Part shown: positions 1-64,000 of the stretch, piece by piece
Numbering within the stretch: the stretch's first letter is position 1
How the letters are laid out: the number at the start of each line of letters is the position of its first letter
Source of the DNA: Alphaproteobacteria bacterium UBA6376
GTDB lineage: Bacteria > Pseudomonadota > Alphaproteobacteria > Rs-D84
Assembly (NCBI GenBank): GCA_002437665.1
Contig: DJQW01000002.1
Coordinates: forward strand, 80,364-144,363
DNA length: 64,000 nt
Reading direction: 5' to 3'
The notes under the pieces: generated by a model
What the model was told of the DNA's origin: nothing
What the model saw: the letters and a program-made list of their open reading frames with translations, nothing else
Databases searched by the model: none
Program-made: the position numbers and the translations under genes

Positions 1-2121
1 CAATCTGATATAATTGCGCCCGTAGGACTTGCGCCGGCGTTATGGTTGCGGCTAGACATCTAATTCCAATCTGATATAATGTGCGACCATCAAGTTCACG
101 GACAAGATTCGTTGCGGCTAGACATCTAATTCCAATCTGATATAATGCATTAAAAATAAGGATAGAACATGATGAAGTTGCGGCTAGACATCTAATTCCA
201 ATCTGATATAATCCAGACGATAAAGTGGACGCGTTGAATGAGGTTGCGGCTAGACATCTAATTCCAATCTGATATAATTGAAATGATAAAACACGCGCCA
301 GCGGTCAAGTTGCGGCTAGACATCTAATTCCAATCTGATATAATGGCTGTGCCACGGCGTAACCAAAAGGAAAAGTTGCGGCTAGACATCTAATTCCAAT
401 CTGATATAATGATAGTAGACGAATACTATGAATAGGAGTAGTTGCGGCTAGACATCTAATTCCAATCTGATATAATCTGTTGGACCAGTACATTAAGATT
501 AAAACAGTTGCGGCTAGACATCTAATTCCAATCTGATATAATAAAAACGTGCACAATAGCACACATAAACCAGTTGCGGCTAGACATCTAATTCCAATCT
601 GATATAATAGAACATGAAAAAAACTTACAATGAAATAAGTTGCGGCTAGACATCTAATTCCAATCTGATATAATCAAGAGATAAAAGACAATGCCGCGAG
701 CATTGTTGCGGCTAGACATCTAATTCCAATCTGATATAATTGCAAGGCAATCAAAAATTCACTCACTGCGGTTGCGGCTAGACATCTAATTCCAATCTGA
801 TATAATCTTGATTTTCTTGATTAAATTTGAAATCAGTTGCGGCTAGACATCTAATTCCAATCTGATATAATTCAGGGTCTAAAATAGGGGCGCGCCATGC
901 TGTTGCGGCTAGACATCTAATTCCAATCTGATATAATTTGTTCAGGTTTGTTTGTAGCAAGTTTTTTGTTGCGGCTAGACATCTAATTCCAATCTGATAT
1001 AATAAATCTGAATAAATCCAGTGTCGCGGGGCTGTTGCGGCTAGACATCTAATTCCAATCTGATATAATGCCGAAACTTGGGCATCGCTGGTTATAAACG
1101 TTGCGGCTAGACATCTAATTCCAATCTGATATAATGTCTATCACTTGCAGGCGAACGACAGCACCGTTGCGGCTAGACATCTAATTCCAATCTGATATAA
1201 TTCAGCCGTCCGCCGCCTGCCCAGCGTTTCTGTTGCGGCTAGACATCTAATTCCAATCTGATATAATCCGCCCAGTTGGCGGAAATTGACGCAATAAGTT
1301 GCGGCTAGACATCTAATTCCAATCTGATATAATCAAGGTTTTGAAATCAGTTTTGTGTGTTTTGTTGCGGCTAGACATCTAATTCCAATCTGATATAATT
1401 ATTGGAAAGAAAATAAAGATAAAATAATAGTTGCGGCTAGACATCTAATTCCAATCTGATATAATTTAAAAAACTGATAAAAGAATCGGGCATTGTTGCG
1501 GCTAGACATCTAATTCCAATCTGATATAATGCTGAACTGCAGTATTTGACATGCGCTCCTGTTGCGGCTAGACATCTAATTCCAATCTGATATAATAACC
1601 AACGCAGACATTGAAAATGAAACTTCGTTGCGGCTAGACATCTAATTCCAATCTGATATAATAAAAACAGAGAACTGATAATACAACAAATAGTTGCGGC
1701 TAGACATCTAATTCCAATCTGATATAATTTCACGGAACTGTGAACGCGGCATAACATTGTTGCGGCTAGACATCTAATTCCAATCTGATATAATTGCCTT
1801 GCAGGCGGTGTACCCGACGCCGTGTTGCGGCTAGACATCTAATTCCAATCTGATATAATAATGCCTTTGTCAGTGCAACGTCTTTAATAGTTGCGGCTAG
1901 ACATCTAATTCCAATCTGATATAATTGTTTGTTTCACGTGTTTGTGCTGCTCCTGGTTGCGGCTAGACATCTAATTCCAATCTGATATAATCTACTTCTC
2001 AACTGCATTACCAGAACCGCGTTGCGGCTAGACATCTAATTCCAATCTGATATAATTCTGGGGGGGTGGCAATGGCGATTAAATGGTTGCGGCTAGACAT
2101 CTAATTCCAATCTGATATAAT
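1..2121 (+). CRISPR. CRISPR array: partial repeat at 1-14, then 32 complete 36-bp repeats (GTTGCGGCTAGACATCTAATTCCAATCTGATATAAT) at 45-80, 111-146 ... 2086-2121, separated by 29-30 bp unique spacers. The array continues beyond the window start.
   Basis: Exact 36-bp direct repeats with a ~66-bp period and unique 29-30-bp spacers were counted directly in the sequence. The repeat length, spacer length, adjacent cas9/cas1/cas2 and a matching tracrRNA anti-repeat indicate type II-C. Each repeat contains TAGACA-N16-TGATATAAT, an extended -10 promoter. Confidence 0.97.
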
Positions 2122-2136
2122 ACATATCAACAAAAT

Positions 2137-2163
2137 CCCCAGTTTTCTGGGGATTTTTGCTAC
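2137..2163 (+). terminator. Intrinsic terminator at the downstream end of the CRISPR array (AAAATCCCCAGTTTTCTGGGGATTTTTG).
   Basis: A GC-rich hairpin (CCCCAG/CTGGGG) followed by a T-run lies immediately after the last repeat and before the cas1 promoter. Confidence 0.7.
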
Positions 2164-2281
2164 ATAACAAAAAAATAAAACGCCCTATTCCACCAGTAAT
2201 ACGATTCGTTTTCTCTATTTTTTTCATCCTGTTGCACGCTACAAGTGTTGACAAAATAAAAAATCGTCCTATATATACAAC

Positions 2282-3181
2282 ATGCAAACAAATATTATAG
2301 AAATTTCTAGTGACAATCGCGAACTATCTGTTCGACGCGGCTTTTTGTGCATTAAAGAACACGGTTGTCTTATTGGCGAAGTACCGTTGGACAGCATATG
2401 TGCCATTATGACAACAGGACGCGCCATTATTTTTACACAAGCCATGATGGCAGCACTGTGCGAAAACGGGATTCCATTGGTCATTATAGGAAATAATTAT
2501 AACCCCATAGGCATAATGACGCCACTGGTTGGCCAAAATCGCCAAATGGCAGTGCAACACATTCAAATAAAAACATCACGGCCACTGGAAAAACAACTGT
2601 GGCGACGTATTGTCCAAGAAAAGATTCGCAACCAATCGCGGATACTGGACAAATACGGGAAAGACAACCGTATCAAACATATTCCTGCGGCTGTATTATC
2701 TGGCGACAGCAACAACATGGAAGGAGTTGCCGCCAGAATGTACTTTACCAGTTTATTCGACTCTGATTTTTTACGTGATCACAACGCCGGTGGAATCAAT
2801 GCGTTTTTAAATTATGGTTATGCCATTTTACGTGGTGCTATGGCACGTTTAGTTGTGGCCAGCGGTTTGAACCCATCATATGGTATAGAGCATCACAATC
2901 AAATGAACCCCATGTGTTTGGTTGATGATTTGATGGAGGTGTATCGCCCAATCATAGATGCAATCGTCTATGAAATATTCAACGGCACAGACAATCCTAA
3001 ACGTGAGCTGACGCCAGATGACAAACGAAAAATGTCTGCAGTATTAGAAATGAGCATCCCAACACGAGGCGGTGGAATTTCACCACTGTCCACAATAATG
3101 CAACGCGATGTATGGAACTTTGTAAATTCACTGAAAGAAAAGAAAAACAAATTGGATTTTGAAAATGTCATTAAAAACTGA
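2282..3181 (+). CDS. cas1: Cas1 integrase (type II).
   Basis: 299-aa ORF with a Cas1-like sequence and a conserved acidic/His region (...GIEHHNQMNPMCLVDDLMEVYRP...). It is adjacent to the array and cas2. A -35 TTGACA and a TATATA -10 lie upstream. Confidence 0.9.
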   Translation: MQTNIIEISSDNRELSVRRGFLCIKEHGCLIGEVPLDSICAIMTTGRAIIFTQAMMAALCENGIPLVIIGNNYNPIGIMTPLVGQNRQMAVQHIQIKTSRPLEKQLWRRIVQEKIRNQSRILDKYGKDNRIKHIPAAVLSGDSNNMEGVAARMYFTSLFDSDFLRDHNAGGINAFLNYGYAILRGAMARLVVASGLNPSYGIEHHNQMNPMCLVDDLMEVYRPIIDAIVYEIFNGTDNPKRELTPDDKRKMSAVLEMSIPTRGGGISPLSTIMQRDVWNFVNSLKEKKNKLDFENVIKN

Positions 3182-3503
3182 TGGACTAAAATACATGTGG
3201 ATGATGGTTATGTTTGATTTGCCGACAGATACGAAACGCGAACGTCGCGAGGCGTCCAAGTTTCGCAATTTTCTGCAAGATTTGGGCTTTTCAATGGCGC
3301 AATATTCGGTTTACATGCGTTTTACCGGCACACGCGAAAATTCACAAAAATATGTACATGCTGTAAAACGCAACAACCCACAAACAGGCGATGTAAACAT
3401 ATTGTTCTTCACTGACACGCAGTTCGGTGATATCATTCATCTGGACAAGGCAACTGCCCCAAGTGTATTAGCCACACGCCCAGGACAGTTACAATTATTT
3501 TAA
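3159..3503 (+). CDS. cas2: Cas2. The true start is possibly the ATG at 3195 (MWMMVMFDLP...).
   Basis: ~100-aa protein with the Cas2 N-terminal beta-strand motif (MVMFDLPTDTKRERR...). It overlaps the cas1 3' end, as is typical for a cas1-cas2 operon. Confidence 0.85.
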   Translation: MKMSLKTDGLKYMWMMVMFDLPTDTKRERREASKFRNFLQDLGFSMAQYSVYMRFTGTRENSQKYVHAVKRNNPQTGDVNILFFTDTQFGDIIHLDKATAPSVLATRPGQLQLF

Positions 3504-6500
3504 TCCCAATATTTTTCCAGACGGACTGACACAAACCTTGCGCGCTTTGTGTTCCTGTAACGATGTTGCGCTGGCAATCCATGATTTTGTATCAGCATCT
3601 TCCTTGGCAATGAAATGTGGACGCAGGTACACAGTGCCGCTGCTGTTCAATTTTTTTACACGAAAAACAACATTTACTTTATCTGTTTTCTCTATTGCAC
3701 ATTGATGTGCAACTGTTTCCACCAGCCCTTTTGGTAATTTTGGATCGTCTTTGGAAAATTCCGCCATTACCATATCATTTATACGCAAACTCATTATGCG
3801 CTTTGCTGTGGCATATTTATGACGCCACAGTGGTGCACCAGCATTTAATTGGGCGTTATAATTAGATAAAATCTCCACCTGCCAGCGACCACGCAATTTT
3901 GGATAGCGGGTATCATCATCACGAATTTCAAATATCTCTGCACAGAAATTATTACCACCAACATACCACTTGTACGCCTGCTTGGCAGCATCTTGAAATT
4001 CTTGCAACAAGTGTTTTTCTTTCTCTTGTTGAACAGCACGCAATTTTTTATCCACAATTCCACTGGCAACGCCAGTATTTACATACCAATTCAAATACGC
4101 GGCACGGTAAACGTCACGCTGTTTTTTAGTTCTGAACACAGGCACGTATGTCGTAACATCGACCCCCGTTTTATACATACGAACCTTGCGTATATTTCGC
4201 ATTGCACACCAATCCAAAAACTTGATTGCAATGTCTGGTTCTTCGTTTGCAACACCAGCATCATTCAAAAACATTTGCAGTGTTTTCGGATTCACATTTT
4301 TGAAATCCTTTGCAAACGCTTTTTTGTCTTTATCTGTTGTGGGCAGTTCTTCACGATGCGACATAACCGCATTGACGCCACATCCCCCATCTTCAAAACA
4401 TTCCAGATTATACGCCGTATCCTCATGCAAACATCCAACCGTACTATGTGCATCTTTCGGATTCTTTTGAGATTGACGGTATGAAATAATAGTATTCTCG
4501 CACCGCATTTTGAAATCAAAATAATCAAACCCAGGGAAAGGGGTATGCATATCAGATTTTGCATCAGCTAGTTTCCGCAATATGTTCTCATCAGTACAAG
4601 CAATGACAAAAGCATCAATCGCATGATGAATGTGATTGCCACGGTATTTGGATTCTTCCGCCTTATTCTTCCACCAATTCAAATGCCATTCATCGCGCAA
4701 ACTAGCCGTCAACCGCCCTGGCATACCGTTCACACGATTTTTGTCTGCACACACATGTTGTAAATATGTGACCGCCATACGTGTCATAAATCGCGTATCA
4801 TTCATTGCACGCGCAATGCACTCTTTGCCTTGCAGAAACACATCCATCGCCCCACGATTAAAACGCCATTTCGTAGCATCTGGCAAATTTTGAGCACGCG
4901 CAACCACATCCTCGTATTTCCATGGTGACTTTGGGTCTGAAAAAGCTTCATCTGGGCTACGGTTTCCTTTGAACCGGTTGGCAACGGCCGCAGAAATCGT
5001 TTTATTTGCCATCGAGTCATCAAGTGTACGTGAAAAAGGCAATATATGTTCTATTTCAAACTCTGGGCTAAACAGTTTTTCCTTACTAATTATCTCACCA
5101 GTATAAACGCATCTACGATCCAATGGACTTTTTCCCAAATTCTCCCACAACTTATATTTCTGTATATTTTCACGACAAACCCGAACGCCCATGGCGACCA
5201 ATTCAGTGGCAATACGGTCATTTTCACGCTTATTCGCGGCCTGTTGTTTTTCTATTTCTGCACGTTCATCTGCACCAGCTGATACATCACGCCCCATTTC
5301 AATATTTATTGCATATGGCTCGCCATCAAAACGCGCAATCAAATCGTTGACAACTGCGCGTAACTGGTTCAATGCAATGTGAACCGTGGCATTCATCGTA
5401 CGATAACGCCCCATCTTATCTTGAACCAACGATGGACGTAAAGCCATGACATCGCCATAGTATGGCAATGTATCTAAATGCACTATTCCCCTATCAGCAT
5501 GATCATAACCTGCTTCTTTTGCCGCAATGTGATACAAATGCCCCTGTTCCAAGAACGGCAACATTTTTTGCATTGCACACACAGACAAATTTGCAACCCC
5601 ATCTTCAAACGGTTGCTGAATTAATTTTTCTGCTTTATCTTGCGAAATACCATATTCATGCGCCAGATAATCCACCAAATCAGAATCGGACAATTCATCA
5701 TCATTCAGATGTGCCAAAACCTGCGATTTTACATTATCTGTACAAGCACGCCAGAAATCTGCCAATTCACATTCAGCAAATGCAAATGCCGTTGCATCAA
5801 CATCCATATCCTTACGCTTTTCAGATTCCAGATTAAATTTTGTATTACGTGATAAACCCAACAACTTCTTAACTTCCGCAAATGTTATCTTGGGACGCCC
5901 CGACTTATCACGTTTTACCCCACAAAATGTAGCCAGTAAAGCATCTTGCAACTTTTCGCGCTGTTCTGCGGTCAATTCCTTTATTTCGCCATTGTTGATA
6001 ATTCGTAATTGATTTATCTGTTGCAGAACACGAAAACGCTGAAACACAGGTTCAAATTTATACGCACGTGGCTGATCTAATTCAAACATGCACGTTCCAA
6101 TTTCTGGTGGCACCAACGGTCGCTGATGAAATATAGCATATTCAAACTGTTGCCGCATGTCATCTGACATATTTTGTACTGAACATATACGATTAAATTC
6201 GTCAAGGTACATATCACGCGTCGGATAAAGAGCACCATCTTTGATTTTATTACCATCAAATTGATCTGCAAACCGATAACGCTTTGAATCCACCTGAAAT
6301 TCACCCAAGGTTTTATCACCTATGGCATCATGCAATGCCAATGTCGCCTTTTTTAATTTGCCACCAGAATCCCCTCTGGTTTCCTTGCGATTACTTTTGA
6401 AACCACGGCGCAATGCCAGATGAAATAGAACACGCCCCAACTCTGCGGACGACAGTTTATCAGAAACCGCCCTTGCACGCAAAACATACGGATCTTCTAA

Positions 6501-6776
6501 TTTGATATCTGCACTAATATCGAAATCCAGACCATATTTATGAATCAATTGCAAGACACGCTTTTTACGTAGCAGTACGCGATCACCACGTCTGCGCATC
6601 TGACGATGTTCACGCCGAATAACATTAATTGGCTTGTGACTCTTCGCATCTCGCCCATCTGGGAATATACGCACCCCCATATCAACCAAACTCGTTATTT
6701 GGTCTGCTTCATTCAGTTCTACGACAGCCCACCCCAACGAGGTACTACCCAAATCCAAACCAATTTTATATTTCAT
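3495..6776 (-). CDS. cas9: Cas9 endonuclease, type II-C, 1093 aa. The RuvC and HNH motifs are intact.
   Basis: N-terminal RuvC-I motif IGLDLGSTSLGWAV (Asp8). HNH motif EIEHILPFSRTLDDSMANKTISAAVANRFKGNRSP. RuvC-III HHAIDA. The size is typical of compact II-C Cas9. No csn2 or cas4 is present. The stop codon overlaps the cas2 stop region by 9 bp (convergent). Confidence 0.95.
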   Translation of the reverse strand: MKYKIGLDLGSTSLGWAVVELNEADQITSLVDMGVRIFPDGRDAKSHKPINVIRREHRQMRRRGDRVLLRKKRVLQLIHKYGLDFDISADIKLEDPYVLRARAVSDKLSSAELGRVLFHLALRRGFKSNRKETRGDSGGKLKKATLALHDAIGDKTLGEFQVDSKRYRFADQFDGNKIKDGALYPTRDMYLDEFNRICSVQNMSDDMRQQFEYAIFHQRPLVPPEIGTCMFELDQPRAYKFEPVFQRFRVLQQINQLRIINNGEIKELTAEQREKLQDALLATFCGVKRDKSGRPKITFAEVKKLLGLSRNTKFNLESEKRKDMDVDATAFAFAECELADFWRACTDNVKSQVLAHLNDDELSDSDLVDYLAHEYGISQDKAEKLIQQPFEDGVANLSVCAMQKMLPFLEQGHLYHIAAKEAGYDHADRGIVHLDTLPYYGDVMALRPSLVQDKMGRYRTMNATVHIALNQLRAVVNDLIARFDGEPYAINIEMGRDVSAGADERAEIEKQQAANKRENDRIATELVAMGVRVCRENIQKYKLWENLGKSPLDRRCVYTGEIISKEKLFSPEFEIEHILPFSRTLDDSMANKTISAAVANRFKGNRSPDEAFSDPKSPWKYEDVVARAQNLPDATKWRFNRGAMDVFLQGKECIARAMNDTRFMTRMAVTYLQHVCADKNRVNGMPGRLTASLRDEWHLNWWKNKAEESKYRGNHIHHAIDAFVIACTDENILRKLADAKSDMHTPFPGFDYFDFKMRCENTIISYRQSQKNPKDAHSTVGCLHEDTAYNLECFEDGGCGVNAVMSHREELPTTDKDKKAFAKDFKNVNPKTLQMFLNDAGVANEEPDIAIKFLDWCAMRNIRKVRMYKTGVDVTTYVPVFRTKKQRDVYRAAYLNWYVNTGVASGIVDKKLRAVQQEKEKHLLQEFQDAAKQAYKWYVGGNNFCAEIFEIRDDDTRYPKLRGRWQVEILSNYNAQLNAGAPLWRHKYATAKRIMSLRINDMVMAEFSKDDPKLPKGLVETVAHQCAIEKTDKVNVVFRVKKLNSSGTVYLRPHFIAKEDADTKSWIASATSLQEHKARKVCVSPSGKILGLK

Positions 6777-6836
6777 AACTGTTTCCTTTCATCTCGTCAT
6801 AAATTCTACAAAATCAATATCTGAAAAGCAAATTAT

Positions 6837-6864
6837 TTGACTTATTATATTAGGACGCTATAAT
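6837..6864 (+). promoter_or_regulatory. Promoter for the tracrRNA (TTGACT-N16-TATAAT).
   Basis: Near-consensus sigma70 hexamers lie directly upstream of the anti-repeat-containing transcript. Confidence 0.6.
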
Positions 6865-6870
6865 TATGGT

Positions 6871-6990
6871 GGTGAAAGAAAATAACACTAAAATCAAGTT
6901 GGAATTAGATGTCTAGTCGTTAATAAGAACCTCTTGCAAGAGAGGAGATTTCACCATTAAAAACGGACACTTCGGTGTCCGTTTATTTTA
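6871..6990 (+). ncRNA. tracrRNA: tracrRNA: anti-repeat at 6899-6923, nexus-like hairpin at 6930-6945, and an intrinsic terminator hairpin at 6958-6989.
   Basis: TTGGAATTAGATGTCTAGTCGTTAA is complementary (one G:U wobble) to the first 20-25 nt of the CRISPR repeat. It is followed by CCTCTTGCAAGAGAGG and AAAACGGACACTTCGGTGTCCGTTTATTTT. It is divergent from cas9. The 5' end is approximate. Confidence 0.85.
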
Positions 6991-6999
6991 CAAAAAATC

Positions 7000-7023
7000 A
7001 CCCCGCGGTGCGGGGTGTTTTTC
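7000..7023. terminator. Bidirectional terminator hairpin (CACCCCGCGGTGCGGGGTG) shared by the tracrRNA and the convergent autotransporter gene.
   Basis: The palindrome is flanked by A-runs upstream and T-runs downstream. Confidence 0.6.
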
Positions 7024-10000
7024 TTAGAAGCGGTATGATCCGGAAACCTTGATATTATGCAGTTGAATATCTTGGTTATACTGGTAACGGTAATCCAGAC
7101 CAATCTGCAAGCCACTGGCCGACAGCATTTCTACGCCACCGCCGATGTTCGCCCACATTGGATCGATATCAATATCATACTTTGTGAACGAATTTGCGAC
7201 CGAGAATTTATATTTCGCGTTGTCTGGCGCGCCCAACACATCGTATTCGATTCCGATTGTCGCATATGGGCGAATCTGGAACCATGCCGATGGATAGATA
7301 CGCTTTTGCGCGGTCAACGAATACCCAGGTGTAAAGATCAGATACCCGTCGGATTCCATGTCCATATAATCGTGGCCACGGGCCTTTTCCGTCAGCGAGA
7401 ATCCAAAGTTATACCCAACGCGCGCATACATATTGCCAACAACATACTGGTTCAGCCAATCATGCAGCAAGCCCCATTCACTGGTGAATGCAACGTCATA
7501 GCCCGTACCATCAATCGCGCCATTTATATATGTCTGGTGACGTGTGGTATCCAACACATGGATGTCCAAGAACGCATTACCATAAACGCGTGTTTTTTCG
7601 CCCAATGTCTGCATCAAATAACCACCCAGACCGATGTTGGTATCTGCAACCTTGACATCAACATTGCCGGCGATGAACGGATTTTCAACGGTATAGCCCA
7701 AATTCATAGAATCCGAGTTGTCCGCCGACATGTGCGATATACGCCCTGTCAACCCCAGAATCAAAGTTTCAGAATGCTGCCAGTCAAATCCACCCGCGAC
7801 GTTGATACGGTTACCATCAACGCGTTTGCCATCGGACACTTTCTGGTTGAACATACCAAATTCCGCATCAACCCATGCCTTTTTCAGGTTGCGGTTACGA
7901 TTCCAGATAAATTCGTCAAACATGCGGTCTTCGAATGAACGGAAATTAGTGTGTTCATTCAAGACAATGCTGCCCACGACCTGTTCGATTTCACGTGGCT
8001 GAACCAAGCGGCTGAAACGTGACAACGCCGTACCATCGCGATTCGTATTATAATCTTCCATACGCTTGTACAGTTCGTTGCCCAACTGTTCCAGATTTGT
8101 GCCACGGAATATCACAGGCAACATTTCCAGCGCATGACGACCATAAAATCCCTTGCCAGCGGCCGCGCCATCCAACATGTCGTCCAACGCGCCTGCGGAC
8201 ATATATTCGCCACTGGTGTGCCCTGGGGTGCGGCCAACAATCGGCTGAATCTTGAACACCTCTACCGGCCCACCAAAGCGTGGATCAAACACCAAATAGA
8301 TACTGTCGTCAATACCATCACCGTCGGTATCACGCACGGTCAGGTATGCAGAATCCGCATCAACCAGCGCACCGCTGAAATAGTCATAACACATCGTGCC
8401 CGTATTGTTGCACACAACAACGTTCAGATTGCGCAGTTTATCGCCCAATTCTGTGATGCCATCGTCTGCATGTACCAGCCAAATTGCATCGCCCACCGTT
8501 GCCAATTCACGCAACGCAACACCAATCTGATCGGTCGCATTTGCAAACCCAGTCGATGGATTACGCGACAGCGTCAAATCAGATGTGAACGCACCATCAA
8601 CCTGAATCAATGCACCCGCATTGCCGTCTGTGGCGTTTGTGATGCGCCCCAGCGTGTTATCGTCCGCCAAACTGACCGATGACCAGTAATTGCGTGTTGG
8701 TGCGGTCAGCACATCACGACGTCTGACATCAACGTACAGGCCACTGTCGTTATCAAACAGATAGTTGCCACCAATCGTCATTTCTTGCAAGCCACCAAAG
8801 CGCGCGCCGCCAGAAACATTACCGGTAACGCCCACGGTCAGGCCCGCGTTTGAATACACACGCATGTTTTTGACGTCAATATTACCCGCAACCGTCAGGT
8901 CAGTCGTATTGATGTCCAGCGCACCCGATGTTTGCTGAATATTACCGCCCACAATCACATTAGACGCAGACAGTGCATAACTGTCGCCGGTGATATTTGC
9001 ATCACGCACCGCGATTGTCCCAGCATAATTCTGGTACAAGTTTTTGACTGTAAATGCACCCGCAGATTTCATACCCGCGCCCGACAATGTTGCCGTGCCA
9101 TTATTGGCAAAGTAATCAACATTTGCCACATCCGCGCCCGATGCAATCGTCAAATCGCCATCATTGTCAACCGCACCCAGTGTCATACCACGTGCCGCAT
9201 TCAGTGTCAAAGTACCCTTGTTTGAAATGCCCCCAAATGCGATGCTGGAATTTTCAGACGAAATCGACGTTGTCGCGCCCGCCGCAACATTCGCCGCGCC
9301 GGTAAATGCGACCGCGTTTTTAACGTCGTATGCAACCGTACCGGTGTCGGCCATCAACGCGCCAGTGGCTGTCAAACTGCCCGCGGTGACGTTTGTGTTG
9401 CCAACAATGCTCAGCCCAGATGCCGCCGCACCTGCAACGTCAGATGCGTGTGTTATGTTACCCGCAACAGAAATCAAATCATCAGACGTGATTGTTGGCG
9501 CATTGATAACCGCACTGCCCCCCGACACGGTCAGCATCGCCATATTCAATTTTTCCGCCGAAATATTCAGTTTCAGATTTGATTCAATCGCACCCGCGGT
9601 AATAGAATCCGCCGCAACCAAATTCAATGTGCCGGTATTGTCAATCTGGCCAATGGTCAGGTCAGACGCACTGTTGATATTGGCGTTACCACTGCTGGCC
9701 AATGCGCCCATATCAATGGTTGCGCCGTTGATTGTCAATGTGCCGCCGTTGCTGGTCTGGCCACCGATTTTAGCGGTGCCCACCGCATCAATTTTAACCG
9801 TGCCATTGGTCGCCAACGCGCCATCCATTGTGAAATCTTGGTGTGACGTCAATGTCAACGTTTTACCATTGGCGATTGTCACGCTGTCAAAAGACATGCC
9901 CCCCACGCTGGTTTCCATGGTGTATTCGTTGCCACTGATAACCATTCCGGTCATCCCCCATGTCGGCGTCGCATCGTTAAACAACAATTCGCCACCAACA

Positions 10001-12129
10001 CTGATATCGCCAGTTGTTGCGGTCAATGATTTCCCAGACAAAACAATCAAACCATTCGTTGTGCCGCGATTCGTCAGTGATGCAACATTTGCATTCGCCG
10101 CCGCAATTTCCAGCCATGCGCCATTGGTTGCCGATGCCGCACCCGCAACATTCAGCGTCTGGCCCGCTGCACGCGATGCATCCGCCGAACCAAATATCAA
10201 ACGCTGGTTTGCATTTGTCGCCAACGCATCACCACCAATGTCCATCAACGACGCGTCCATACGCACCGTACGTGCAGTTGTATCGGTAACGCGAACGTCC
10301 CCGCCAATATTGATTATGCCGTTATTTGATTTCAACACAAACGCCGTTGTTCCGTCCGCCGCAACCGACATGTCGCCCGCATTTGCCGCGGCACTGCCAC
10401 TGGCGATAAAGTTACCATCAATTTGTACCGAATTTTCAACAGTCAGGTTTTTAACCGCACTGCGCAAACTCAATTTACCGCCAGACACAATCATTTTGTC
10501 CAGAATTTGAATATTGCCAATCAGTGCGTTCATTTCAACCGAACCGCCCAATACGTTCAAATTCTTGGCCGAAATATTGTCGCTGGCATTGCCCGAACCA
10601 ATAACCGTCATCGCGCCGGCATTATTTGTCAAATCGCCGCCAATCGTGATATTACGCGCCGTGATGTCCAAGACCCCTTGGTCACCCGCCGACGTGCCGT
10701 TCACAACGTTACCATCAACCGTCAGCGCACCACTGGACGACGCAGATGCCGCCACACGTAAATCACCAGTGTTCGTAACACTTGCCACATTTACTGTATT
10801 ACCGTCGATGCGCATTTTACTGCCATTTGTGTTGGAAACGTCGCCCCCAACAAACGCGCCACCCGCCGCAATCGTTGCATTTGCGTCCGCACCATCACCA
10901 GAAATCGCCCCTGTTGTAATACTCAGACCACGAATTTCCAACGTGCCCGTATTGCGAATCGATGTTGATGTGAAATTACCCGCACTGTTCAATGTCAATC
11001 CGGCAATACCGCCTTGCGGCAAAATCGACGCATTAGAAATCGCACCAAACGACATATCGCCCAGCGTCGTTTCAATGGTCGCCATACCCTGTTTCAGCAA
11101 GATATCGCCCGTCATCTGCAAAGAACCGGTTTTCAACGTGAATTTACCGCTGTCGGTCATATTGCTCCAATCAATATTCTGGGCAATTTTGGTCAGGCCC
11201 GAAATATTCGCAACAAACACACCACTGTTGACGATGGACGCGTTCTGGCCGTTACCACCATTGATGGTCAAACTGTCACCATTGATGTTCATTGTCCCAG
11301 AAGTATCTTCGTTTGTAATTGCGCCTGCAATCGTAATGTCCTTTGCCGACACAGTAACCGTACCTGCGGCCTTGTTTTCCAAACTGCCCGTGGTGTCGGT
11401 ATTGGTCAACGTCAAATTGCCACCCACCGTTACGTTCAGCGAACCCGCAGAATTTTGAATTGTGCCCGATGTAATATCGCCACCCGCTGTAATCTTGCCA
11501 GTGCTGTTCGCATTCTTGTATGTGAACTGCTTCATAGTAATAGAATCAGTTGCATCCAAATTGACGTCAGCATTTGCCCCCGTGGCATTTACATCAATCG
11601 CACCGGTATTGATGGTATTTGCAATGATGCGCAAAGTGTCGTTTGCATTTATCGCACCCGACGTAAATGAATCGATACCACCACCGGCAACACCACTGTT
11701 TGCCGCCACGCTCAGCGCGCCCAGCGCATTTATCGTGCCACCAATCGACACATCCATGCCCGCCGCCGTGCCGTTCTGAATGCCCAGCGTCATGCCAGAT
11801 TTAATTTCCAGATTATTACCAATGACAACATCGCCATCGGACTGGATGGTGAAAGACCCCGTATCGCGCAAAATTGCCAAATCGCCGTTACCGCCCTGAC
11901 CCGTGCCACCAACATAAACCGCGCCCGCGACATTCAAACCATTTGTCGTTGCCCCATCGCCCAAGACCAAACTGGTGTCCGTTGCGTCAATCGTTTTACT
12001 GGCATCGGTTGCGCCGATATTCAGCCCATCTGCAAACGTGGCCGCGCCCGCACCAAAAGGCATCAAGCAACATACAACAGATACTAATTTTTTTGAAAAC
12101 AGAGACATCTTTCTTTCCATTCCTTGCAA
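7024..12129 (-). CDS. Large autotransporter (type Va secretion) with a Gly/Thr/Asn/Ser-rich beta-helical passenger domain and a C-terminal beta-barrel translocator ending ...SGSYRF.
   Basis: N-terminal signal peptide, ~1300 aa of repetitive G/T/N/S/A-rich passenger sequence, and a C-terminal ~300-aa region with alternating aromatic/hydrophobic strands and a terminal Phe. Confidence 0.8.
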   Translation of the reverse strand: MQGMERKMSLFSKKLVSVVCCLMPFGAGAATFADGLNIGATDASKTIDATDTSLVLGDGATTNGLNVAGAVYVGGTGQGGNGDLAILRDTGSFTIQSDGDVVIGNNLEIKSGMTLGIQNGTAAGMDVSIGGTINALGALSVAANSGVAGGGIDSFTSGAINANDTLRIIANTINTGAIDVNATGANADVNLDATDSITMKQFTYKNANSTGKITAGGDITSGTIQNSAGSLNVTVGGNLTLTNTDTTGSLENKAAGTVTVSAKDITIAGAITNEDTSGTMNINGDSLTINGGNGQNASIVNSGVFVANISGLTKIAQNIDWSNMTDSGKFTLKTGSLQMTGDILLKQGMATIETTLGDMSFGAISNASILPQGGIAGLTLNSAGNFTSTSIRNTGTLEIRGLSITTGAISGDGADANATIAAGGAFVGGDVSNTNGSKMRIDGNTVNVASVTNTGDLRVAASASSSGALTVDGNVVNGTSAGDQGVLDITARNITIGGDLTNNAGAMTVIGSGNASDNISAKNLNVLGGSVEMNALIGNIQILDKMIVSGGKLSLRSAVKNLTVENSVQIDGNFIASGSAAANAGDMSVAADGTTAFVLKSNNGIINIGGDVRVTDTTARTVRMDASLMDIGGDALATNANQRLIFGSADASRAAGQTLNVAGAASATNGAWLEIAAANANVASLTNRGTTNGLIVLSGKSLTATTGDISVGGELLFNDATPTWGMTGMVISGNEYTMETSVGGMSFDSVTIANGKTLTLTSHQDFTMDGALATNGTVKIDAVGTAKIGGQTSNGGTLTINGATIDMGALASSGNANINSASDLTIGQIDNTGTLNLVAADSITAGAIESNLKLNISAEKLNMAMLTVSGGSAVINAPTITSDDLISVAGNITHASDVAGAAASGLSIVGNTNVTAGSLTATGALMADTGTVAYDVKNAVAFTGAANVAAGATTSISSENSSIAFGGISNKGTLTLNAARGMTLGAVDNDGDLTIASGADVANVDYFANNGTATLSGAGMKSAGAFTVKNLYQNYAGTIAVRDANITGDSYALSASNVIVGGNIQQTSGALDINTTDLTVAGNIDVKNMRVYSNAGLTVGVTGNVSGGARFGGLQEMTIGGNYLFDNDSGLYVDVRRRDVLTAPTRNYWSSVSLADDNTLGRITNATDGNAGALIQVDGAFTSDLTLSRNPSTGFANATDQIGVALRELATVGDAIWLVHADDGITELGDKLRNLNVVVCNNTGTMCYDYFSGALVDADSAYLTVRDTDGDGIDDSIYLVFDPRFGGPVEVFKIQPIVGRTPGHTSGEYMSAGALDDMLDGAAAGKGFYGRHALEMLPVIFRGTNLEQLGNELYKRMEDYNTNRDGTALSRFSRLVQPREIEQVVGSIVLNEHTNFRSFEDRMFDEFIWNRNRNLKKAWVDAEFGMFNQKVSDGKRVDGNRINVAGGFDWQHSETLILGLTGRISHMSADNSDSMNLGYTVENPFIAGNVDVKVADTNIGLGGYLMQTLGEKTRVYGNAFLDIHVLDTTRHQTYINGAIDGTGYDVAFTSEWGLLHDWLNQYVVGNMYARVGYNFGFSLTEKARGHDYMDMESDGYLIFTPGYSLTAQKRIYPSAWFQIRPYATIGIEYDVLGAPDNAKYKFSVANSFTKYDIDIDPMWANIGGGVEMLSASGLQIGLDYRYQYNQDIQLHNIKVSGSYRF

Positions 12130-12147
12130 TTTGTTATTCCATTATAA

Positions 12148-13476
<1,329 letters not shown>

Positions 13477-13536
13477 TTTACTAGAAATGTAACAAACGGG
13501 GGGCGAAATCGTGCGCCCCCTTTTTTCTGAGGCCCA

Positions 13537-13743
13537 ATGATAACAACGCACCAAATTTTTATTATTGCCAAATACGCAATCGCAGTATTGCTGGCCATTG
13601 GCATATTCTTGGCCCCCGCATGGATTGCGCGCCAAACGGCACGGGGCAAGCAAGATATGATTCTGGTTCGCTTGGGCAGTTGGGTATTCAGTTGGACTGG
13701 CATCGGATGGCTGTGGGCATTATTCTGGGCCAGCAAGAAATAA
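13537..13743 (+). CDS. Small inner-membrane protein resembling the superinfection-immunity (Imm) family.
   Basis: 68 aa with two TM helices and a C-terminal ...WTGIGWLWALFWA motif, similar to the PF14373-type consensus (WT.IGW...ALIWA). An SD (GAGG) is present. Confidence 0.45.
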   Translation: MITTHQIFIIAKYAIAVLLAIGIFLAPAWIARQTARGKQDMILVRLGSWVFSWTGIGWLWALFWASKK

Positions 13744-13920
13744 TTTTTTCATAATCTATAATCGTATCGCCTGCTGTCTAGCCCCCCCCTTGTCATTGCG
13801 AGCGCAGCGTGGCAATCCAGTCAGTAGAGTTGCACCGAATGGCGCACAATATGTATTCTCTATTATCTATGCTCTAAAAAAATGTCCGCGGGTGGCGGCG
13901 GACACAACATCACCACAAAA

Positions 13921-14508
13921 TCACGCACCAGTACTACTGCTGGAATCTGGATTAACCGTACGTTCATAACCCTCGCCATTGTCAATATCGCATTCGGCAT
14001 AACAAACGTCATCAATCATCAAATACCCGTTGGAACATGTGTTGACATCGCAAAGTTCCCAGTCACCATATTTACTACATGTTTGTGTCCCAGAACCCTT
14101 TGTAGTTACACAATCCTGGGTATCCCCAGGGGTGCAATCTGGTTTTTTACATTTTCCTGATGTATGATTCAATTCATAACGATGATGCACATCCTCGCTA
14201 TTAACGTCCAACCACGATTCTTCAACGCATGTAACCTTGTATTGCAACACGGTTGTATCGTCGCAATAACAGTCAACACTAGAAATGTCGGTAATATTTT
14301 TTTCTGTTACTGGGGCATCGTACGAATCAATTTTACAATCGTGGGTATACCATGCTGCGCTACCTTGATTGTCATTCAGCGTCGGCCCGCCACACTTCAA
14401 CCTAATATAACTGCGTGATGCGGCATCGGCATCTTTACTGTGTATAACGCCCACGAATGCCAGCACCGTTGCCCAAAAGCGAAACCAAGATGATTTTATT
14501 TTTTGCAT
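13921..14508 (-). CDS. Cys-rich secreted protein, paralog A1 (195 aa, ~16 Cys).
   Basis: Signal peptide MQKIKSSWFRFWATVLAFVGVIHSKDADA. It is a paralog of 15832..16398 (nearly identical signal peptide, conserved C-terminus ...C.NGYL.IDD.CY.EC..D.G.G.E...SSSST.A). A terminator hairpin lies downstream. Confidence 0.75.
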   Translation of the reverse strand: MQKIKSSWFRFWATVLAFVGVIHSKDADAASRSYIRLKCGGPTLNDNQGSAAWYTHDCKIDSYDAPVTEKNITDISSVDCYCDDTTVLQYKVTCVEESWLDVNSEDVHHRYELNHTSGKCKKPDCTPGDTQDCVTTKGSGTQTCSKYGDWELCDVNTCSNGYLMIDDVCYAECDIDNGEGYERTVNPDSSSSTGA

Positions 14509-14527
14509 TTTATTTTCCCCCTAAATA

Positions 14528-14911
14528 TCAATATTTACAATCACCGCCAGAATATTGCCAATTACCCGTACTATCTTTGAATGTTTGGTAATCATAAGGC
14601 GAAATATAACACGCACCTTCCAGCAAAGGTTCATTGGGTGCAACCGGTTTCAGCGTCAGGCCGGTGTGCGGACTGCCGATAACATCGGCTTGCCATGTGC
14701 GAACCTTGGCTGTGCCACCACTGGCCAGCATCTTGCCAGGACACTTGGTACATTTGGTGTACATTGTTTCGCCTGACTTATAATCCATAAACCCTTCTGT
14801 TGCGAAATAGCCATCAGCGCACTGGCGTACAACACATCGCGTAACGGTACTGGCGTTTGCACCACCTGCCGCCAATAAAATCGCAAAACCACAGACAATG
14901 AATTTTTTCAT
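14528..14911 (-). CDS. Small Cys-rich secreted protein, paralog B1 (127 aa, 6 Cys in the mature protein).
   Basis: Signal peptide. The C-terminal 75 aa are nearly identical to the ORF at 15414..15803 (GGTAKVRTW..DVIGSPHTGLTLKP.APNEPLL..ACYISPYDYQTFKDSTGNWQYSGGDCKY), with about 90% nucleotide identity. Confidence 0.8.
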   Translation of the reverse strand: MKKFIVCGFAILLAAGGANASTVTRCVVRQCADGYFATEGFMDYKSGETMYTKCTKCPGKMLASGGTAKVRTWQADVIGSPHTGLTLKPVAPNEPLLEGACYISPYDYQTFKDSTGNWQYSGGDCKY

Positions 14912-14959
14912 ATTTTCCTTTCCCTTTTTTCGTCGGGCACAAAAAACACCCTGCCAAGG

Positions 14960-15095
14960 CGGGTGGTTGGAGGTTAAGAACTATAATTTACAGAAAATAG
15001 CGGGCTTATTCGAATATATCGCCACCCTCCAACCCGAACATAGATTGGAGGTATTTTTTGTCCCCTCGGACACTGTAAATTAGAGGTTCTTACGC
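14960..15095. mobile_element. MITE-like imperfect palindrome between the divergent Cys-rich operons. It has ~22-bp terminal inverted repeats (GTTAAGAACTATAATTTACAG / CTGTAAATTAGAGGTTCTTAC) and internal GGTGGTTGGAGG / CCTCCAACCC complementarity.
   Basis: The inverted repeats were read directly from the sequence. The size and structure resemble Correia/MITE-type elements. Confidence 0.45.
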
Positions 15096-15413
15096 CCCGA
15101 CATGGCCGCTTCGCCTTGTCATAAACACTCTAACACAGATAAAATTCCCACGCAACAGGAAAGTGCACAGAGCACACATAACAATCAAATACTGATTGCA
15201 AAAAAGACGTTTCCATTATACAATAATCCTGCCATTGGGTATTCTGATGGTTGGGCTTCACAACCCACAGATGGCGTCAGAGAAGACGAAAAAACTCCAA
15301 TCATGCACATGGTTGGAGACGGGTGGAATATATTGAATACACTCGGCTATCTATCTGTAGTTGTGAATCTCCAACCGCCAATTCTGGCGGTTTTTCTTAA
15401 AAAAGGAGATTAC

Positions 15414-15803
15414 ATGAAAAAAATACTAATTTTTGGGTTATCTATTTTGTGGATGCCATGTATGACGCATGCAGCATACGAGCAGGTGAAAATTTGTGCG
15501 ATTTTCCAATGCAACGACGGTTTTTATGCCGATAGTGTACGAAGCGATACTTATTTTCAAAAGACATATTACACCAGTTGCACCAAATGCCCAAGCAAAA
15601 CATTGGCGGATGGTGGCACGGCCAAGGTACGCACATGGTCGGTTGATGTTATCGGCAGTCCGCATACCGGCCTGACACTGAAACCGATTGCACCCAATGA
15701 ACCATTGTTGCGAAGTGCGTGTTATATATCGCCTTATGATTACCAAACGTTCAAAGATAGTACTGGTAATTGGCAATATTCTGGTGGTGATTGCAAATAT
15801 TGA
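15414..15803 (+). CDS. Small Cys-rich secreted protein, paralog B2 (130 aa). The ORF-track start at 15102 is probably spurious.
   Basis: An SD (AAGGAG) lies 7 nt upstream of ATG 15414. Signal peptide MKKILIFGLSILWMPCMTHAA. The C-terminus is nearly identical to B1. Confidence 0.8.
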   Translation: MKKILIFGLSILWMPCMTHAAYEQVKICAIFQCNDGFYADSVRSDTYFQKTYYTSCTKCPSKTLADGGTAKVRTWSVDVIGSPHTGLTLKPIAPNEPLLRSACYISPYDYQTFKDSTGNWQYSGGDCKY

Positions 15804-15831
15804 TATGAATTTTTTTTAGGAGGAAGATAAA

Positions 15832-16398
15832 ATGCAAAAAATTAAATCATCTTGGTTTCGTTTTTGGGCAGCGGTGCTGGCGTTCGTGGGCGTTATGCAC
15901 AGCAAAGATGCCGATGCGGCACGTAAAACAGTAACCGTAACATGTGGCGGCACACAAAGCACCGATCAGATTCATGTAACCAGAACGGAATGTATATTAG
16001 AATCGACAACAAATGTCCGTACAAGTTTGGGGGATGGTGACATGATTCAATGTTATTGCGATAACACGACATTGTTGCAATATCGAATGACGTGTTCAAA
16101 AAGCACGACCTATAACGAAAAAAGCGAAAGTGTGTACACAAACTGGTCTTTGTCACAGACCCGTGGCACGTGCAAGGCAGAATGCACCGTTGGTGCAACG
16201 CGTTCTTGCTCAACATCATCATACACTGGTACACAGACGTGCAACGTATTCGGTACTTGGAATACATGTGATAGAACGTCGTGCAAAAGCGGTTACCTGT
16301 TGATTGATGACACGTGTTACCCCGAATGCACGGTTGATGATGGCACAGGGTTTGAAATAACAATTTTTGAGGGCAGCAGCAGTAGTACCGAGGCATAG
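15832..16398 (+). CDS. Cys-rich secreted protein, paralog A2 (188 aa).
   Basis: An SD (AGGAGG) is present. The signal peptide is nearly identical to A1. The Cys pattern and C-terminus are conserved. A terminator hairpin (GTGTCCGCCACCCGCGGACAC) lies downstream. Confidence 0.8.
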   Translation: MQKIKSSWFRFWAAVLAFVGVMHSKDADAARKTVTVTCGGTQSTDQIHVTRTECILESTTNVRTSLGDGDMIQCYCDNTTLLQYRMTCSKSTTYNEKSESVYTNWSLSQTRGTCKAECTVGATRSCSTSSYTGTQTCNVFGTWNTCDRTSCKSGYLLIDDTCYPECTVDDGTGFEITIFEGSSSSTEA

Positions 16399-16439
16399 TT
16401 TTTATTATGACAATGTGTCCGCCACCCGCGGACACATTT

Positions 16440-17040
16440 TTATACTGGATTGTTTTGCATTAAATTCCCCTCTATTGGAGGGGGGGCCGCAGGACGGGGT
16501 GGTCGAGAGAACGCGTAATTATAGATGCGTGCTTTCTGACAAAAGACCACCTCCCCGCTACGCGGTACTCCCCCACAAGAGGAGAACTTTGTCCGCAACA
16601 AGAATGAGTATTACATTCTAGAAACTTGTCATTCCCGCGCAGGCGGGAATAGGGACTAAGCAGTGCGAACGTAGTGAGCCAAATACAAAAAAGTTGCGGT
16701 CTTTATAATTTTCGTAAATTGTACATAAACGAAAATTAGTAATTTCAGAGACCCTATTCCTGCCTGCGCAGGAATGACAAAGAGGCGTGCTGCGCAACAT
16801 TATCAACTGGATTGCTTCGTTACACTCGCAATGACGTTGTTTTTTGCATGTGTCGCCTGCGGGCTAACGCCCTTGCCGCATCCTGCGCTTCGCTTGGATT
16901 CATTGCGAGGAATGAAATGACGAAGCAATCCAGTAAATAAAAAAGTGCGCCGGTGGCGCGGCTCTCTTATTACCTGGATTCCGTGGTCGAGCCACGGAAT
17001 GACAAAAAGGTAAGTCCGCAGGCGACACATATGCAAAAAA
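16440..17040. repeat. Cluster of mosaic intergenic repeat modules (NIME/dRS3-like). It includes ATTCCCGCGCAGGCGGGAAT at 16626-16645 and ATTCCTGCCTGCGCAGGAAT at 16756-16775. It also includes TGTCATTGCGAG..GCAATCCAGT units in both orientations and a ~115-bp structured module at 16478-16595.
   Basis: Related modules recur at 13786-13817, 30270-30700, 33100-33235 and 48890-49075. Confidence 0.8.
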
Positions 17041-17131
17041 TCTATTATCTATTCTCTATTATCTATGCTCTAAAAAAAAACACAGGGGGCAAAAGCCCCC
17101 TGTGCAAATAGCGATTTAATCGGCACAGAAA

Positions 17132-17290
17132 TTATTTTTCACTCTGGTTGCCACTGTGTAAATTCACGCCGCGCGCCATAAATTCGGCCGCCAAATTCAC
17201 CGCAGCAATACCTTTCTTGTACCCTGCCCCAGCATTCTTGTTTGCCAATGCGCTGGACGCGGTATTAAACTTGCTCACATTATCAGTCAT
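17132..17290 (-). CDS. Possible small protein (52 aa: MTDNVSKFNTASSALANKNAGAGYKKGIAAVNLAAEFMARGVNLHSGNQSEK).
   Basis: An SD (AAGAGG) lies 8 nt upstream. A terminator hairpin (CACAGGGGGC/GCCCCCTGTG) lies downstream. The ORF is below the ORF-track length cutoff and has no recognizable family. Confidence 0.25.
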   Translation of the reverse strand: MTDNVSKFNTASSALANKNAGAGYKKGIAAVNLAAEFMARGVNLHSGNQSEK

Positions 17291-17378
17291 ATTCAATGCC
17301 TCTTGTCAAAACATCTCTCTGACAGTGGTCAGATTAAACTAATAAAACTTTTTTGTCAAGTATTATTGTCAACCCCAC

Positions 17379-18899
17379 TTACTCGTCACAGCCATACATT
17401 CCGCATGGTTCATTCGCCGAATATTCTTCGACAACAATCGGTGCGGCCTTGGCTTCTTCGGTATAGTGCGTTTCTTTGACCACACGCACACGACGGTTTG
17501 CCGCGTTTGCGACACCATCGGCGGTTGGCACGGCCAAATCTTCCTCGCCGGACGAAACCGCAACAATCTGGCTGGCTGGGATGCCGTATTTAATCAGCAT
17601 TTTCTGAACCGCCTCTGCACGACGGCCACCCAATGCATAGTTATAATCCTTGCTGCCCATTGTGTCGGTATGACCAACCACGGACACCTTGATATTCTTG
17701 TTGTTCTGGGTTGCATCCGCCAATTTACGGATTAAATCCTGATATTCTGGTTTGATTGTCGCCTTGTTAAAATCAAAGCGGATTTCAAACACCTCTTCCA
17801 TCACGTGCTGTTTTGGTTCCAACGGAATCTGCTGAACCTTGATGATGGTCTTTTCATTTGTCGCCGCCTGAATTTGATCCAAGCGTGAATTGATTGCCGC
17901 CAATTCCGCGCGCATCGCCATCATCATGTTGATAAATTCTTCACGTGTGACCAATTCATCACCAATCTGTGGGATTTCTTCGGTGGTCTGCTGTTGCTGT
18001 GGTACGCAATCCGCATTATTCACGTTATTGCCACAATCCGCCGCCAAAACCGCGGTGTTGTTGCTGTTAGACATGCTCTTGTCACCGCCGTAAATATTCT
18101 GGTTAAACACCACTGGTTGAACCGGCACAGGGTTTATCAAGTGCTGTGGCACATTTACATTGTTCACAATAATAACCCCCTCGCGCGCACGACCCGCGCC
18201 ATTTACCGCACGCAGTGAACGTGTATCTGGGTAATAATCGGTTGGAACATTGCTGGCGTTTGTGATGCGCGATTTAACCGCAACTGTTTCAGACGCCGTT
18301 GTTGTTGCAATGGCAGTGTTCTGTTGTTTCGTATTTACAATCTTCCCCCCCTGACAATCGCGCAATGCGGTCAACGTACGCTGGAAACGATCGCGACATT
18401 CACGCGCCGTACCATCCTGACCACTGGCCGCCGCCGACAACCAGCAATCAAATTTTGCCTGTGCTTCGGCCGCCAACTGTGGATTATTTGTGGTTGCATC
18501 GTTTTTGAATTGTTCAATCAAATCGTTATACGCCGCCGACAATTCGAACGCGGTCTGTTGATCTTCGACCGGCCAATTATCCAATGTTTCTGGGAATGGC
18601 ACTTCGCCACTGAATGCCGCCACGGCCTTTTGCGCGAACAGTTCGCCCATTTCAGAATACCCACTGGTGCGCGCATTATAAATAGCATAAGAACGATAAT
18701 TCATCGCCAACTGATTCAAAAAGGAATCCTGATGTGGTGCGGAATAAACGTCCAACTGTTCCACATAGTCAACCGTCGGTGTGTCAATGGGTGCATAATC
18801 GTCATTCTTTTGACCTGCGCACGCCGCCAGTGCAACGACAGACGCCGCCATCATCATGCGTGATATAATCCATGTTGATACACAAGATTTATTTTTCAT
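17379..18899 (-). CDS. OmpA-family lipoprotein/peptidoglycan-associated protein with a C-terminal OmpA domain.
   Basis: The lipoprotein signal (…VALAACAG) follows the internal Met MKNKS. The C-terminal OmpA_C-like region (...NKNIKVSVVGHTDTMGSKDYNYALGGRRAEAV...RRVRVV) was recognized. Confidence 0.8.
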   Translation of the reverse strand: MKNKSCVSTWIISRMMMAASVVALAACAGQKNDDYAPIDTPTVDYVEQLDVYSAPHQDSFLNQLAMNYRSYAIYNARTSGYSEMGELFAQKAVAAFSGEVPFPETLDNWPVEDQQTAFELSAAYNDLIEQFKNDATTNNPQLAAEAQAKFDCWLSAAASGQDGTARECRDRFQRTLTALRDCQGGKIVNTKQQNTAIATTTASETVAVKSRITNASNVPTDYYPDTRSLRAVNGAGRAREGVIIVNNVNVPQHLINPVPVQPVVFNQNIYGGDKSMSNSNNTAVLAADCGNNVNNADCVPQQQQTTEEIPQIGDELVTREEFINMMMAMRAELAAINSRLDQIQAATNEKTIIKVQQIPLEPKQHVMEEVFEIRFDFNKATIKPEYQDLIRKLADATQNNKNIKVSVVGHTDTMGSKDYNYALGGRRAEAVQKMLIKYGIPASQIVAVSSGEEDLAVPTADGVANAANRRVRVVKETHYTEEAKAAPIVVEEYSANEPCGMYGCDE

Positions 18900-18986
18900 G
18901 AAAAATTCCTTTCTATAATCCAGCATATTATACGATTTTTCGCCATATGAGTAAAGCAAAAAAACAGTCCCGTGCGGGGACTGCTC

Positions 18987-19778
18987 TTATTTATCTGCAA
19001 ATTGTGACACGATTGCGCCCAACGACGACATTCCGCCACCACTGCTGAGTCCGCTGACCGTTTCCATAATCGAACTGGTATTTGTTTTCTGGCCCAGACC
19101 ACCAACTGTGCTGGTTAAAAATTCACCCCACATTGCACGCTTTTTCGCCGACAGACGCGCATTGCTGCAATTTTCAATTTTCGACAGCAATTTTGCCGCC
19201 ATTGTCGCCTCTGTCTTGGTGTAATCACTTTCAGAAAAATCGATTAAATTAAAGACGTCGTAAATATCAGAAACGGTCTTTTTATTTTTGCACGCCTGTG
19301 ACCCATCGTCGCAATACGACGCAACCGATGCCTTGGGAAATTGATACCAGACCATGTTTTTATCACTGGACGATGCGAAATTATCATAGCATACCAAATC
19401 GCCATCGTCACCATTCAGCGTCGTGCGCACCGCCATTTGATACCCCGTGCCCCCAGGACATGGCGTACGTCCCAATGCACGCTTGGCATCATCAGACGTC
19501 ATTTCGCCAACCTTGGCCCACTCTTTCATTGTGTTGTTCACAAACGTAATTTCTTGGGATGTTGGAATACATTCTTGGGTCAATTCGCGCTGTTTCGCAT
19601 TCAACTGTTGAACCCCACTGACCAAGCCCAACACAGTTGGCACTAAACTGGCCCCCGTGTCCTGAACCGACGCGGCCTGTGTTGCGACGGGCGCGGCCTT
19701 TTTAATAGTAACCGCCGCCGGCGCAGACGACACCGCGCAGGAAATCATGCACATAAAAATCAGCAGTTTTTTATTCAT
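18987..19778 (-). CDS. Secreted hypothetical protein (263 aa, 8 Cys).
   Basis: Signal peptide MNKKLLIFMCMISCAVSSAPAA. No recognizable family. Confidence 0.55.
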   Translation of the reverse strand: MNKKLLIFMCMISCAVSSAPAAVTIKKAAPVATQAASVQDTGASLVPTVLGLVSGVQQLNAKQRELTQECIPTSQEITFVNNTMKEWAKVGEMTSDDAKRALGRTPCPGGTGYQMAVRTTLNGDDGDLVCYDNFASSSDKNMVWYQFPKASVASYCDDGSQACKNKKTVSDIYDVFNLIDFSESDYTKTEATMAAKLLSKIENCSNARLSAKKRAMWGEFLTSTVGGLGQKTNTSSIMETVSGLSSGGGMSSLGAIVSQFADK

Positions 19779-19828
19779 CTCTCGTGCCTGCATTATAACA
19801 TAAAAAAATTATTGAATAAATATAAAAA

Positions 19829-20344
19829 TTGCTTTTTGTGTTCGGGCGCGCTAAACTGGACACCGTGCAAGGCGATAGACGTAGTTTTATTATATTTACT
19901 AAACACAGACGATTACAGCGTCTGTGGCAGTTTTTCTTTACCGGTTGGGGTCTGGTAATGGTGGCGGCGTTGGTCGCGGGTTCACTGTTTACCAAGCAAT
20001 TATTATGGACACCCATCACCGCAATCAATATGACCGATATCGTCAGCAATCAATTCAAAATGTCAAACGCGGTATTTGCCGGCACGGACACAAATGGCGA
20101 ACCGTTCAAGATTCGCGCAGCATCCGGCCGCCAAGAATATGGCAAGCCCGACATTATATTCTTGGAATCCGTATCTGGCACAGTCGTCCGCAAGAGTGGC
20201 GACACAAAAATAACCGACAATATTCGCGCCAAGACGGGGAAATACAATCGACGCAACAAGACCGTCACACTGATGGGCAACGTCCGCATTGATTCCAGCA
20301 ACGGCGACAAAATTTTAACAGACGAATTGGTGGTAAAATTATGA
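19829..20344 (+). CDS. lptC: LptC-like LPS export protein (N-terminal TM anchor plus an OstA-like periplasmic fold).
   Basis: A single TM helix is followed by a beta-jellyroll-like sequence. The gene sits immediately upstream of, and overlaps, lptB (ATGA overlap). Confidence 0.5.
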   Translation: MLFVFGRAKLDTVQGDRRSFIIFTKHRRLQRLWQFFFTGWGLVMVAALVAGSLFTKQLLWTPITAINMTDIVSNQFKMSNAVFAGTDTNGEPFKIRAASGRQEYGKPDIIFLESVSGTVVRKSGDTKITDNIRAKTGKYNRRNKTVTLMGNVRIDSSNGDKILTDELVVKL

Positions 20345-21069
20345 AACAATCCGTATTACGCATTGAACACTTGTCTAAATCATACGGCAAACGTATGGTA
20401 ATTCGCGACATTTCCATGATTGCGCGTCAGGGCGAATCGGTTGGCTTGCTGGGCCCAAATGGCGCGGGAAAAACCACGGCATTTTACTGCATCACGGGCC
20501 AGTTGGCGGCAACCGGCGGGCAGATTTTTCTGAACTCTCAGGACATAACCCACCTGCCGTTTTATCAGCGCGCACGCCTGCACATCGGATATTTGCCTCA
20601 GGAAAACAGCGTATTTCGCGGCCTGACGGTTGAACAAAACATTCTGTCTATTTTAGAGGTGGTCGAACCAGATCGCAAAAAACGTCGCCAGAAACTGGAC
20701 GCATTGTTGGACGAATTTTCCATATCGTCCCTGCGCCACAGTCCGGCAACCGCCCTGTCGGGGGGCGAACGTCGCCGCGTTGAAATTGCGCGTGCACTGG
20801 CCAACGATCCTAAATTCATCTTGCTGGACGAACCATTCGCCGGTATTGACCCAATCGCGGTGAATGAAATCCGCACGCTGGTATCCCAACTGAAAAACCG
20901 CGGTCTGGGCGTGATTATCACCGACCACAATGTGCGCGAAACACTGGGCATTACCGACCGCAGTTATGTATTGCACGACGGCAAAATCCTGAAACACGGT
21001 ACAACCGACGAAATTATTCAGGACGAAATGGTTAAAAAAGTATATTTGGGCGAAGATTTCACGATGTAA
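20341..21069 (+). CDS. lptB: LPS export ABC transporter ATP-binding protein LptB.
   Basis: Walker A GPNGAGKTT, signature LSGGERRR, Walker B ILLDEP. 242 aa. The N-terminus MKQSVLRIEHLSKSYGKR is LptB-like. A terminator follows at 21084-21112. Confidence 0.9.
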   Translation: MKQSVLRIEHLSKSYGKRMVIRDISMIARQGESVGLLGPNGAGKTTAFYCITGQLAATGGQIFLNSQDITHLPFYQRARLHIGYLPQENSVFRGLTVEQNILSILEVVEPDRKKRRQKLDALLDEFSISSLRHSPATALSGGERRRVEIARALANDPKFILLDEPFAGIDPIAVNEIRTLVSQLKNRGLGVIITDHNVRETLGITDRSYVLHDGKILKHGTTDEIIQDEMVKKVYLGEDFTM

Positions 21070-21125
21070 GATTCGAGAAATAAAAACACCGCCGTTTGGC
21101 GGTGTTTTTTTAACTGTCGCGAACC

Positions 21126-21692
21126 CTATTCCGATTCTTCGTCCATATCTTCGTCATCGTCGTCGTTTTCAACGGCATTCAAATCTATTTCCTTTGGCAC
21201 GCCCAAAATATCTTCTATCTTGTCAGATGCGGCATCCAAATCAATCTTGTGCAAAACAGCAAATTCCTGTGCCATACGTTCCAAGGCACGCAAATACAAC
21301 TGGCGCGCCGAAAACGTCATTGTATCCGCCGCCGTACGACGCTGCAGGTCACGTACAACCTCTGCCAATTTCATGGGATCGCCAGAATTGATGTTTTCTT
21401 CGTACTGTGCGGCACGACGCGCCCAAATCATACGCTTTGCACCGGCCTTGCCCTTGGCGGATGCGATTGCCTCGTCCATCTTCTTGGCGGTGGTCAGCGG
21501 GCGCAATCCAGAAATTTCCGCACGTTCAATCGGCACGCGCAATGTCATATGATTGCGTTCAAATTCGATGACCAACATCTTTATTTTCTGGTCGCCAATC
21601 GTTTGTTCTTCGGTACGAACCAATTTGCCAACGCCCTGCGTTGGGTACACAACATATTGACCGGCCTTAAAATCTAATTTCTTACTTGGCAT
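21126..21692 (-). CDS. carD: CarD/CdnL-family transcriptional regulator with an acidic C-terminal tail.
   Basis: N-terminal CarD_TRCF-like RNA-polymerase-interacting domain (FKAGQYVVYPTQGVGKLV...). 188 aa. Confidence 0.8.
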   Translation of the reverse strand: MPSKKLDFKAGQYVVYPTQGVGKLVRTEEQTIGDQKIKMLVIEFERNHMTLRVPIERAEISGLRPLTTAKKMDEAIASAKGKAGAKRMIWARRAAQYEENINSGDPMKLAEVVRDLQRRTAADTMTFSARQLYLRALERMAQEFAVLHKIDLDAASDKIEDILGVPKEIDLNAVENDDDDEDMDEESE

Positions 21693-21803
21693 AATAGACC
21701 CTTTGCGGTTGCCATTCTCTCTGTCCCACGTATTATATCACAAAAAAACCAGAAAAACAAATAATTGACGAAAAAAATAAACGCCCCACGTGGGGGCGTA
21801 TTC

Positions 21804-22352
21804 TTATCGCAGTACACCGCGACGCATTGTTGGCCCGCGTCGTACCGCCGATGCGCGTGTACCCGCCGTCGCATCCACAGACGTTGTGCACACCCATTCG
21901 TCGTTCTGCAAAATTGCGGTCTGGCCATCTGGGCAATCCGGTTTTTCCAAACGCCATGCAAAGCAACTGCCCTTTTGATATGATTGATATGTTGCATTGT
22001 CCGCACCGTCACGGGTGTACGCACCATATTCAGGATTCCAAACGCCCGCCGCTTCGCCGCCGCACCATTTGCGCGCACCAAAGCAATCTATGCAATTTCC
22101 ATCTTTGTCACAAATCTGATCCGGCGCAGCGGTCGAAACATATCCACTGTTTGCCGATTTCCCTTCGCCCATCATTTTGCCAGTTTCCAAATCGCGACAC
22201 CACAATTTTTCACATTCCTGTGTCTTGACGCCATCGGTTGTGGTTGTGCGTGATGATAAAACATAGCCCGCACCACACGACGTGAACTTTGCCGCATCAG
22301 CCGCGCAAACCACGCCAACCAGCATAAAAAATGAACAAATCAATTTTTTCAT
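21804..22352 (-). CDS. Cys-rich secreted protein (182 aa).
   Basis: Signal peptide MKKLICSFFMLVGVVCAADA, ~14 Cys, and a terminator downstream. No recognizable family. Confidence 0.6.
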   Translation of the reverse strand: MKKLICSFFMLVGVVCAADAAKFTSCGAGYVLSSRTTTTDGVKTQECEKLWCRDLETGKMMGEGKSANSGYVSTAAPDQICDKDGNCIDCFGARKWCGGEAAGVWNPEYGAYTRDGADNATYQSYQKGSCFAWRLEKPDCPDGQTAILQNDEWVCTTSVDATAGTRASAVRRGPTMRRGVLR

Positions 22353-22413
22353 ATCTGCATCTCTCTTGTCCCAGACATTTTACACGATTTTATAGCAAAA
22401 TCCAAATTGTTTT

Positions 22414-22842
22414 TTACTGTCCCAATCCCGCTGGGGTAAAGCGACCAATATTGTTAAACAATTCTTGCAATGCGTTCAGTTCAATCGCGGCTGGGATTTC
22501 TGTTTCGCCATCGGCAATCACAACATCTGGCAAATCGGCATCACGCAAGACCTGTGTTTTAACAACGCGGTCACCACGCACCCACGCCAACAAGACGGTT
22601 TTATTATCATACGTTTTTGGCAGCGGCCCGCGATAGTTTTCGTCCGCGCCATAATATACCCACACGTCATCACCATAGATTGTTTTAACCTGTGGCGCAC
22701 CAATTTTGTCCTGTAACTGGGCGGTGTTTTTAATTTCAGATGCCACCGTGTCCAAATCAGACGGGAAAACATACCCGCGGTGTTTGGTCTGGAACGTGCA
22801 CCCCGCCAGCGCGATTAAACAAATTGCGATTATTTTTTTCAT
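22414..22842 (-). CDS. Outer-membrane lipoprotein, BamE/SmpA/OmlA-like.
   Basis: Lipobox LAGC. The ~120-aa mature protein has a BamE-like motif (…IYGDDVWVYYG…). Confidence 0.5.
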   Translation of the reverse strand: MKKIIAICLIALAGCTFQTKHRGYVFPSDLDTVASEIKNTAQLQDKIGAPQVKTIYGDDVWVYYGADENYRGPLPKTYDNKTVLLAWVRGDRVVKTQVLRDADLPDVVIADGETEIPAAIELNALQELFNNIGRFTPAGLGQ

Positions 22843-22847
22843 GTGGA

Positions 22848-25800
22848 TTACCCCTCGCCGTTTTCTTTGGTTTGATTTGCCGCATTCATCATTGCGAAAT
22901 GCGCGATGTACTTTTTCAGTTCACTCTTGTACCGATTGTTTTCCTTGGCAAATTCAACCAATCTGTCAAAGTTCGGATTTGCCGCGCGCGCCGCGCCAAA
23001 ACGACTTTCGGTTTTCAAGAAATCTTCCAATGGCGTTGGATTATCAATATTTGAATCCAGCGTCAACGGATTGCGCCCTGCATCAATCAAGCGTGGATCA
23101 AAACGATACAACGGCCATGCACCGGTCTGAACCAACTGGGTCTGGTGCTGGACACCGTTTTGCAATGCAAATCCATGCGCAATACATGGCGCGTACGCCA
23201 GAATTACCGATGGGCCGGGGAAACTTTCGGCCTCGCGGAATGCGCGAATCGCCTGAACAGGATTCGCCCCCAACGCGATTTGCGCGACATACGCACCCGA
23301 CATCATCGCCATCATGCCCAAATCTTTCTTGGCGTGTTCTTTGCCCCCGATGGCAAATTTCATACTGGCGGCAAATGGTGTGGATTTGGATTGCTGGCCA
23401 CCGGTATTCGAATACCCTTCGGTGTCCAGAACCAAAACATTTACGTTTTCACCACTGTGCAAAATATGATCCAACCCGCCATAGCCAATATCGTACGCCC
23501 AACCGTCACCGCCAACAATCCATACAGATTTGGTCACCATTTCGCCCAGCAAACTTTCCGCCAAGCGGGCACGCGGCCCATCTGTGCCGGCCAATTTTTT
23601 GCGCAGCATTTCAACATTCGCGCGCTGGTGCGTGACATCGGTTTCGGCAAACATTTCTTCGACATTTGGAATATTCAATTCAAACAGCAGGCCACGCAAC
23701 GTGTCGCGCTTTTGATTCAATGCCAACCGCATACCCAAACCGTATTCTGCATTATCTTCGAACAAAGAATTAGACCACGCCGGCCCGCGACCATTCGCGT
23801 CGCGTGTCCATGGCGTTGTTGGCAAATTCGCACCATAAATCGACGAACAACCCGTTGCATTTGCAACCACCATACGGTCACCAAACAGGTGCGCCATCAT
23901 CTTGACATACGGCGTTTCGCCACAGCCCGCACACGCCCCCGGAAATTCAAAATAATGTGGCAACAGTTCAACATGCTTTGGAATATTCAAATTCAACTGT
24001 TCACGCGCGACATCCGGCAATTTTACAACCGCGTCAAACGCACGCTGGTTTTCCGCCGCAACATCGCGCGCCGGTTTCATCGCCAATGCCGCAACCGGAC
24101 AATTTTTAACGCACACACCGCACCCCGTGCAGTCCGCCGCCGAAATCGCCAGCGTGTAATACATGTCGGGCCCCAGTTCTGGCGTCTTCATCGGCACAAC
24201 AATAATGCCCGCCGCACGCGCCGCATCAACCTGTGCGGCATTCAATGCCTTGATACGAATCGCCGCATGTGGGCACAGCATTGAACATTTTCCACACTGA
24301 ATACATTTTTCCAAATCGCACGTTGCAACCCGATCGGACACCGCACGCTTTTCATACTTTGATGTTCCAACCGGATATTGACCCGCGCCAAATTCACCAC
24401 CCACACGGAAACGCGATACGGGAATCGCATCGCCACGCTGCGCCGCCATTTCACCCAACGTACCCGCAATTTCCGCCGGCGCATCCGCCGTCATAGATGG
24501 CACAAAATCAGGTGCGAAATTCGACACAGACGACGGCAATACGTACTGGTGCAAGTACTCGGCTGCCTTGTCTACCGCGGCCCAGTTTGCCTGAACGATT
24601 TCCATGCCCTTTTTCTTGTACGTTTTTTCAATCGCAACCTTGGCTGATTTTGCCGCAACGGCTGGATCAATAATCTGGGTCAGGTTAAAGAAGTTCAACA
24701 TGATAAACGTGTTGATACGATTCCCCAATCCCAATTCCGCCGCCGCACCATTCGCGTCCAAGAAATACACATTCGCGCGCAGGCGCAACAAATGTTCCTG
24801 TGTTTCACGTGGCAGATTTGCAAATGCAACATCGGGCGACATTGACGTGTTTATCATAACCGTACCGCCCGCACGCAGACCGCGGAACACATCAAAGCGT
24901 TGCGCAATCATAAAGTTTGAAACACTGATAAAATCGGCAACTTCTATCAAATACTGACTTTTAATCGGCGCGTCCGAAAAACGAACATGCGACGCAGTCA
25001 GCCCGCCCGATTTTTTCGAATCATATACAGCATACGACTGTGGATACAGGTCTGAATTTTCACCAACAATTTTCACAATGTTTTTAACCGCACCAACCGT
25101 ACCATCCGAACCAATACCGTACAGAATTGCGGTCTTGAAATTTTCCGCCTGAACCGCGAACGCCGGATCTGTTTTCAAGGACAATCCCGACAAATCATCA
25201 TCAATACCAACCGTGAAATTATGATGCAATGTGTCACGCATCAGGTTTTCATACACGGCCTTGACATCACGGGGCTTAAACTCTTTTGATCCCAAGCCAT
25301 ATCGGCCACCAAACACGGCCGCCGCATCACCGACAACGGTTTTAACATCTTGGTACAACGGTTCGCCAATCGCACCGGGTTCTTTTGTTCTGTCCAGAAC
25401 CGCAATGCGACGAGCCGTTTTTGGCAATGCCGCGCGAAATGCATCGGTCGGGAATGGGCGATACAAATGCACCTTGACCAGACCCAAACCACGTGGCAAG
25501 AATGGCAACGTTTCTTCTATCGTTTCGCACGCACTGCCCATTGCAACAATGACATTTTCGGCATTTGGATCGCCAACATAGTCCACCAAATGATACGCGC
25601 GCCCCGTCAATTTTGCGAACTTGTCCATGCATTCCTGAACAATTTCAGGCGTCGCCGCGTACAGCGGATTGGCGGCCTCGCGTCCCTGAAAGTACACATC
25701 GGGATTCTGGGCCGTGCCACGAATCGTTGGCGCATCAGGCGTCATACCACGCGCACGATTTTCCAAAACCAAATCGTCCGGAATCATTTCACGCAACACA

Positions 25801-26360
25801 TCGTCGCTGATTCTGTCCAAACGGGATTCTTCGTGACTGGTACGGAAACCATCAAAGAAATGCAAGAACGGCACACGTGAACGCAACGTTGCTGCATGCG
25901 CGATTGCCGCCATATCAGACGCCTGTTGCACATTATGGCTGGACAACAACGCGAACCCCGTACTGCGCACAGACATAACGTCACTGTGGTCGCCAAAGAT
26001 TGACAATGCATGTGTTGCCAGCGCGCGCGCCGCCACATGCATAACAAACGGGGTCTGTTCACCGGCGATTTTGTACATATTTGGAATCATCAGCAACAAT
26101 CCCTGTGACGCGGTAAATGTCGTCGCCAGCGCGCCCATCTGCAACGCACCATGCATTGCACCGGCCGCCCCGCCCTCGGACTGCATTTCAATAATCTGTG
26201 GAATTGCACCCCATATGTTTTTCTTGTGCTGGAACGACCATTCGTCCGCCAATTCGCCCATAGTGCTGCTGGGGGTGATGGGGTAAATCGCGGCAAAGTC
26301 CACGCATCTGTATGCGACGTCGGCCGCTGCCCAGTTTCCATCAACAATTAAATTCGCCAT
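22848..26360 (-). CDS. nifJ: Pyruvate:ferredoxin (flavodoxin) oxidoreductase, single-chain NifJ/PorA type.
   Basis: 1170 aa. Two 4Fe-4S ferredoxin motifs (CIQCGKCSMLCP, CTGCGVCVKNCP). TPP-binding region GGDGWAYDIGYGGLDH. Conserved PFOR N-terminal domain. Confidence 0.93.
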   Translation of the reverse strand: MANLIVDGNWAAADVAYRCVDFAAIYPITPSSTMGELADEWSFQHKKNIWGAIPQIIEMQSEGGAAGAMHGALQMGALATTFTASQGLLLMIPNMYKIAGEQTPFVMHVAARALATHALSIFGDHSDVMSVRSTGFALLSSHNVQQASDMAAIAHAATLRSRVPFLHFFDGFRTSHEESRLDRISDDVLREMIPDDLVLENRARGMTPDAPTIRGTAQNPDVYFQGREAANPLYAATPEIVQECMDKFAKLTGRAYHLVDYVGDPNAENVIVAMGSACETIEETLPFLPRGLGLVKVHLYRPFPTDAFRAALPKTARRIAVLDRTKEPGAIGEPLYQDVKTVVGDAAAVFGGRYGLGSKEFKPRDVKAVYENLMRDTLHHNFTVGIDDDLSGLSLKTDPAFAVQAENFKTAILYGIGSDGTVGAVKNIVKIVGENSDLYPQSYAVYDSKKSGGLTASHVRFSDAPIKSQYLIEVADFISVSNFMIAQRFDVFRGLRAGGTVMINTSMSPDVAFANLPRETQEHLLRLRANVYFLDANGAAAELGLGNRINTFIMLNFFNLTQIIDPAVAAKSAKVAIEKTYKKKGMEIVQANWAAVDKAAEYLHQYVLPSSVSNFAPDFVPSMTADAPAEIAGTLGEMAAQRGDAIPVSRFRVGGEFGAGQYPVGTSKYEKRAVSDRVATCDLEKCIQCGKCSMLCPHAAIRIKALNAAQVDAARAAGIIVVPMKTPELGPDMYYTLAISAADCTGCGVCVKNCPVAALAMKPARDVAAENQRAFDAVVKLPDVAREQLNLNIPKHVELLPHYFEFPGACAGCGETPYVKMMAHLFGDRMVVANATGCSSIYGANLPTTPWTRDANGRGPAWSNSLFEDNAEYGLGMRLALNQKRDTLRGLLFELNIPNVEEMFAETDVTHQRANVEMLRKKLAGTDGPRARLAESLLGEMVTKSVWIVGGDGWAYDIGYGGLDHILHSGENVNVLVLDTEGYSNTGGQQSKSTPFAASMKFAIGGKEHAKKDLGMMAMMSGAYVAQIALGANPVQAIRAFREAESFPGPSVILAYAPCIAHGFALQNGVQHQTQLVQTGAWPLYRFDPRLIDAGRNPLTLDSNIDNPTPLEDFLKTESRFGAARAANPNFDRLVEFAKENNRYKSELKKYIAHFAMMNAANQTKENGEG

Positions 26361-26518
26361 GATACCTTTCCCTTGTGTACGTTTTTTGTTTTATTTCTGG
26401 CGAAATCATACCGCGATTTTTAATCCAAGGCAAGATTATACTTACTTTTAATATTGACAAAATTTACATTTTGTATTATACTATGTTCCCCAATATGAAG
26501 TTCAGAGAGGTATCGATT

Positions 26519-27019
26519 ATGAAAAACGGAAATATTATAGAGATTTGCCCAGGGGCATTTTTGGACATGGCGGTTGCCAGTATTCAACCCGCCAAAACGG
26601 TGAACCCACTCGCGCGCCATGACAATTTTGTCCGTGGCACTGACATTTATATGTTGGATTCATTTGCCAGCAAAACAAAAATGAAAAACGCCGCATTCGT
26701 ACGTCGTATCAAAGACGCCATCACAGAGGCGCGTGACATTTTAAGTGGTGGGTTTATGGACGTAATTCCAACAAATTGGAAAATTGCACGCGATTGGAAT
26801 CGCCCACGCATCGACGTCTATGTAAATTGCCCAGATGCCACATTGTCCGACAATGCGCGCGCGGCATTGGCCGAATTGGCACGCGCGGCCGCCGCAGGCG
26901 TAAAAATCACAGCGCACATCACCGGCAACCAGACCGGCGCGATTGCACGCGCATTATTGGCGATGGAACAATTCAGTGCCGACCGCACATTCCGCAACAC
27001 AACAACAAAACAGCGGTAA
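26519..27019 (+). CDS. Hypothetical protein (166 aa).
   Basis: ORF with an upstream promoter-like TTGACA...TGTATTATACT. The start is chosen at the internal Met MKNGNII. A bidirectional terminator follows at 27022-27052. Confidence 0.45.
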   Translation: MKNGNIIEICPGAFLDMAVASIQPAKTVNPLARHDNFVRGTDIYMLDSFASKTKMKNAAFVRRIKDAITEARDILSGGFMDVIPTNWKIARDWNRPRIDVYVNCPDATLSDNARAALAELARAAAAGVKITAHITGNQTGAIARALLAMEQFSADRTFRNTTTKQR

Positions 27020-27045
27020 TAAAAAACGGGGCAACGCCCCGTTTT

Positions 27046-28455
27046 TTATTTCTTTTTATTTTCTAACTTTTTCAATGTATCCGTCGCATCCGTGGGCTTT
27101 TCATCCGATGTACCGTCACACGTTGCCGCGCGCGTTTTTAACTTTGACATCGCACGCACCATGTCCATACCGCGTTGCAACTGGTAATCTTGGGCATCTT
27201 TTTCTTCATCAGACAATTCAACCTCTTCGTCATCATCGGACTTCTTGTCTGCTTTCTTTTTTGCATTTTCATTCTTTAATGCGTTTTTGAAAGACGCCTC
27301 TGAATACAAACTTTCGCGACGTTCAATGGTTTCAATCTTGCTCTGCAAAACCTCTACGTCTGGGGTAATCCCCTCGTTCTGGATTGAACGACCGCTGGGG
27401 GTGTAATAGCGCGCGATAGTGATATGAATCGCCGTCCCATCACCCAGTGGTTTCTGCTGCTGCACACTGCCCTTGCCGAAACTCTGTGATCCCATGACCA
27501 ACGCGCGGCCATTGTCCTGTAATGCGCCCGCGACAATTTCAGACGCCGATGCCGACCCGTGGTTTATCAGCACAACGATTGGTTTGCCATTCGTCATATC
27601 ACCAGATTTCGCCATGGCGCGTTCAATGTCCGCCGCATCTTTGCCACGCGTCGACACAATTTCGCCACCATCCAAAACAGCATCCGCAATATCAATCGCC
27701 GCCGTCAAATAGCCCCCTGGGTTATTACGCACGTCAATCACATAGCCAATGACGTTTTTCTTTTCCAATTTTTCAATCGCATTGCGAAATTCCTTGGCGG
27801 TCGTTGCCCCAAAATCAGAAATACGAATATAGCCGATTTTTTCGTTCGAATCTTCGTCCGCATCGGCAATCGTCTTGTCATCAAATTTGACCGATTTCAC
27901 CTTGATAATCGCGCGCTTTAACGTGACATCACGCGCATCTTTGCCATCGGACAAAATGGTCAGTTTCACCTTTGTCCCTGGGCGACCTTTCATCTTTTTT
28001 ACCGCCTGATTCAATGTCATATCAAACACCAATTCGCCATCAATGCTGGTGATATAATCGCCGGCCTTGATGCCCGCCTTGGCCGCGGGGGTATCATCAA
28101 TCGGCGAAATAACGCGAATTGCGCCACGGTCACTGGTAACCTGAATGCCCAAACCGCCAAATTCACCGTACGATTTGTCGTTAAATTCTTTCAAATCGTC
28201 CGCCGACAGATACGATGAATGCGGGTCAAGTGCGCCCAACATACCGTTCATTGCGGCCTCTAACATCTTTTTTTCATCGGCCTCTTCGACGAAACTGTCG
28301 CGTGCGACATCGAACACCAGCGCAAACTTTTGCAACTGTTCATAAATCTGTTCATCCGTCAGGTGTACAACTGGTTCTTCTTTCTTTGCCTTGCCCGCGG
28401 CGATGGCCGTCATTGGCACAGATAACGCAACCAAGACCAAAAATTTCTTTAACAT
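27046..28455 (-). CDS. ctp: Carboxy-terminal processing protease (S41, Ctp/Prc-like) with a PDZ domain.
   Basis: Signal peptide MLKKFLVLVALSVPMTAIAAG. PDZ and S41 motifs (GGLGIQV, ...LINHGSASASEIVAGALQDNGRALVMG...). Lys-rich C-terminus. Confidence 0.88.
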   Translation of the reverse strand: MLKKFLVLVALSVPMTAIAAGKAKKEEPVVHLTDEQIYEQLQKFALVFDVARDSFVEEADEKKMLEAAMNGMLGALDPHSSYLSADDLKEFNDKSYGEFGGLGIQVTSDRGAIRVISPIDDTPAAKAGIKAGDYITSIDGELVFDMTLNQAVKKMKGRPGTKVKLTILSDGKDARDVTLKRAIIKVKSVKFDDKTIADADEDSNEKIGYIRISDFGATTAKEFRNAIEKLEKKNVIGYVIDVRNNPGGYLTAAIDIADAVLDGGEIVSTRGKDAADIERAMAKSGDMTNGKPIVVLINHGSASASEIVAGALQDNGRALVMGSQSFGKGSVQQQKPLGDGTAIHITIARYYTPSGRSIQNEGITPDVEVLQSKIETIERRESLYSEASFKNALKNENAKKKADKKSDDDEEVELSDEEKDAQDYQLQRGMDMVRAMSKLKTRAATCDGTSDEKPTDATDTLKKLENKKK

Positions 28456-28622
28456 TTTTGCTTTTCCCCTTGCCTTTGATACAACAGGCATACCATAAAC
28501 CAAAAAGGCCGCACTCGCAACACGATTTTTTGACTTTTTTGCACAGATTTTGCCCAACCCCCTACGCCGCAAACACTTGACAAAATATTTTTCTGGGCTA
28601 TATTATCAGTACGGGTGATTAC

Positions 28623-29348
28623 ATGACAAAGACACAAAATTATAAAATTCGTATTGAAGAGAACCGGCAACAGATAACCAACATGTTATCCGGCGCGGAC
28701 ACGCACAAACGGTTGAATAACATCAACTGGCTGCGTCACGAATTGTCGTACACCGAACCGCGCACATTGTTTTACGTGCCGTCGCGGGAACAGTTGCCCT
28801 ATCTGGATTACAACAGTATGAAAAATCTGGGCACGGCATACGATTACATCATCGACAACCCCGACACAATTATCGACATTCCTGAAATTTGCAAATTGCA
28901 CAGTATGTTATGCGCTGGCACGCCGATTCAGGGCGGCTTGTTCCGCAACACGTCCAAGGTTTTGGAACTGTACGTTGACGGCAACCGCATTCATGCACCC
29001 GAAGCGTCGGAAATTCCATCAAAACTGAACGAAATCGTATTCAGATTCAATGACCGTAACACAAAAACACTGACGCGCGCGTTTAATGCGCATTATGACC
29101 TGATTATGTTACAGCCATTTGATGACTTTAACAAACGCACGGCGCGCCTGATTATGAATTGGTTGCTGATTCAGGGCGGCTATCGTCCCGTTGTATTTAA
29201 CCAGCATTCGGACAAGCAGAAATACAAAGACGCCATCGCCGCCAAGGCCGCTGGCAATCACAAAGAATACATACAATATATGTCCGCATGCCTGTTGCGC
29301 ACACAAAAAGAAATAATCGACCTGTTAAAGAAATCGCGGGTGCTGTGA
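28623..29348 (+). CDS. Fic/Doc-family protein with a degenerate active-site motif (QPFDDFNKRTAR in place of HPFx[DE]GNGRxxR; Doc-like NKR).
   Basis: Fido-fold-like C-terminal region (...AFNAHYDLIMLQPFDDFNKRTARLIMNWLLIQGGYRPVVF...). The stop overlaps the start of the next gene (TGATG). Confidence 0.55.
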   Translation: MTKTQNYKIRIEENRQQITNMLSGADTHKRLNNINWLRHELSYTEPRTLFYVPSREQLPYLDYNSMKNLGTAYDYIIDNPDTIIDIPEICKLHSMLCAGTPIQGGLFRNTSKVLELYVDGNRIHAPEASEIPSKLNEIVFRFNDRNTKTLTRAFNAHYDLIMLQPFDDFNKRTARLIMNWLLIQGGYRPVVFNQHSDKQKYKDAIAAKAAGNHKEYIQYMSACLLRTQKEIIDLLKKSRVL

Positions 29349-30268
29349 TGGTCAAGATAAAATCATTAAATCATGGTCGGGAAACATATGCGGTGTATTA
29401 CGGCAAAGATTTCGTGCTGAAACGCCCACTGCCCAACATGGGTCAGGCCGCGATGGACGCATGGTTGGTCAAACAGCATAAAACCCAGACCGCCATTGAC
29501 CGCATTCGCGCCGTCGGCAACCCACTGTACAACGTGCCCGAAATGCGATTCATCAACGACGACGAATACCAAATTCTGGAAGAACGCGCCCCGGGACAAC
29601 CACTGGGCCGCGACCTGTATCGCAAATTATCGCGCCGCCAGCGTTTTGAAATCATCAACAGTTTGGGCAGTTTTCTGGTCGACATGAACGAATCCATGCC
29701 GATTGGCGACACCCAAATGCACAAAATTGCCGAAGAATTAAAGTTCAACCGCTTGGACAACTTTATCGAAACCAAGATGTCAAATTGGTTCACCAAAAAC
29801 GAAGTAATCCAAATGGCGCGCATTCGCGACCAAATCGGCACATTTGAATACCCAACGCGTATGGCGTGGTCACATTGCGACCTGAACGCGGGCAATGTCT
29901 TGTACGACCCCGACACCAGCAAATTATCATTCATTGATTTTGCAGAGGCCGGATACCGTTTTATCTATCGCGACATATTCGCGTCGTTACAGATTGAATT
30001 AGGCATATTCAAACAGGTCTATGACGTGTACACCAAAATGCATGCCAAGAACCTGTGGTCTATGCCCAGCGCAAAGAACGACACCCTGCGCGACATTATG
30101 AAATACCGCATTATGGTTGTGTGGCTGAAACGCTTTATCAAGGCGGCCGATGACCTGCGCACGACGCCCCAGAACGCCAAGAGCGAGAATAACAATCTGG
30201 AAAAACTGGCATTTATGCGCGAACAAATGATAAATTTCCAAAATCTGGAACGCCAGTTTCAAAAGTAA
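29348..30268 (+). CDS. Aminoglycoside-phosphotransferase/protein-kinase-like fold protein (APH/CotH/HipA-like superfamily).
   Basis: Catalytic-loop-like motif WSHCDLNAGNVLYDP followed by SFIDFAEAGY (Brenner motif HxDxxxxN plus a DFG-like IDF). Translationally coupled to the Fic-like gene. Confidence 0.55.
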   Translation: MVKIKSLNHGRETYAVYYGKDFVLKRPLPNMGQAAMDAWLVKQHKTQTAIDRIRAVGNPLYNVPEMRFINDDEYQILEERAPGQPLGRDLYRKLSRRQRFEIINSLGSFLVDMNESMPIGDTQMHKIAEELKFNRLDNFIETKMSNWFTKNEVIQMARIRDQIGTFEYPTRMAWSHCDLNAGNVLYDPDTSKLSFIDFAEAGYRFIYRDIFASLQIELGIFKQVYDVYTKMHAKNLWSMPSAKNDTLRDIMKYRIMVVWLKRFIKAADDLRTTPQNAKSENNNLEKLAFMREQMINFQNLERQFQK

Positions 30269-30269
30269 A

Positions 30270-30700
30270 AGTTCCCCCGCATTGAAAGGGTGGCGCACAC
30301 CTGTGCGACGGGGTGGTCGAGAAAGCCCGTAATTATAGATTGAGGTTTTCAGGACAAAAGACCACCTCCCCCTATCGGGTACTCCTCCACAGGAGGAGAA
30401 CTCAGTCCACAACAAGAACGTAGCAAGTTCCCCTCCGGTGGAGGGGTGGCGCGAACGCGACGGGGTGGTCTTTTATTTTGCTCGCGTTGCTCGCACTGCT
30501 TAGTCCCTATTCCTGCCTGCGCAGGAATGACAAGGGTGCTTTGTAAAGAAAATACGCAGTCCGCAGGCGACACACGTGCTAGAAACTCTGTCATTGCGAG
30601 GAATGAAATGACGAAGCAATCCAGTAAATAAAAAAGTGCGCCAACGGCGGACACACTCATTGCTCTCTGCTCTCTGCGCTTTGCTCTCTGTCACAGCGTC
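30270..30700. repeat. Second cluster of mosaic intergenic repeats. It has ~115-bp structured modules (1.5 copies at 30304-30480), ATTCCTGCCTGCGCAGGAAT at 30513-30532, TGTCATTGCGAGGAATGAAATGACGAAGCAATCCAGT at 30589-30625, and CTCTCTG short repeats at 30660-30700.
   Basis: Shows 80-95% identity to the modules in 16440-17040. Confidence 0.8.
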
Positions 30701-30732
30701 AGCGGAGACGGTTCACTTTATCACTAATAGTG

Positions 30733-31803
30733 TTATTCTTCTTTGAACAATCGGGCGGGATCAACCGCGGCATCGCCACGGCGAACCTCCAAATACATTT
30801 CTGGCTTGTCGGGATTCATGCGACCAATCGGTTCGCCCGCCAGAACATCTTGGCCAACCATAACGTCGATATCGCCCAAATTCGTCATAACCGTGTTATA
30901 CCCATTCTTGTGCGACATAATCACAACACGCCCGAATCCGCGAAAACTGTCGGCAAATTTAACCGTGCCGTCCGCCGGCGCAAGCACCAGTGCATCGCCA
31001 CGCGTGCGAATGCGCCAACCATCTGATTTCAGCCCCAGTGCGGTCTTTTCGCCAAAGTGCACCACCACGCGGCCGCGCACCGGCTGGTTCAATTTACGAT
31101 ATGAAAAACGTGCATCACCGGACATTTGCGAACTCCCCACGCCGGCGGACAATTCCGAAATACTTTTTGCGCGCGCCGACAATTCACGCAACTTTTTTTG
31201 CAGGGCTGCCTGCTCGCTCTTTAACTGCTCGTTCTGGGCGGCGCGCGTACGCAACAATTTGTCCAACTGATTCTTTTCCGCGGCGTATTTTTTCGCGGTG
31301 CGGTCTAACTTTTCCTTTTCAATCGCGCGCGCATCACGGATTTTCGCCAATTCTTGGATTTGCTTGGTGGCGTTTTGAATTTCGTCATCGAATCGCATTG
31401 CCGCCCCAGACAACACCGCCGACGTCAAGACATACTCGCGCATATTGTCGGTATCAAAACTGGGGTGCGATGCCACGAACAATATACTGGCCGCCGCATC
31501 AGAAATACGCGTCTGGTTTGCATCCAACGATTTCTGCAACTTGTCACGCTGGGCATCCAAATCCGCAATTTTGCGCGCGACCGCGCCGCGTTGCTCTTCC
31601 AAATTGCTGACCTGTTCACCGGCGCGCACCAGTTTCTTTTTGGTGGACGCAACCTCGCGCTCCGATGTCTGAACCCGCTGGGTCAGTTTTTTGTTTTGCG
31701 CCTTGGTCTGCTCGATCTGGGCATTGATGCGTGACAGTTCACTGGTGGCGCGCACAGGGCACGTCGCCAATGCAACCATCAAAAACAGCACCAATTTTTT
31801 CAT
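30733..31803 (-). CDS. M23 family metallopeptidase with an N-terminal coiled coil (EnvC/NlpD-like).
   Basis: Signal peptide, long coiled-coil region, and a C-terminal LytM/M23 domain (…PVRGRVVVHFGE…GWRIRTRGDALVLAPADGTV…). Confidence 0.8.
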   Translation of the reverse strand: MKKLVLFLMVALATCPVRATSELSRINAQIEQTKAQNKKLTQRVQTSEREVASTKKKLVRAGEQVSNLEEQRGAVARKIADLDAQRDKLQKSLDANQTRISDAAASILFVASHPSFDTDNMREYVLTSAVLSGAAMRFDDEIQNATKQIQELAKIRDARAIEKEKLDRTAKKYAAEKNQLDKLLRTRAAQNEQLKSEQAALQKKLRELSARAKSISELSAGVGSSQMSGDARFSYRKLNQPVRGRVVVHFGEKTALGLKSDGWRIRTRGDALVLAPADGTVKFADSFRGFGRVVIMSHKNGYNTVMTNLGDIDVMVGQDVLAGEPIGRMNPDKPEMYLEVRRGDAAVDPARLFKEE

Positions 31804-33098
31804 TATTTTTTCACAACGCGCAAGAATGTTTTTTTACCCTTTTGCACGATGATTTCGTCCGCCGGCGCAACCATGTGTTTCGGGTCTATGATTTTTTCAC
31901 CATCCAGTTGAATACCACCCTGTTCCACGTTACGACGGGCCTCGGACTTGGACGTGAATAATCCCGCCGCGCACAAGAAATCCAAGATACCCATTGCCGC
32001 ATCAAATTCAATTTGTGCCTGTGGCATATTTTCGGATTTTGCGCCGCCACCAAATAACGCGTCCGCCGCATCTTGGGCTGCAACCGCCGCATCGTGACCG
32101 TGCGCGATTTCCGTCGCAGCAAACGCCAACACGCGCTTTACCGCGTTCAGCTCCGCCCCGCGCGCCGCGGCCAGACGCGCAATTTCGTCCAATGGAATTT
32201 CGGTGAAAATCTTCAAGAATTTTTCAACCAAATCATCCGGCGTATTGCGGAAATACTGATAGTATTCATATGGCGACGTTTTTTCTTCGTTCACCCAAAC
32301 GGCGTTGCCGGCGGATTTACCAATCTTGTTACCATTGGCGTCCGTAATCAACTGGGTCGACAGGACAAAAACCTCTTTGCCACATTTTTTACGCACCAGT
32401 TCAACACCCATAACACAGTTGCCCCACTGGTCTGCGCCACACAGTTGCACCGTGCATCCGTATTTTTTGTACAAGGTCAGGAAATCGACCGCTTGGAATG
32501 TCATATAATTAAATTCCAAGAATGTCATACCATTTTCCAATCTGCGGCGAACACTTTCCATACCCAGCATACGTGGCACGGTAAAGTCCGTTCCAAATTC
32601 GCGCAGGAAATCCATATGGCTGTACCCAGACATCCATTCGTTGTTATCAACCATCACCGCGCCAGTCGGCGTGCCATCAAAATGAATAAACTTTTCGATT
32701 GAATGGCGCAACCCCGCACAGTTATGTTCAATTTGTTCGTCGGTCAACATCGGACGCCCCTTGTCGCGACCCGATGGGTCACCAATGCGCCCCGTTGCAC
32801 CACCAACCAACGCGATTGGACGATGACCATATTTTTGAAACCAACGCATCAGCATCAGCGACGCCAAATGCCCAACATGCAAAGAATCCCCCGTTGGATC
32901 AGTTCCCCAATATGCCGTCACATGACCCGCATTTAACGCATCATTCAGCGCATCCATATTAGACGCCTGATTGATAAAACCGCGCGCCTCTAATTCCTGT
33001 AATAATTCGTTTTTCATTTGCAAATTCCTTATGTCCACAATGCTAGCAGAGTTTCGTCCCCCGCGCAAATGTTTTATATCGCGACGGAGCGTAAACAA
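31803..33098 (-). CDS. tyrS: Tyrosyl-tRNA synthetase.
   Basis: HIGH-like motif (SLHVGHL) and a KMSKS-like motif (KIGKSAGN). C-terminal S4-like domain. 431 aa. Confidence 0.92.
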   Translation of the reverse strand: MFTLRRDIKHLRGGRNSASIVDIRNLQMKNELLQELEARGFINQASNMDALNDALNAGHVTAYWGTDPTGDSLHVGHLASLMLMRWFQKYGHRPIALVGGATGRIGDPSGRDKGRPMLTDEQIEHNCAGLRHSIEKFIHFDGTPTGAVMVDNNEWMSGYSHMDFLREFGTDFTVPRMLGMESVRRRLENGMTFLEFNYMTFQAVDFLTLYKKYGCTVQLCGADQWGNCVMGVELVRKKCGKEVFVLSTQLITDANGNKIGKSAGNAVWVNEEKTSPYEYYQYFRNTPDDLVEKFLKIFTEIPLDEIARLAAARGAELNAVKRVLAFAATEIAHGHDAAVAAQDAADALFGGGAKSENMPQAQIEFDAAMGILDFLCAAGLFTSKSEARRNVEQGGIQLDGEKIIDPKHMVAPADEIIVQKGKKTFLRVVKK

Positions 33099-33099
33099 C

Positions 33100-33235
33100 A
33101 GTGCTACGCAACACTATTTACTGGATTGCTTCGTTACACTCGCAATGACAGTGGTTCTAGTTCTTTTGTCATTGCGAGCAAGCGTAGCGACGCGTGGCAA
33201 TCCAGTTGATAAAAGCACGAATTGTCTTCATAAAA
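33100..33235. repeat. Intergenic mosaic repeat: two TGTCATTGCGAG...GCAATCCAGT units in inverted orientation.
   Basis: 33118-33155 is the reverse complement of the unit found at 49016-49052. 33168-33212 is a variant of the unit at 13786-13817. Confidence 0.75.
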
Positions 33236-33279
33236 AATACCGCCGAACGGCGGTATTTTTTTGTTTTCCAAATGTTGTA

Positions 33280-34149
33280 TTATGCCAACATTTTTGCGAC
33301 TTCGTCCGCCAAGTTATCTTCGCGTTTCTGGATACCTTCGCCCAGTACGTAATATGCATAACCGGCCAGTTTGCCACCGTGTTCGGCGACAACTTCTTTG
33401 ACTGTCTTGGACGGATCCATAACGAATGGCTGTTCTTCCAGAACAGTTTCCGCATAGTATTTGTGGATACGACCCTGAACCATCTTTTCAACAACGGCCT
33501 CTGGCTTGCCAGCGGTTGCACCGGATTCAATGAACACTTTCTTTTCGCGTTCAACGGCGGCTGGATCAACATCAGCGATTGTCATAAATTCTGGTTTATT
33601 CGCTGCAATGTGCATTGCAATCTTGTTACCGATTTCATCGATTTTTTCAGAATCACCATCGATTGCAACCGCAACACCAATCTGGCCCATACCTGGAACC
33701 AAGGCGTTGTGAATGTATGTGTAGATGTGCTGACCTGAAACCTTGGCAATACGGCGCAAGTTCATATTTTCACCGATTGTGGAAATAGTCGCTGCGATAT
33801 CGTCTTTGACTGCGGACAATGTGGCGTCGAAATCACCACCCAGTTCCAATGCCTTGGCCGCAACGTCGGCAACCAATTTCTGGAACTTGTCATTTTTCGC
33901 GACAAAGTCAGTTTCGGCGTTCAATTCAACAACACAGCCCATATTATCGCATTTTACAACGGTAACCAAGCCCGATGCCGCAACACGGCCGGCTTTGGAC
34001 GCTGCTTTGACAATACCTTTCTGACGCAGCCAGTCAGCCGCGGCTTCGATATCGCCATTTGATTCAACCAAGGCCTTTTTGCAGTCCATCATACCTGCGG
34101 CTGTTTTTTCGCGCAGTTCCTGAATCATTTTTGCTGTTATTTCTGCCAT
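33280..34149 (-). CDS. tsf: Elongation factor Ts.
   Basis: N-terminus MAEITAKMIQELREKTAAGMMDCKKAL is canonical EF-Ts. 289 aa. Confidence 0.97.
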   Translation of the reverse strand: MAEITAKMIQELREKTAAGMMDCKKALVESNGDIEAAADWLRQKGIVKAASKAGRVAASGLVTVVKCDNMGCVVELNAETDFVAKNDKFQKLVADVAAKALELGGDFDATLSAVKDDIAATISTIGENMNLRRIAKVSGQHIYTYIHNALVPGMGQIGVAVAIDGDSEKIDEIGNKIAMHIAANKPEFMTIADVDPAAVEREKKVFIESGATAGKPEAVVEKMVQGRIHKYYAETVLEEQPFVMDPSKTVKEVVAEHGGKLAGYAYYVLGEGIQKREDNLADEVAKMLA

Positions 34150-34463
34150 AGTTTTCCCCCTAGGATATAGTTTTTGATTTTAAGTAATTTCTGGTACTTG
34201 GCCACGCGTGCGACACAGCGCGCACGCTGAATTGCACTGCTGGCGTCGCGTGCCAATGGGCCATACACCCCACGCACACGCGCCACATATCCCATGCATT
34301 GACCAGTGGTTCTGTCGACGCACATATATGCAACGGCATCACCCTGATAAAACATGTCTGTGGCAAAATAGCGAACGCCCGCCGACGATGTTACGTATTC
34401 ACCACGTTCATTCAATATTTTTCTGATTGAATCCAGTGATGGGGCGTCGCTATATTTGCTCAT
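34137..34463 (-). CDS. Hypothetical 108-aa protein encoded between rpsB and tsf.
   Basis: The ORF fills the rpsB-tsf intergenic gap exactly. It starts 13 nt after the rpsB stop and overlaps the tsf start by 13 nt. A weak SD (AGG) is present. No recognizable family. Confidence 0.35.
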   Translation of the reverse strand: MSKYSDAPSLDSIRKILNERGEYVTSSAGVRYFATDMFYQGDAVAYMCVDRTTGQCMGYVARVRGVYGPLARDASSAIQRARCVARVAKYQKLLKIKNYILGGKLWQK

Positions 34464-34475
34464 TCTGTAATGACC

Positions 34476-35321
34476 TTATTTGTCGGCTTTGTCGGCCAAT
34501 TTGCCACGGCGTTCTGCGCGTGCTTCTGATGTTTTGGATTTCTGACGTGCTTCTTTGTCTTTTACGCCCGCTTCGAAATCATCGGCCTCAGACATGTCTG
34601 CTTCGACCTTTTTACCAGCCGCACCGCCCAGACGTTTTTCAATACCGGACAGGATTGCGTCAACGAACAGGTCACAGTACAACTGGGTTGCACGTGCCGC
34701 GTCGTCGTTACCTGGTACTGGGTAATCAACCAATTCTGGATTCGCGTTTGTATCGCAGATAGCGATTGTCGGAATGTCCAGATTGCGCGCTTCGCGGACT
34801 GCATTGATTTCACGTGGAACATCAATGACAATCATCGCCTGTGGTGTGCCATGCATTTCCAAAATACCACCAAAGATTTCACGCAGTTTTTCAACTTCTT
34901 TGGTCATAACGCCAACTTCTTTCTTGGTCAAGCCCAATTTGTCAGCATTTTCGATATCGGATTCCATCTTTTTCAGACGGCGAATTGACTGCGAAACCGT
35001 TGTCCAGTTTGTCAACATACCACCCAACCAGCGGTTATTGACATAGTATTGACCGCAACGTTCAGCCGCATCTTTGACGATGTCTTTGGCCTGATGTTTG
35101 GTCGCAACAAACAGAACCTTGCCGCCGGCGGCTGTGATTGCTTCCAATGCAACCAACGCGCGATACAGCAACGGTGCAGTTTTGTTCAAATTGATGATGT
35201 GAATTTTATCTTTGACCCCATAAACATACGGTGTCATCAACGGATTCCAGCGACGTGTGTGGTGACCAAAATGGACGCCCGCTTCCATCAACTGTTTCAT
35301 AGTAAATGTAGGCAATGCCAT
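34476..35321 (-). CDS. rpsB: 30S ribosomal protein S2.
   Basis: MKQLMEAGVHFGHHTRRWNP... is canonical S2. 281 aa. The start is alternatively at 35300. Confidence 0.97.
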   Translation of the reverse strand: MALPTFTMKQLMEAGVHFGHHTRRWNPLMTPYVYGVKDKIHIINLNKTAPLLYRALVALEAITAAGGKVLFVATKHQAKDIVKDAAERCGQYYVNNRWLGGMLTNWTTVSQSIRRLKKMESDIENADKLGLTKKEVGVMTKEVEKLREIFGGILEMHGTPQAMIVIDVPREINAVREARNLDIPTIAICDTNANPELVDYPVPGNDDAARATQLYCDLFVDAILSGIEKRLGGAAGKKVEADMSEADDFEAGVKDKEARQKSKTSEARAERRGKLADKADK

Positions 35322-35540
35322 GATTTTTTCCTTTTTCTGTTGTTATCCTCGTCGTGGACGCCATACCAGATTTTATTGCAAACCCAGACAGAAAATAGCC
35401 CAACGACTGTGTTCTTCACGCTTGCACGTGTACCCCGATACTAAACCAAACACCCATAAAAATCAAGCACAAATTGACAAAAATGAATAAATTCAAATAT
35501 AAAATCACAGGTTGACAAAAATATTTTATGTGTCTACAAT

Positions 35541-37376
35541 TTGCATATGAATTTATGGCGACGCATTTTGACCGCAACCGTAATTATTGGAATATCAACT
35601 GGAAATTCCATGGCGGCACGCGATTGCACCAATCCGACATATCGCCACAATAATCCCGATGAATGCAGTATGTTTTTTGGCGGCGGTGTTGCACTGATTG
35701 GCACATCCACAATCGCGGCCAGTGCCGTTGCGCTGGTTGGTCTGTCGTTGGGTGGCGGCGGTGGTTCTGTGCACAGCAGCACCCCAAACGCAACATACGT
35801 CCAGCCCACACGCAGCATATATAATTATGTCGGTGGCGACATTGATGCAGCGCATCTGGCCGGTATTCGCCAAGAAACCGTATACCAGCGCAATCTGGAT
35901 CAGTACAACACCATTCGTCTGGCATGGTCATTGGCACGCGGTTTTACCGGTCGTGGCACAGAAATTGCCGTACTGGACGCCGGCCCCGACACATGGCACG
36001 GCAAAACGGTTGCATCATTCGCATCTGGCGCGGTTGCACCAAACGCCACCGTCCGCGAATATAAAATCACAGACGCCAATATGGACTTTATACCATTTTC
36101 AGAAATTGGTGATGTTATTGCCCATGCCCACACCGCGGATGTATATAATGCCAGTTGGTCTGTTGAAATGCGCGCAACCCAGTTGAAATCGCGCCATCAA
36201 CTGATGCAACTGACCGATGCCAATTTTGTAAATCAAATATCAGATGCCGCAACCCAGCGCGACGCGATTTTCGTATGGGCGGCGGGCAATGACGGCAGCA
36301 GTCAATCCAGTGCGCTGTCCGCCCTGCCCGTTGTTATGCCGGAATTGGACGGTCACTTTATAAATGTTGTTGCATATGATGATGCGACCGGCGCATTGGC
36401 CGATTACAGTAATGCATGCGGCATCACGATGAATTGGTGCATAACCGCCCCTGGGACACTCAGTACCGGCAAAACCATTGCCGCGGGGACAAGTTTCGCC
36501 GCCCCAATCGTATCGGCGGCAATCGCCGTATTGCGCGAGGCATTTCCATACATGACCGCATCGCAAATTACGTCGCTGTTGTTTGAAACCGCGCGTGATT
36601 TGGGCGCAGATGGCGTCGACCCAATCTATGGCCACGGCATGTTGGATTTGGAACGCGCAACCCGCCCTGTGGGCGCGGAATTGATTCCGTTGGACAATGG
36701 CGCAACGCAACCTCTGTCCACCGCGCGCGCATCGGGCCAGATTGCCCATAAAATCAAAAGTGCAAATCCGAAATTCGCATTTGTTGACGCATACGGGCGC
36801 GCATTTAACACCGATTTAGGCAAAAATATATCTGTTCAAAACCCATCAATCGGTTGGCAACACCTGCGCAGCAATAATATTGCGGCATTTCGTACCGGCA
36901 ATATTGAATTTGGACTGCGCGAAATGGACATTTTACCAACAGATGGCGCACTGGGTACAAACAACCGCAATTTAATCAGTTTTATTGGTACAACCAACAC
37001 GTGGGATTGGAATAATATCGAACTGTTCCAGACGTCCACAATCGGTTTTGCCCGCGCCCAGACGAATGAAAATTCACTGATGACCGCGACATCCGACATC
37101 ACAACCGCATCGGTTGCATTTGGCGCAAATATTGGCGAATTTACATTTGCCGCCGCAATCCCAGACACCGTGATTGGCGGGAATATGACATTGCGCCTGC
37201 CGACGGGACGCGCGGCGGGTGGCGAAATAATCTTTAATGATTACACCATTGATTTGGTAGCGCGCCCATCGGTTGAATTTACAGGAAAATACAAGTTCCT
37301 GACCGTTGGTTTTGTCGATAACCCATACGGCACAGACGAACTGTTTGTCGTAGGCAAATGGAAACTGGAATTTTAA
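35541..37376 (+). CDS. Secreted subtilisin-like serine peptidase (S8) with a C-terminal ~250-aa beta-rich extension ending in Phe. This may be an autotransporter-like or outer-membrane anchor.
   Basis: Signal peptide. Catalytic triad contexts AVLDAG (Asp), HGK/HGT (His), GTSFAAPIVSAAIAVL (Ser). Promoter TTGACA-N17-TACAAT upstream. Confidence 0.8.
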   Translation: MHMNLWRRILTATVIIGISTGNSMAARDCTNPTYRHNNPDECSMFFGGGVALIGTSTIAASAVALVGLSLGGGGGSVHSSTPNATYVQPTRSIYNYVGGDIDAAHLAGIRQETVYQRNLDQYNTIRLAWSLARGFTGRGTEIAVLDAGPDTWHGKTVASFASGAVAPNATVREYKITDANMDFIPFSEIGDVIAHAHTADVYNASWSVEMRATQLKSRHQLMQLTDANFVNQISDAATQRDAIFVWAAGNDGSSQSSALSALPVVMPELDGHFINVVAYDDATGALADYSNACGITMNWCITAPGTLSTGKTIAAGTSFAAPIVSAAIAVLREAFPYMTASQITSLLFETARDLGADGVDPIYGHGMLDLERATRPVGAELIPLDNGATQPLSTARASGQIAHKIKSANPKFAFVDAYGRAFNTDLGKNISVQNPSIGWQHLRSNNIAAFRTGNIEFGLREMDILPTDGALGTNNRNLISFIGTTNTWDWNNIELFQTSTIGFARAQTNENSLMTATSDITTASVAFGANIGEFTFAAAIPDTVIGGNMTLRLPTGRAAGGEIIFNDYTIDLVARPSVEFTGKYKFLTVGFVDNPYGTDELFVVGKWKLEF

Positions 37377-37473
37377 CCCACCACAGTCCCAGAAAATTTT
37401 AACATATTTACTTGTCTTTTCACTATTTGCCATCTAAAATACACCTGCAATACAGGAAGGGGATTTTTACACC

Positions 37474-40400
37474 ATGGCAACAAAGCAGAACCGCAAAAGT
37501 ACCAAGAATCCAAAACGTAAATTATTTTCCGTACGCAAAATTGCGCTGGTTGTGTGCACTATCGTGCTCATTGCCGGCATCGTCGGCGTTATCGCACTGC
37601 GTCGTGGGAACGATGCGGCGACAAAAATGCATACGACATTTAACACCCCAACCGCGGCAACATTTACCGACACAAACAATGTAATGTTCACGTCCGACAA
37701 TATTCCCGACGTGAATAATGCCCGCACACTGTCGCACATTCAACCATTGGTTATTTCGTATAATTGGACGTCCGGCCCATATAATCAGGCCGTGCGCCCC
37801 GACGCAACCAGCAACGACATCACAGCCGGCATTAAAATCAGCCCATTTGTGCGTGGCACATGGGCACGCCAAGGGGGCGGTGACGAATTATCATTCACGC
37901 CCGATACCGACTGGCCCGCTGACACGCGATTCACCGTACGCGTTGCGGACAATCTGATAAATTCAGACGTTGCGATTGACGACAAAACAATTTCATTCAC
38001 AACCCCGCGCGTCACCGCCACGGTGGACAGTTTTAACCTGTACCCCGCACCAAATGCCAAGAAATCCGTAATTGGTGTTGCCGTAATATCTTTTAACTAT
38101 CCAATCATTACATCGGAATTTAACGATAAATTGACCGTTAAATTGGACGGGACTAAATTGGACTTTACGGTAAAATTTGATAAATTTCGCCGCACGGCTG
38201 TAATCACAACCGCGCCGGTACAAATCACAAATGACGACCAAATTATTCGTCTGAAATTAAACCGCGTTTCGCCCGCCGCCGGCAATGGCGCGACCCAGAA
38301 ATTGACCGCGCACGCAACCGTTGCCGCCGCCGATAATATATTCAAGGTGTCCGAAATCACAACCATCGCAGCCGATGACACAAACGGCAATGCGCAACAG
38401 TTGGTTCTGGTAAATATGACAGCCACCGCCGCTACAAATACCGATTGGGGCAAATATGTTGAAATTTACCTGTTACCAGAATATAAAACTGATGACGAAA
38501 AATCAGACGAAAACCCACACCAATGGGCGGACGACGAAATCACGCCAGATGTGATTGCACACGCAAAAAAAATTCAAACAAAACTTGTTCCATTTGTAAA
38601 TCCAACGGGCGTGTACCAATACGCTTTTTCATATGATGTGTCCGCCGCAAACAGATTTATTTTCGTGCGCGTCGCGTCCGGATTTGAATCTGCATCTGGA
38701 TTTTATGTTAAAGACGGCGCATCACGCGTTTTGTCCGTCGCATACCCCACGCGTACGGTAAAAATCGCCGGCAGTGGCGCATTATTATCACTGGCGGGCG
38801 ATAAAAAGTTGGGCATTATGGCACGTGGTGGTGCAACCGCAGCACACGTGAATCTGTCAAAGGTTAAATCATCTGAAATCAATCACTTGATTTCCCAGAC
38901 ATACAACATTTTTTCTGAAAACATAGAATTCAAGGGCTGGTCATTTGGCGTTGACGATATGGCTGTTGTATTCCGCAAAACAATTCCATTTTCAGACCCA
39001 TCGATGACCAAAACCAATTATGCATCGATTGATTTGGGCGCATATCTGGACAGAACAGGTGGCGACAAAACCGGCATATTTGTAATTCAGGTCGCCCCCG
39101 ACGCCACCGCTGCGCAGTACAGCGACCGCCGTCTGATTCTGCTGACCAATTTGGGAATTATTCGCAAAGAAAATCAAAACAATTCGTCCACACTGTTTGT
39201 GGTAAATTTGTCTGACGGCACACCCGCCGCCGACACGGAAATAAACGTATTGGGGCGCAATGGCAACGCCGTATGGGCGGGTCGCACCGACGATGACGGT
39301 CATGCCGATATTCCAGAACTGTCATGGAATGAATATCGCGATGCGCGTGAACCCGTTGCGATTGTTGCACGCCGCGGCGACGATGTTTCATTTATTCCAT
39401 ACAACGCAACCGCCCCGATGGTTGATTATTCTAAATTTGATGTCGATGGCGAATATTATTATGGTGCAACCCCGCTGAATGCATTTGTCTTTACAGACCG
39501 CGGCATTTACCGCGCAGGCGAAGATATGGTTGCCGCCGGCATTGTAAAAAACAAATCGTTCAAGGCACTGGCGGGGATTCCCGTACGCGCCGAAATCACC
39601 GACCCACGCGGGCGCGACGCATTGACAAAAACATTCACACTGGCGGGCGACGGAATGTTTGACATTAAATATACAATTCCCGCAACCGCCGCAACCGGCG
39701 AATGGCAGGTTCGCCTGTATTCACTGGACAGTCGCGGTCGCATTGACACATCACTGGGGGTTGCAACATTCCGTGTTGCGGACTTTGTCCCAGACAACAT
39801 GAAAATCACCACCACCGTCGCTGGTGGCGACACAGACGGTTGGATTGGGGTCGATGGTATGCGGGCAAACGTGTCCCTGCGTAATTTGTTCGGAACCGCG
39901 GCAACAGACAAACGTATTACCGCGTCTGCAACGCTGACACCAACGAATTTTACATTTGATGCGTTCCCAGATTACGTATTCACACCGAACTTTATTTCGG
40001 GCACGGGTCTGGCCGATGGGACGGCGCGCGCATCACAGACATTCACGGCAAATATGCCCGACGCGCACACCGACGAAAACGGCGGCGCAACAATCGCCAT
40101 CAATTTTGACGATGTAATCCCAGACGGCACATATATGTTGAAATTGACGACCGCGGGATTTGAATCCGCATCGGGACGCAGTGTTCGCACAACCACAACC
40201 GCGCGCGTATCAAATGCAAAATATCTGGTTGGCTATCACGCCGATGGCGATTTGAAATACATCGCACGTGGGGCGTCACGCAATGTCAAACTGGTTGCGG
40301 TTGACCACACGGGCGCGGCCGCGGCGGCAAACAACCTGACCATGCGGACGGTTCATCGCGAAAACCTGACCAGTTTGGTCAAGGATTACAGTGGCTACTA

Positions 40401-43206
40401 TAAATACCAGACCGTCACCCGCGATAAAGTAATCAGTCAGAACGCGCTGGACATCACGACGGACGGTAAAACAATCACCATTGACACCGCAAACGCCGGC
40501 ACATATTTTGTCCAGATTCTGGATTCTGCGGAACGCGTATTGGCAAACATAGAATACTTTGTCGCTGGCAATGAAAACAGCGAACTGAAATCAGACACCA
40601 ACGCCGAACTGAAAATCAAATTGTCATCAAACGCATTTGCCGCGGGCGACAAAATCGACGTCAGCATTACCGCCCCATACACCGGCGCGGGTCTGATTAC
40701 GATTGAACGTGACCGCGTGTACGCATACAAATGGTTCAACGCCAACACCACAACATCGGTTCAGCAAATCACCCTGCCCGCTGGCTTCGAAGGGACTGGT
40801 TACGTCAACGTATCATTTGTGCGTAATATCACCAGCCGTGATATATTCACAACACCATACGCATACGCCGTTGCGCCATTTTCGGTTAAAAACGATGCAC
40901 GCAAAATTGGCGTCAAACTGACCACGCCAGACATCGTTCGCGACCACAAATTGCCCATTAAATATGAATCAAATCGCGACGCGCGCCTGATGATATTCGC
41001 CATCAATACCGGCATTTTACAGGTTGCGAAATACGACCTGCCCCGTCCGTTGGCATACTTTTTCAAAAAGGCCGCATTACAGGTTTCCACATACCAGACA
41101 TTGTCGCTGTTGTTACCTGAATACAAAATCCTGCGTGAATTTGCAAAAACCGGCGGTGGCGATTTCGAACCAGATATCGATGCTGGCATGACGCTCAGCA
41201 ACCCATTTGGCCGCCGCACATTGCCACCGGTTGCGTTCTATTCGGGTATTATTGATGCCCAGGCCGGCAAATCAGGCGAAATTACTTTTGATTTGCCAGA
41301 ATACTTTAATGGCGCGGTGCGCGTATTTGCGGTTGCTGCAAACAACACCGCCGTGGGCAGTGCGGACACCAGTGTTCGTGTGCAATCGCCGGTTATGATT
41401 ACATTATCCGCCCCGCTGATGGCGGCACCAAACGACACGTTCGACATTGGCGCGGTTGTATCAAATCAGGTCGCGCACAGTGGCGCCGCCGCCACCGCGG
41501 ACATTTCACTGTCGACGTCGGACGGGTTGACTGCGGCGGTGGTGGCCGGCAAAATCGCCGTACCTGAAAATAACGAAAATGTTTTCACAACATCTGTTCG
41601 CGTTGGCGACGTGTTGGGCAATGCTGACATTAAATTAAATGCCACAATCACCGGCGCAGACAATGCGTCTGGGGCTGCATCCGCCACGGTGGCCCTGTCC
41701 GTGCGTCCAATAACAACGTTTGAAACACGCGTGCACAGTGGCACAATAAATGCCCATACCGCAAAAATCCGCGGATTCCATATCGATATGTATCCGGAAT
41801 TTTCTGCGCACACATTGTACGTGTCGCCACGCGCAACCGTACTGGCACACCCATTGGTTCAGTATCTGGCACACTATGAATTTCCATGCACAGAACAACT
41901 GGTATCACGCGCGTTACCATATGTGATTGCACCAAACGATGACACGTTGGGAACAAATTTTGATGAATCAAGTGCACAAATTGCCGACACAATTCGCCAG
42001 TTACAATCGCGCCAGAATGTAAACGGTGCATTTGAATTGTGGGCGACAACCGATAATTTCCCAACGCCTGCGTCCCCCACAACCGTCCAGACAACCGCAT
42101 ACGTTGCCCAGTTCCTGACACTGGCGCGCGACGCGGGTTTCAATGTTCCAAAGGATATGCTGGGGCGTGCGATTGGATTCTTGCGCGATTTTGCCGGCAC
42201 ACCGATTGAAAACGCCGACGATGCCGCAGCGGCGGCGCACGCAATATTTGTCATAACGCAAAACGATTACATCACAACGAACTATATCAATTTGTTCCAA
42301 GAATATGCGGACAAAAACATCAAGAATTGGCAGCGTACGATTTCCGGCGCATATATTGCCGCCGCATATAAAATGATGAAACAAGATGATGCGGCCGACA
42401 AACTGATTGCGCAATATCGCACCACATCGTCAAAATTTGAATATGTGTCAATGTACGACAATAATGTTGCGAATGACGCGATGTATAACTTTATCAATCG
42501 TCGGTATTTTGATGCCGCGGCGGCGACGCCCGACAGCGTTGTGAACTATGTTGCGACTGGCGACTATTCGTCATATACATCGGCAATGGCAACATTGGCA
42601 TTGATTGGCGGCGGTGCCGCAACCGATGCGCCAGCGGTCACAATTTCAGCAAATGACGCAACCATTACGGGCACGACATCGGGCGACACATTAGGTTTTG
42701 ACATTCCGGCGGATGCCACAGCGATTGATATCAAGTGCGAAAAATGCGACCGCACGAATGGCCTGTATTACGCATTGGTTCAGACCGGTTACCCACGCGT
42801 GGCATCCGAATCCAGCAATGGTATTTCCGTATCACGCGAATATTACAACGAAAATGGCGAACGCATCACGTCCGCAAACATCGGCGACAGAATCACGGTT
42901 CGCATTTTTGCGCGCGCACGCGGTGGTGACGTAATCCCAAGCGTTGCCATTACTGATTTGTTGCCGGCGGGATTTTCTGTTGATGGCGCGGTCACAGGCG
43001 ACCAGAATTTTGCCCAGATTCGCGAAGATCGCGTTGTGATATTCACCGACCTGACGCGCGCATCGGCAACATTTGAATACACTGCCGACGTCACAGCCGC
43101 TGGCACGTTTGCCACGCCGCCAATTCATGCCGAATCCATGTATAATCCATCGGTAAATGCAACCGGTGCGGTGGGCACATTCACGGTTTCAAATGGCGAA
43201 AAATAA
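37474..43206 (+). CDS. Alpha-2-macroglobulin family protein (bacterial A2M, 1910 aa) with an N-terminal membrane anchor.
   Basis: Size, N-terminal TM, thioester-like motif CTEQ (FPCTEQLV) and a C-terminal receptor-binding-like region. It is located directly upstream of pbpC, which is a conserved pairing. Confidence 0.85.
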   Translation: MATKQNRKSTKNPKRKLFSVRKIALVVCTIVLIAGIVGVIALRRGNDAATKMHTTFNTPTAATFTDTNNVMFTSDNIPDVNNARTLSHIQPLVISYNWTSGPYNQAVRPDATSNDITAGIKISPFVRGTWARQGGGDELSFTPDTDWPADTRFTVRVADNLINSDVAIDDKTISFTTPRVTATVDSFNLYPAPNAKKSVIGVAVISFNYPIITSEFNDKLTVKLDGTKLDFTVKFDKFRRTAVITTAPVQITNDDQIIRLKLNRVSPAAGNGATQKLTAHATVAAADNIFKVSEITTIAADDTNGNAQQLVLVNMTATAATNTDWGKYVEIYLLPEYKTDDEKSDENPHQWADDEITPDVIAHAKKIQTKLVPFVNPTGVYQYAFSYDVSAANRFIFVRVASGFESASGFYVKDGASRVLSVAYPTRTVKIAGSGALLSLAGDKKLGIMARGGATAAHVNLSKVKSSEINHLISQTYNIFSENIEFKGWSFGVDDMAVVFRKTIPFSDPSMTKTNYASIDLGAYLDRTGGDKTGIFVIQVAPDATAAQYSDRRLILLTNLGIIRKENQNNSSTLFVVNLSDGTPAADTEINVLGRNGNAVWAGRTDDDGHADIPELSWNEYRDAREPVAIVARRGDDVSFIPYNATAPMVDYSKFDVDGEYYYGATPLNAFVFTDRGIYRAGEDMVAAGIVKNKSFKALAGIPVRAEITDPRGRDALTKTFTLAGDGMFDIKYTIPATAATGEWQVRLYSLDSRGRIDTSLGVATFRVADFVPDNMKITTTVAGGDTDGWIGVDGMRANVSLRNLFGTAATDKRITASATLTPTNFTFDAFPDYVFTPNFISGTGLADGTARASQTFTANMPDAHTDENGGATIAINFDDVIPDGTYMLKLTTAGFESASGRSVRTTTTARVSNAKYLVGYHADGDLKYIARGASRNVKLVAVDHTGAAAAANNLTMRTVHRENLTSLVKDYSGYYKYQTVTRDKVISQNALDITTDGKTITIDTANAGTYFVQILDSAERVLANIEYFVAGNENSELKSDTNAELKIKLSSNAFAAGDKIDVSITAPYTGAGLITIERDRVYAYKWFNANTTTSVQQITLPAGFEGTGYVNVSFVRNITSRDIFTTPYAYAVAPFSVKNDARKIGVKLTTPDIVRDHKLPIKYESNRDARLMIFAINTGILQVAKYDLPRPLAYFFKKAALQVSTYQTLSLLLPEYKILREFAKTGGGDFEPDIDAGMTLSNPFGRRTLPPVAFYSGIIDAQAGKSGEITFDLPEYFNGAVRVFAVAANNTAVGSADTSVRVQSPVMITLSAPLMAAPNDTFDIGAVVSNQVAHSGAAATADISLSTSDGLTAAVVAGKIAVPENNENVFTTSVRVGDVLGNADIKLNATITGADNASGAASATVALSVRPITTFETRVHSGTINAHTAKIRGFHIDMYPEFSAHTLYVSPRATVLAHPLVQYLAHYEFPCTEQLVSRALPYVIAPNDDTLGTNFDESSAQIADTIRQLQSRQNVNGAFELWATTDNFPTPASPTTVQTTAYVAQFLTLARDAGFNVPKDMLGRAIGFLRDFAGTPIENADDAAAAAHAIFVITQNDYITTNYINLFQEYADKNIKNWQRTISGAYIAAAYKMMKQDDAADKLIAQYRTTSSKFEYVSMYDNNVANDAMYNFINRRYFDAAAATPDSVVNYVATGDYSSYTSAMATLALIGGGAATDAPAVTISANDATITGTTSGDTLGFDIPADATAIDIKCEKCDRTNGLYYALVQTGYPRVASESSNGISVSREYYNENGERITSANIGDRITVRIFARARGGDVIPSVAITDLLPAGFSVDGAVTGDQNFAQIREDRVVIFTDLTRASATFEYTADVTAAGTFATPPIHAESMYNPSVNATGAVGTFTVSNGEK

Positions 43207-45592
43207 CAGATGGTTTAACCGCATTACGCAACATATACGTCGTCACAAAACGACGTATATTTGCATATTCGGGCTGGTTGTGGTGTATTGGGCCGTCCGC
43301 CTGTTTTTTATTCCGCCACTGTTATCAGACACACATTTTTCCCGCGCATACTATGACCGTAATGGCACGCTGATGCGCATGACACTGACGGCGGACGATA
43401 AATACCGCCTGTTCACACCACTGGACGAAATCAGTCCGGACGTCATCCGCGCCACTGTTTTATACGAAGATAAATATTTCTGGTATCACCCAGGGTTAAA
43501 TCCCGTATCATTGGCGACCGCCACAATAAATTGGGCACGTGGCGTGCCCCACCCCGCCGGCGCATCCACCATCACGATGCAGGTTGCGCGCATGCTGTAC
43601 GGATTGGACACACGGCGCGCAGGCGGAAAACTGGTACAAATTGCCGCAGCAATTTATATCGACGCGTTTCATTCCAAACGCGAAATCTTGCAAGCGTATT
43701 TGAATTTAGCACCCTATGGCGGAAATATAGAGGGCATCGGTGCCGCATCAATAATTTACTTCACGCGCCCGCCCCGCGATATCAGCACTATCGAGGCAAT
43801 CACCCTGTCCACCATTCCCCAGAACCCAGCAAAGCGCGGTTTGAACACTGAAACAGGTCTGCGCAACATCATGAAAATGCGTGCGGATTTGGTTCGGCGT
43901 TGGATTGCGGCAAACGGTGATGATGGTGACAACCTGATGACATTGGCGGCAATGCCACTGAACGTGCGTGGTGTGCGCGACTTACCATTCCGCGCCCCAC
44001 ATTTTACCCAACGCGAAATCGCCCGTCACAGTAATTATTGGTCGGACATCGGCCCACGCAATTCATACGTTGCAACAACATTGGACATCAATTTACAGAA
44101 GCAAATGGAACGGACACTGGCCGCACAAATTGATGCGCGACGCAGCCGCGGCGTGACGAATGCCGCCGCAATATTGGTCAATTACAAGACGATGGAAATA
44201 TTGTCCTATATTGGATCGGCGAATTATTTTGATAAATCAATTTATGGCGAAAATGATGGGGTGCTGGCACGACGCAGTCCGGGGTCAACACTGAAACCAT
44301 TGATATATGCCGCCGCCGCCGACCGTGGGCTGATTCATGGCATGACGCTGTTGCGTGATGCAAAAATCAACTTTGGCGTGTATGCACCCGAAAATTCAGA
44401 CAGCGAATTTTACGGCCCAGTGTTGGCGCACACGGCCCTGACGCATTCGCGCAATATTCCCGCAATAAATCTGGTGCGGGGAATTGGCGTACGAAATTTC
44501 TATGATTTGTTGGCCAAATACGGTGTCGACAATCTGAAATCCCCAGACCATTATGGCATATCTATCGCACTGGGCGGGGCCGAGGTTTCGATGTTTGAAC
44601 TGGCACAAATATATACTGGGATTGCCAATCTGGGCGGCAAATACGACATTCGTTCAGAGTTGTCCGCCCCAATGCAACGCGACGCGCAAATCCTGTCGCC
44701 AGAGGCAAATTTTCTGGTTCTGGACATGCTGGCACGTGGGCCCGCACCAACAGCGCACATTCCGTTTACAAAGCGCACAACATCGCCCATACGGCACTAT
44801 TGGAAAACAGGTACATCATCGTCATTCCGTGATGCGTGGACGGCGGGCATATTTGGCGACTATGTTTTAATCGTATGGGTTGGGAATTTTGACGGCACGC
44901 CAAATAACGCGTTTTCAGGCGCGCGCGTTGCCGCCCCAATTTATTTTGCATTGGCGGACACCGTCATAAAATACGATGCCGCACGCGGGCAACCGGTTCA
45001 GAATAATAATTTCCTGCGCTCTGACATGAACATTGCCCAAATCGATATGTGCGATGGCGTCGGTGGCATCGCCGGCCCGTATTGCCCACATGTCGTAAAA
45101 TCATACTTTATCCCTGGGGTATCCCCCATCGACACATCCAGTGTATATCGCGCGGTTCCGATTGATAACCGCACAGGTCTGCGCGCGTGCAGTACAAATC
45201 CCGAAACGACACACATGGCGGTGTATGAATTTTGGGATTCTGAATTTTTGGACATGTTTGCGCGCGCCGGCATTCGCCGCAACACCCCGCCCCCATACAT
45301 GCCAAATTGCAATCTGGACGATATTGCGGACGACGCATCCCCAACAATCGTCAGCCCAGCCGACGCAACAAACATCGTGATTACCGACGGCAAAAATGCA
45401 ACACAAATCACGTTTCAGGCAATCGCACCGGCGCGCGATGCAAAAATATTCTGGTTCTTGGACGATGAAATTATCGGCACAACCACATCCGGTGCACCAA
45501 TGACGCGCCCTGTTTCAATGGGCGAACACATCGTGCGCATTGCCACCAGTGACGGCGGCGGCAGTTCCGCGAAATTCACAGTTATTCAGTAA
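43193..45592 (+). CDS. pbpC: Penicillin-binding protein 1C (bifunctional transglycosylase/transpeptidase).
   Basis: GT51 motifs (EDKYFWYHPG, ...RMLYG...). Transpeptidase motifs STLKP (SxxK), SRN (SxN) and KTGTS (KTG). C-terminal PBP1C domain. The start overlaps the A2M stop. Confidence 0.9.
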   Translation: MAKNNRWFNRITQHIRRHKTTYICIFGLVVVYWAVRLFFIPPLLSDTHFSRAYYDRNGTLMRMTLTADDKYRLFTPLDEISPDVIRATVLYEDKYFWYHPGLNPVSLATATINWARGVPHPAGASTITMQVARMLYGLDTRRAGGKLVQIAAAIYIDAFHSKREILQAYLNLAPYGGNIEGIGAASIIYFTRPPRDISTIEAITLSTIPQNPAKRGLNTETGLRNIMKMRADLVRRWIAANGDDGDNLMTLAAMPLNVRGVRDLPFRAPHFTQREIARHSNYWSDIGPRNSYVATTLDINLQKQMERTLAAQIDARRSRGVTNAAAILVNYKTMEILSYIGSANYFDKSIYGENDGVLARRSPGSTLKPLIYAAAADRGLIHGMTLLRDAKINFGVYAPENSDSEFYGPVLAHTALTHSRNIPAINLVRGIGVRNFYDLLAKYGVDNLKSPDHYGISIALGGAEVSMFELAQIYTGIANLGGKYDIRSELSAPMQRDAQILSPEANFLVLDMLARGPAPTAHIPFTKRTTSPIRHYWKTGTSSSFRDAWTAGIFGDYVLIVWVGNFDGTPNNAFSGARVAAPIYFALADTVIKYDAARGQPVQNNNFLRSDMNIAQIDMCDGVGGIAGPYCPHVVKSYFIPGVSPIDTSSVYRAVPIDNRTGLRACSTNPETTHMAVYEFWDSEFLDMFARAGIRRNTPPPYMPNCNLDDIADDASPTIVSPADATNIVITDGKNATQITFQAIAPARDAKIFWFLDDEIIGTTTSGAPMTRPVSMGEHIVRIATSDGGGSSAKFTVIQ

Positions 45593-45626
45593 ATGCGCTG
45601 TTACATATTGCCGCGGCCGCAACACA

Positions 45627-46490
45627 TTACATCAGATTAAATTTGTTGATATAGTTAAACGAAACACCCATCATAAAATTGCTGCCATAGACGTCTGCAC
45701 CGCGTGCCTTGGCCAGACGGTATTTCACATATGGGCCCATGGTCAGATTTCCCCACAGGTTTGTATCCAACCGCACCACCGCCGACAAATCGCGGCGCAA
45801 ATCGGTTGGTACATAATCAGAATATTCAAAGTATTCACGATAATACCCATTGGTGGTGAACTTTACCCCTTCGCGAATTTCATATTCTGCCCGCCAGCCC
45901 GCTTCTATACCGTCCTTGCTGGTTTGTGCACCCGCATATGTAAAGTCATATTCATACAGGCCCGTTATATACAGTGTCTTCAAAATCTTGTGATCAAACA
46001 ATGAAATACCGGCACTGGTACGAATAATATTCTGGCGCGGGGCATCTGAATTATCACGAAATTGCGTATCATATGCGCCACGAACCGTTGGGCCCAGTTT
46101 CAACCCAACAAAGTCCCAACATGCATATGACAGGTCACTGGACAGCGTGATTTTATCGGCATTTTGGTCGGTTGTGGTTGGCCCATTGTAAGGCCGCAAT
46201 GTTGTGCGACCATATTCGGCAAACAGACCGTTGTCCCATTTGAATTTGTTCTTGTTATATTCCAAAACCGTGTCCAATACGCCCTTGATATAATCCTGAC
46301 TGGACGCATTCAGGGCCGACACCGGTGAATCCGCATATTCGCGCGCATTAGAAACCGTTGTTTTGGACAATTCCAAACCAATACGACGCACGTCCAGTTT
46401 TAACGTCTGATTTGACGCCTGTGCATCATCGGCAAACGCCATACACGGCATGATAAACAGCCCCAACAAAACAGCAGATAATTTTTTCAC
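45627..46490 (-). CDS. Outer-membrane beta-barrel protein (DUF3078-like), hypothetical.
   Basis: Signal peptide MKKLSAVLLGLFIMPCMAFA and an alternating amphipathic beta-strand pattern. Last gene of a three-gene minus-strand cluster. Confidence 0.5.
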   Translation of the reverse strand: MKKLSAVLLGLFIMPCMAFADDAQASNQTLKLDVRRIGLELSKTTVSNAREYADSPVSALNASSQDYIKGVLDTVLEYNKNKFKWDNGLFAEYGRTTLRPYNGPTTTDQNADKITLSSDLSYACWDFVGLKLGPTVRGAYDTQFRDNSDAPRQNIIRTSAGISLFDHKILKTLYITGLYEYDFTYAGAQTSKDGIEAGWRAEYEIREGVKFTTNGYYREYFEYSDYVPTDLRRDLSAVVRLDTNLWGNLTMGPYVKYRLAKARGADVYGSNFMMGVSFNYINKFNLM

Positions 46491-46515
46491 CTCATCACCT
46501 TTTGATATTTAATAA

Positions 46516-47130
46516 TTATTTCCAAATGCGCAAAACGCCATCATTATCAGAATAACGCCATCCCGCCCCGCGTACCGCCGCTGTAAATTCACCACGACGC
46601 GCCACGGGCAATTCAATCGTAACCTGACCATTATTCATATACTTGGTCGATAAATCCAGTTTTTCATTGCGGGCAATTTCCTGTAACCCAACCCAATCTG
46701 CAATCGGGTCAGACACATACGCCACAACGATAAATTTGTCCCCAGACGCATCGTCCGGCAACCAATTCTGAACCCCCGCCGCATTCAGCCATGTACGCGC
46801 CAACCCGCGGTCAATCGTCATTGTGATATTTGCCGAATACGTCGTATCCGATTGCCGTTCCCCCGAAATTTCAGACGACGCAATCAGATTGGTCAAGTCG
46901 CTGCTTTTGGCGTCCGCCACTGCGGCACGCAACTGGTCTGGCATGGAATAGTGTGACAAACTGTCGACAATGATTTGACGACGCGCCTCGTCCATGGCGA
47001 TGTTTTTCGCCGACGCGGACGTGTCACTGGTAATACTGACCGATGCCGTCCCCGACAATTCGGCGGCATGCACCGAAATTCCCGACAACGCCAACACAGC
47101 CCCAGCAAAAATAATCCCCAGTTTTTTCAT
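46516..47130 (-). CDS. Secreted/periplasmic hypothetical protein (204 aa).
   Basis: Signal peptide MKKLGIIFAGAVLALSGISVHA. No recognizable family. Confidence 0.5.
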   Translation of the reverse strand: MKKLGIIFAGAVLALSGISVHAAELSGTASVSITSDTSASAKNIAMDEARRQIIVDSLSHYSMPDQLRAAVADAKSSDLTNLIASSEISGERQSDTTYSANITMTIDRGLARTWLNAAGVQNWLPDDASGDKFIVVAYVSDPIADWVGLQEIARNEKLDLSTKYMNNGQVTIELPVARRGEFTAAVRGAGWRYSDNDGVLRIWK

Positions 47131-47149
47131 ATCACACTACCATTTTCAA

Positions 47150-48679
47150 TCAGAACTTTGCATTGACACCAACGCGAATACCCATTGATTTATAGAACGA
47201 TTTAATCTCGCTCTTGACACTGCATGTCCAACCTGGGCAACTTTCTTTTAATGCCACAATCGAACGTGCGGCGGCACTGCCTGCCAGCATTTCTTCGTCC
47301 GACGAGAAACCTGTACCATAATTTACCTCGTACCCATTGACGGTGTACGTGCCACCGTTTTTGATACGCGACAATTCGGTTTCATAATAGTTTGCATTCA
47401 GGTACGTTTTCGCATCCGCGTCACTGACACTGTAATAATCATATGTCAGTCCCAGCGTCAAGAATACAGTATCTGTCAACGCTGTCAACCAATTTGCACC
47501 CAGTCCAAGGTGATACGCACTGCCCATGCTGGCCTTGTCTTCGACACTCTTTGGGTGCGCCCAGTCATAACGATACGGCTGGTCACCGGTCGATGTGTAC
47601 CCCGGCAATCCCAGTTCGAAACGACCGTTGACGGCGTTCTTGTTATTGATTTGATAATCCATATCCATCGCCAAATATGGGCCCGACCATTCAACCTCGT
47701 ACGAATGACTGACCGACGGTTGAGAATAATAGAATGTCCCCGCGGTATTCACCATCGTTGCCCCCGCAGGCACTTGGATATAGTTATATGGATTATCGCG
47801 TGTTGGCACAGAACTGATATTGCCAATCGGGAAAATCAGAACCGGATCACACTGCGTTTCACCATTGATATTGAAACACGTATAAGAATCCACCGCCAAA
47901 CCGTGATTATTCTTGGTTTCCAACTTGTATTTCAAATAGCGATACCCAATCGATGGTGTGAATTTTACCGACCCCAGCTGAAAGAAATCCGTCAGGCCAA
48001 ATCCGGCGTTAAACCCGTACATATTGCCGCCGTCGCTCTTGCCCACAGACAGTGCATGACCGTCCTGTGTCCCCGTGATTTCTTCGCCATCATCGTATTG
48101 ACCATTGCCGTTTGCATCGACAAAGAATATGTCCGAAATATACCCACCATTGGTGATATCGTCGTCAACCATGGTGCTTTCACCGGACTGCATTCCGTAC
48201 TTGAATCCGGCATCAATTTGCATCTTGGTCTTGCCGGCGTTAAATGCATACCCACCACGCACATCCAGAACGTTCCAACCAATATTGTCATAGTGCAAAA
48301 TTGACTTGGATTCTTTCATTTCGAATTGCCATTGGGCAACCTCGTGCGAGATACCAGCATCCAGCCAGAATCCCTGCTTTTTTGTACCGCTGGTGGCAAC
48401 CTGAGATGAATTTTGTGTCTGGCCACGTGCCACGGTTGTTTGTGTTGTACGCGTACCAACCGTTGGACGCGACGAAGAATACGATGCATAGGATGAATTG
48501 CCCGTATTGTAATTTCTGGTCTGCGTTGTGTTGTTATAGCGTGACGCATACGATTGCGTGGAATAGCGCGTCTGAGGCGACTGATAGTTACCAGTATAGT
48601 ATGTTCCGGCGGCATTTGCCGCAACAGGCACAGCGGCCACAACCGCCGCGCGCAACAAAAACGATGGAAACTTTGCCAT
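47150..48679 (-). CDS. Outer-membrane beta-barrel protein (~510 aa) with an N-terminal Tyr/Ser/Thr/Asn-rich low-complexity segment. It ends ...VGVNAKF.
   Basis: Signal peptide MAKFPSFLLRAAVVAAVPVAANA and a C-terminal aromatic residue. No recognizable family. Confidence 0.55.
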   Translation of the reverse strand: MAKFPSFLLRAAVVAAVPVAANAAGTYYTGNYQSPQTRYSTQSYASRYNNTTQTRNYNTGNSSYASYSSSRPTVGTRTTQTTVARGQTQNSSQVATSGTKKQGFWLDAGISHEVAQWQFEMKESKSILHYDNIGWNVLDVRGGYAFNAGKTKMQIDAGFKYGMQSGESTMVDDDITNGGYISDIFFVDANGNGQYDDGEEITGTQDGHALSVGKSDGGNMYGFNAGFGLTDFFQLGSVKFTPSIGYRYLKYKLETKNNHGLAVDSYTCFNINGETQCDPVLIFPIGNISSVPTRDNPYNYIQVPAGATMVNTAGTFYYSQPSVSHSYEVEWSGPYLAMDMDYQINNKNAVNGRFELGLPGYTSTGDQPYRYDWAHPKSVEDKASMGSAYHLGLGANWLTALTDTVFLTLGLTYDYYSVSDADAKTYLNANYYETELSRIKNGGTYTVNGYEVNYGTGFSSDEEMLAGSAAARSIVALKESCPGWTCSVKSEIKSFYKSMGIRVGVNAKF

Positions 48680-48774
48680 ATAAAAATCCTTACCTTTATT
48701 ACTTTCACGCATATAATATCACAAAAACTGTTGAAAAACAAACCACTTGTTGATAAGAATATGGGTGATTTTCA

Positions 48775-48859
48775 GCGGGCATGGCGGAATTGGTATACGC
48801 GCAGCACTAAGGATGCTGTGGTGCAAACCTTGGGGGTTCAAGTCCCCCTGCCCGCACCA
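48775..48859 (+). tRNA. tRNA-Leu (class II, long variable arm) with an apparent anticodon AAG (A34). CCA is encoded.
   Basis: Manual fold: acceptor GCGGGCA/TGCCCGC, D-arm GCGGAATTGGTATACGC, anticodon stem CAGCA/TGCTG with loop CUAAGGA, variable arm TGGTGCAAACCTTG, T-arm GGGGTTCAAGTCCCCC, discriminator A. It is nearly identical in architecture to E. coli tRNA-Leu. Confidence 0.8.
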
Positions 48860-48889
48860 GAAAAGCTCAAACACCAAAATTCAAATTTT

Positions 48890-49112
48890 GTGCGCTGCGC
48901 GCAACATTGTAAAAAACTGGATTGCCGCGCGTCGCTTGCGCTCTGCTCGCAATGAATCCAAGCGAAGCGCAGGATGCGGCAAGGACGCAGTCCGCATACT
49001 AATTTCCTAGAAACATTGTCATTGCGAGTGTAACGAAGCAATCCAGTAAATAAACCAGTGCGCCATTTGGTGCACACATTATTTGAACTCTGAACTTTGA
49101 ACTCTGAACTTT
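48890..49112. repeat. Mosaic intergenic repeat modules downstream of tRNA-Leu. These are GAAGCGCAGGATGCGGCAAGG, GCAGTCCGCA and TTGTCATTGCGAGTGTAACGAAGCAATCCAGTAAATAAA at 49016-49055, followed by a 2x14-bp tandem repeat (GAACTCTGAACTTT)2 at 49084-49112.
   Basis: Matches the modules in 16440-17040 and 30270-30700. The tandem repeat was read directly. Confidence 0.8.
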
Positions 49113-49174
49113 AATAAAAACCTGTTTTTTCACTTGCCCGCAATTTCATTATTTTGCTAAGATTATTGACAAGA

Positions 49175-52100
49175 ATGAAAGGGATTAAACTGTTTTTCGC
49201 TGTGTGTCTGGGCATTGGCGCGGTCTTTGGCGCAAATGCCACGGATTCTGACGCCACCGCGCGCGCGGCGACGCGTCGCACATCGGGCACTGTTTCGACC
49301 CGTGGCGCGCAATCGGCGGCCACCGCACGTGGCACAGCGGCCGGCACGCAAACATCACAGAAGGTGTCCAAAAATCCGCGTAATCGCGCATCAACAAATT
49401 CCCGCGACACCGCAACCAACGCATCGGCAATCACATCGGGGCGCAGTGCAATTTCCGCGTTGTCGCCGCGCACCACATCAACCGTTCAATCACGTGCAAC
49501 CACGCCGGCCCCCACGACCAAGGGGGTAATTACCCGCGCCGCGACCACACCAACGCGGGCCACCACATCGCGCACCGCAACCGTGGCGACAACACCCACA
49601 CGCACGGCGCGCACCGCGGGCGTCCGCACCACCATCGCACGTGCCGCCACGGATACAGAAACCCAAAAATTGACCGCATCGGACATTATCAATCGCGATT
49701 ATAAAAAGTGTCGCGAGGTGTACTATAACTGCATGGACGAATTTTGCGCGAACAAGGACAGCCAACTGAAACGTTGCGCATGTTCATCACGCATCAACGA
49801 ATTTGACAGTACCAAGAAGAACCTGAGCACGGTCGAAGAAAAAATGTTGGATTTCAACCAACGTCTGCTGACCGTCAACATGGACAAGGAAGATGCCGCC
49901 GCATTAAACAAGGCGACCGAGGGCGAAACCGCATTCCAACAGAAAGATACGTCTAAATCCAAACAGATGCTGGACGAGATTGCCAAGAAATTAAACACCA
50001 GTTTCAACGACAGCAATTTCAACCAATCGTTGGGCGCAATATCATTGTCATTGAACGCGGACGCGGCATTTGACACGGTGGATTCTCTGTCGGGCGCGTC
50101 CACCACGGCCAAGACCGGCACCGCCCTGTATTCTGCGGCATTGCCAATTTGCCGCGAAATGGCGGCAGAGGTTTGCACCGACGACGAATTACCCATCGTC
50201 GAAAGTGGCTATCAAATGACAATCGAGCAAGATTGCAACACGGTCGCAAAATCATACGAAACCCAGAATGATCAGGCGCGCGAAAAATTGCGCGAGGGCA
50301 GCGCGCTGCTGGACATGTCACGTTTGGACATTTATCAGAAACGCAATTCCGACGACATTTTGACATGCAAGCAAAAGATGCTGACCATGCTGACGGATTC
50401 AACCGTATGCGGCACAAATCTGGACAAATGTTTGGACACCACGGGTCGTTATATCGACCCATCAACGGGCGAAGCATTCTTGACATCTGAATTGTCAAAC
50501 CTCAGCAATTTAATCAGCCGTCCTGACACCGACCAATCGTGGACAAGCGTCCCTGGGAATCAGGTCTTTGTTTCATACCTGAATTCAAAAAAGAAATTCT
50601 TGGAACCCGCAATGGAAAATTGCCAGGACATCGCCGACAGCGTATGGGACGCATTTGTCGAAGATGCATTGGCACAAATCAAATTGGCCCAAGACAGCAA
50701 ATTGGAAGAAGTCCGCCAGAGTTGCACAACACTGACCGCCCAGTGTTTAACAGACACCGCCAAAACGTTGCAGGATTTTGATGCGCGCGCCCTGTCAACA
50801 TTTGGCGTGGCGGCCGACCGCACCGTCAACGCAATGTGCGCCGATGTCCGCAATGCGTGCACCGCACTGTTAAAGACAACAGGCGGTGATGTTGATTGGG
50901 ATACTGGCGTTACCGACATCACCACGGACAAGACATTTGACACCGTAATGCAAACGTGCCGCGAAATCGGTCGCGCGTGCATTATTCAGTCGTGCAAGTC
51001 GATTTCTGGTAATTTTGGTCTGTGCGAAAACATCCAGACATCGGTCAACCGCAAATCCATCATCAACCGTACGGCCTGTTGGGACGAGGTCAAAGAATGC
51101 GTGGCCAGCGCAGGCAGCGAATCGGTTGAAAACATTTGGGCACGTTTAACCAGTGATGGAACAATTCAAAACAGCACATTCTATAATATGATGTACGGTT
51201 ATGATTACAAAATTAATCAAGACCCACCTATTTACGATATTTGCACAATCGATAAAGAATGTAATTTGGAGCAAACGATCGAAGGAACCTGCACTCCACG
51301 CTGTGAGAACGAGCCAGACGAAACCGCAAACAAAAAATGCATGAATGAATGCCTGAACGAAAACGTCAGTGCAGAATGCAAGGTTTGCCGTATATCTGAA
51401 CGTCTGTGGGGTAATTGCGAATACAGCCCTGTCACCCTGTTGCAAGAAGACGATTCGCACAACAAGATTATTATGGACGGCGACACGGAAACATTGCTGA
51501 AATGGTTTGCAAAAAATACCGGCACATCACAAAAGGCCGACAGTTGCCGCGACACATCATGCGCAATCGGATTTATTCCACTGGAAGATAACGGGACAAT
51601 TTCATGCCTGCCCAGCAGCAGTATGTCTTCTGATGGCAAGGCGTGTGCCGACAAAAAATTTTCTGTCGGAACAAAAAATGATGGTACAGATTTCACCAAC
51701 TGTTGCCAGACGAACATAAAAGATGCATTTGGCAACTGCTGCGCCAGTGATACGGTAACCATAAACGGCAGAGAATTATGCCTGCCAGCCAGTTCTGCAA
51801 ATGGCGTATCAACCGAAACATTCACTTTTGGGCCAGGTGCAACATATTACGCGCCGAACACCAGTTATAAACTGATTTGCACCAACGGGGAAACAACCGC
51901 TGGTGGCACACCAAAAGACGGTTTTCCAAATGGCGATACAATATCTTGCAATGATGGTCACTTTGTAATGTTACCAACCTCCGGCACTGCCCCATATTAT
52001 GTGACGCCACAATACACTGATAAAGGTACATATTCACCATACCCCGCCGCATCATATGATGCCAACAATGATACAAAGTGCACTATGAGCTGCACAGAAG

Positions 52101-52195
52101 CGGATGGTTGCAAGTTTGAAGAAGGCGTTGCCACAAAAGCAGACCCAGCAAAATGTCTGCCCTCCCAACCAACCCACTGGTTGGTGACACCGTAA
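49175..52195 (+). CDS. Large Cys-rich secreted protein (~1007 aa) with an N-terminal ~140-aa Thr/Ala/Arg-rich low-complexity region.
   Basis: Signal peptide MKGIKLFFAVCLGIGAVFGANA. More than 50 Cys in recurring CxxC/C..C patterns. No recognizable family. The ORF-track start at 49154 is a TTG. Confidence 0.65.
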   Translation: MKGIKLFFAVCLGIGAVFGANATDSDATARAATRRTSGTVSTRGAQSAATARGTAAGTQTSQKVSKNPRNRASTNSRDTATNASAITSGRSAISALSPRTTSTVQSRATTPAPTTKGVITRAATTPTRATTSRTATVATTPTRTARTAGVRTTIARAATDTETQKLTASDIINRDYKKCREVYYNCMDEFCANKDSQLKRCACSSRINEFDSTKKNLSTVEEKMLDFNQRLLTVNMDKEDAAALNKATEGETAFQQKDTSKSKQMLDEIAKKLNTSFNDSNFNQSLGAISLSLNADAAFDTVDSLSGASTTAKTGTALYSAALPICREMAAEVCTDDELPIVESGYQMTIEQDCNTVAKSYETQNDQAREKLREGSALLDMSRLDIYQKRNSDDILTCKQKMLTMLTDSTVCGTNLDKCLDTTGRYIDPSTGEAFLTSELSNLSNLISRPDTDQSWTSVPGNQVFVSYLNSKKKFLEPAMENCQDIADSVWDAFVEDALAQIKLAQDSKLEEVRQSCTTLTAQCLTDTAKTLQDFDARALSTFGVAADRTVNAMCADVRNACTALLKTTGGDVDWDTGVTDITTDKTFDTVMQTCREIGRACIIQSCKSISGNFGLCENIQTSVNRKSIINRTACWDEVKECVASAGSESVENIWARLTSDGTIQNSTFYNMMYGYDYKINQDPPIYDICTIDKECNLEQTIEGTCTPRCENEPDETANKKCMNECLNENVSAECKVCRISERLWGNCEYSPVTLLQEDDSHNKIIMDGDTETLLKWFAKNTGTSQKADSCRDTSCAIGFIPLEDNGTISCLPSSSMSSDGKACADKKFSVGTKNDGTDFTNCCQTNIKDAFGNCCASDTVTINGRELCLPASSANGVSTETFTFGPGATYYAPNTSYKLICTNGETTAGGTPKDGFPNGDTISCNDGHFVMLPTSGTAPYYVTPQYTDKGTYSPYPAASYDANNDTKCTMSCTEADGCKFEEGVATKADPAKCLPSQPTHWLVTP

Positions 52196-52524
52196 TATGA
52201 TTTTTGTCCTAGGGTATTGTTTTGCGTAATTATTACTTGACAAACAAACACGTTTTGGCTACATTTTACTATGACTAAGAGCAGAAAACACACACAACCA
52301 AACGAGTTGCCAGATGTTCTATTCATGTCGCATTACCGAATTTTGCCCCATTGGGGTGGGTGGCGGTGCGCCCTGCGTGGCATCTGCGACAAGTGGGGGC
52401 GTCGTGTGTTTTTATCACCAATAATTGCGAGAGAGTCCGTAAGTTTTTACGGGCTCTTTTGCTTTATAGGCCATATTGGGAATAAATCCCCAGTGGCCCA
52501 AGACCAAAAAAGGGGGTTCTTGAA

Positions 52525-52965
52525 ATGATGACAGTCAAAAAAACAATTCCATATAAATTACGTACCGGCATACCTGCGCTGATGCTGGCGGGCGCAACAT
52601 TGTTTGGCGGATGCAACAAAGAAGACATTGAAAAACACGATGTCGACCTCCCTTGGTCTTGTGGTTATTACGAACAGATTACATCTGCAAATGTTCAACG
52701 CCATTTGGACGACCCATCGGTGGGTAATGTATATTTGCACCTGTATCAAGTAGACCCAGATTATGCTTCAAAAGAATGGACAAAATGGACAGCCGAAGAT
52801 ATTCATCATAAATTGTACGGTCGAACATTGGCCCCATTAGTTGGCAAAGACCCCAATCGTGTATTTGGGCGCGGCAACTTTGAATTTGCCCGCGGCGTAT
52901 GCCCCCGCGCCGACAGTTTATGGTTTACCCAGCATGGCTGGACAGTGAACCAGAACCAACGATAA
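52525..52965 (+). CDS. Lipoprotein, tandem paralog 1 (146 aa).
   Basis: Lipobox LFGGC. Conserved C-terminus GRGNFEFARGVCPRADSLWFTQHGWTVNQNQ, shared with the next gene. Confidence 0.6.
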   Translation: MMTVKKTIPYKLRTGIPALMLAGATLFGGCNKEDIEKHDVDLPWSCGYYEQITSANVQRHLDDPSVGNVYLHLYQVDPDYASKEWTKWTAEDIHHKLYGRTLAPLVGKDPNRVFGRGNFEFARGVCPRADSLWFTQHGWTVNQNQR

Positions 52966-52994
52966 TCCCAACCCGAAACCGCAGGAGTTTTATT

Positions 52995-53435
52995 ATGAAA
53001 TTCACAAAGAAAATCCCATATGCATTAAAATGCGCCGTTCCAACCGCGATGATGGCGGCCGCGACAGTGTTTGGCGGATGCCAGAAAGAAGAAAACCCAA
53101 AGCATGATGTGGAATTAAAATTCGGTGCAAATTATTGTTATGAAATCAGCATCGAAAATATCAAAAATAAATTGGCCGACCCAACTGTCAACAAGATTTA
53201 TCTGCGTACACTTGATGACGGCTCTTTATGGTATAACCAAGGTGACGGTTGGGTTTACCCCGATGACCTGCGCGAATATTTGGAACAATATGTAAATATG
53301 GCACCAGATCGTATATTCGGACGCGGTAATTTTGTATTTGAGGTCGGCATGTGTTCCCGCGAAGACAGTTTATGGTTTGTTCGACGCGGCTGGACAGTCA
53401 ATCGTCAAAACCAAATTCCGCAAAAACAACGTTAA
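52995..53435 (+). CDS. Lipoprotein, tandem paralog 2 (146 aa).
   Basis: Lipobox VFGGC. C-terminus GRGNFVFEVGMCSREDSLWFVRRGWTVNRQNQ. It starts at the internal Met of the ORF-track ORF 52899..53435. Confidence 0.6.
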   Translation: MKFTKKIPYALKCAVPTAMMAAATVFGGCQKEENPKHDVELKFGANYCYEISIENIKNKLADPTVNKIYLRTLDDGSLWYNQGDGWVYPDDLREYLEQYVNMAPDRIFGRGNFVFEVGMCSREDSLWFVRRGWTVNRQNQIPQKQR

Positions 53436-53501
53436 AAAACGCGCCATTTTGGCGCGTTTTTTATTGATTTGCCCGCCATAATCTTCTAGTATTACCCTGA
53501 G

Positions 53502-54752
53502 ATGAGAAAACTGATACCGCTTTTTTTATCATTGATTATATCCACGCATGCATTCGCCACCGCCGTTTGTAGTGGCACTACGGAAAAACAAAGCTGCGAG
53601 GCAATTCCGGGTTGCAAATGGAACGGTGGAGTAAAAAAAGAATGTCTACAATGCGACGCTAACACGTATGGAGATAATGGCGACTGCAAATCGTGCAGTA
53701 AATTATCTGGTACAGTCAATGGGGAAACAATCACAGGTTACTGGAACACCAGCGAGGCGGGCTCTGCGCAACGTGAATGTTATGCCGACTGCAAGGCAAT
53801 AGCCGACAGTAAAACAGACGGCAAATGGGTGGTCAGTGACGGCGTAGACAAAGTGTATTACGGCACAGCAGAAACGAAAACAACATGTAATATTTCGTGC
53901 TATGAAGACTATGACAAGGAAAATCAACTTCTTAACATATGCAATTCATATTATGACACAACAGGCAAAAAGAACAGTTGCACACCAACATGGAAACTGT
54001 TAGACGGTGATAGTATGGATGCCGGCGACACCAGCGGATTCGAGGTTTATGAATGTGACAATGCAACCAAGGGCATTGCGTATTATTTCTTTGACAATAA
54101 CTATTCCAATGGTTTTTGTTTCGCACGTGAATGCGCAAATGGCTACCATCTGGCCGATGCGACATACAACGAACTGCCATCTTATGGCATCTACCCAGAA
54201 GAATATTCTTGCACATTCGCCGACGGGACAAGCATTCCAAACGACAAAATGTTCCAAACATGCGAACCAAATATAATCAGTTGTACGGTTTCTTTGGGCA
54301 AAACATGCAAGGTCGAAATTGATGAGGTAGAGAAAGAAGGTACGGTTGGTGGTAACGCGGTATGGAATGGCGTCAACGCATACAACAAAGACCAATGCAC
54401 ATGCACGGTTTCCGACGTTGTGACCACGGGCACATATAAACATGTATGCAAACGTTCAACCACATCTGATACTTGGGACGGTAACAGTTGTGAAACAACA
54501 ATAGCAACCTGCAATTCGGGCTATTGCGTTGTTGGTTACGACGCCAATAACAAACACCAAACATGCGCCACCGCCCCCAAAGGGTATTACAGTGATGGTC
54601 GTGGTGTTCTGGAATGTGACAAATGTCCCGCTGGAAAAACCACTGCGAGCACGGGCCGCACATCCGTCGCCGAATGCACGTACAGCACATCCACACAATT
54701 CTGTGACAGTGTCGGTTGTTTCAACCTGAATTATACCAGTTTAAGCAACTAA
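53502..54752 (+). CDS. Cys-rich secreted protein (416 aa, ~40 Cys) with EGF/furin-like or VSP-like Cys spacing.
   Basis: Signal peptide MRKLIPLFLSLIISTHAFA. Recurrent C..C, CxxC and GYY/GY...C motifs. No recognizable family. Confidence 0.65.
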   Translation: MRKLIPLFLSLIISTHAFATAVCSGTTEKQSCEAIPGCKWNGGVKKECLQCDANTYGDNGDCKSCSKLSGTVNGETITGYWNTSEAGSAQRECYADCKAIADSKTDGKWVVSDGVDKVYYGTAETKTTCNISCYEDYDKENQLLNICNSYYDTTGKKNSCTPTWKLLDGDSMDAGDTSGFEVYECDNATKGIAYYFFDNNYSNGFCFARECANGYHLADATYNELPSYGIYPEEYSCTFADGTSIPNDKMFQTCEPNIISCTVSLGKTCKVEIDEVEKEGTVGGNAVWNGVNAYNKDQCTCTVSDVVTTGTYKHVCKRSTTSDTWDGNSCETTIATCNSGYCVVGYDANNKHQTCATAPKGYYSDGRGVLECDKCPAGKTTASTGRTSVAECTYSTSTQFCDSVGCFNLNYTSLSN

Positions 54753-55277
54753 TAAATCGTCCAATTTTAATTCTGAAATCACGGCGGAAATTTTCTGCAT
54801 CTGGTCGTCTGGGATTTTCCCCAGCACCCAATCCGCCGGCGACATTTGCAATGAAAAATCACGTGGGTGGGCGATGCCAATTCTGATACGGCGATAATCA
54901 CGACCAACCGCGGCATCTATGGACTTTATGCCATTGTGCCCTGCACTGCCGCCACCAATTTTGGTGCGCGTTGCGCCAACCGGCAAATCCATATCATCGT
55001 GAATCACAACCAGATTTTCCAGTGGCACGTCATAGAATTTCATCAGTGGCCGTACCGCATCCCCCGACAGGTTCATAAACGTTTGTGGCATTGCGAATAT
55101 AACGCGGCGTCCACCGATATTCTGCGTTGAAACCAGCGCATTTTTCTGATTCTTCCACGCGGCATCATCCCCCGCCAAATGCGACACCGCCATGAATCCA
55201 ACATTGTGGCGCGTGCGCGCATATTCAGCCCCTGGGTTGCCCAATCCAACAATCAAAACAGGTTTATTTTCTTGCAT
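54741..55277 (-). CDS. pth: Peptidyl-tRNA hydrolase.
   Basis: MQENKPVLIVGLGNPGAEYARTRHNVGF... is canonical Pth. The start is chosen at the internal Met. Confidence 0.93.
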   Translation of the reverse strand: MQENKPVLIVGLGNPGAEYARTRHNVGFMAVSHLAGDDAAWKNQKNALVSTQNIGGRRVIFAMPQTFMNLSGDAVRPLMKFYDVPLENLVVIHDDMDLPVGATRTKIGGGSAGHNGIKSIDAAVGRDYRRIRIGIAHPRDFSLQMSPADWVLGKIPDDQMQKISAVISELKLDDLLVA

Positions 55278-55324
55278 ATTGACATCTCTTTTTTCTATTA
55301 TGATATCACACAAAGGAGAAAAAT

Positions 55325-55864
55325 ATGAATATAAAAACAATCGGCGCATTTGGTCTGGCGTCTGTTTTGTTTACTGGCGCGGCAAACGCGGGCAATATGT
55401 TGTTCGATTTCTATGCTGGCGCGACGGTTGGTGCGGGTGCGGCATCATTCTTGGCCGACGATTCCGAAACCAAAAATTCCCAGTCATATGGTCTGGTTGC
55501 GGGGTTGGACATTCCGGCACTGCGCTTTGAATTGGAATACAATTACATCAACAATGACATCGCGAAAACCAACATCGGTATGGTCAACGCATATTTCAAG
55601 ATGCCATCAACGGTTGTTCACCCATACTTGGGCGTTGGCGTTGGCGCGGTATTCGGCGGCAGCGTTGACATCTCTGGCGTTGATATCGACAACGGCGCGG
55701 CATATCAGGGTATGCTGGGTCTGACATTCGACATTCCGGCATTGCCAATCAAGATTGATACCGAAGGTCGCGTTCTGTACGCACCCGATGTATTTCAGGT
55801 TGCCGACCAGAAACCAGACCTGTTGCAATACGACGCGCGTATCAAATTACGCTATATATTCTAA
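55325..55864 (+). CDS. Small outer-membrane beta-barrel protein (OmpA-like TM / OmpX/Opa-like, 179 aa).
   Basis: Signal peptide MNIKTIGAFGLASVLFTGAANA. Gly/aromatic-rich amphipathic strands. C-terminal ...LRYIF. Confidence 0.6.
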   Translation: MNIKTIGAFGLASVLFTGAANAGNMLFDFYAGATVGAGAASFLADDSETKNSQSYGLVAGLDIPALRFELEYNYINNDIAKTNIGMVNAYFKMPSTVVHPYLGVGVGAVFGGSVDISGVDIDNGAAYQGMLGLTFDIPALPIKIDTEGRVLYAPDVFQVADQKPDLLQYDARIKLRYIF

Positions 55865-55897
55865 AGGTCAACAACGGGGGCGCGACGCGCCCCCGCA

Positions 55898-58702
55898 ATG
55901 GCTAATGGGGAATGGGAAAAGATGCTGACACTGATTGACGGAAATTCATTATTATTTCGTGCGTATTATGGCGTGCACAGCCGCCTGACGCGCAGCGATG
56001 GCACACCCACGGGTGCGGTCTATGGATTTCTGAATATGGTGTTGCCCATATTGGCGGCGGCACACGCAGACGACGCATTTGTATGCGTATTCGACGCGTC
56101 CCGTACCACTTTCCGTCAAGATATTTACCCCGCGTACAAGGCAAACCGCAGCGAGACACCCGCCGATTTGGTCACCCAATCATACATGGTTCGCGATGCC
56201 GTTGCGGCAATGGGCGTGCCCGTCCTGTGCATACCAATGGTAGAGGCCGACGATGTCATCGCCACATTGGCACGCAAAAACTGCAATACCGCCCGCGCCA
56301 CCCGCATCATCACCAGCGACAAGGATTTAATGCAACTGGTGTCCGAATGCGTATTTTTATACGACGGCATGAAACAGCGCGAAATTCACGCAGACGGCGT
56401 GATGGAAAAGTTTGGCGTTACACCCGATCGCGTGGTTGACGTGCAATCGCTGATGGGCGATTCGTCTGATAATGTCCCCGGCGTTGCTGGCATTGGGCCA
56501 AAGCGCGCGGCAGAACTGATAAACCGATTCGGAACACTGGATGGATTGTACGAACATCTGGACGATGTGGAAAACGCGCGCATTCGCGAACTGTTACGTG
56601 CGAATCGCGACATGGCATATATCTCGCGCAAATTGGTCACATTAAAAGATGACGTGGATTTGTCAGGTCTGACCATCACACCATTTGTATTTAATACGCC
56701 CGCGGCATTGGAATATGTGCGCACTAAATTGGAAAGCAATTCATTGGCGGCCAAGATTGAAAAACTGTTTCCGATGGACAAATTCAATCCCGACGCGGTG
56801 CATGATTTTTCGTATGCCGCATCCGCGTGTCCAACCGAAATTGTGCCCGCCCACGCCACGACAAACGCACCCACGCCCGCGCCCCAGATGACATATGAAA
56901 CAATTACAACTGTGGCAGCATTGGACGAATTTTTGGGGCGCATAAAAAATATTGTCGCCATTGATACCGAAACAACCGGTCTGAACCACACATCGGCCCA
57001 GATGGTCGGCCTGTCGCTGGCGGCGGACGCATCGCACGGCGCGTACATTCCACTGCGCCACATGACGGCTGGCGGTGACCTGTTTGCGACATCACAAATC
57101 GCCCCGAACCAGTTACCGATTGATACGGTCTATGCGCGCCTGCGCCCAATACTGGAAAATTCCAATATTACCAAGGTTGGACATAACCTGAAATTTGACC
57201 TGCATATGATGGCAAACGCGGGTTGGGACACCGAAAAAATCGCCCCGATTGATGACACAATGTTGCTGTCTTATGCGCTGTTTGGATCGCTGCACGGGCA
57301 TAGCTTGGACGAATTGGCACTGAAATATCTGGGCCACGAAAACATTCATTTTGCCGCCCTGTTCCCCGCCGGCACGCGCGATGCCGAAATGCACTTTGAC
57401 GCATTGCCGATTGACACCGCAACCCCATATGCGGCCGAAGATGCCACGGTGTGCATGGCACTGTACGAATACCTGCGCCCGAAATTAGACGCAAATGCAA
57501 AACTGCGCGAATTATATGAAACGTGCGATTTGCCATTGATGCCGGTATTGCTGAAAATGGAACGCGCGGGCGTACTGGTCAATCGGGACGGACTGCGCCA
57601 ACTGTCGGGTGCATTTCACGACACACTGGAAAAAACAGAACAAGAAATTTACGCATTGGCCGGTCACGAATTTAACATCGCCAGTCCAAAGCAACTGGGG
57701 GCGGTGCTGTTTGATGAACTGAACCTGCCGGCGAATAAAAAGCGTTCGACCGATGCCGAAACACTGAATGAAATGGCGGACGCCCATCCGATTATCGAAA
57801 AGATTCTGGCATGGCGGTCTGTGGCCAAGTTGGCGGGCACATACGCGGACGCATTGCCGCGTCAAATTGCACCCGATGGTCGCATTCACACCACTTACTT
57901 ACAGACCAGCACGAACACCGGCCGCCTGTCCAGTCGCGATCCGAACCTGCAAAATATTCCAATTAAAACCGAACTGGGCGAACAGATACGCAAATGCTTT
58001 GTCGCACCCGCGGGCCGCACACTGATTTCGGTCGATTATTCCCAGATTCAACTGCGCCTGTTGGCGGACGTGGCGAACGTCAAAACATTCAAAGAAACGT
58101 TTTTGGCGGGCACGGACATTCACGAACAGACCGCCCGTAAAATATTCGGGATTGCATCTGACGCGCCCGTCCCACGCGAAATGCGCCGCGCGGCAAAGAC
58201 CGTGAACTTTTCAATCATATATGGAATATCATCGTTCGGACTGTCGGGGCAACTGGGCATATCACGTGCCGCCGCCGCCGAATTGATAAACACGTATATG
58301 GCGGGCCTGCCGGAAATTGGGGAATATATTGAAAAAACGCGCGATTTTGCAATGGCAAACTCATGCGTGTACACCCCGTGGGGTCGCCGCATCGAATTGC
58401 CAGAGGTTCGCAATCCCCGCCTGCGCGCATATGCAATGCGTGCCGCGGTCAACGCACCAATTCAGGGGTTCGAGGCCGACCTGATGCGGCGCGCAATGGT
58501 CGAAATTGATAAAACATTGATGCAACCAAACGCCGACAAAATCAAAATGATTATGCAGGTTCACGACGAAATGGTATTTGAATGCGACGTGGCGGTGGCC
58601 GAACAATTTGCCAAACAAATTGAATCCGCAATGGAAAACGTTGCGAAAATATCTGTTCCATTGGCCGCCGAATACACAATCAGCCAACAATGGGGAAAAT
58701 AA
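55898..58702 (+). CDS. polA: DNA polymerase I (5'-3' exonuclease, 3'-5' exonuclease and polymerase domains).
   Basis: N-terminal LIDGNSLLFRAYYG (5' nuclease). C-terminal pol A motifs (…RRAAKTVNFSIIYG…, …QVHDEMVFE…). 934 aa. The start is possibly at Met 55922. Confidence 0.95.
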   Translation: MANGEWEKMLTLIDGNSLLFRAYYGVHSRLTRSDGTPTGAVYGFLNMVLPILAAAHADDAFVCVFDASRTTFRQDIYPAYKANRSETPADLVTQSYMVRDAVAAMGVPVLCIPMVEADDVIATLARKNCNTARATRIITSDKDLMQLVSECVFLYDGMKQREIHADGVMEKFGVTPDRVVDVQSLMGDSSDNVPGVAGIGPKRAAELINRFGTLDGLYEHLDDVENARIRELLRANRDMAYISRKLVTLKDDVDLSGLTITPFVFNTPAALEYVRTKLESNSLAAKIEKLFPMDKFNPDAVHDFSYAASACPTEIVPAHATTNAPTPAPQMTYETITTVAALDEFLGRIKNIVAIDTETTGLNHTSAQMVGLSLAADASHGAYIPLRHMTAGGDLFATSQIAPNQLPIDTVYARLRPILENSNITKVGHNLKFDLHMMANAGWDTEKIAPIDDTMLLSYALFGSLHGHSLDELALKYLGHENIHFAALFPAGTRDAEMHFDALPIDTATPYAAEDATVCMALYEYLRPKLDANAKLRELYETCDLPLMPVLLKMERAGVLVNRDGLRQLSGAFHDTLEKTEQEIYALAGHEFNIASPKQLGAVLFDELNLPANKKRSTDAETLNEMADAHPIIEKILAWRSVAKLAGTYADALPRQIAPDGRIHTTYLQTSTNTGRLSSRDPNLQNIPIKTELGEQIRKCFVAPAGRTLISVDYSQIQLRLLADVANVKTFKETFLAGTDIHEQTARKIFGIASDAPVPREMRRAAKTVNFSIIYGISSFGLSGQLGISRAAAAELINTYMAGLPEIGEYIEKTRDFAMANSCVYTPWGRRIELPEVRNPRLRAYAMRAAVNAPIQGFEADLMRRAMVEIDKTLMQPNADKIKMIMQVHDEMVFECDVAVAEQFAKQIESAMENVAKISVPLAAEYTISQQWGK

Positions 58703-58772
58703 ACGCCCACGCACAACATTTTGCACTTGATTTCAGGTGCGACATTCTGTACAATCGCCCATGCAACCACGC

Positions 58773-58861
58773 GGAGCGTTGCCAGAGTGGTAATGGAGCG
58801 GATTGCTAATCCGTCATGGGGTTAAACTCATGCATAGGTTCGAGTCCTATACGCTCCGCCA
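58773..58861 (+). tRNA. tRNA-Ser (anticodon GCU), class II, CCA encoded.
   Basis: Manual fold: acceptor GGAGCGT/ACGCTCC, anticodon stem GCGGA/TCCGT with loop UUGCUAA, long variable arm, T-arm ATAGG-TTCGAGT-CCTAT, discriminator G. Promoter TTGATT...TACAAT upstream. Confidence 0.85.
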
Positions 58862-59010
58862 GAATTGCATTATTCTGATATGACAATTAAATTTATGAAT
58901 TTTTGTTGTTGTCGCTAAAAATTCGCCACGCAAGCGGGCATTATTTCGTTTGCAAAAAATCCAACTATTTACTAACATTTTTTTGACATAAACAGCAAAG
59001 GAAGCGCACT

Positions 59011-60444
59011 ATGACACTGAAAATTTATAACGTTATGACACGCCAGAAACAAGAATTTGTCCCATTGACCCCCGGGGCGGTAAAAATGTATGCGTGCGGT
59101 ATTACTGTGTCGGCCGACGCGCATATCGGGCATGCATACCAGTCCGTGGTCTTTGATGTTATTACACGCTATTTCGCATATCTGGGGTATAATGTAAAAT
59201 ACGTTCGTAACTATACCGATGTTGACGACAAGATTATTGCTAACGCAAACAAAATTGGCGAAAACCCAATCACATTTGCCGAACGCTATATGGCCAAGAC
59301 CGATGCCGAAATGGATGCACTGGGCAACAATCGTCCGACTGTGATGGCTCGCGCAACCCAATGCATTGATGACATTATCGCATTTGTCCAGAAACTGATT
59401 GATTCTGGGCACGCATATGTTTCTGAATTTGGCGATGTGTATTTCAAACTGTCGTCTTTCCCAGATTACGGCAAATTGTCACACATTCAAACCAACAAGA
59501 ACGAAATTGGTGTTCGCAAGGACATTGAACCCGGCAAGTTGGACGAGGCGGATTTTGCCCTGTGGAAATCTGCAAAGCCAGATGAAATTTATTGGGAATC
59601 ACCATGGGGACATGGCCGCCCCGGTTGGCACATTGAATGCAGTGCGATGAACATGAAATATCTGGGCGAACAGATTGACATTCACGGTGGCGGGCGTGAT
59701 TTGGTGTTCCCGCACCACGAAAATGAAATTGCCCAGACAGAATCCGTCACCGGCAAAACATTTGCAAATTACTGGGTACACTGCGGCTTGGTCAAAGTCA
59801 ACGGCCAGAAAATGAGCAAGTCATTGAACAACGGTATATTGTTGCAAGATGTCTTGGCACAATATGATGCCGATGTCATTCGCTTTGCATTGCTGAATAA
59901 CATGTATTCAAACGACATTGATATCACAGACACGTTCTTTCCAAACGCAATGCGTCATGTGTACAAAATGTATTCGGTTATAAACACGGCACGCGCACGT
60001 GATTATGCGGATGCAAATGCGGACAAAACAGCCACAATGACGCAACAAATTACCGATGAATTTCGTGCAGCAATGGACGACAACTTTAACACATACGGTG
60101 TGATTGTCGCGGCGTTCAAATGGTTTGATTTCGTGTCCGCCGAATTGGCGAAAAAGCATACAGAATATGATTTGGCCGCCATTGTGAACAAAATCGTCGA
60201 ATTGTTCGGTGTTCTGAATATATTGCAGCGCGATGCGGCCCAATACATTGCCGACGCCCGCCAACGCGTTTTGACACAAAACAATATCAGCGCGGACGAA
60301 ATTCAGGCAAAAATTGACGCGCGTGCCGCGGCCAAAGCCGCACGCGATTACGCCACCGCCGACGCAATTCGTGGTGAATTGATGGCGCGCGGCATCGCCC
60401 TGATGGATTCGCCAAACGGCACAACATGGGACATCGCGATGTAA
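59011..60444 (+). CDS. cysS: Cysteinyl-tRNA synthetase.
   Basis: HIGH motif (HIGHAYQ), KMSKS motif (KMSKSLNN), and Zn-binding Cys contexts (YACG, HIECS). 477 aa. A bidirectional terminator follows at 60461-60492. Confidence 0.95.
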
Positions 60445-60507
60445 TTTTTCGCCCTGTTATAAAAAAACGTCCTGTTTGGGACGTTTTTTTATAACACCTG
60501 TTTGTTA

Positions 60508-61794
60508 TTATGCGGCCTTTTTGGCATCGCGCAAGATTTGCACTGGTTGCTTTTTGCCCAGCACAACATTTTTATCAATCACGATTTCCGCCAGTTCCGG
60601 ATTATCGGGCGCATCAAACATTGGCGTCAACAATATGCGTTCCAGAATACTGCGCAGACCACGCGCACCCGTCTTGCGCGCAACCGCTAATTTTGCAATT
60701 TCACGCAATCCGTCATCGGTGATATTCAATTTCACATTGTCCATTTCCAGCATCGCGCTGTATTGCTTTACAATCGCGTTCTTTGGTTCGGTCAGGATTT
60801 TTACCAATGCATTTTCGTCCAAGTCCTGCAATGTGGTAATCACCGGCAAACGGCCGACCAGTTCCGGAATAATACCAAATTTAACCAAATCTTCGGGCTG
60901 AACATCGTCCAAGTAATTTTTGGATTCGCGTTCCTTTTTCGATTGAACATTCGCGCCAAAACCGATACCCGCACGTTCCGATTTGCGACCACCAATAATC
61001 TTGTTCAGGCCATCAAACGCACCACCACAGATAAACAAGATTTTCGATGTGTCCAGTTGGACTGTGGCCTCGCCCGGATGCTTGCGCCCCGCGCCACCCG
61101 CGGGAACATTTGCAACCGTACCTTCGACCAATTTCAACAAGGCCTGTTGCACACCTTCGCCGGAAACATCACGTGTCAGCGATGGATTTTCGGATTTACG
61201 TGCAATTTTATCGATTTCGTCAATATAGATAATACCACGACCCGCACGTTCCACATCAAAATTCGCATTCTGTAACAGACGCGTCAAAACACTTTCCACG
61301 TCGTCGCCGACATAACCGGCCTCGGTCAGCGTGGTTGCATCTGCGATTGCAAACGGTACATCCAAAATGCGCGCCAGCGTTTGCGCAAACAACGTTTTAC
61401 CAGTACCCGTTGGCCCAATCAGCAAAACATTGGACTTTTGAATTTCGACATTTGACGACATCGCCACACTGTGACGTTTATAATGGTTATAGACCGCCAC
61501 CGCCAGTGTGCGTTTTGCCATATCTTGCCCGATGATATATTCGTTCAAGAAATTATAAATCTGGGACGGCGTTGGCAACTTGGCGGCTTCCTTGCTGACC
61601 TCGCCCCGCAGGTCGTCTGCCATAATATCATTGCACAGGTTGATACATTCGTCACAGATGCAAACGTTGCGTCCACGAACCAGTTTTTTAACCTCGTACA
61701 CGGATTTACCACAAAAACTGCAAAACTGCTGTGCGCCCTGCGCTGCATCAGTTGGTGGTGTGGTGGTGTTTTTATCGTCACTCATTACAAACAA
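60508..61794 (-). CDS. clpX: ATP-dependent Clp protease ATP-binding subunit ClpX.
   Basis: N-terminal Zn finger CSFCGK...CICDEC. Walker A GPTGTGKT. Canonical ClpX sequence throughout. Confidence 0.97.
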
Positions 61795-61812
61795 TCCCTT
61801 GGGTGTGAAAAA

Positions 61813-62394
61813 TTATTTACGTTCCAAAATGCCATCAATCAGGCCGAAATCTTTGGCCTCGGTCGGGTTCATCCAGTTATCACGTTCCATCGCATCAAAC
61901 AATTCTTGTTCACTGCGACCGGTGAACGACGCCATTTGTTTAATCAACGTCTGTTTGTTCTTTTGATACTGGGTCATGCGGATTTCCATATCGGTAATCT
62001 GGCCCTCGGCCCCAGCCAATGGCTGGTGAATCATAATCTGGGTGTTGGGCAAAACGAAACGTTTCCCATGTGCCCCCGCCGCCAGCAAGACAGAACCCAT
62101 CGACGCGACCAACCCCATACCGATGGTTGATACCGGCGATTTAATATACTGCATCGTGTCCATAATTGCCCACCCCGCGGAAACATCGCCACCAGGGCTG
62201 TTGATATAGACAGAAATTTCTGCATTTGGATTTTCGGATTCCAAGAACAACAACTGCGCCACAATGCTGTTCGCCATTGTCGGTTCAATTTGGCCGTTTA
62301 TCATAACAATACGATCACGCAACAGGCGCGAATAAATATCAAACGAACGTTCACCACGTGGTGACTCTTCGATAACCATTGGTATCAGTGCCAT
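61813..62394 (-). CDS. clpP: ATP-dependent Clp protease proteolytic subunit ClpP.
   Basis: Canonical ClpP (…[11 protein letters not shown]…[14 protein letters not shown]…). It is upstream of clpX. Confidence 0.97.
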
Positions 62395-62555
62395 AAAATA
62401 TCCTTTTAATTTCTCTGAATTATACCACAAAAAATCCGATTCGCGAATTTATACATCTGATATATAGGTAAATATGTCCAAAATACAACCAAACAGCAAC
62501 TTATTGACAAAAACCATTTTGTGTACTATATTATCAGAAAACAAAGGCACATATT

Positions 62556-62897
62556 ATGCACACAAATGGATTTTATTTAATTGAACGCGCCCGTCACGAA
62601 TACAAAATCGCGACACTGAACACTATTATGAAACGCATAACCGACGATTTGGTTCAGACCCAGAAAATCAAGAAATTGATAGAAGAACGCAGCCGCATCG
62701 TCAAAACAGAAAATCTGGAACAGCGTATGCAAATGCGCCGCGAACAATTACAGGAACTGATTGCCGCACGTCGCGCACACTATGATGAACGCTATGACGC
62801 GATGGAGGCCGCAACCACCGGCGCAATGTTTGACATTGACTGGGCCGAAGAATTGGCATACAAAGCATTGGAATACGAACGCACACATTCACGTTAA
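62556..62897 (+). CDS. Hypothetical protein (113 aa, predicted helical).
   Basis: Promoter TTGACA-N17-TACTATATT upstream. A terminator hairpin follows at 62897-62930. No recognizable family. Confidence 0.45.
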   Translation: MHTNGFYLIERARHEYKIATLNTIMKRITDDLVQTQKIKKLIEERSRIVKTENLEQRMQMRREQLQELIAARRAHYDERYDAMEAATTGAMFDIDWAEELAYKALEYERTHSR

Positions 62898-62917
62898 ACA
62901 GCAAAGCCGCCAAAACA

Positions 62918-63994
62918 TCAGGCGGCTTTTTTCATATCACGTTTTACATCACGCACATATTTGCGCAATTCATCAATAGGAACCAGTGACCCGTCGCGCT
63001 TTTCCGCCGACCAGTAATCCCAGCCATTGAAACTGACGCTGTGTTGCAGACGCGCCGCCATAACATGAATTGATGCCTTGCCATACAGGGTATGCACCAA
63101 CTGGGCATCACGCGTAATCATAACACGTTCGCCACGCGGGCTGACCAATGTCTGACCAACGTACAGCAGTCCCGCATCCAGCAATTCTTTGAACGCAACG
63201 CGAACCTCTGCACGTTTGGGGGCGGCGACCTCTATATCCGTCAAATCAATCGGTTTAACCGCGGCAACACGTTCCCGTGCAGCGGCCACATACGCCTCTT
63301 CACGGTCGATTCCAATAAAATTACGTCCCAATTCCTTGGCCGCGGCGGCGGTTGTACCACTGCCCACAAATGGGTCAAGAATTACATCGCCCTGCTTGGT
63401 CGACGCCAATATCACACGGCGCAATAAATCCATCGGCTTTTGCGTGTTATGCAAACTCTTGCCATCTGCGCCCTTGACACGTTCTTCGCCCAGACAAATA
63501 TTGATATTCCAATCCGAACGCATCTGTTTGCCGCCGTTCAATTTCTTCATCGTTTCGTAATTGAACGTGTACTTGCCGGTCTTGCGTGGGGTGGCCCAAA
63601 TCAGTGTTTCGTGCGCATTTGTAAAGCGTGTGCCGCGGAAATTCGGCATAGGATTGGTTTTCACCCAAACAATATCATTCAGAATCCAGAACCCCAAATC
63701 CTGTAAAATTGCACCAACGCGGAAAATATTATGATAACTGCCAATAACCCACATTGCGCCATCTGGTTTCAAAATACGTTTGCATTCCGTCATCCATGCG
63801 CGTGTAAATTCGTCGTATGCCGCAGGACTGTCAAACGCATCCCACGCATCGCGCACCGCACGCGCAGCCGTTTGGTCTTCGGGGCGATACAATGTCTTTG
63901 CCCCCAGTTGCAGATTATACGGACAATCGGCAAAGATGGCATCAACCGACGCATCAGGCATGCGGCGCATAACCTCTATGCAATCACCAGACAA
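62918..63994 (-). CDS. ccrM: CcrM-like N6-adenine DNA methyltransferase (beta-class, 358 aa, with a C-terminal DNA-binding extension).
   Basis: N-terminal D(C/P)PY motif (FADCPYNL). SAM-binding region ...ILDPFVGSGTT... The length is identical to Caulobacter CcrM (358 aa) and includes the ~80-aa C-terminal domain characteristic of the CcrM family. Confidence 0.8.
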   Translation of the reverse strand: MSGDCIEVMRRMPDASVDAIFADCPYNLQLGAKTLYRPEDQTAARAVRDAWDAFDSPAAYDEFTRAWMTECKRILKPDGAMWVIGSYHNIFRVGAILQDLGFWILNDIVWVKTNPMPNFRGTRFTNAHETLIWATPRKTGKYTFNYETMKKLNGGKQMRSDWNINICLGEERVKGADGKSLHNTQKPMDLLRRVILASTKQGDVILDPFVGSGTTAAAAKELGRNFIGIDREEAYVAAARERVAAVKPIDLTDIEVAAPKRAEVRVAFKELLDAGLLYVGQTLVSPRGERVMITRDAQLVHTLYGKASIHVMAARLQHSVSFNGWDYWSAEKRDGSLVPIDELRKYVRDVKRDMKKAA

Positions 63995-64000
63995 AATCTG

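Follow-up and report, generated by a model that had tools for sequence, protein, structure and literature searches.

At its left end, the window (the whole stretch of 64,000 nucleotides analysed here, from Alphaproteobacteria bacterium UBA6376) carries a CRISPR array, followed by cas1, cas2, cas9 and a tracrRNA. We assign the locus to type II-C CRISPR-Cas9, with the array as the source of the crRNAs; the host is an uncultured alphaproteobacterium of the gut. Its features, in window coordinates, are:

1..2121, + strand: CRISPR array, a 14-nt repeat tail and then 32 spacers alternating with 32 identical 36-bp repeats
2086..2121, + strand: the last, cas1-proximal repeat, with TAGACA at 2094-2099, the extended -10 TGATATAAT at 2113-2121 and a predicted transcription start near 2128
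2122..2126, + strand: ACATA directly 3' of the last repeat, its ACA invariant in the clade alignment
2132..2157, + strand: hairpin AAAATCCCCAG-TTTT-CTGGGGATTTT, then a T-rich stretch; an intrinsic terminator before cas1 that reads as a terminator on the - strand too
2202..2208, + strand: CGATTCG motif in the region between array and cas1, present in 9/10 clade sequences (TGATTCG in L042)
2248..2275, + strand: cas1 promoter, TTGACA at 2248-2253, 16 nt, TATATA at 2270-2275
2282..3181, + strand: cas1 of the type II class (TIGR03639 cas1_NMENI, E 9e-69)
3159..3503, + strand: cas2 (TIGR01573, E 3e-20)
3495..6776, - strand: cas9 of the type II-C class, 1093 aa (TIGR01865, 521 bits), convergent with cas1-cas2
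6837..6864, + strand: tracrRNA promoter, TTGACT, 16 nt, TATAAT
6871..6989, + strand: tracrRNA of ~119 nt: anti-repeat (6894-6924), AAG, nexus-like hairpin (6930-6945), terminator hairpin (6963-6982) and T-run

The repeat GTTGCGGCTAGACATCTAATTCCAATCTGATATAAT occurs in 32 exact copies, the first starting at position 45 and the last occupying 2086-2121. The spacers comprise 27 of 30 nt and five of 29 nt, and a recount places the first of them at 15-44. The left edge of the window is formed by the last 14 nt of another repeat copy, CAATCTGATATAAT, so the array extends past this edge. A scan of positions 1-7200 against Rfam (E up to 1) found neither a CRISPR-DR nor a tracrRNA family; its four matches were weak and fell short of the gathering score, which leaves the repeat unplaced in any curated RNA family.

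Cas9 contains the domains HNH_4, RuvC_III and Cas9_a, and its catalytic positions RuvC D8 and HNH H577 are invariant in our alignment. The best matches among solved structures are several Cas9 chains of ~1080-1095 aa (E 1e-64 to 1e-68). Entry 6jdq, which we take to be NmeCas9, matches with E 2.5e-52 (hmmer) over the N-terminal two-thirds of the window protein, and the two are distant relatives only. The best match in the protein database, P0001, is 94% identical, and the nearest loci in the genome collection, L001 and L002, are 77-78% identical. The contig encoding the 94%-identical Cas9 (L081) ends 189 bp past cas1 and thus does not reach an array with which spacer turnover within the species might be compared. 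The cas set consists of cas9, cas1 and cas2 only, with no csn2 or cas4 in the window, which ends within the array on the other side; the neighbours are a 1701-aa ORF without a family match and an enolase gene. The locus thus combines the traits of type II-C: a compact Cas9 of 1093 aa, cas9, cas1 and cas2 as the only cas genes, a tracrRNA with an anti-repeat and an array antisense to cas9. In the window's clade, cas1-cas2 are inverted, which breaks the canonical type II-C gene order while leaving the cas genes downstream of the array. As a result of this inversion, the array fires co-directionally toward cas1. The 3' ends of cas2 and cas9 overlap by 9 nt (3495-3503).

The strand that gives rise to the crRNAs can be read from the tracrRNA. 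Its anti-repeat (6894-6924) is the sole significant match to the repeat outside the array and forms a duplex of -41 kcal/mol with the + strand repeat RNA. In L003 and L004, a G-to-C change in the anti-repeat matches a C8-to-G change in the repeat. The tracrRNA fold has a z of -4.9, its terminator stem shows compensatory changes among clade loci, and promoter, nexus hairpin and terminator are all kept in the clade, with the -35 TTGAC of the promoter invariant in the 9/9 loci compared and its -10 TATAAT present in 7/9. Judged from these sequence elements, the crRNA strand is the + strand. Since the tracrRNA pairs with the + strand repeat transcript, the repeat promoters point the right way. With cas9 on the - strand, the array is antisense to it, as it is in all 58/58 related loci for which an array was found.

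If the array were instead read on the - strand, the promoter-like elements would point in the wrong direction and would be irrelevant. The hairpin at the array end and the terminator hairpin of the tracrRNA are T-rich on both sides and could terminate transcripts in either direction, which leaves room for such a reading, but the order of promoter, anti-repeat, AAUAAG, nexus hairpin and terminator in the tracrRNA is canonical on the + strand only, and this RNA pairs only with + repeat RNA. The repeat also starts with GTTG, as published type II-C repeats do in the crRNA sense (PMC4607530). The flank motif described below lies 3' of the protospacers in + orientation, with the mismatches of spacer 17 at that same end, and the promoter scan of the array listed no match of 10/12 or better on its - strand. 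We find transcription of the array from the - strand hardly credible.

Within the repeat, TAGACA at positions 9-14 agrees with TTGACA in 5/6 positions. It is followed, after a promoter spacer of 16 nt, by a perfect TATAAT (6/6) at positions 31-36, with a TG at 28-29. Measured against TTGACA-N16-TATAAT, 32/32 full repeat copies match at 11/12 positions and carry the TG; the first of them shows the same geometry at 53-80. The 36-bp repeat with TAGACA, 16 nt and a TGaTATAAT end, as reported in the first-pass annotation, is therefore confirmed in all 32 full copies. Of the at least 33 tandem promoters counted there, 32 are complete and the 33rd has only its -10 inside the window. The same annotation had proposed that each repeat holds a near-consensus promoter, with the crRNA starting in the downstream spacer as in Nme and Cje; all sequence tests that we ran support this reading, with a promoter of the sigma70 type, and the choice of the + strand and the parallel with type II-C were borne out. 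The 36-nt repeat ends, with TGATATAAT at 28-36, in the sigma70 -10 box by which type II-C repeats have been defined (gnTAnaaT at the 3' end; PMC4607530). From the position of the -10, transcription is predicted to start ~7 nt into each 29-30-nt spacer. Adjacent repeat promoters are 65-66 bp apart, closer than the footprint of RNA polymerase, and hence would not all be occupied simultaneously.

Could the match have arisen by chance in a repeat end rich in A and T, or have been inherited without still being in use? The copies are identical, so that the 32 matches amount to one event and the effective sample for a chance calculation is a single 36-mer. For a random 36-mer, the probability of a site of at least 11/12 lies between ~5e-5 (window composition) and 2e-4 (repeat composition), and at ~1e-5 if the TG is included. 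The remaining 62 kb, taken on both strands, yield just six different sites that reach 11/12. A TG is absent from all of them (0/6), and each of the six immediately precedes either the tracrRNA or an ORF on the + strand. Strong consensus matches elsewhere in the window therefore sit where promoters are expected, which supports reading the repeat elements as putative promoters too. In some related repeats, notably those from Cloacimonadota, the corresponding hexamer does match the -10 poorly (2-4 of 6), as a coincidence or relic might predict; nevertheless, TA.A.T is kept across 50 diverged repeats and in decaying first repeats. On balance, chance or disuse is a very unlikely explanation.

The 50 distinct related repeats have their high-information columns at positions 1-3 and 5, at 9 and 11-13 (T.GAC) and at 31, 32, 34 and 36 (TA.A.T). 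TA.A.T (31-36) is the most conserved block of the repeat 3' half, and TAnnnT is found in 38/50. Among the last six positions, 33 is under the weakest constraint (42% T), in agreement with the usual profile of a sigma70 -10. This Cas9 clade also conserves the -35-like T.GAC (positions 9-14), together with its fixed 16-nt spacing. In related arrays, 28 first (cas-distal) repeats are degenerate; 125/127 of their mismatches fall in positions 1-27 and only 2/127 in 28-36. In the window's own repeat family, first-repeat decay amounts to 36 mismatches in positions 1-22 and 0 in 23-36. No degenerate cas-proximal repeats were flagged in related arrays; the degenerate copy is always at the distal end. 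This 5'-to-3' gradient could partly reflect the outer half of a terminal repeat escaping homogenisation, without any promoter constraint. The -35-like hexamer of the degenerate first repeats has 31 mismatches over its 6 positions. As it lies in the part that pairs with the tracrRNA and is mutated in many first repeats, it may not act as a promoter element. The idea that the -10 lies outside the repeat:anti-repeat duplex was rejected, because complementarity extends to repeat position 33 in L003, L004, L005 and L009; the window anti-repeat is complementary to position ~31, with a mismatch (alignment). Given that the -10 overlaps the duplex, the argument rests on sequence-specific conservation and not on an absence of pairing.

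Past the last repeat, ACATA at 2122..2126 may anchor the leader at the end where spacers are acquired, by analogy with the type II-C acquisition model (PMC12080349, PMC12477760), and the CGATTCG motif is possibly a leader element. The hairpin at 2132-2157 has a folding energy of -16.4 kcal/mol (z -4.7), which 0/200 shuffles equalled. It is present in 9/9 clade loci, with changes on both sides of the stem at two pairs, and most related loci have a stable hairpin within the first 60 nt past the last repeat. In the cas1 promoter, TTGACAAA is invariant in 10/10 clade sequences and the -10 region varies at one or two positions. The cas1 ATG at 2282 follows only 7 nt after the -10, a distance that is kept in the clade, which suggests that the cas1 mRNA is probably leaderless. 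The earlier description of the array as firing toward cas1 has the direction right, but it is incomplete, as a conserved terminator intervenes and cas1 has a conserved promoter of its own. Because both are conserved, array read-through is disfavoured as the main source of cas1 expression.

The spacers give a view of the acquisition end. Spacers 30-32 match viral contigs perfectly, the only ones to do so among seven spacers tested, and the older spacers 16-18 match the same viral contig with 3-5 mismatches. This pattern, with perfect matches proximal to cas1 and mismatched ones in spacers 16-18, agrees with addition of new spacers at the last repeat, as does the distal position of the degenerate repeat in relatives, but it rests on few spacers. 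For spacers 1, 2, 28 and 29, IMG/VR contains no exact match. A blastn search with the complete array as query, run against 50,697 deposited phage genomes, found no protospacers, only AT-rich chance matches to Staphylococcus phages with E of at least 0.2, and no spacers are common to the window and any clade array. Read on the + strand, an A/purine-rich motif lies 3' of six protospacers, the 5' flanks of which show no pattern. The mismatches of spacer 17 cluster at the flank-motif end. We tentatively assign a purine/A-rich PAM on the 3' side. Through its spacer matches, the host can be connected with a gut microvirus and with a 35-kb viral contig.

Conservation of the repeat 3' end may serve integration, besides or in place of transcription, for this is the leader-proximal end, where Cas1-Cas2 should act. 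Taken further, TGaTATAAT would be kept mainly as a recognition signal for Cas1-Cas2, and a promoter before the array, outside the window, would produce a single long pre-crRNA, to be cut with the help of tracrRNA and RNase III and trimmed at its 5' end, as in type II-A. The -10-like block does adjoin the presumed leader with its conserved ACATA, perfect viral matches were seen for the three cas1-proximal spacers only, out of seven tested, the array begins beyond the left edge of the window, and type II-C spacers are reported to enter at the last repeat (PMC12080349). A pure integration signal sits less well with the pattern of conservation, which is that of a sigma70 -10 (T, A, variable, A, a, T) in repeats with wholly different leaders, or with the first repeat, which is far from the acquisition end and still keeps positions 28-36 (the 2/127 mismatches above). 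Just upstream of their arrays, the relatives L001 and L003 have terminator-like hairpins and not promoters, in line with type II-C arrays generally (PMC12080349), and the homologous repeats of Cje and Nme are experimentally proven promoters. We consider a long pre-crRNA with a repeat end kept mainly for Cas1-Cas2 to be improbable. The roles of the repeat 3' end as integrase signal and as promoter are compatible and not mutually exclusive.

Direct observation covers the sequence elements, conservation among relatives, the strand of the crRNAs and the type of locus. On this basis, we propose as the probable course of events that repeat-embedded promoters start each crRNA in the next spacer, that transcripts terminate before cas1 and that acquisition takes place at the last repeat. 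Promoter activity, start site, processing and acquisition end would here follow homologous systems that have been studied experimentally. Housekeeping sigma70 RNA polymerase would bind every repeat through the extended -10 TGaTATAAT and the -35-like TAGACA 16 nt upstream. Transcription would start ~6-8 nt into the next spacer, giving primary crRNA 5' ends and guides of ~22-25 nt. The + strand transcripts would traverse downstream repeats, with the first ~24-31 nt of each repeat pairing with the tracrRNA anti-repeat, and the crRNA 3' end may be set by RNase III or by simple termination. Transcripts leaving the array would stop at the hairpin at 2132-2157, before cas1, and new spacers would enter at the last, cas1-proximal repeat. 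An additional external promoter may lie upstream of the array, outside the window.

Repeat-embedded promoters are a documented hallmark of type II-C arrays (PMC3656092, PMC4607530, PMC12080349) and do not constitute a new mechanism. The window extends the known type II-C rule, by which each crRNA has its promoter in the repeat before it, to a lineage of uncultured gut Alphaproteobacteria, and it does so with an unusually clean example that combines a perfect extended -10 with 5/6 at the -35 position. Less ordinary are the clade-conserved T.GAC at fixed 16-nt spacing and the cas1-cas2 inversion with an intervening conserved terminator. This clade-specific placement of cas1-cas2 behind array and terminator is the only potentially new lesson and provides a natural test of whether array transcription influences expression of the adaptation genes. 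One could speculate that, in an Alphaproteobacteria-centred Cas9 clade, the repeat forms a complete two-element sigma70 promoter, in which T.GAC (9-14) and TA.A.T (31-36) are both functional, as opposed to the -10 alone so far. In the window's sub-clade, where the inversion puts cas1-cas2 behind dozens of tandem crRNA promoters that point the same way, read-through of 2132-2157 could then couple cas1-cas2 expression to the length or transcription of the array, and the overlap with cas9 at 3495-3503 could add antisense control. We offer this combined scenario as a long shot. On the practical side, the crRNA strand, the tracrRNA, a likely guide of ~23-24 nt and the tentative PAM are the prerequisites for trying the 1093-aa Cas9 as a tool.

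How does the locus compare with known type II-C systems? The first-pass annotation had called the repeat unrelated to those of Nme and Cje. This is wrong: aligned without gaps, the window repeat agrees with that of Nme at 21/36 positions and with that of Cje at 18/36, and the three repeats have length, start and end in common (36 nt, GTTG..GCT at the start and TGnTAnAAT at the end). The 36-nt repeat of Nme and N. lactamica, GTTGTAGCTCCCTTTCTCATTTCGCAGTGCTACAAT, from which the first of these counts derives, differs from the window repeat at positions 9-14, where it reads TCCCTT in place of a TAGACA at 16-nt spacing. Zhang et al. 2013 reportedly described the Nme repeat with an extended -10 only. 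Nme spacers are presumably 30 nt long, like those of the window, and we assume that its guide RNA likewise has AAUAAG after the tracrRNA anti-repeat. The gene order in Nme, which we take to be cas9, cas1, cas2 and then a convergent array, differs from that of the window, in which cas1-cas2 are inverted and co-directional with the array. Common to both systems are a crRNA antisense to cas9 and a leader at the transcriptionally downstream end. Nme crRNAs originate from repeat-embedded promoters and start at about the 6th-7th spacer nucleotide (PMC12477760, PMC5965381).

In C. jejuni, the repeats end in the extended -10-like box GGTAAAAT, and dRNA-seq has mapped primary starts to position 5 of each spacer (PMC3656092). 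The C. jejuni repeat GTTTTAGTCCCTTTTTAAATTTCTTTATGGTAAAAT, also 36 nt long and 18/36 identical to that of the window without gaps, has CCCTTT at positions 9-14 and, unlike the window repeat, no -35-like element. Its Cas9 is, with 984 aa, smaller than the 1093-aa protein of the window, and its tracrRNA adjoins the array (PMC4607530), whereas the window tracrRNA is divergent from cas9. Across type II-C repeats, Pearson et al. 2015 predicted the gnTAnaaT sigma70 box at the 3' end, and they described a convergent array orientation and a degenerate transcription-proximal repeat (PMC4607530). Among the alphaproteobacterial repeats listed there, that of Dinoroseobacter shibae, GTTGCGGCTGGACCCCGAATTCTGAACAGCTAAACT (PMC4607530), has 25/36 positions identical to the window repeat (counted by eye). 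Both repeats have a GTTGCGGCT.GAC start and a TAnAnT end. Where D. shibae has TAAACT and TGGACC, the window repeat shows TGnTATAAT without a mismatch and agrees with the -35 consensus at 5/6 positions, and, unlike D. shibae, its host belongs to an uncultured gut lineage.

The CRISPR locus is a type II-C system, with neither csn2 nor cas4 present. The array goes on leftward beyond the window, since the final 14 nt of another repeat copy open it; the first full copy lies at position 45, the last at 2086-2121, and the spacers are 29-30 nt long.

Features of the locus (coordinates, strand, description)
1-2121, +, CRISPR array, 32 exact copies of the 36-bp repeat GTTGCGGCTAGACATCTAATTCCAATCTGATATAAT
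2132-2157, +, hairpin after the array (-16.4 kcal/mol, z -4.7)
2282-3181, +, cas1
3159-3503, +, cas2
6776-3495, -, cas9 (1093 aa)
Upstream of cas9, +, tracrRNA transcription unit, divergent from cas9
6837-6864, +, tracrRNA promoter TTGACT-16-TATAAT
6894-6924, +, anti-repeat of 31 nt, then AAG
6930-6945, +, nexus-like hairpin of the tracrRNA
6963-6989, +, tracrRNA hairpin and T-run

Cas9 matches solved Cas9 chains of ~1080-1095 aa at E 1e-64 to 1e-68, and structure entry 6jdq, which we take to be NmeCas9, at E 2.5e-52. The protein collection has no exact match; its best, P0001, is 94% identical. Among related loci in the genome collection (L-numbers), L001 and L002 are nearest (77-78%), followed by L003-L009 and L042 (59-65%). 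These ten belong to metagenome-assembled genomes (MAGs) of the gut that bear the labels Alphaproteobacteria, 'Rickettsiales' or Candidatus Enterousia; their sources are the guts of sheep, goat and roe deer, and MAG collections of the human gut. Adjoining the tracrRNA is a 1701-aa ORF (7024-12129, - strand) with no Pfam or NCBIfam match and a 1694-aa counterpart at the same place in L081; a strong hairpin terminator on its strand follows it (6999-7017).

Each repeat has the promoter-like layout that the first-pass annotation claimed for it. TAGACA at repeat positions 9-14 agrees with TTGACA at 5/6 positions and is separated by 16 nt from TATAAT at positions 31-36, with TG at 28-29. The promoter score is 11/12 with TG in 32/32 copies, although these are identical and therefore statistically a single event. 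In a random 36-mer, a site of at least 11/12 is expected with a chance of 5e-5 to 2e-4, or ~1e-5 with TG. The rest of the window (62 kb, both strands) contains only six distinct sites of this quality, none of them bearing TG, and all six lie directly upstream of the tracrRNA or a + strand ORF. Those ahead of ORFs match TTGACA-N16-18-TATAAT, all on the + strand, at 13448-13477, 26454-26482, 28577-28604, 35512-35540 and 62504-62532; the ORFs are those at 13537, 26483/26495, 28623, 35547 and 62556. Taken with the conserved cas1 promoter, which is of the same type, their position at gene starts indicates that such a match predicts a real promoter here, and the classical consensus is highly predictive in this genome.

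Extraction of arrays from 80 related loci gave 50 distinct repeats of 36 nt, read here in crRNA orientation. Information content is high in columns 1-3 and 5 (GTT.C), 9 and 11-13 (T.GAC), and 31, 32, 34 and 36 (TA.A.T). The third position of the sigma70 -10 element is usually its least constrained, and the final six repeat positions agree with this profile (T 98%, A 84%, T 42%, A 86%, A 70%, T 94%). Of the 50 repeats, 38 have TAnnnT, 30 match the -10 at 5/6 or better and 21 carry TG at positions 28-29. A hexamer matching TTGACA at 5/6 or better occupies positions 9-14 in 39 of the 50 repeats of this Cas9 clade, always 16 nt ahead of the -10 position. However, this hexamer lies within the stretch that pairs with the tracrRNA, and decaying first repeats frequently carry mutations in it, which makes it a tentative candidate for a promoter element.

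Where relatives have complete arrays, the cas-distal repeat, the first one as the crRNA is read, has often degenerated; no degenerate cas-proximal repeat was flagged among the related arrays. In 28 degenerate first repeats, 125 of 127 mismatches fall in positions 1-27 and two in 28-36, and in the window's own repeat family all 36 of 36 fall in positions 1-22. Retention of the 3' half is expected if the first repeat need not make a crRNA any more yet must drive spacer 1. This is supportive but not decisive, since terminal repeats of many CRISPR types are prone to erosion in their outer half. The same argument from first-repeat decay has been made in PMC12080349. L004 and L008 carry remnants resembling older, eroded repeats beyond the degenerate first repeat, upstream in crRNA sense, of which just the 3' part is kept (CCCAATCTGATATAAT in L004, AAATCTGATATGAT in L008). 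Terminator-like hairpins stand right upstream of the arrays in L001 and L003, as reported for type II-C generally (PMC12080349).

The tracrRNA bears out the claimed direction, from the -10 at the repeat 3' end into the next spacer. The anti-repeat is the sole significant repeat complement outside the array and would form a duplex of -41 kcal/mol with + strand repeat RNA, so the crRNA is read on the + strand. The unit folds with z -4.9 and is kept in nine related loci, its terminator stem showing compensatory changes. In L003 and L004, a G-to-C change in the anti-repeat pairs with a C8-to-G change in the repeat. Elements, strand and conservation are observed features of these loci.

Six protospacers in two IMG/VR contigs have an A/purine-rich motif at the 3' side in crRNA orientation (GAAAAC, AAAAAG, TGAATT, GAAAAT, CAGATT, GAAAAC) and no pattern in their 5' flanks, which suggests a purine/A-rich PAM. 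The three cas1-proximal spacers (1926-1955, 1992-2020, 2057-2085) match these contigs (L082, L083) perfectly. Two target a 5.6-kb microvirus with genes for a replication initiator, a DNA pilot protein and a major capsid protein; the remaining one targets a 34.9-kb viral contig, as do older spacers 16-18 with 3-5 mismatches.

The best-supported account, with promoter activity, start site and processing inferred from homologous systems, is that sigma70 RNA polymerase would start at each repeat ~7 nt past the -10, at about spacer position 6-8, leaving a guide of ~23-24 nt. Transcripts would continue into downstream units, and the tracrRNA would pair with each repeat, the 3' end being set by RNase III or the transcript end. 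Those exiting the array, including that of the last repeat (start near 2128), would run into the hairpin at 2132-2157. This hairpin is found in every clade member, with two pairs changed on both sides, and most related type II-C loci have a stable hairpin within the first 60 nt past the last repeat.

Array promoters were also said to fire toward cas1. The co-directional arrangement holds by gene order, but a terminator stands between array and cas1. Only the window's sub-clade (window, L001-L009, L042 and L081; Cas9 at least 59% identical) has the cas1-cas2 inversion: cas9 is forward, and cas2, cas1 and the array follow in the opposite direction, so that array promoters point co-directionally toward cas1. 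All more distant relatives have the order cas9, cas1, cas2 with a convergent array. The cas9/cas2 tail-to-tail overlap of 9 nt, with overlapping stop codons, leaves no room for a terminator, and both units are thus transcribed convergently into each other. Within 2248-2284, the conserved cas1 promoter TTGACA-16-TATATA has a -10 ending 6 nt before the ATG, and the cas1 mRNA is probably leaderless. Within 35512-35549, a strong promoter, TTGACA-17-TACAAT, ends 6 nt before the ATG at 35547; together, the two suggest that this organism uses leaderless mRNAs. ACATA (2122-2126), right after the last repeat, and CGATTCG (2202-2208), ~80 nt further on, are clade-conserved in an otherwise variable spacer region and could serve as leader elements when spacers are integrated.

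Zhang et al. reportedly described the N. meningitidis repeat in 2013 as lacking a -35. The other papers cited here mention the -10 alone. The mechanism of repeat-embedded promoters is already established. In C. jejuni, where the repeats terminate in GGTAAAAT, dRNA-seq and primer extension placed starts at spacer position 5 (PMC3656092), and in N. meningitidis such promoters make crRNAs that begin with the 6th nucleotide of the spacer (PMC5965381, PMC12477760). Pearson et al. 2015 described type II-C repeats from different phyla as carrying a gnTAnaaT box at their 3' end, together with convergent array orientation and a degenerate transcription-proximal repeat (PMC4607530). Besides the array that follows cas2, the related locus L068 has a second one (8682-9301) with the Campylobacter-like repeat GTTTTAGTCCCCTTCTAAATTCGGGGCTGCTTTAAT, ~700 bp upstream of its cas9.

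Taken together, the earlier interpretation is correct in essence, but what it describes was known before; the modest residual interest lies in the clade-specific locus architecture. One subsidiary claim, that the repeat is unrelated to those of N. meningitidis and C. jejuni, is wrong: ungapped identity is 21/36 and 18/36, respectively, with ends and length in common, and reaches 25/36 by our own count with the published Dinoroseobacter shibae repeat (PMC4607530).

What the first reader, a model, noticed from the sequence alone, without database searches (positions are those of the whole stretch)
1..6990. Non-canonical type II-C locus architecture
The order is [array]->[cas1->cas2]-> then <-[cas9], with [tracrRNA]-> upstream of cas9. 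cas1-cas2 lie between the array and cas9 and are co-directional with crRNA transcription. cas9 is inverted relative to cas1-cas2, and its stop region overlaps the cas2 stop by 9 bp (3' convergent overlap with no terminator). An intrinsic terminator (2137-2163) insulates cas1 from the array's promoters. The canonical II-C order is cas9-cas1-cas2-array in one operon. This looks like an inversion of the cas9-tracr module.
Basis: seen in the sequence. Interest (0 to 1): 0.55.

Follow-up and report, generated by a model that had tools for sequence, protein, structure and literature searches.

The report
Flipped cas1-cas2 in type II-C CRISPR
This is a working CRISPR-Cas9 locus of an uncultured gut alphaproteobacterium in which the two spacer-acquisition genes (cas1-cas2), not cas9, were turned around once in an ancestor, a rearrangement inherited by a whole clade and interesting mainly as a tidy variant of a well-known system.

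Summary
The order is array(+) 1-2122, cas1(+) 2282-3181, cas2(+) 3165-3503, cas9(-) 3495-6776, tracrRNA(+) ~6871-6988. The cas2 and cas9 stops overlap by 9 nt, and a terminator hairpin follows the last repeat.

It is not an assembly artefact. The same layout occurs in two or three further assemblies of the same or a near-identical organism. It also occurs in all 13 distinct related loci examined (Cas9 53-94% identical), nearly all with the same 9-nt junction.

In 65 canonical relatives, the array is antisense to cas9. In the close canonical relatives where it could be located, the tracrRNA also diverges from cas9, exactly as here. Only cas1-cas2 is flipped.

Cas9 and Cas1 trees agree on a single event in one clade. 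The flip cut about 15 codons off cas9, whose stop is now the antisense of a cas2 Leu codon. It also placed the cas1 ATG 6-7 nt after a clade-invariant TTGACA-N16/17-TATAT promoter in the CRISPR leader, with no Shine-Dalgarno sequence. I infer a separate, leaderless cas1-cas2 transcript.

The terminator is ancestral. The three newest spacers match viral contigs perfectly, so the system is active.

This is a new architectural variant of a known kind, of modest interest.

The parts
1..2122 (+). CRISPR array. It holds 32 full 36-nt repeats and one partial repeat, and is cut by the window start. The complete array in the identical contig L081 has 42 repeats and 41 spacers. Each repeat carries its own promoter.
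2132..2158 (+). Intrinsic (bidirectional-type) terminator hairpin, AAAAUCCCCAG-UUUU-CUGGGGAUUUU, about 10 nt after the last repeat. It is ancestral.
   Evidence: Fold of -16.4 kcal/mol with z = -5.5. It is present, with different stem sequences, in 9 of 9 flipped-clade loci and 25 of 52 canonical loci tested.
2202..2208 (+). Conserved leader motif CGATTCG, about 80 nt from the last repeat. Its function is unknown.
   Evidence: GATTCG is invariant in alignment A2. It is also present in canonical sisters L013 and L014 and in L084 and L087.
2248..2281 (+). Clade-specific cas1 promoter: TTGACA (2248-2253), 16 nt, TATATA (2270-2275), then 6 nt to the cas1 ATG. There is no Shine-Dalgarno sequence. 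The predicted transcript is leaderless.
   Evidence: TTGACAAA and TATAT are invariant or near-invariant at a fixed distance from the ATG in 11 loci and in basal members L084, L086 and L087. The element is absent from canonical sisters.
2282..3181 (+). cas1 (299 aa), type II / NMENI subtype.
3165..3503 (+). cas2 (112 aa). It overlaps the end of cas1 by 17 nt.
3495..3503 (.). 9-nt convergent overlap of the cas2 and cas9 stop regions. It reads TTATTTTAA on + and TTAAAATAA on -. This is the inversion junction.
   Evidence: It is conserved in 10 of 11 loci and in L084-L088.
3495..6776 (-). cas9 (1093 aa) with RuvC and HNH motifs intact. Its C-terminus is about 15 aa shorter than in canonical sisters.
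6780..6831 (-). cas9 5' region. It contains the Shine-Dalgarno sequence AAAGGA (about 6783-6789) and a promoter-like TTGCTT-17-TAGAAT (6831-6803), back to back with the tracrRNA promoter.
   Evidence: Sequence. Conservation is shown in alignment A5. This is a promoter-like assignment by inspection.
6837..6864 (+). tracrRNA promoter, TTGACT-16-TATAAT.
   Evidence: It is conserved in A5.
6871..6990 (+). tracrRNA, with predicted ends. The anti-repeat is at about 6893-6923, followed by a stem-loop and a terminator hairpin at 6961-6984 plus Us.

Best explanation
This is an active type II-C CRISPR-Cas locus of an uncultured gut alphaproteobacterium. In its ancestor, the cas1-cas2 block was inverted in place, once.

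The ancestral layout, kept by the nearest relatives, is <-tracr | cas9-> cas1-> cas2-> | leader | <-array. Flipping only cas1-cas2 gives <-tracr | cas9-> <-cas2 <-cas1 | leader | <-array. That is the window read on its minus strand.

What the sequence comparisons show:
- The left breakpoint lay just upstream of the cas1 ATG, which in relatives overlaps the cas9 tail. cas9 therefore lost about 15 codons. It now ends in two codons and a stop that are the antisense of the last cas2 codons.
- The right breakpoint lay between the cas2 stop and the leader. The cas1 ATG therefore came to abut leader DNA.
- A clade-invariant sigma-70-type promoter sits there, with its -10 element 6-7 nt from the ATG and no ribosome-binding site.

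What I infer:
- The locus now runs as separate units: repeat-borne crRNA promoters, a leaderless cas1-cas2 mRNA, a monocistronic SD-led cas9 mRNA, and the tracrRNA.
- The ancestral terminator after the last repeat stops the last repeat's promoter from reading into cas1.
- Adaptation and interference genes are transcriptionally uncoupled and converge head-on.

Whether that uncoupling is adaptive or neutral is not known.
For: - Orientation: 10 GTDB species-level loci with Cas9 >=59% identity, plus 3 more distinct loci at 53-57%, have cas1-cas2 on the strand opposite to cas9. All 65 loci with Cas9 <=46% identity have them on the same strand.
- Fixed landmarks: the array reads ATTATA...GCAAC on the cas9 strand in every locus. 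The anti-repeat lies upstream of and divergent from cas9 in both groups.
- Single event: outgroup-rooted NJ trees of Cas9 and of Cas1 both recover the 13 flipped loci as one clade, with the same canonical sister group L010-L014 (+L054).
- Left junction: the 9-nt overlap is conserved. The Cas2 tail ...QLF* encoded by CAATTATTTTAA is the same in canonical sisters. Their Cas9 runs on as ...DNGFDTKWS..., and their cas1 ATG overlaps that tail behind a GGAG SD.
- Right junction: the leader terminator, the CGATTCG motif and the T-run are shared with canonical sisters. TTGACA-N16/17-TAtNNt-N6/7-ATG occurs only in the flipped clade and is invariant there.
- Not an artefact: an identical locus occurs in L081 (254-kb ENA contig) and L082. 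A 94%-identical locus occurs in L083.
- Activity: spacers 39-41 (nearest cas1) match viral contigs with 0 mismatches. Spacers 2, 26 and 27 match the same contigs with 3-4 mismatches. The 3' flanks are A-rich.
- Literature: II-C arrays are antisense to the cas operon, acquire spacers at the last repeat, and carry promoters in the repeats (PMC3936727; PMC12080349).
Against: - There is no transcript data. The promoter, the leaderless start and the terminator function rest on sequence, conservation and folding only.
- No inverted repeats or other breakpoint signature remain, so the inversion mechanism is unknown.
- The trees are simple NJ trees without support values. With midpoint rooting, the Cas1 tree did not keep the flipped clade exclusive.
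- Only the best 80 of 402 related genome loci were examined. Independent flips or reversions elsewhere cannot be excluded.
- A functional benefit of the rearrangement is not demonstrated.
Confidence: 0.8

Rival explanations
1. One reading: the cas9-tracrRNA module was inverted, while cas1-cas2 and the array kept their ancestral orientation.
For: cas9 is on the strand opposite to cas1-cas2. If one assumes that arrays are co-directional with cas1-cas2, cas9 looks like the odd one out.
Against: - In 65 canonical relatives the array is antisense to cas9, and the tracrRNA diverges from cas9, exactly as in the window.
- Inverting cas9-tracr in a canonical locus would put cas9 head-to-head with cas1. 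It would not put it tail-to-tail with cas2.
- The tracr-cas9 intergenic region (both promoters and the SD) can be aligned between the flipped clade and the canonical sisters.
Confidence: 0.03
2. Assembly artefact: a mis-join of contigs at the cas2/cas9 junction.
For: None beyond the unusual junction. Short-read assemblies do collapse the array (L082 keeps a single repeat).
Against: The same junction appears in independent assemblies from ENA, Logan, JGI and NCBI. It also appears in at least 13 distinct species-level loci with 53-94% Cas9 identity, where both reading frames are intact across the junction.
Confidence: 0.01
3. Module replacement: the original cas1-cas2 was lost, and a foreign cas1-cas2 cassette with its own promoter was inserted in the opposite orientation.
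For: - Adaptation modules are known to shuffle between CRISPR systems (general knowledge).
- The cas1 promoter is clade-specific.
Against: - Cas1 and Cas2 of the clade are closest to those of the same canonical loci that hold the closest Cas9. Identities are Cas1 52-60% and Cas2 67-73%, against <=44% and <=57% in almost all other loci (the exceptions L054, L016 and L062 also branch next to the clade).
- The Cas2 C-terminal codons are identical to those of the sisters.
- The Cas1 N-terminus M-x-x-N-I-I-E is collinear with the sisters.
- The leader between cas1 and the array is ancestral.
Confidence: 0.06
4. The structural history is the same (cas1-cas2 inversion), but the rearrangement is selectively neutral. 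It would be a frozen accident, rescued by chance creation of a promoter, with no regulatory role for the convergent overlap or for the leader-embedded promoter.
For: - No conserved terminator or conserved antisense element was found at the junction. The hairpin 3' of the cas9 stop changes register between loci and has inconsistent z-scores.
- Gene-order changes are common in this neighbourhood. For example, the SSB-Rho-arginase flank is inverted in L001 relative to L081.
Against: The layout, the exact junction and the promoter geometry have been retained across a clade as deep as 53% Cas9 identity, with no reversion seen. However, retention is also what a neutral, hard-to-reverse event would give.
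Confidence: 0.5

Closest known systems
Canonical type II-C CRISPR-Cas (Neisseria meningitidis / Campylobacter jejuni type)
   Same: - Minimal gene set of cas9, cas1 and cas2, with no csn2 or cas4.
- 36-nt repeats that each carry an extended -10 promoter.
- Array transcribed antisense to cas9.
- Leader and newest spacers at the last repeat, next to the cas genes.
- A tracrRNA with an anti-repeat.
(PMC3936727; PMC12080349)
   Different: - cas1-cas2 are on the opposite strand to cas9 and converge with it (9-nt overlap). They are not co-transcribed downstream of it.
- cas1 has its own leader-embedded promoter and no SD.
- Cas9 lacks the last ~15 residues found in its nearest canonical relatives.

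Canonical sister loci of uncultured gut Alphaproteobacteria and allies (L010-L014, L054; Cas9 41-46% identical)
   Same: - Closely related repeats (GTTGCTACTAGACATTTAATTCCAAT...).
- The same tracr-cas9 divergent promoter region.
- The same leader, with the terminator hairpin and the CGATTCG motif.
- The same Cas2 tail, ...QLF*.

   Different: They keep cas9->cas1->cas2 on one strand. In them the cas1 ATG overlaps the cas9 tail and follows a GGAG SD.
Rearranged type II-A loci of Mycoplasma noted by Chylinski et al. 2013
   Same: They are a precedent for orientation changes of a cas gene within a type II locus. [quoted passage not shown]
   Different: They belong to a different subtype (II-A) and a different lineage. 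The gene reported as reoriented there is cas9, with a change in tracrRNA position. Here cas9 and the tracrRNA are unchanged and cas1-cas2 is flipped.
Rho-independent terminators flanking II-C arrays (Feussner et al. 2025)
   Same: The complete array in L081 has a terminator hairpin between the upstream SSB gene and the first repeat. This matches the described way of insulating II-C arrays from outside transcription (PMC12080349).
   Different: The terminator in the finding is at the other end of the array, downstream of the last repeat. It stops transcripts that leave the array rather than those that enter it.

Membership tests
Type II-C CRISPR-Cas | Cas9 effector with RuvC and HNH nuclease domains | tested here: met
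   TIGR01865 hit at 6e-156 over the full length, plus Pfam HNH_4, RuvC_III and Cas9_a. Catalytic-motif residues D8, H577, N600 and H718/D721 are invariant in the clade alignment. The nearest solved structures are II-C Cas9s.
Type II-C CRISPR-Cas | cas1 and cas2 present; no csn2 (II-A) and no cas4 (II-B) | tested here: met
   Cas1 matches TIGR03639 (type II/NMENI) and Cas2 matches TIGR01573. PADLOC assigns Cas1_II and Cas2_II. The locus is bounded by SSB on the array side (L081) and by a 1701-aa protein with no Pfam hit on the tracrRNA side. No other gene lies between the components.
Type II-C CRISPR-Cas | tracrRNA with an anti-repeat complementary to the CRISPR repeat | tested here: met
   22 of 24 positions pair. 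A promoter and a terminator flank it. It is conserved across the clade and its sisters. Expression was not tested.
Type II-C CRISPR-Cas | Repeat-embedded promoters and an array transcribed opposite to cas9 | tested here: met
   TAGACA-16-TGATATAAT occurs in each repeat. The array is antisense to cas9 in the window and in all relatives. The PAM lies on the 3' side in this orientation only. Transcription itself was not measured.
Type II-C CRISPR-Cas | Conserved co-directional cas9-cas1-cas2 operon (Chylinski 2013 definition: 'a conserved cas9, cas1, cas2 operon') | tested here: not met
   cas1-cas2 are on the opposite strand and converge with cas9. Gene content and phylogeny still place the locus in II-C. 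It is an architectural variant, not a different subtype.
Type II-C CRISPR-Cas | Spacer acquisition at the last (cas-proximal) repeat | tested here: inconclusive
   The three cas1-proximal spacers match viral contigs perfectly. Three older spacers match the same contigs with 3-4 mismatches. This fits the expected polarity, but it rests on six protospacers. No related arrays share spacers, so order could not be compared.
Leaderless mRNA (for cas1-cas2) | Transcription start at or within a few nt of the start codon, with no Shine-Dalgarno sequence | not testable with these tools
   Only indirect evidence exists. The -10 hexamer ends 6-7 nt before the ATG in all 14 loci inspected, and no SD-like sequence is present. 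By contrast, a GGAG lies about 9-10 nt upstream of cas1 in canonical sisters. Confirmation needs 5'-end mapping.

The most novel reading that the evidence does not exclude
The flip may have created a self-contained adaptation cassette with built-in regulation.

- The cas1-cas2 promoter lies inside the CRISPR leader, about 125-150 nt from the integration site and next to a conserved CGATTCG motif.
- The cassette collides head-on with cas9 transcription, with no terminator between them.
- Leader occupancy by Cas1-Cas2 or a host factor, or antisense/convergent transcription from cas9, could therefore feed back on spacer-acquisition capacity independently of interference.

Such a circuit has not been described for type II systems.
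Probability: 0.15. Interest if true: 0.55.

Novelty: new variant of a known kind. Interest (0 to 1): 0.3.

Why it matters
- Type II loci are usually described as a fixed cas9-cas1-cas2 operon. Here a whole clade of gut alphaproteobacterial II-C systems has run for a long time with the adaptation genes on the other strand and under their own promoter.
- This shows that co-transcription with cas9 is dispensable. It also offers a natural case of uncoupled adaptation and interference expression.
- The junctions are readable molecular fossils. They include a cas9 stop codon donated by the antisense of cas2, and a cas1 that apparently switched from SD-led to leaderless initiation.
- Practically, annotation pipelines and tracrRNA/array orientation predictors that assume one cas strand would mis-orient such loci.
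- The clade also supplies compact Cas9 orthologues (~1090-1160 aa) with a naturally shortened C-terminus and an A-rich PAM.
- None of this changes how Cas9 immunity is understood.

Tried and rejected
1. Inversion signature. I searched 2100-7100 for inverted repeats. No pair flanks either the cas1-cas2 block or the cas9 block. The only meaningful pair is the repeat with the anti-repeat.
2. Terminator at the cas2/cas9 junction. The + strand has no significant structure (z = -0.2). The cas9-sense strand has a long hairpin just 3' of the cas9 stop in every relative. However, its register differs between loci, covariation in the alignment is weak (-8.6 kcal/mol consensus), z-scores range from -0.2 to -5.0, and there is no U-run. 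I left this as inconclusive.
3. Acquisition polarity from shared spacers. No spacers are shared between species-level arrays. The 94%-identical contig ends before the array.
4. Origin of the cas1 promoter. The -35 element TTGACAAA resembles the codons for G-F-D-x-K-W of the lost cas9 tail (for example TTTGACAATAAA in L015). The spacing to the ATG differs by ~10 nt and the region is A/T-rich, so homology cannot be shown. I kept this only as a speculation.
5. Synteny of flanks with canonical sisters. No flanking genes are shared, so the genomic context cannot be used to polarise the event.
6. The consensus scan tool listed neither the leader terminator, nor the tracrRNA terminator, nor the cas1 promoter. 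These were established by folding and conservation instead.
7. Rfam gave no significant family in 1-9000.
8. Literature searches for an inverted cas1-cas2 in II-C found nothing. Chylinski 2014 (NAR) is not held in the library.

Full report
**1. What is in the window**

The first 2122 bases are a CRISPR array. The repeat is 36 nt (GTTGCGGCTAGACATCTAATTCCAATCTGATATAAT) and the spacers are 29-30 nt. There are 32 full repeats plus a partial one at 1-14, because the window begins inside the array.

The annotated elements are as follows.

| Element | Coordinates | Strand | Evidence |
|---|---|---|---|
| Array | 1-2122 | + | |
| cas1 | 2282-3181 | + | TIGR03639 (type II Cas1), 9e-69 |
| cas2 | 3165-3503 | + | TIGR01573, 3e-20 |
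| cas9 | 3495-6776 | - | TIGR01865, 6e-156; HNH_4, RuvC_III, Cas9_a |
| tracrRNA | ~6871-6988 | + | |

- The cas2 stop (3501-3503) and the cas9 stop (3495-3497, reverse complement) give a 9-nt convergent overlap.
- Upstream of cas9 and divergent from it, 6900-6923 pairs at 22 of 24 positions with the 5' part of the repeat.
- That anti-repeat follows a TTGACT-16-TATAAT promoter (6837-6864). A stem-loop and a terminator hairpin (6961-6984 plus Us) come after it. This is the tracrRNA.
- Every repeat contains TAGACA-16-TGATATAAT, an extended -10 promoter, on the + strand. crRNAs are therefore made from the + strand.
- About 10 nt after the last repeat lies a strong hairpin with a U-run (2132-2158; -16.4 kcal/mol, z = -5.5).
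- No csn2 or cas4 is present. The neighbours are a 1701-aa protein without Pfam hits and, beyond the array in the full contig, SSB.

**2. It is not an artefact and not a one-off**

- The exact Cas9 occurs on a 254-kb ENA contig (L081). That contig is identical to the window over 2123-7100, has the same spacers, and holds the full array of 42 repeats. The exact Cas9 also occurs on a Logan contig (L082). A 94%-identical Cas9 is on L083. All three have cas9, cas2 and cas1 in the same arrangement.
- I scanned one genome per GTDB species with a Cas9 profile and located Cas1 and Cas2 by tblastn. All 10 loci with Cas9 >=59% identical to the window (L001-L009, L043) have cas1-cas2 on the strand opposite to cas9. 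These are uncultured gut Alphaproteobacteria, labelled 'Rickettsiales' or 'Ca. Enterousia' in the records.
- Every locus with Cas9 <=46% identity in which Cas1 could be located has the canonical same-strand order (65 counted).
- More basal members at 53-57% identity (L084-L088) are also flipped.
- The 9-nt overlap (TTAAAATAA in the cas9 sense) is present in 10 of 11 loci. In L006 the cas9 stop has mutated and the overlap is 15 nt. The overlap is also present in the basal members.

**3. Which part was inverted**

With cas9 set to +, the array in every locus with a detectable array lies beyond the cas genes and reads ATTATA...GCAAC. That is antisense to cas9, and it holds for canonical and flipped loci alike. 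This agrees with the literature. II-C arrays are transcribed opposite to the cas operon (PMC3936727; PMC3737331). They acquire spacers at the last repeat, and each repeat has its own promoter (PMC12080349).

The anti-repeat lies ~110-150 nt upstream of cas9 on the opposite strand. This is true in the flipped clade and in canonical sisters L011-L014, L016, L022 and L023. The whole tracr-cas9 intergenic region can be aligned between the two groups, including both back-to-back promoters and the cas9 Shine-Dalgarno sequence (A5).

Relative to these fixed landmarks, only cas1-cas2 changes strand:

- Canonical: <-tracr cas9-> cas1-> cas2-> leader <-array
- Here: <-tracr cas9-> <-cas2 <-cas1 leader <-array

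It would place cas9 next to cas1, head to head.

**4. One event, in place**

Outgroup-rooted NJ trees of Cas9 (1003 columns) and Cas1 (298 columns) both recover the 13 flipped loci as one clade. Both give the same canonical sister group, L010-L014 (+L054). With midpoint rooting, the Cas1 tree was less clean.

Cas1 and Cas2 identities track Cas9 identities. This argues against insertion of a foreign adaptation module.

**5. The breakpoints can still be read**

*Left junction.*
- Canonical sisters end Cas2 with ...Q(Y/F)QLF*, encoded by CAATTATTTTAA/G. The flipped clade uses the same codons.
- Sister Cas9 continues as ...SPIGDVVDNGFDTKWSIKNDT*, and their cas1 ATG lies inside this tail, behind a GGAG.
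- Cas9 of the flipped clade stops at ...VSPTGKILK*. Its last codons and its stop are the reverse complement of the cas2 codons L-F-stop. TTA becomes TAA, and TAA becomes TTA.
- A cut just upstream of the cas1 ATG would necessarily truncate cas9 in this way.

*Right junction.*
- The leader next to the last repeat has a terminator hairpin with A and U tracts, an A-rich stretch, CGATTCG, and a T-run. It can be aligned between the flipped clade and the canonical sisters (A3). It is therefore ancestral.
- By my criteria, hairpin-plus-T-run elements follow the last repeat in 9 of 9 flipped and 25 of 52 canonical loci. The stems differ in sequence.
- In the canonical layout this element sits between cas2 and the array and looks bidirectional.

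*Promoter.*
- TTGACA-N16/17-TATAT(A/G)-N6-ATG is specific to the flipped clade. TTGACAAA is invariant in 11 loci (A2).
- The basal members have the same geometry with -10 hexamers TATTAA, TATTAT and TATAGT, followed by 6-7 nt to the ATG.
- No SD-like sequence precedes cas1 in any of them.
- The conserved geometry points to a promoter whose start site falls on or next to the A of the ATG. That would make cas1-cas2 a leaderless mRNA. This step is inference, because no transcript data are available.

**6. How the locus most likely works**

*Shown by sequence and comparison:*
- All components of a II-C system are intact.
- Catalytic-motif residues of Cas9 are invariant in the clade.
- The three spacers nearest cas1 match IMG/VR viral contigs perfectly. 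Two of them hit the same 5.6-kb contig.
- Older spacers 2, 26 and 27 match the same two contigs with 3-4 mismatches.
- The 3' flanks share an A at position 4 and purines at positions 2-3, approximately N-R-R-A. The 5' flanks share nothing.
- The system is therefore acquiring phage spacers, the newest lie next to cas1, and the inferred crRNA orientation is correct.

*Inferred:*
- There are four kinds of transcription unit: crRNAs from the repeat promoters, leaderless cas1-cas2, SD-led monocistronic cas9, and the tracrRNA.
- The leader terminator stops the short transcript from the last repeat before it reaches cas1.
- cas9 and cas1-cas2 transcripts have no canonical intrinsic terminator between them. 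They must end by other means, such as Rho, collision, or the variable hairpin inside antisense cas2.
- That hairpin is present in all relatives, but in different registers and with inconsistent significance. I leave it open.
- Whether uncoupling adaptation from interference, or the head-on arrangement, has regulatory value cannot be decided from sequence. A neutral, hard-to-reverse accident rescued by a promoter explains the data equally well.

**7. Comparison with what is known, and novelty**

By gene content, Cas9/Cas1 phylogeny, repeat promoters, array polarity and tracrRNA, this is a type II-C system. It fails only the 'co-directional cas9-cas1-cas2 operon' criterion.

Orientation changes inside type II loci have been noted before, for cas9 in Mycoplasma II-A loci (PMC3737331). 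Full-text searches found no description of a flipped cas1-cas2 in II-C. The library is limited to open-access papers, and Chylinski 2014 could not be read.

I rate it a new architectural variant of a known kind. It is well supported and neat, but of modest interest, because it does not change the mechanism of immunity.

Noticed in passing
window 2202-2208; also L013, L014 and L011 (two copies in L014 and L011), L084, L087: A CGATTCG motif is invariant in the CRISPR leader, about 80 nt from the last repeat. It is shared by the flipped clade and by canonical sister loci. Its function is unknown. It could be a leader-recognition or host-factor site for spacer integration.
   Followed up: partly
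L089 (IMGVR_UViG_3300012662_000005) 5304-5332, 7386, 7656; L090 (IMGVR_UViG_3300013902_000158) 69-97, 747, 4415-4444: Six spacers of this array hit two viral contigs. The three newest match perfectly and three older ones have 3-4 mismatches. The 3' flanks (gaaaa, gaaaa, gaaaa, aaaaa, tgaat, cagat) suggest an A-rich PAM of roughly N-R-R-A.
   Followed up: partly
L081 around 17393-17470 (outside the window; upstream end of the full array): The complete array has 42 identical repeats. Upstream of it are the convergently oriented SSB gene and a hairpin-plus-T-run terminator, about 22 nt before the first repeat. This fits the insulation of II-C arrays from outside transcription described by Feussner et al. 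2025.
   Followed up: partly
L043 (CARVLU010000003.1) 8001-9956: In this flipped-clade locus, only Cas9 residues 456-1090 are matched. No anti-repeat was found, and the repeat is more divergent. Even so, cas1, cas2 and a 13-repeat array remain. It may be a decaying interference module.
   Followed up: no
L002 array (about 13201-13949): The array is interrupted by a ~735-bp insert between two repeats.
   Followed up: no
L001 15247-18354 versus L081 17466-20585: The SSB-Rho-arginase flank next to the array is inverted and displaced in L001 relative to the window's strain. Rearrangements are therefore frequent around this locus.
   Followed up: no
window 3449-3491 (- strand) and the equivalent positions in relatives: A 13-17-bp hairpin, rich in G-U pairs and therefore strand-specific, lies immediately 3' of the cas9 stop, inside antisense cas2, in every relative. 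Its register differs between loci and no U-run follows.
   Followed up: yes
window 7024-12129 (-): A 1701-aa ORF abuts the tracrRNA terminator. It has no Pfam hit and its own bidirectional terminator at 6999-7017. It is conserved next to the locus in L081-L083.
   Followed up: partly
L056 4861-5878; L062 6682-7301: Two distant canonical loci carry a second, unrelated CRISPR array upstream of cas9, with different repeat families.
   Followed up: no

Follow-up and report, generated by a model that had tools for sequence, protein, structure and literature searches.

Intergenic repeats of a gut alphaproteobacterium belong to a widespread tagged-hairpin family and include variants missed by the published pattern

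The repeats in the window, the whole 64-kb stretch of DNA analysed here, are members of a known and widespread family of tagged hairpins, commonest in alphaproteobacteria, together with variants missed by the published search pattern. The tagged-hairpin kind is thus known, and the motif variants are new. The tagged palindromes probably belong to the dRS3/NTS family (SRM) recognised by Ssn nucleases, the dispersed units being derivatives of ssn elements that are shuffled as cassettes. The earlier note had suggested that the Neisseria-like repeats might reflect convergent evolution or the horizontal spread of a dRS3-associated system. They are not a Neisseria system out of place, and there is no need to assume convergence: the CGTC-tagged REP superfamily predominates in Alphaproteobacteria and is present in several phyla, with dRS3 (CGTC-1) as its Neisseria member (Di Nocera 2013, PMC3733652). 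Because the family is mainly alphaproteobacterial, "Neisseria repeats" are to be expected in such a host, and the apparent anomaly is removed.

The host is a gut alphaproteobacterium and not Neisseria, as had been suspected. The 12-nt DUS is absent from the 64-kb window in every dialect, and the 10-mer GCCGTCTGAA occurs once, consistent with chance. The predicted CarD and CcrM genes were both found, at 21126-21692 and 62918-63994 respectively, the latter encoding a CcrM-type N6_N4 methylase with a RAMA domain, and the EF-Ts from the window is a 100% match to HBP26507.1, annotated by NCBI as from a MAG, 'Alphaproteobacteria bacterium'. The DUS absence and the alphaproteobacterial marker genes speak against an origin in the Neisseriaceae. 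Nor are the repeats only local duplications, since the modules are spread across many large contigs and many taxa among the matches listed.

Anatomy and distribution of the repeat units

The window contains 12 tagged hairpin units, comprising three dRS3-type units, eight units of the abundant class module A (ATTGCGAG...GCAAT) and one unit with a 9-bp stem. All are extragenic and lie in five intergenic spacers, whose neighbouring genes are convergent or co-directional; one spacer lies directly 3' of tRNA-Leu (48775-48859), bearing out the intergenic clustering and tRNA-Leu adjacency noticed earlier. The units share a plan of an unpaired (C/T)GTC tag, an AT-initial stem, a freely variable loop and a short tail, CCAG or AGGG. 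The tag is TGTC or CGTC in 10 of the 12 and a degenerate ATTC in the other two. Module A and the 9-bp-stem unit end in CCA(G); the three dRS3-type units, like L079, L109 and L135 among the relatives, end in AGG(G). Examples of the class sequences are TGTCATTGCGAGCGCAGCGTGGCAATCCAGT (module A), TGTCATTCCGTGGCTCGACCACGGAATCCAGG (9-bp-stem class) and TGTCATTCCCGCGCAGGCGGGAATAGGGAC (AGGG-tail class).

The strong hairpins have either an 8-bp stem and 4-nt loop (the three dRS3-type units) or a 9-bp stem and 5-nt loop (16975-17004); tagged hairpins with a stem of at least 8 bp number four, whereas 100 simulations of the window under a first-order Markov model gave an expectation of 0.08. In module A the Watson-Crick stem is 5 bp long (ATTGC/GCAAT), the interior varies between 12 and 21 nt, and the predicted fold is weak. 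As an independent test of the tag, the two bases preceding the pattern-forced TCATT were read in 134 copies of module A drawn from roughly 100 genomes; they were CG in 105 (78%) and TG in 22 (16%). The exact dRS3-type 20-mer ATTCCCGCGCAGGCGGGAAT occurs once (0 expected in shuffles), at 16631-16650, 5 nt away from the 16626-16645 given earlier; the related ATTCCTGCCTGCGCAGGAAT was correctly placed at 16756-16775, and its other copy lies at 30509-30528, not 30513-30532. Reusable modules in both orientations were also borne out, with eight copies of TGTCATTGCGAG...GCAATCCAGT (starting at 13791, 16808, 16898, 30589, 33122, 33167, 48918 and 49017) in addition to copies of GAAGCGCAGGATGCGGCAAGG and GCAGTCCGCAGGCGACACA.

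The main mosaic array (16441-17079), which is NIME/BIME-like, has convergent terminators on both sides. Its left edge is an intrinsic terminator (16412-16438, +; a T run after a stem of 11 bp) belonging to the upstream gene 15832-16398, and its right edge is the intrinsic terminator of a minus-strand gene (17080-17105, -). Within the array, module C (16463-16604, +) combines CCCCTC-N-GAGGGG hairpins with inverted repeats of the form GGGGTGGTC...GACCACC. It does not belong to the tagged REPs and has a second copy of 75% identity at 30307-30418 (repeat family D6). The dRS3-type unit TGTC/ATTCCCGC/GCAG/GCGGGAAT/AGG (16627-16653, +; 8-bp stem, 4-nt loop; dG -9.6 kcal/mol, z -4.7) lies in a conserved module that reaches 16688 and has a 64-nt inverted copy at 30471-30534 (repeat I3). 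An AT-rich RS-like spacer (16654-16752) separates it from an inverted dRS3-type unit, TGTC/ATTCCTGC/GCAG/GCAGGAAT/AGG (16753-16779, -), so that 16627-16779 forms a dRS3-spacer-dRS3 pair, and 16618-16786 is predicted to form a single long hairpin (dG -37.8 kcal/mol, z -8.0).

The remainder of the array contains a module A unit, CGTC/ATTGC/GAGTGTAACGAA/GCAAT/CCA (16808-16836, -), the module GAAGCGCAGGATGCGGCAAGG (16871-16891, -; second exact copy at 48964-48984, +), and a module A unit with a degenerate ATTC tag (16898-16934, +; repeat family D5), after which come a linker, AAATAAA, and a small GC hairpin (16946-16960). The unit TGTC/ATTCCGTGG/CTCGA/CCACGGAAT/CCA (16975-17004, -), with its 9-bp stem and 5-nt loop, has the CGTC-3/4 architecture. 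It is adjoined by a 36-nt segment containing GTCCGCAGGCGACACA (17005-17040), the site of a strain-variable block, and by a periodic short-repeat tail, TCTATTATCTATTCTCTATTATCTATGCTCT (17040-17075), of a type also present at 13857-13880.

At the other sites, a module A unit, TGTC/ATTGC/GAGCGCAGCGTG/GCAAT/CCA, lies at 13791-13819 (+). Module C copies (30280-30470, +) are followed by a dRS3-type unit (30506-30532, -) inside the extended 64-nt module 30471-30534, by the module GCAGTCCGCAGGCGACACA (30556-30574, +; copies with 2-3 mismatches at 16849 and 17011), and by a module A unit (30589-30623, +) with CTAGAAAC before it and a GC hairpin and periodic tail after it, to about 30690. The tsf-tyrS spacer holds a tag-to-tag dimer of module A units (left half 33122-33150, -; right half 33167-33204, +). 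Just downstream of tRNA-Leu is a module A unit with a degenerate tag (48918-48957, -), and a further module A unit (49017-49045, +) precedes a GC hairpin and a periodic tail of TGAACT type.

Relation to described repeat families

Four families of CGTC-tagged REPs, CGTC-1 to CGTC-4, have been defined by an unpaired 5' CGTC (TGTC and CCTC also being accepted), an AT-initial stem of 8-9 bp, a loop of 4-5 nt and a 3' tail that is mostly CCA; they are extragenic, lie chiefly between convergent or co-directional genes, and are rarely clustered and interleaved beyond Neisseria and Wolbachia (Di Nocera 2013, PMC3733652). The repeats of the window resemble them in the CGTC/TGTC tag, AT-initial stems and type of spacer and, as far as module A and the 9-bp-stem unit are concerned, in the CCA tail, the 8-bp/4-nt units being like CGTC-1 and the 9-bp/5-nt unit like CGTC-3/4. 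By contrast, module A does not have the stem and loop lengths of these families, the tail of the dRS3-like class is AGGG, and the units are clustered and interleaved.

The Ssn/SRM system was described only in 2025: the NTS (CGTCATTCCCGCGMAVGCGGGAATCYRG) and related SRMs are the ssDNA targets of SsnA, a 94-aa GIY-YIG nuclease acting as a site-specific single-strand DNase, whose gene lies between inverted copies in the layout NTS-ssnA-NTS, and SRMs occur nearby in 71% of SsnA homologues (Chenal 2025, Nat Commun, PMC11893778). An example of the role of an Ssn system is the restriction of incoming single-stranded DNA in the meningococcus. The window repeats agree with NTS/SRM in being oriented, extragenic and clustered hairpins with an upstream GTC tag and a short conserved tail. 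Unlike NTS/SRM, the units give no match, 0 out of 12, to the string HGTCWYN(0-2)YYVSBRHN(0-5)WNVSBRGN(0-2)RNCYNB of Chenal 2025 (PMC11893778), which is a search heuristic derived from 29 genomes and not a functional definition, and the sole match in the window (22567-22597) is a chance hit in coding DNA. Module A differs further in its 5-bp stem, and the dRS3-like units (n=3) carry an A where binding by meningococcal SsnA needs a C, so that these units may be orphans.

Kinship to the neisserial dRS3/NIME repeats, as proposed earlier, was upheld by the 20-mer at 16631-16650, identical to the commonest meningococcal dRS3 20-mer, and by the paired units folding as a long hairpin. In NIMEs, dRS3 units (ATTCCC-N8-GGGAAT) flank RS elements of 50-150 bp, with hundreds of copies per genome (Parkhill 2000; Bentley 2007, PMC1797815). 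The window shares with them inverted 20-bp dRS3-type units around an AT-rich spacer of about 100 nt, a mixture of repeat families, and syntenic arrays that vary between strains. It differs in density, since its 64 kb contain one exact and two near dRS3 units and a single dRS3-spacer-dRS3 unit, whereas the meningococcus has about one dRS3 unit per 3 kb; the other modules also differ, Correia elements are lacking as well as the DUS, and the host is not Neisseria. Searches of general resources gave no match: at gathering thresholds Rfam contains no family for the repeats, an E-value scan yielded only sub-threshold hits resembling miRNA precursors, attributable to the long hairpin, and a literature search with the raw module A sequence returned primer noise.

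Association with small GIY-YIG nucleases

The 64-kb window contains no ssn gene, and relatives sharing 95-100% identical modules carry one. The earlier note had advised looking for a cognate tyrosine recombinase or REP-associated transposase; the probable partner found instead is an Ssn GIY-YIG nuclease, homologues of which are bracketed by the same hairpins in relatives. Close relatives encode a pair of small GIY-YIG paralogues; the chromosomal site of each is fixed, and inverted hairpins of its own class bracket it. In repeat-selected loci, all seven GIY-YIG ORFs (among 12,427 ORFs) lay within 150 nt of a unit, and five of the seven were flanked by units on both sides, compared with 18 of 1,653 ordinary genes. 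In a screen for recurrent genes between inverted units, GIY-YIG was the one family that recurred; the other genes returned (ETF, SPOR, HTH, SNase) were ordinary ones. When loci were found from the protein alone, bracketing hairpins were present in all six, representing five phyla and hosted by two gut alphaproteobacterial lineages, Campylobacter, Winogradskyella, an organism with TGA as a sense codon, and a Zixibacteria MAG. The GIY-YIG/repeat association itself is not new, having already been described by Chenal et al. 2025.

Two of the three hairpin classes of the window, module A and the 9-bp-stem class, recur around ssn genes. Module A brackets ssn in L232-L241, L242, L243, L244-L249, L068, L070, L184, L211 and L220, and the unit at 13791-13819 is one base off the unit directly upstream of ssn in L232-L241. 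The 9-bp-stem class brackets ssn in L152 and L250-L255, and in L152 the hairpin immediately 5' of the ssn paralogue matches the unit at 16975-17004 except for one base of the loop; a class with an 8-bp stem and GAAA loop brackets ssn in L256. Nuclease and hairpin co-vary, with the P0019-like clade accompanying module A, the L152/P0143 clade accompanying the 9-bp stem/CTTGA loop class, and P0252 the 8-bp stem/GAAA loop class. Ssn homologues bracketed by module A are 53-60% identical across Alphaproteobacteria, Campylobacterota, Bacteroidota and the TGA-as-sense organism.

The Ssn-like proteins of these loci have 91-102 aa with Pfam PF01541 as sole domain. Five of their residues (Tyr, Tyr, Arg, His and Glu) never vary, and the spacings of 11 (Tyr-Tyr) and 58 (Tyr-Glu) correspond to Y6/Y17/E64 of meningococcal SsnA. 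Judged from sequence, their size, single domain and catalytic residues are those of the Ssn family (cd10448), to which they may be assigned as putative members. They are distant kin of the solved UPF0213/YhbQ-type proteins (E 0.02), and NCBIfam has no specific model for them. This ~95-aa single-domain gene between inverted copies, together with the co-variation of clade and class, constitutes a further likeness to the NTS/SRM-Ssn system; unlike the meningococcal system, the host is a gut alphaproteobacterium, and its lineage has at least two ssn paralogues.

Proposed origin of the arrays and alternative explanations

In the explanation proposed here, the hairpin would form in single-stranded DNA and be bound by a ~95-aa Ssn-family GIY-YIG nuclease which, by analogy with the published biochemistry of homologues, would cut the strand a few bases upstream of the tag. 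The dispersed units may be non-autonomous copies or derivatives of a hairpin-ssn-hairpin element that built up where neighbouring genes end in convergent terminators and the gap between them is not transcribed. If the hairpins are cut and repaired, or recombine, whole cassettes could be shuffled, which would explain why the arrays are mosaic and why strains differ. Whole cassettes are indeed swapped between strains of 97-99.9% identity. At 17005-17040, a strain with flanks 99.4-99.96% identical has instead a 243-nt block made up of module A, a dRS3-type unit and part of module C, the right junction of which falls exactly at a TGTC tag. In strain L004, a module A hairpin takes the place of the dRS3-type hairpin at 30506-30532, and the tsf-tyrS dimer (33122-33204) is wholly missing. 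The arrays of the lineage appear to exchange cassettes at tags, and its gut alphaproteobacteria appear to run at least two Ssn/hairpin pairs in addition to an AGGG-tail dRS3-like class for which the analysis turned up no nuclease.

It is somewhat more plausible than its opposite that module A forms a separate class of Ssn target that crosses phyla and has a nuclease clade of its own; by string and definitions alone, it is set apart from the four described CGTC families and from the published SRM string. If this is true, published counts of SRM-bearing genomes are too low, and new ssDNA cutting specificities are available. The Ssn/SRM system is under development as a tool for site-defined ssDNA cutting, and the hairpin classes of this lineage, each apparently paired with its own small nuclease, are candidates for new specificities. 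The lineage also provides a natural example of one genome in which several nuclease/hairpin pairs coexist, and the turnover of its cassettes can be seen by comparing strains.

An alternative is that the units are REPINs, in which case a RAYT would have copied them as inverted REP doublets. Bertels and Rainey take this view of the neisserial ATTCCCGCGCAGGCGGGAATC population; the meningococcal population, whose seed is identical, is linked by them to the Group 2 RAYT NMAA_0235. The doublet architecture and long-hairpin fold would fit, and there is a resemblance to REPIN-RAYT systems and E. coli BIMEs: hairpins come as doublets and form mosaic clusters, and the repeats surround their own nuclease gene, which exists in one copy and is inherited vertically. 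However, the tag is CGTC and not GTAG, the nuclease fold is GIY-YIG and not HUH/Y1, and the consistently bracketed gene is ssn, a different one. No match to E. coli RayT was detected by phmmer (E up to 10) in the window and in 120 genome and 104 metagenome loci (~1.6 Mb), although this search is weak evidence because there is one RAYT per genome. Di Nocera 2013 (PMC3733652) reported no RAYT bracketed by CGTC repeats in any species, and Y1 genes are few or none in Alphaproteobacteria, making the REPIN alternative improbable. Use of the units as attachment or target sites by phages or an IS110/IS1111-type recombinase, like that of dRS3 by Nf filamentous phages, would agree with the identity of 16631-16650 to the Nf1-phage target consensus and with the known insertion of IS110-family elements into REPs. 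It is nevertheless very unlikely, as is the phage-integration-linked system raised in the earlier note: genes for integrases and transposases are absent from the 64-kb window, as are prophage and other phage genes, the arrays sit amid core housekeeping genes at sites syntenic across many strains, and target use would be secondary, leaving the spread of the repeats unexplained.

The units might also act as RNA, in the form of terminators, 3'-end mRNA stabilisers or small RNA genes, given that they are extragenic hairpins 3' of genes and that some of the GC hairpins score as terminator-like. Against this, the main array is located beyond the intrinsic terminators of both converging genes, the units are split evenly by strand (six + and six -), Rfam families are all below threshold, and meningococcal SsnA is inactive on RNA (Chenal 2025, PMC11893778), so that an RNA role has an equally small chance of being correct. 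The identity of 20 nt to the meningococcal master sequence could lastly reflect Neisseriaceae contamination or chance convergence. This explanation is refuted by the absence of any DUS dialect, the alphaproteobacterial markers with the EF-Ts identity, the recurrence of the same loci in many independent assemblies, and a tag-stem-tail architecture common to the entire superfamily, and it has hardly any probability. Finally, numerous small spurious ORFs were observed inside the repeat arrays; the arrays generate these ORFs and should be masked in annotation.

Tagged hairpin units in an alphaproteobacterial genome

The earlier note reported Neisseria-like dRS3 repeats in a non-Neisseria genome, and the repeats as such are confirmed. 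The quoted motifs lie within a few bases of the positions it gave, ATTCCCGCGCAGGCGGGAAT at 16631-16650 and ATTCCTGCCTGCGCAGGAAT at 16756-16775 and 30509-30528 by motif search of the window, with 0 expected in shuffled sequence. A systematic scan for (C/T)GTC tags ahead of stems beginning with AT gives, once two copies with a tag decayed to ATTC are counted in, twelve units in three classes. Three dRS3-type units, at 16627(+), 16753(-) and 30506(-), read TGTC / ATTCC(C/T)GC / GCAG / GC(G/A)GGAAT / AGGG; one unit with a 9-bp stem and 5-nt loop, at 16975(-), reads TGTC / ATTCCGTGG / CTCGA / CCACGGAAT / CCAGG; and eight module A units, at 13791, 16808, 16898, 30589, 33122, 33167, 48918 and 49017, read (C/T)GTC / ATTGC / 12-21 nt / GCAAT / CCAGT. 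Four stems of at least 8 bp were observed, against 0.08 expected in simulated sequence. The dRS3-type and 9-bp-stem units form strong DNA hairpins (about -8 to -10 kcal/mol, z about -4.5), and the module A fold is weak by nearest-neighbour rules. All twelve units are extragenic; the five spacers that contain them separate convergent or co-directional genes, and one of these spacers lies directly 3' of tRNA-Leu.

The main array (16441-17079) is flanked by the intrinsic terminators of two convergent genes, and is therefore probably not transcribed. Within it, the facing units 16627 and 16753 are separated by about 100 AT-rich bases, and the segment containing them folds as a single long hairpin (dG -37.8 kcal/mol, z -8.0); the pair and its spacer share the dRS3-RS-dRS3 layout of the neisserial NIME.

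The assignment of the host to the Alphaproteobacteria was correct: the window contains no neisserial DNA uptake sequence (DUS) of any dialect, encodes CarD and a CcrM-type methylase with a RAMA domain, and carries an EF-Ts identical to a protein annotated by NCBI as from an alphaproteobacterial MAG. In such a host the repeats are not the oddity that the earlier note had supposed, because the family is mainly alphaproteobacterial. Members of the CGTC-tagged REP superfamily are defined by CGTC, TGTC or CCTC as the tag, a stem of 8-9 bp that opens with AT, a loop of 4-5 nt and CCA as the tail; they predominate in Alphaproteobacteria, and dRS3 is the name given to the CGTC-1 elements of Neisseria (Di Nocera 2013, PMC3733652). 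The proposed kinship with dRS3 stands. Module A falls outside the stem and loop limits of this superfamily.

Small GIY-YIG proteins between inverted hairpins

The earlier note had suggested a phage integrase or a REP-associated tyrosine transposase (RAYT) as partner of these repeats. The commonest meningococcal 21-mer, ATTCCCGCGCAGGCGGGAATC, has been linked to a Group 2 RAYT (Bertels and Rainey), and the target consensus of phage Nf1 is identical to the 20-mer of meningococcal dRS3 and window 16631-16650. A dedicated transposase for CGTC-tagged REPs was not found by Di Nocera (2013, PMC3733652), and the 64-kb window contains no transposase, integrase, RAYT or phage genes. The suggestion is not borne out: in relatives and in other phyla, hairpins of this kind instead bracket small GIY-YIG homologues of the single-strand DNA nuclease Ssn, an association already published by Chenal et al. 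(Nat Commun 2025, PMC11893778). According to that study, oriented NTS elements, CGTCATTCCCGCGMAVGCGGGAATCYRG, make up about half of dRS3 copies. They are bound by the meningococcal GIY-YIG protein SsnA (94 aa, cd10448) only in single-stranded form, and the cut falls a few bases upstream; cutting is governed by the three bases upstream of the palindrome and binding by the C just after it. In the meningococcus, the system holds back natural transformation when the incoming DNA bears an NTS. Related hairpins (SRMs) bracket ssnA homologues across phyla, with at least one nearby in 71% and both sides occupied in 42%, and the NTS-ssnA-NTS layout is IS-like, the element being suggested to be domesticated.

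When fetched loci (12,427 ORFs) were screened for any gene recurring between inverted units, a single family emerged, that of single-domain GIY-YIG proteins about 95 aa long. Each of the seven GIY-YIG ORFs lies within 150 nt of a unit, and five of the seven have units on both sides, compared to 18 of 1,653 ordinary genes. A second test took the protein alone as its entry point, which kept the selection of loci from biasing the outcome, and was positive in 6/6 look-ups. The proteins share invariant Tyr, Tyr, Arg, His and Glu residues, with Tyr-Tyr (11) and Tyr-Glu (58) spacings equal to those of SsnA Y6, Y17 and E64, and show only remote similarity to solved YhbQ-type proteins.

The bracketing class differs by protein clade; nuclease clade and hairpin class therefore co-vary. 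In gut alphaproteobacteria including UMGS860, the P0019 gene occupies one conserved site in more than 10 strains, with module A about 50 nt ahead of its start codon and a terminator and inverted module A past its stop, the outer modules differing by strain. Module A dimers lie on both sides of the gene in a Campylobacter sp. (P0136) and in an organism that probably reads TGA as sense (P0110), and a single dimer lies upstream in Winogradskyella (P0096), where the next gene overlaps the stop. In gut alphaproteobacteria, a second clade (P0143, also locus L152) has the class with a 9-bp stem, CTTGA loop and CCAGG tail, and a Zixibacteria MAG (P0252) has an 8-bp-stem, GAAA-loop class, including the canonical CGTC / ATTCCAGC / GAAA / GCTGGAAT / CCA. 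A single loop base separates window unit 16975 from the hairpin preceding the L152 paralogue, and a single base separates unit 13791 from the hairpin preceding the P0019 gene.

None of the 12 window units matches the published SRM search string. The dRS3-like class misses it only because A stands at the critical C position, and module A because TGC follows GTCAT. Even so, no class was found more consistently around Ssn homologues in this sample than module A. The AGGG tail of the dRS3-like class is kept in relatives, and no nuclease could be assigned to this class among the loci examined.

On the contigs carrying P0110 (L244-L249, GC 0.39), an in-frame TGA at a conserved position of the Ssn homologue suggests that the host probably reads TGA as sense (code 25 or 4); 1-3 module A dimers per side are present, depending on strain. 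Long arrays (spacers 620-1010 nt) of half-site-like ...CCCAGGATGACA... repeats lie 3' of the ssn paralogue in L250-L255, along with repeated copies of its leader region. The arrays vary from strain to strain and suggest repeated partial duplication beside the nuclease gene.

Distribution and strain turnover

The pattern TCATTGCGAG-N8-30-GCAATCCAGT, scanned over 185,579 species genomes, matched at least 120 loci. By our estimate, a collection of that size would give about 25 matches by chance. Among the matches listed, many are alphaproteobacterial (e.g. Bradyrhizobium, Sphingomonas, Methylobacterium, Rickettsiales), and others are from Legionellales, Coxiellaceae, a Neisseriaceae MAG, Bacteroidales, Campylobacteraceae, Spirochaetes, Elusimicrobia and candidate-phyla lineages. 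Unlike chance matches, however, those listed often form inverted pairs 10-25 nt apart. The two bases left free by the pattern read CG in 105 and TG in 22 of 134 listed copies, independently confirming the CGTC/TGTC tag. In a metagenome scan, several copies of a lineage-specific 19-mer occur on single large contigs among the matches listed; the modules are therefore dispersed, rather than only local duplications. In the Neisseriaceae MAG RGIG3783 from roe deer (L007, L053), module A adjoins the DUS dialect sequences TTCAGGCTGCCTGAA / TTCAGGCAGCCTGAA, and is thus also present in Neisseriaceae with a non-canonical DUS.

Many metagenome assemblies contain the window locus at 97-99.97% identity. 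In a strain with flanks 99.4-99.96% identical, 36 nt (17005-17040) are exchanged for a 243-nt block comprising module A, a dRS3-type unit and part of module C, whose right-hand junction coincides exactly with the TGTC tag of the following unit. In a strain of 97-98% identity, a module A hairpin stands in place of the dRS3-type hairpin at 30509, followed by identical sequence; this strain also lacks the module A dimer of the tsf-tyrS spacer. The hairpin classes are thus interchangeable cassettes in dynamic arrays, as described for NIME arrays.

The class identity of the window hairpins is well supported, and the best explanation is that they are tagged hairpins of the Ssn type which have built up in silent gaps between genes, with reshuffling at the hairpins. 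By analogy with published work on homologues, an Ssn-family nuclease would cut strands at the hairpins, which may underlie their spread and shuffling.

Other repeats and neighbouring loci

The further modules of the earlier note, GAAGCGCAGGATGCGGCAAGG, GCAGTCCGCAGGCGACACA and the larger module C (CCCCTC...GAGGGG plus GGGGTGGTC...GACCACC), are genuine repeats. Module C is a second family, not a tagged REP, consisting of TTCCCCTC-N4-GGAGGGG followed by the GGGGTGGTC part; it occurs at 16463-16604 and 30280-30470, and again beside ssn loci of relatives (L184, L220, L251, L254). Short periodic tails (TATTCTCTATTATCTATGCTCT, TTGCTCTCTGCTCTCTGCGC, TTGAACTCTGAACTTTGAAC) lie at the outer array edges (13857-13880, 17040-17075, 30650-30690, 49085-49115), and in one strain a TGAACT tail stands where a hairpin dimer lies in the window. 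Across 16367-17111 the array yields a series of spurious small ORFs, whose peptides bear the signatures typical of such hairpins (PIPACAGMT, LDCFVTLAMT, VIPWLDHGIQ, WIASSFHSSQ) and are likely to enter annotations as false 'hypothetical proteins'.

Directly adjoining the array is a mirror-image duplication (13921-16398), whose arms (14419-14761 and 15570-15921, 86-92% complementary) contain two paralogous gene pairs encoding Cys-rich signal-peptide proteins (195/188 aa and 127/233 aa), which have no Pfam or NCBIfam match. Two very long ORFs, 7024-12129(-) (1701 aa) and 49154-52195(+) (1013 aa), have no Pfam match. A CRISPR-Cas locus, which looks like type II-C, occupies 1-6939, with an array that extends past the window start and ends at 2122 (at least 32 copies of the 36-nt repeat GTTGCGGCTAGACATCTAATTCCAATCTGATATAAT, 30-nt spacers), cas1 (2282-3181, +), cas2 (3159-3503, +), cas9 (3495-6776, -; 1093 aa) and an anti-repeat, likely tracrRNA, at 6876-6939; cas9 is convergent with cas1-cas2, an unusual arrangement.

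Follow-up and report, generated by a model that had tools for sequence, protein, structure and literature searches.

To our knowledge (see also PMC4454073 and PMC4177925), the motif histidine serves as the general base in all characterized catalytic Fido-fold enzymes that carry a Fic motif. Doc, the toxin of the Phd-Doc system of phage P1, is a Fic-fold kinase of EF-Tu whose motif reads HxFx(D/N)(A/G)NKR, and its lysine forces ATP to bind in an inverted orientation, so that phosphate rather than AMP is transferred (PMC4177925). Doc is also without a beta-hairpin (PMC4454073). A further group, clade “D2” of Khater and Mohanty (2015), has the consensus Qx[F|Y]x[D|E][G|V]NKR; it was defined in silico, is uncharacterized, and comprises 45 bacterial single-domain sequences placed with Doc; its authors argued that selection acts on it and that it is unlikely to be dead (PMC4454073). 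A motif class combining a His-to-Gln change with NKR is thus not new, having been listed in silico in 2015 (PMC4454073). In the literature, we found no paper on a Fic domain together with an aminoglycoside phosphotransferase and nothing specific on “pseudo-Fic.”

The locus described here comes from the Candidatus Enterousia group (order Rs-D84), gut Alphaproteobacteria represented by metagenome-assembled genomes (MAGs). Genomes of Ca. Enterousia/Rs-D84 are smaller than 1 Mb, and a symbiont- or scavenger-like lifestyle has been inferred for these bacteria (PMC12306168). All positions refer to the window, which is the whole 64,000-nucleotide stretch of DNA that was analyzed. Both open reading frames lie where the original prediction had placed them: gene 1 (28623..29348, + strand) encodes a 241-amino-acid Fic-fold protein of the Gln-NKR motif class, and gene 2 (29348..30268, + strand) encodes a 306-amino-acid APH-fold kinase. 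On one side they are flanked by ctp, which encodes a C-terminal processing (S41) peptidase (27046..28572, − strand; TIGR00225, 357 bits, above the cut-off), and on the other by a gene for a coiled-coil M23 peptidase (30733..31803, − strand), the EnvC/DipM-like matches of which all fell below the equivalog cut-offs. This setting had been taken for an accessory context, but a scan of species-representative genomes returned 121 matching stretches, and the syntenic block PFOR-ctp-Fic-kinase-M23-tyrS-tsf-rpsB was common to all 80 of those that were examined, all from gut Alphaproteobacteria MAGs of one vertically evolving clade; the locus is core. In 76 of these 80 loci, ctp and the Fic gene are divergently oriented. 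Transfer to “Muribaculaceae” or “Bacteroides fragilis,” as the labels on two homologous contigs would have it, was rejected, since both contigs show full Enterousia synteny and are probably mis-binned. A second kinase-loop motif at window position 61975 proved to lie in a spurious reading frame antisense to clpX/clpP.

Pfam, alignment to FICD, and the structural model agreed in assigning gene 1 to the Fic fold, with the change of His to Gln and the Doc-type NKR that had originally been proposed. The protein scored 48.1 bits against the Pfam Fic family PF02661 (cut-off 24), its best relatives of solved structure by sequence were FICD/HYPE (E about 3e-13), and its AlphaFold model (pLDDT 88) matched FICD with a TM score of 0.78 (E 2e-10), all of which places it in the Fic/Fido superfamily. 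In the alignment with FICD/HYPE, HPFIDGNGRTSRLLMN stands opposite QPFDDFNKRTARLIMN, so that His is replaced by Gln, one Gly by Phe, and the other Gly by Lys, while the Asp, the Asn, and both Arg residues are kept. The active-site motif of gene 1, QPFDDFNKRTAR (Q164 to R175; 29112..29147, + strand), replaces HPFx(D/E)GNGRxxR, and the canonical AMPylating motif HxFx(D/E)GNGRxxR with its catalytic His is absent from gene 1. In Fic enzymes, the beta-hairpin “flap” is a target-docking element. A flap as in canonical AMPylating Fic proteins is predicted in gene 1 at residues 113-124 (28959..28994, + strand; model strands 113-118 and 121-124), and of the residues flanking it, R108 and P126 are invariant and A125 is nearly so. 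The canonical inhibitory motif (S/T)xxxE(G/N), which class II proteins carry on an N-terminal helix, was missing from the Gln family when this was aligned by MAFFT with its nearest His-type relatives; the latter share WL+SELSYT with the Gln family, and the TSNAIEGNTLT that follows in them stands opposite a 12-residue gap in the Gln family. An invariant glutamate, Glu45 in SYTEP, remains there and might be taken for the inhibitory glutamate, but MAFFT puts the whole inhibitory motif in the gap.

The gene 1 family comprises 172 homologue clusters, with identities of 46-98% among those listed. Residues Q164, P165, F166, D168, N170, K171, R172, and R175 were invariant in 38 aligned family members, and 27 columns, including the whole motif, are invariant in the family; motif position 6 is Phe, Tyr, or Cys. 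The string Q-x-F-x-D-x-N-K-R occurred in at least 113 of the 120 listed homologues, and Q...NKR was found in every readable representative with E <= 1e-30 (40 of them) except P0266, a canonical HPFPDGNGR protein within that set; P0274, a 92-amino-acid fragment, had no motif match. At the genome level, 79 of the 80 loci (all but one) carried Q...NKR, and one family member, at locus L067, has His. Because the Gln and Lys are fixed across the family, the altered motif is not a product of decay, and the Fic gene, in genomes of less than 1 Mb, shows clear purifying selection. The suggestion that the protein is a probably inactive scaffold is accordingly doubtful, since every other active-site residue is invariant.

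For gene 2, the proposed kinase-fold enzyme was confirmed, with its catalytic residues in place, by Pfam (APH family PF01636, 39 bits; cut-off 23.2), Foldseek, and invariant motifs. Its homologues begin at the position of the ATG at 29348, and a longer, 326-amino-acid reading starting at 29288 was rejected because conservation starts only at that ATG. Lys25 in VLKRPLP (29420..29422, + strand), an invariant column in strand 22-27, is by its place in the kinase fold the probable ATP-anchoring beta-3 lysine; the catalytic loop HCDLNAGNV (29873..29899, + strand) has invariant H176, D178, and N183, and all five residues of the DFG-like metal-binding motif IDFAE (I196, D197, F198, A199, and E200; 29933..29947, + strand) are invariant. 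HxDxxxxN and IDF motifs were present in nearly all 120 kinase homologues, and mean column identity in the family was 72%. Neither these motifs nor that of gene 1 can be put down to chance. In Foldseek, the model (pLDDT 89.7) had its nearest structures among APH(2'') enzymes and capreomycin phosphotransferase (TM 0.45-0.6, E about 1e-9), in keeping with an APH/eukaryotic-like kinase fold, and a profile search matched APH(2'')-Ia (E 1e-5). The pI of gene 2 is 9.25 overall and 9.8 in the C-terminal lobe; the Fic and kinase families are both basic (pI 9.1-9.3), which may mirror the proteome rather than a substrate. An AmgK/NahK-type amino-sugar kinase, with the Fic protein as a nucleotidyltransferase acting on the sugar phosphate, was considered and not put forward.

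A near-consensus sigma-70-like promoter is predicted immediately ahead of the Fic gene, in the intergenic region from which ctp and Fic diverge (28577..28606, + strand; TTGACA, a 16- to 18-nt spacer, and TATATT/TATTAT, with 11 of 12 hexamer positions matching), and inside the operon there is only a weak promoter-like site (9 of 12). The two-gene unit is followed by a structured intergenic region (30269..30480, + strand), its probable terminator, which has a GC-rich stem and then UUUUAUUUU at the end and folds with a minimum free energy of −90.4 kcal/mol (z −4.7 versus shuffles); an Rfam search of 28300-30900 returned no RNA family. The repeat cluster claimed for this flank amounts to two direct repeats of ~50 nt (30269-30318 and 30425-30470) in a terminator-like stretch: the repeats are there, but a cluster is not. 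The overlap of the two genes was correctly described, the last base of the Fic TGA being the A of the kinase ATG at 29348 (1 nt). As a sign of functional coupling, it carries little weight, because an equally tight overlap is seen between tyrS and M23, two unrelated genes (median gap −1 nt in 62 loci), showing that tight gene spacing is a habit of the source genome.

Comparison of the loci also bore on the order in which the two genes arrived. In the deepest lineages M23, kinase, and ctp lie on one strand with no Fic gene, and in these Fic-less co-directional loci the kinase stop codon abuts or overlaps ctp. In a simple neighbor-joining tree of the kinase, computed without support values and rooted with an outgroup of 38% identity, the earliest branches were the arrangements that lack Fic: M23>Kin>ctp>, followed by M23<Kin>ctp>. 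The kinase thus appears to be older than the Fic gene at this locus, although a convergent arrangement recurs in several clades of the tree, and the actual history may have been more involved than kinase first.

The kinase gene adjoined the Fic gene in 63 of the 80 Fic loci (about 79%), the Fic gene coming first in 51 of these, the kinase gene first in 3, and the two converging in 9; conversely, 30 of 39 kinase loci (77%) had a Fic gene. Conservation of the pairing is partial: adjacency is common, but orientation varies and either gene is found alone. One explanation is a dedicated two-protein module with one joint target, in which the Gln-NKR Fic protein would be a regulator or adaptor (a pseudo-enzyme partner) of the kinase or a “reader” of its product. 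Besides the similar rates of co-localization from either side, this would fit the close spacing of all 76 co-directional loci with Fic first (−4 to 22 nt, median 4), the three order-swapped loci, in which adjacency is kept and the genes overlap, and the finding of the Enterousia-type Fic family (E <= 1e-30) only in loci of the kinase-carrying clade; the invariant active site and flap would further imply binding of a ligand and a peptide. The spacing and the survival of adjacency through order swaps could mean a stronger functional tie than we assume. On the other hand, about one-fifth of the loci for either gene lack its neighbor: the kinase is absent at 17 of 80 Fic loci, 5 of which are clean Fic-M23 junctions with the Fic motif unchanged, and Fic is absent from 9 of 39 kinase loci. 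Co-transcription does not apply to the convergent pairs (9 of 80), a different gene of ~350 amino acids occupies Fic's place in one lineage (L086 and L111), no kinase adjoins the more distant Gln-NKR Fic proteins, which lie elsewhere, the kinase predates Fic, being co-directional with M23/ctp in basal lineages, and tight spacing is seen for unrelated genes as well. (Neither the ~350-amino-acid gene nor a 263-amino-acid HExxH reading frame at L112 had a Pfam, NCBIfam, or PDB sequence match.) We concluded that Fic and the kinase are frequent neighbors and no obligate two-part system, so that the dedicated pair first envisaged is not supported; we think a module of this kind distinctly the weaker bet.

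Other readings take the genes further apart or out of the cell. If they were two unrelated ordinary genes, the kinase would be an intrinsic antibiotic kinase (for an aminoglycoside or peptide antibiotic) or a nutrient kinase and the Fic gene a remnant, inactive or in decay, that has survived by chance. Such a kinase would suit the closest solved structures, which are APH(2'') enzymes and capreomycin phosphotransferase, and a borderline Pfam Choline_kinase match (PF01633, 29.4 bits versus a cut-off of 29), but the choline-kinase match is restricted to the catalytic core that the two have in common (profile positions 141-221 of 300), APH(2'') enzymes are only 11-18% identical to gene 2, and NCBIfam gave no usable name, its best match (E 0.03) being confined to the catalytic loop. 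Aminoglycoside kinases are acidic. Gene 2, a core syntenic gene, is basic, and a Fic remnant is hard to reconcile with clear purifying selection and 27 invariant columns, motif included, in genomes below 1 Mb; we therefore consider this reading unlikely. Many Fic proteins and minimal kinases of the OspG/NleH type are exported effectors, and this bacterium, which has a reduced genome and may depend on a partner, might likewise secrete both proteins to modify those of its host or partner. The lifestyle inferred for the group (PMC12306168), a weak catalytic-loop similarity of the kinase to OspG (E 0.006-0.14), and a distant Gln-NKR Fic family that adjoins ankyrin-repeat genes would all be compatible with export. 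It is nevertheless quite improbable, given that neither N terminus resembles a signal peptide by eye, the examined parts of the window hold no secretion system, the OspG matches lie below curated thresholds, kinase evolution is about as slow as that of the neighboring housekeeping genes (median identity 65%, versus 76% for ctp and 73% for M23), and strict synteny and single-copy genes are unlike effector repertoires. Least of all do we expect a toxin-antitoxin or anti-phage defense pair, with one protein, the kinase or Fic, as a toxin that the other restrains. Gene 1 does match the PADLOC candidate-system models PDC-S04 (60 bits) and SoFic (44 bits), and Doc, its closest motif analogue, is a toxin (PMC4177925), but what these models recognize is a general likeness among Fic domains, and only in the Fic protein, the kinase matching nothing in PADLOC. 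The pair is single copy, vertically inherited, and fixed at the same core position in every clade locus examined (80 loci), no Phd-like gene, mobile-element gene, or defense island lies nearby, and either gene persists without the other. Nothing thus speaks for toxin-antitoxin or defense, and the two-part defense system once suggested is not supported. The Fic and kinase genes are real and conserved, but on the reading favored below they form no mobile toxin, defense, or AMPylation module.

The reading we favor, tentatively and at a little short of an even chance, is a vertically inherited transcription unit (promoter, Fic-like gene, kinase gene, terminator) in which the kinase came first and the functional link between the products is facultative. 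The unit, set between the envelope genes ctp and M23, most likely yields two co-expressed cytoplasmic proteins. The kinase, as the older resident of an ancestral one-strand order M23, kinase, ctp, is predicted to be a catalytically complete APH-fold enzyme using ATP (or GTP), and we infer that its substrate is most likely a neutral or anionic small molecule, possibly, from its gene neighborhood, one tied to envelope or peptidoglycan turnover; action on aminoglycosides is unlikely. Unrelated genes such as tyrS and M23 are also packed together in these genomes, which weakens a link to the envelope drawn from neighborhood. The Fic-like gene would be a later insertion descended from class II (FICD-like) Fic proteins, because the flap and the full Fic core are kept and WL+SELSYT is common to the nearest His-type relatives. 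With the metal-binding Asp, the Asn, and both Arg residues fixed, and with His changed to Gln beside a Doc-type Lys, its product should be no AMPylator or Doc-type kinase relying on a histidine general base. Its anion hole most likely still accommodates a nucleotide or phosphoryl group and its flap a peptide, in which case the protein would be a binding or reader protein or the catalyst of a reaction that needs no general base. A functional link to the kinase is plausible, since the genes are co-transcribed in most species, but would be facultative.

A bolder proposal, which we rate as rather improbable, is that Gln-NKR Fic proteins form a working class with undescribed Fido chemistry, a base-less Doc-like inverted pocket for nucleotide or phosphate, recruited in this clade beside an ancestral envelope-locus kinase. 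The other active-site residues are frozen, beside the change of His to Gln, in almost every family member examined, and because this is so in genomes that shed most dispensable genes, the Gln-NKR site presumably does something. Were the proposal true, the pocket might read or trap a phosphorylated target, or transfer a phosphoryl or nucleotidyl group to or from an acceptor needing no deprotonation (such as phosphate or water), and the Enterousia Fic protein and kinase might form a writer-reader or kinase-antagonist pair. The family offers a clean entry point to a motif class known only in silico since 2015, with natural controls in its His-bearing member (L067), Fic-only lineages, kinase-only lineages, and lineages in which Fic is replaced. 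It also holds a caution for genome scans: in compact genomes, a functional pair cannot be concluded just from a stop/start overlap and from adjacency that is conserved within a single clade.

How, then, does the locus stand beside the systems it resembles? Gene 2 resembles APH(2'') and the capreomycin phosphotransferase Cph in its bilobal APH fold, in having an HxDxxxxN catalytic loop and a DFG-like Asp, and in the helical build of its C-terminal substrate lobe, and differs from them in being 11-18% identical, basic, and a core syntenic gene of an uncultured clade; together with the lack of an NCBIfam match, this sets it apart from the APH(2'') resistance kinases. For gene 1, the best matches in both sequence and structure are the class II Fic AMPylases (FICD/HYPE, C. 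difficile Fic, and BT_2513), with which it has in common the fold, core size, beta-hairpin flap, and N-terminal helical extension, as well as the Pro-Phe, Asp, Asn, and both Arg residues of the motif; unlike them, it has Gln for the catalytic His, Phe/Tyr/Cys and Lys for the anion-hole Gly pair, and no canonical inhibitory motif. With Doc it shares N-K-R, but Doc keeps the catalytic His and an Ala or Gly before the Asn, where gene 1 has Gln and Phe, and Doc is a small six-helix protein about half the size, hairpin-less, and paired with the Phd antitoxin, whereas the Doc profile TIGR01550 gave gene 1 only 18 bits (cut-off 38.65) and upstream of the Fic gene lies the divergent ctp, not a Phd gene. 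Because the architecture of gene 1 is Fic-like, its Doc-type Lys is most likely convergent. The original statement that the pair corresponds to no toxin-antitoxin or AMPylation module described so far was right. Clade D2 and gene 1 are both bacterial, single-domain, and marked by the change of His to Gln with NKR; D2, compared here by its published consensus, was placed with Doc and has Gly or Val at motif position 6, whereas the gene 1 family has Fic architecture and Phe, Tyr, or Cys at that position, and more distant Gln-NKR proteins (P0368, P0371, and P0279) have Gly or Ala there.

The gene 1 reading frame (28623 to 29348, + strand; 241 aa) matches Pfam Fic at 48.1 bits (cut-off, 24), and its product belongs to the Fic/Fido superfamily. 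Among solved structures, its closest relatives are FICD/HYPE (E of about 3e-13, or 1e-19 with the family profile), in which QPFDDFNKRTARLIMN aligns opposite the gene 1 motif HPFIDGNGRTSRLLMN. Modelled with AlphaFold from 38 homologues (pLDDT of 88), the protein had FICD as its first structural match (TM score of 0.78), followed by BT_2513 and C. difficile Fic, and in this predicted model residues 113 to 124 form the beta-hairpin flap, which is present in Fic enzymes and absent from Doc (PMC4454073). The protein does not, however, carry the defining motif of AMPylating Fic proteins, nor that of Doc, whose profile it matches at 18 bits against the 38.65 required.

The Gln-NKR motif is fixed in this family rather than decayed. 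Among 172 homologue clusters, the 120 listed share 46 to 98% identity, and Q-P-F-x-D-[FYC]-N-K-R-x-x-R could be read in at least 113 of those 120. Q164, P165, F166, D168, N170, K171, R172 and R175 are invariant in a 38-member alignment, as are R108 and P126, which flank the flap, and the motif is unaltered at loci that lack the kinase. A family profile search of 1.84 billion representatives returned 40 at E ≤ 1e-30; every one with a readable motif stretch had Gln...NKR except P0266, a canonical HPFPDGNGR protein (the 92-aa fragment P0274 yielded no match to the motif). At weaker E values, canonical HPFxDGNGR class II Fic proteins were interleaved with more distant Gln-NKR proteins. The nearest His-type relatives have WL+SELSYT in common with the Gln family and then the canonical inhibitory stretch TSNAIEGNTLT, the position of which is a gap in the Gln family. 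Taken together, these features show that the Gln family derives from class II Fic and no longer has the canonical inhibitory motif, and that it most likely acquired its Doc-type Lys independently of Doc.

We found a single His-type member of the family, at L067:7890-8696 in rumen MAG RUG11949 (CACYHO010000004.1; motif HPFDDYNKRTSR). It shares 45% identity with the window protein, and its locus has ctp and M23 genes and no kinase. Its His could be a natural Q-to-H "revertant" or the ancestral state, and an assembly error is also possible because Gln and His codons are one base apart. A second, distant Gln-NKR Fic family (L087 to L091, e.g., L090:6001-6786; about 260 aa; motif QPFSDANKRTAR) is 27 to 28% identical to the window protein by tblastn. 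It occurs in other uncultured bacteria in a conserved context between gyrA/ppiase/(ankyrin-repeat genes) and recJ, and no kinase was found in the neighbourhoods examined.

The downstream gene (+ strand; 306 aa) starts with the ATG at 29348, the A of which also ends the Fic TGA. Its product matches Pfam APH at 39 bits (cut-off, 23.2), and the family profile matches the APH(2'')-Ia domain (E of 1e-5). The closest structures to its model (pLDDT of 89.7) are APH(2'') enzymes and capreomycin phosphotransferase (E of about 1e-9; TM scores of 0.45 to 0.6; 11 to 18% identity). Within the APH fold the protein is divergent, and it belonged to none of the named kinase families tested. Across the family (457 homologue clusters), K25, H176, D178, N183 and D197 are invariant, and median identity across loci is 65%, compared with 76% for ctp and 73% for M23. 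As all catalytic residues are kept and the rate of evolution is about as low as that of the housekeeping neighbours, we take the protein to be an active enzyme. The original prediction of a Fic-fold protein with His-to-Gln and NKR changes, followed by an overlapping kinase-fold gene, was borne out by Pfam, alignments, the TGA/ATG overlap and structural comparison of both models. The most distant kinase relative (L142:4917-5894; 38% identity) adjoins gap, rsmD-like, tadA-like and prfA genes. At a distance of 3 kb there is another APH-like kinase, different from the first (L142:8703-9599), and L142 has no Fic gene.

Scanning a single genome from each species gave 121 matching stretches encoding a relative, of which 80 loci were kept, all from Alphaproteobacteria MAGs of gut or rumen origin, many of them under the name Candidatus Enterousia. 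These belong to the order Rs-D84, in which most genomes are smaller than 1 Mb and reduced in metabolism (PMC12306168). Across the loci we see the same block again and again, PFOR(-) ctp(-) Fic(+) kinase(+) M23(-) tyrS(-) tsf(-) rpsB(-), so the context, originally thought accessory, is core and vertically inherited. The labels Bacteroides fragilis (L004, CAVGNU010000010.1) and Muribaculaceae (L081, JAMPEH010000007.1) most likely reflect binning errors and not gene transfer, since both contigs show full Enterousia-type synteny at 88 to 98% protein identity.

In the window, the pair is flanked by ctp (27046 to 28572, - strand) upstream and the M23 peptidase gene (30733 to 31803, - strand) downstream. 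A near-consensus promoter-like site (28577 to 28606) precedes it, and the 3' intergenic stretch at 30262 to 30480 is far more stably folded than shuffled sequence (z of -4.7) and ends in a GC stem and then a U-run; with these signals, Fic and kinase look like one transcription unit in this genome. Inside the folded region lie two direct repeats of about 50 nt (30269 to 30318 and 30425 to 30470; AAGTTCCCC...GGTGGCGC...GCGACGGGGTGGTC) that had no Rfam match; a further copy of their 14-nt core, with 2 mismatches, is at 16491. The kinase-M23 interval is only 465 nt here (30269 to 30732). At L003 (9711 to 13104), a relative with 90% protein identity, and also at L093, about 4 kb is inserted there, comprising in L003 two large genes for repetitive, surface-protein-like products with GLTGSIPSGLFGN-type repeats, and this interval looks like a hotspot of variable gene content. 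The PFOR-ctp slot is another variable position within the otherwise fixed block: in the window it holds a 214-aa reading frame (26375 to 27019, + strand) with no Pfam match, found only in the closest relatives (few loci; 26 to 89% identity), and elsewhere it is taken by other genes, e.g., clpP.

Conservation of the pairing is real and incomplete. The kinase is adjacent in 63 of 80 Fic loci (Fic>Kin in 51, Kin>Fic in 3 and convergent in 9), but the other 17 loci lack a kinase, 5 of them with a clean Fic-M23 junction. From the kinase side, among 39 metagenome loci with sufficient flanking sequence, Fic is adjacent in 30 and not in 9. Co-directional Fic-less loci have the order M23>Kin>ctp>, with the kinase stop abutting or overlapping ctp. 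When the kinase tree is rooted on an outgroup of 38% identity, this order branches first and M23<Kin>ctp>, also Fic-less, next; Fic comes later, on the opposite strand in the kinase-ctp interval. On this tree, the arrangement in the window is derived. In one lineage, the exact Fic slot between ctp and kinase holds homologous genes for a protein of about 350 aa (L086:1998-3047 and L111:813-1880), on the kinase strand 15 to 45 nt upstream, without a match in Pfam, NCBIfam or PDB sequences. In the M23-kinase interval of a deep Fic-less lineage lies a 263-aa reading frame, on the same strand, that includes an HExxH-like string (SHELQHWHNE) and matched no family (L112:4097-4888).

The Fic>Kin gap has a median of 4 nt and is at most 22 nt in 76 of 76 cases. 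The unrelated genes tyrS and M23 provide a useful control: their median gap is -1 nt over 62 loci, and in the window tyrS (31803 to 33098, - strand) overlaps M23 (30733 to 31803) by one base, at 31803. Roughly one in three gene pairs that share a strand in the window lies within 25 nt. Overlap is a general property of this compact genome and does not imply shared function here, so the stop/start overlap by itself is weak evidence of coupling.

We read Fic and kinase as frequent, probably often co-transcribed neighbours, each able to exist without the other, and tentatively favor two co-expressed cytoplasmic proteins whose functional link is facultative. A true regulator/adaptor or writer-reader module would fit the 63 paired loci, but we consider it less likely: either gene occurs alone, Fic-less arrangements are basal and another gene can occupy the Fic slot. 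What probability remains is split among effectors, ordinary unrelated genes and a toxin-antitoxin or defence system, for which gene 1 does have PADLOC matches, set against vertical inheritance in a core block.

As to function, the APH(2'')/Cph-like architecture of the kinase model, with its helical C-terminal lobe, points to a small-molecule substrate. Aminoglycoside kinases are acidic, whereas this family is basic (pI of about 9.1; 9.8 for the C-terminal lobe), making a polycationic substrate unlikely. Its gene neighbourhood hints at a possible role in the envelope, as in the ancestral arrangement the kinase gene has the same orientation as those for an EnvC/DipM-like M23 protein and a C-terminal processing protease. 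Gene 1 retains the Asp that binds metal, along with the Asn, the two Arg residues and, in the predicted model, the flap; it lacks a general base, and a Lys occupies the anion hole. In Doc, the corresponding Lys makes ATP bind inverted (PMC4177925). With this combination, gene 1 should, by known mechanism, neither AMPylate nor phosphorylate a hydroxyl. The invariance of its active site argues for ligand binding or base-free chemistry.

The Fic-kinase pair is a real, conserved gene pair but not the novel two-part system proposed. In PADLOC, the kinase had no match and gene 1 matched PDC-S04 and SoFic, matches that reflect generic Fic similarity. Of most interest is the Gln-NKR active site, fixed in minimal genomes, through which a motif class previously noted in silico becomes experimentally approachable. 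That class is clade D2 (His to Gln plus NKR; consensus Qx[F|Y]x[D|E][G|V]NKR; 45 sequences), identified in silico and proposed to be functional (PMC4454073). The Enterousia-type family differs from it at motif position 6 and has the Fic architecture, whereas clade D2 was placed with Doc.
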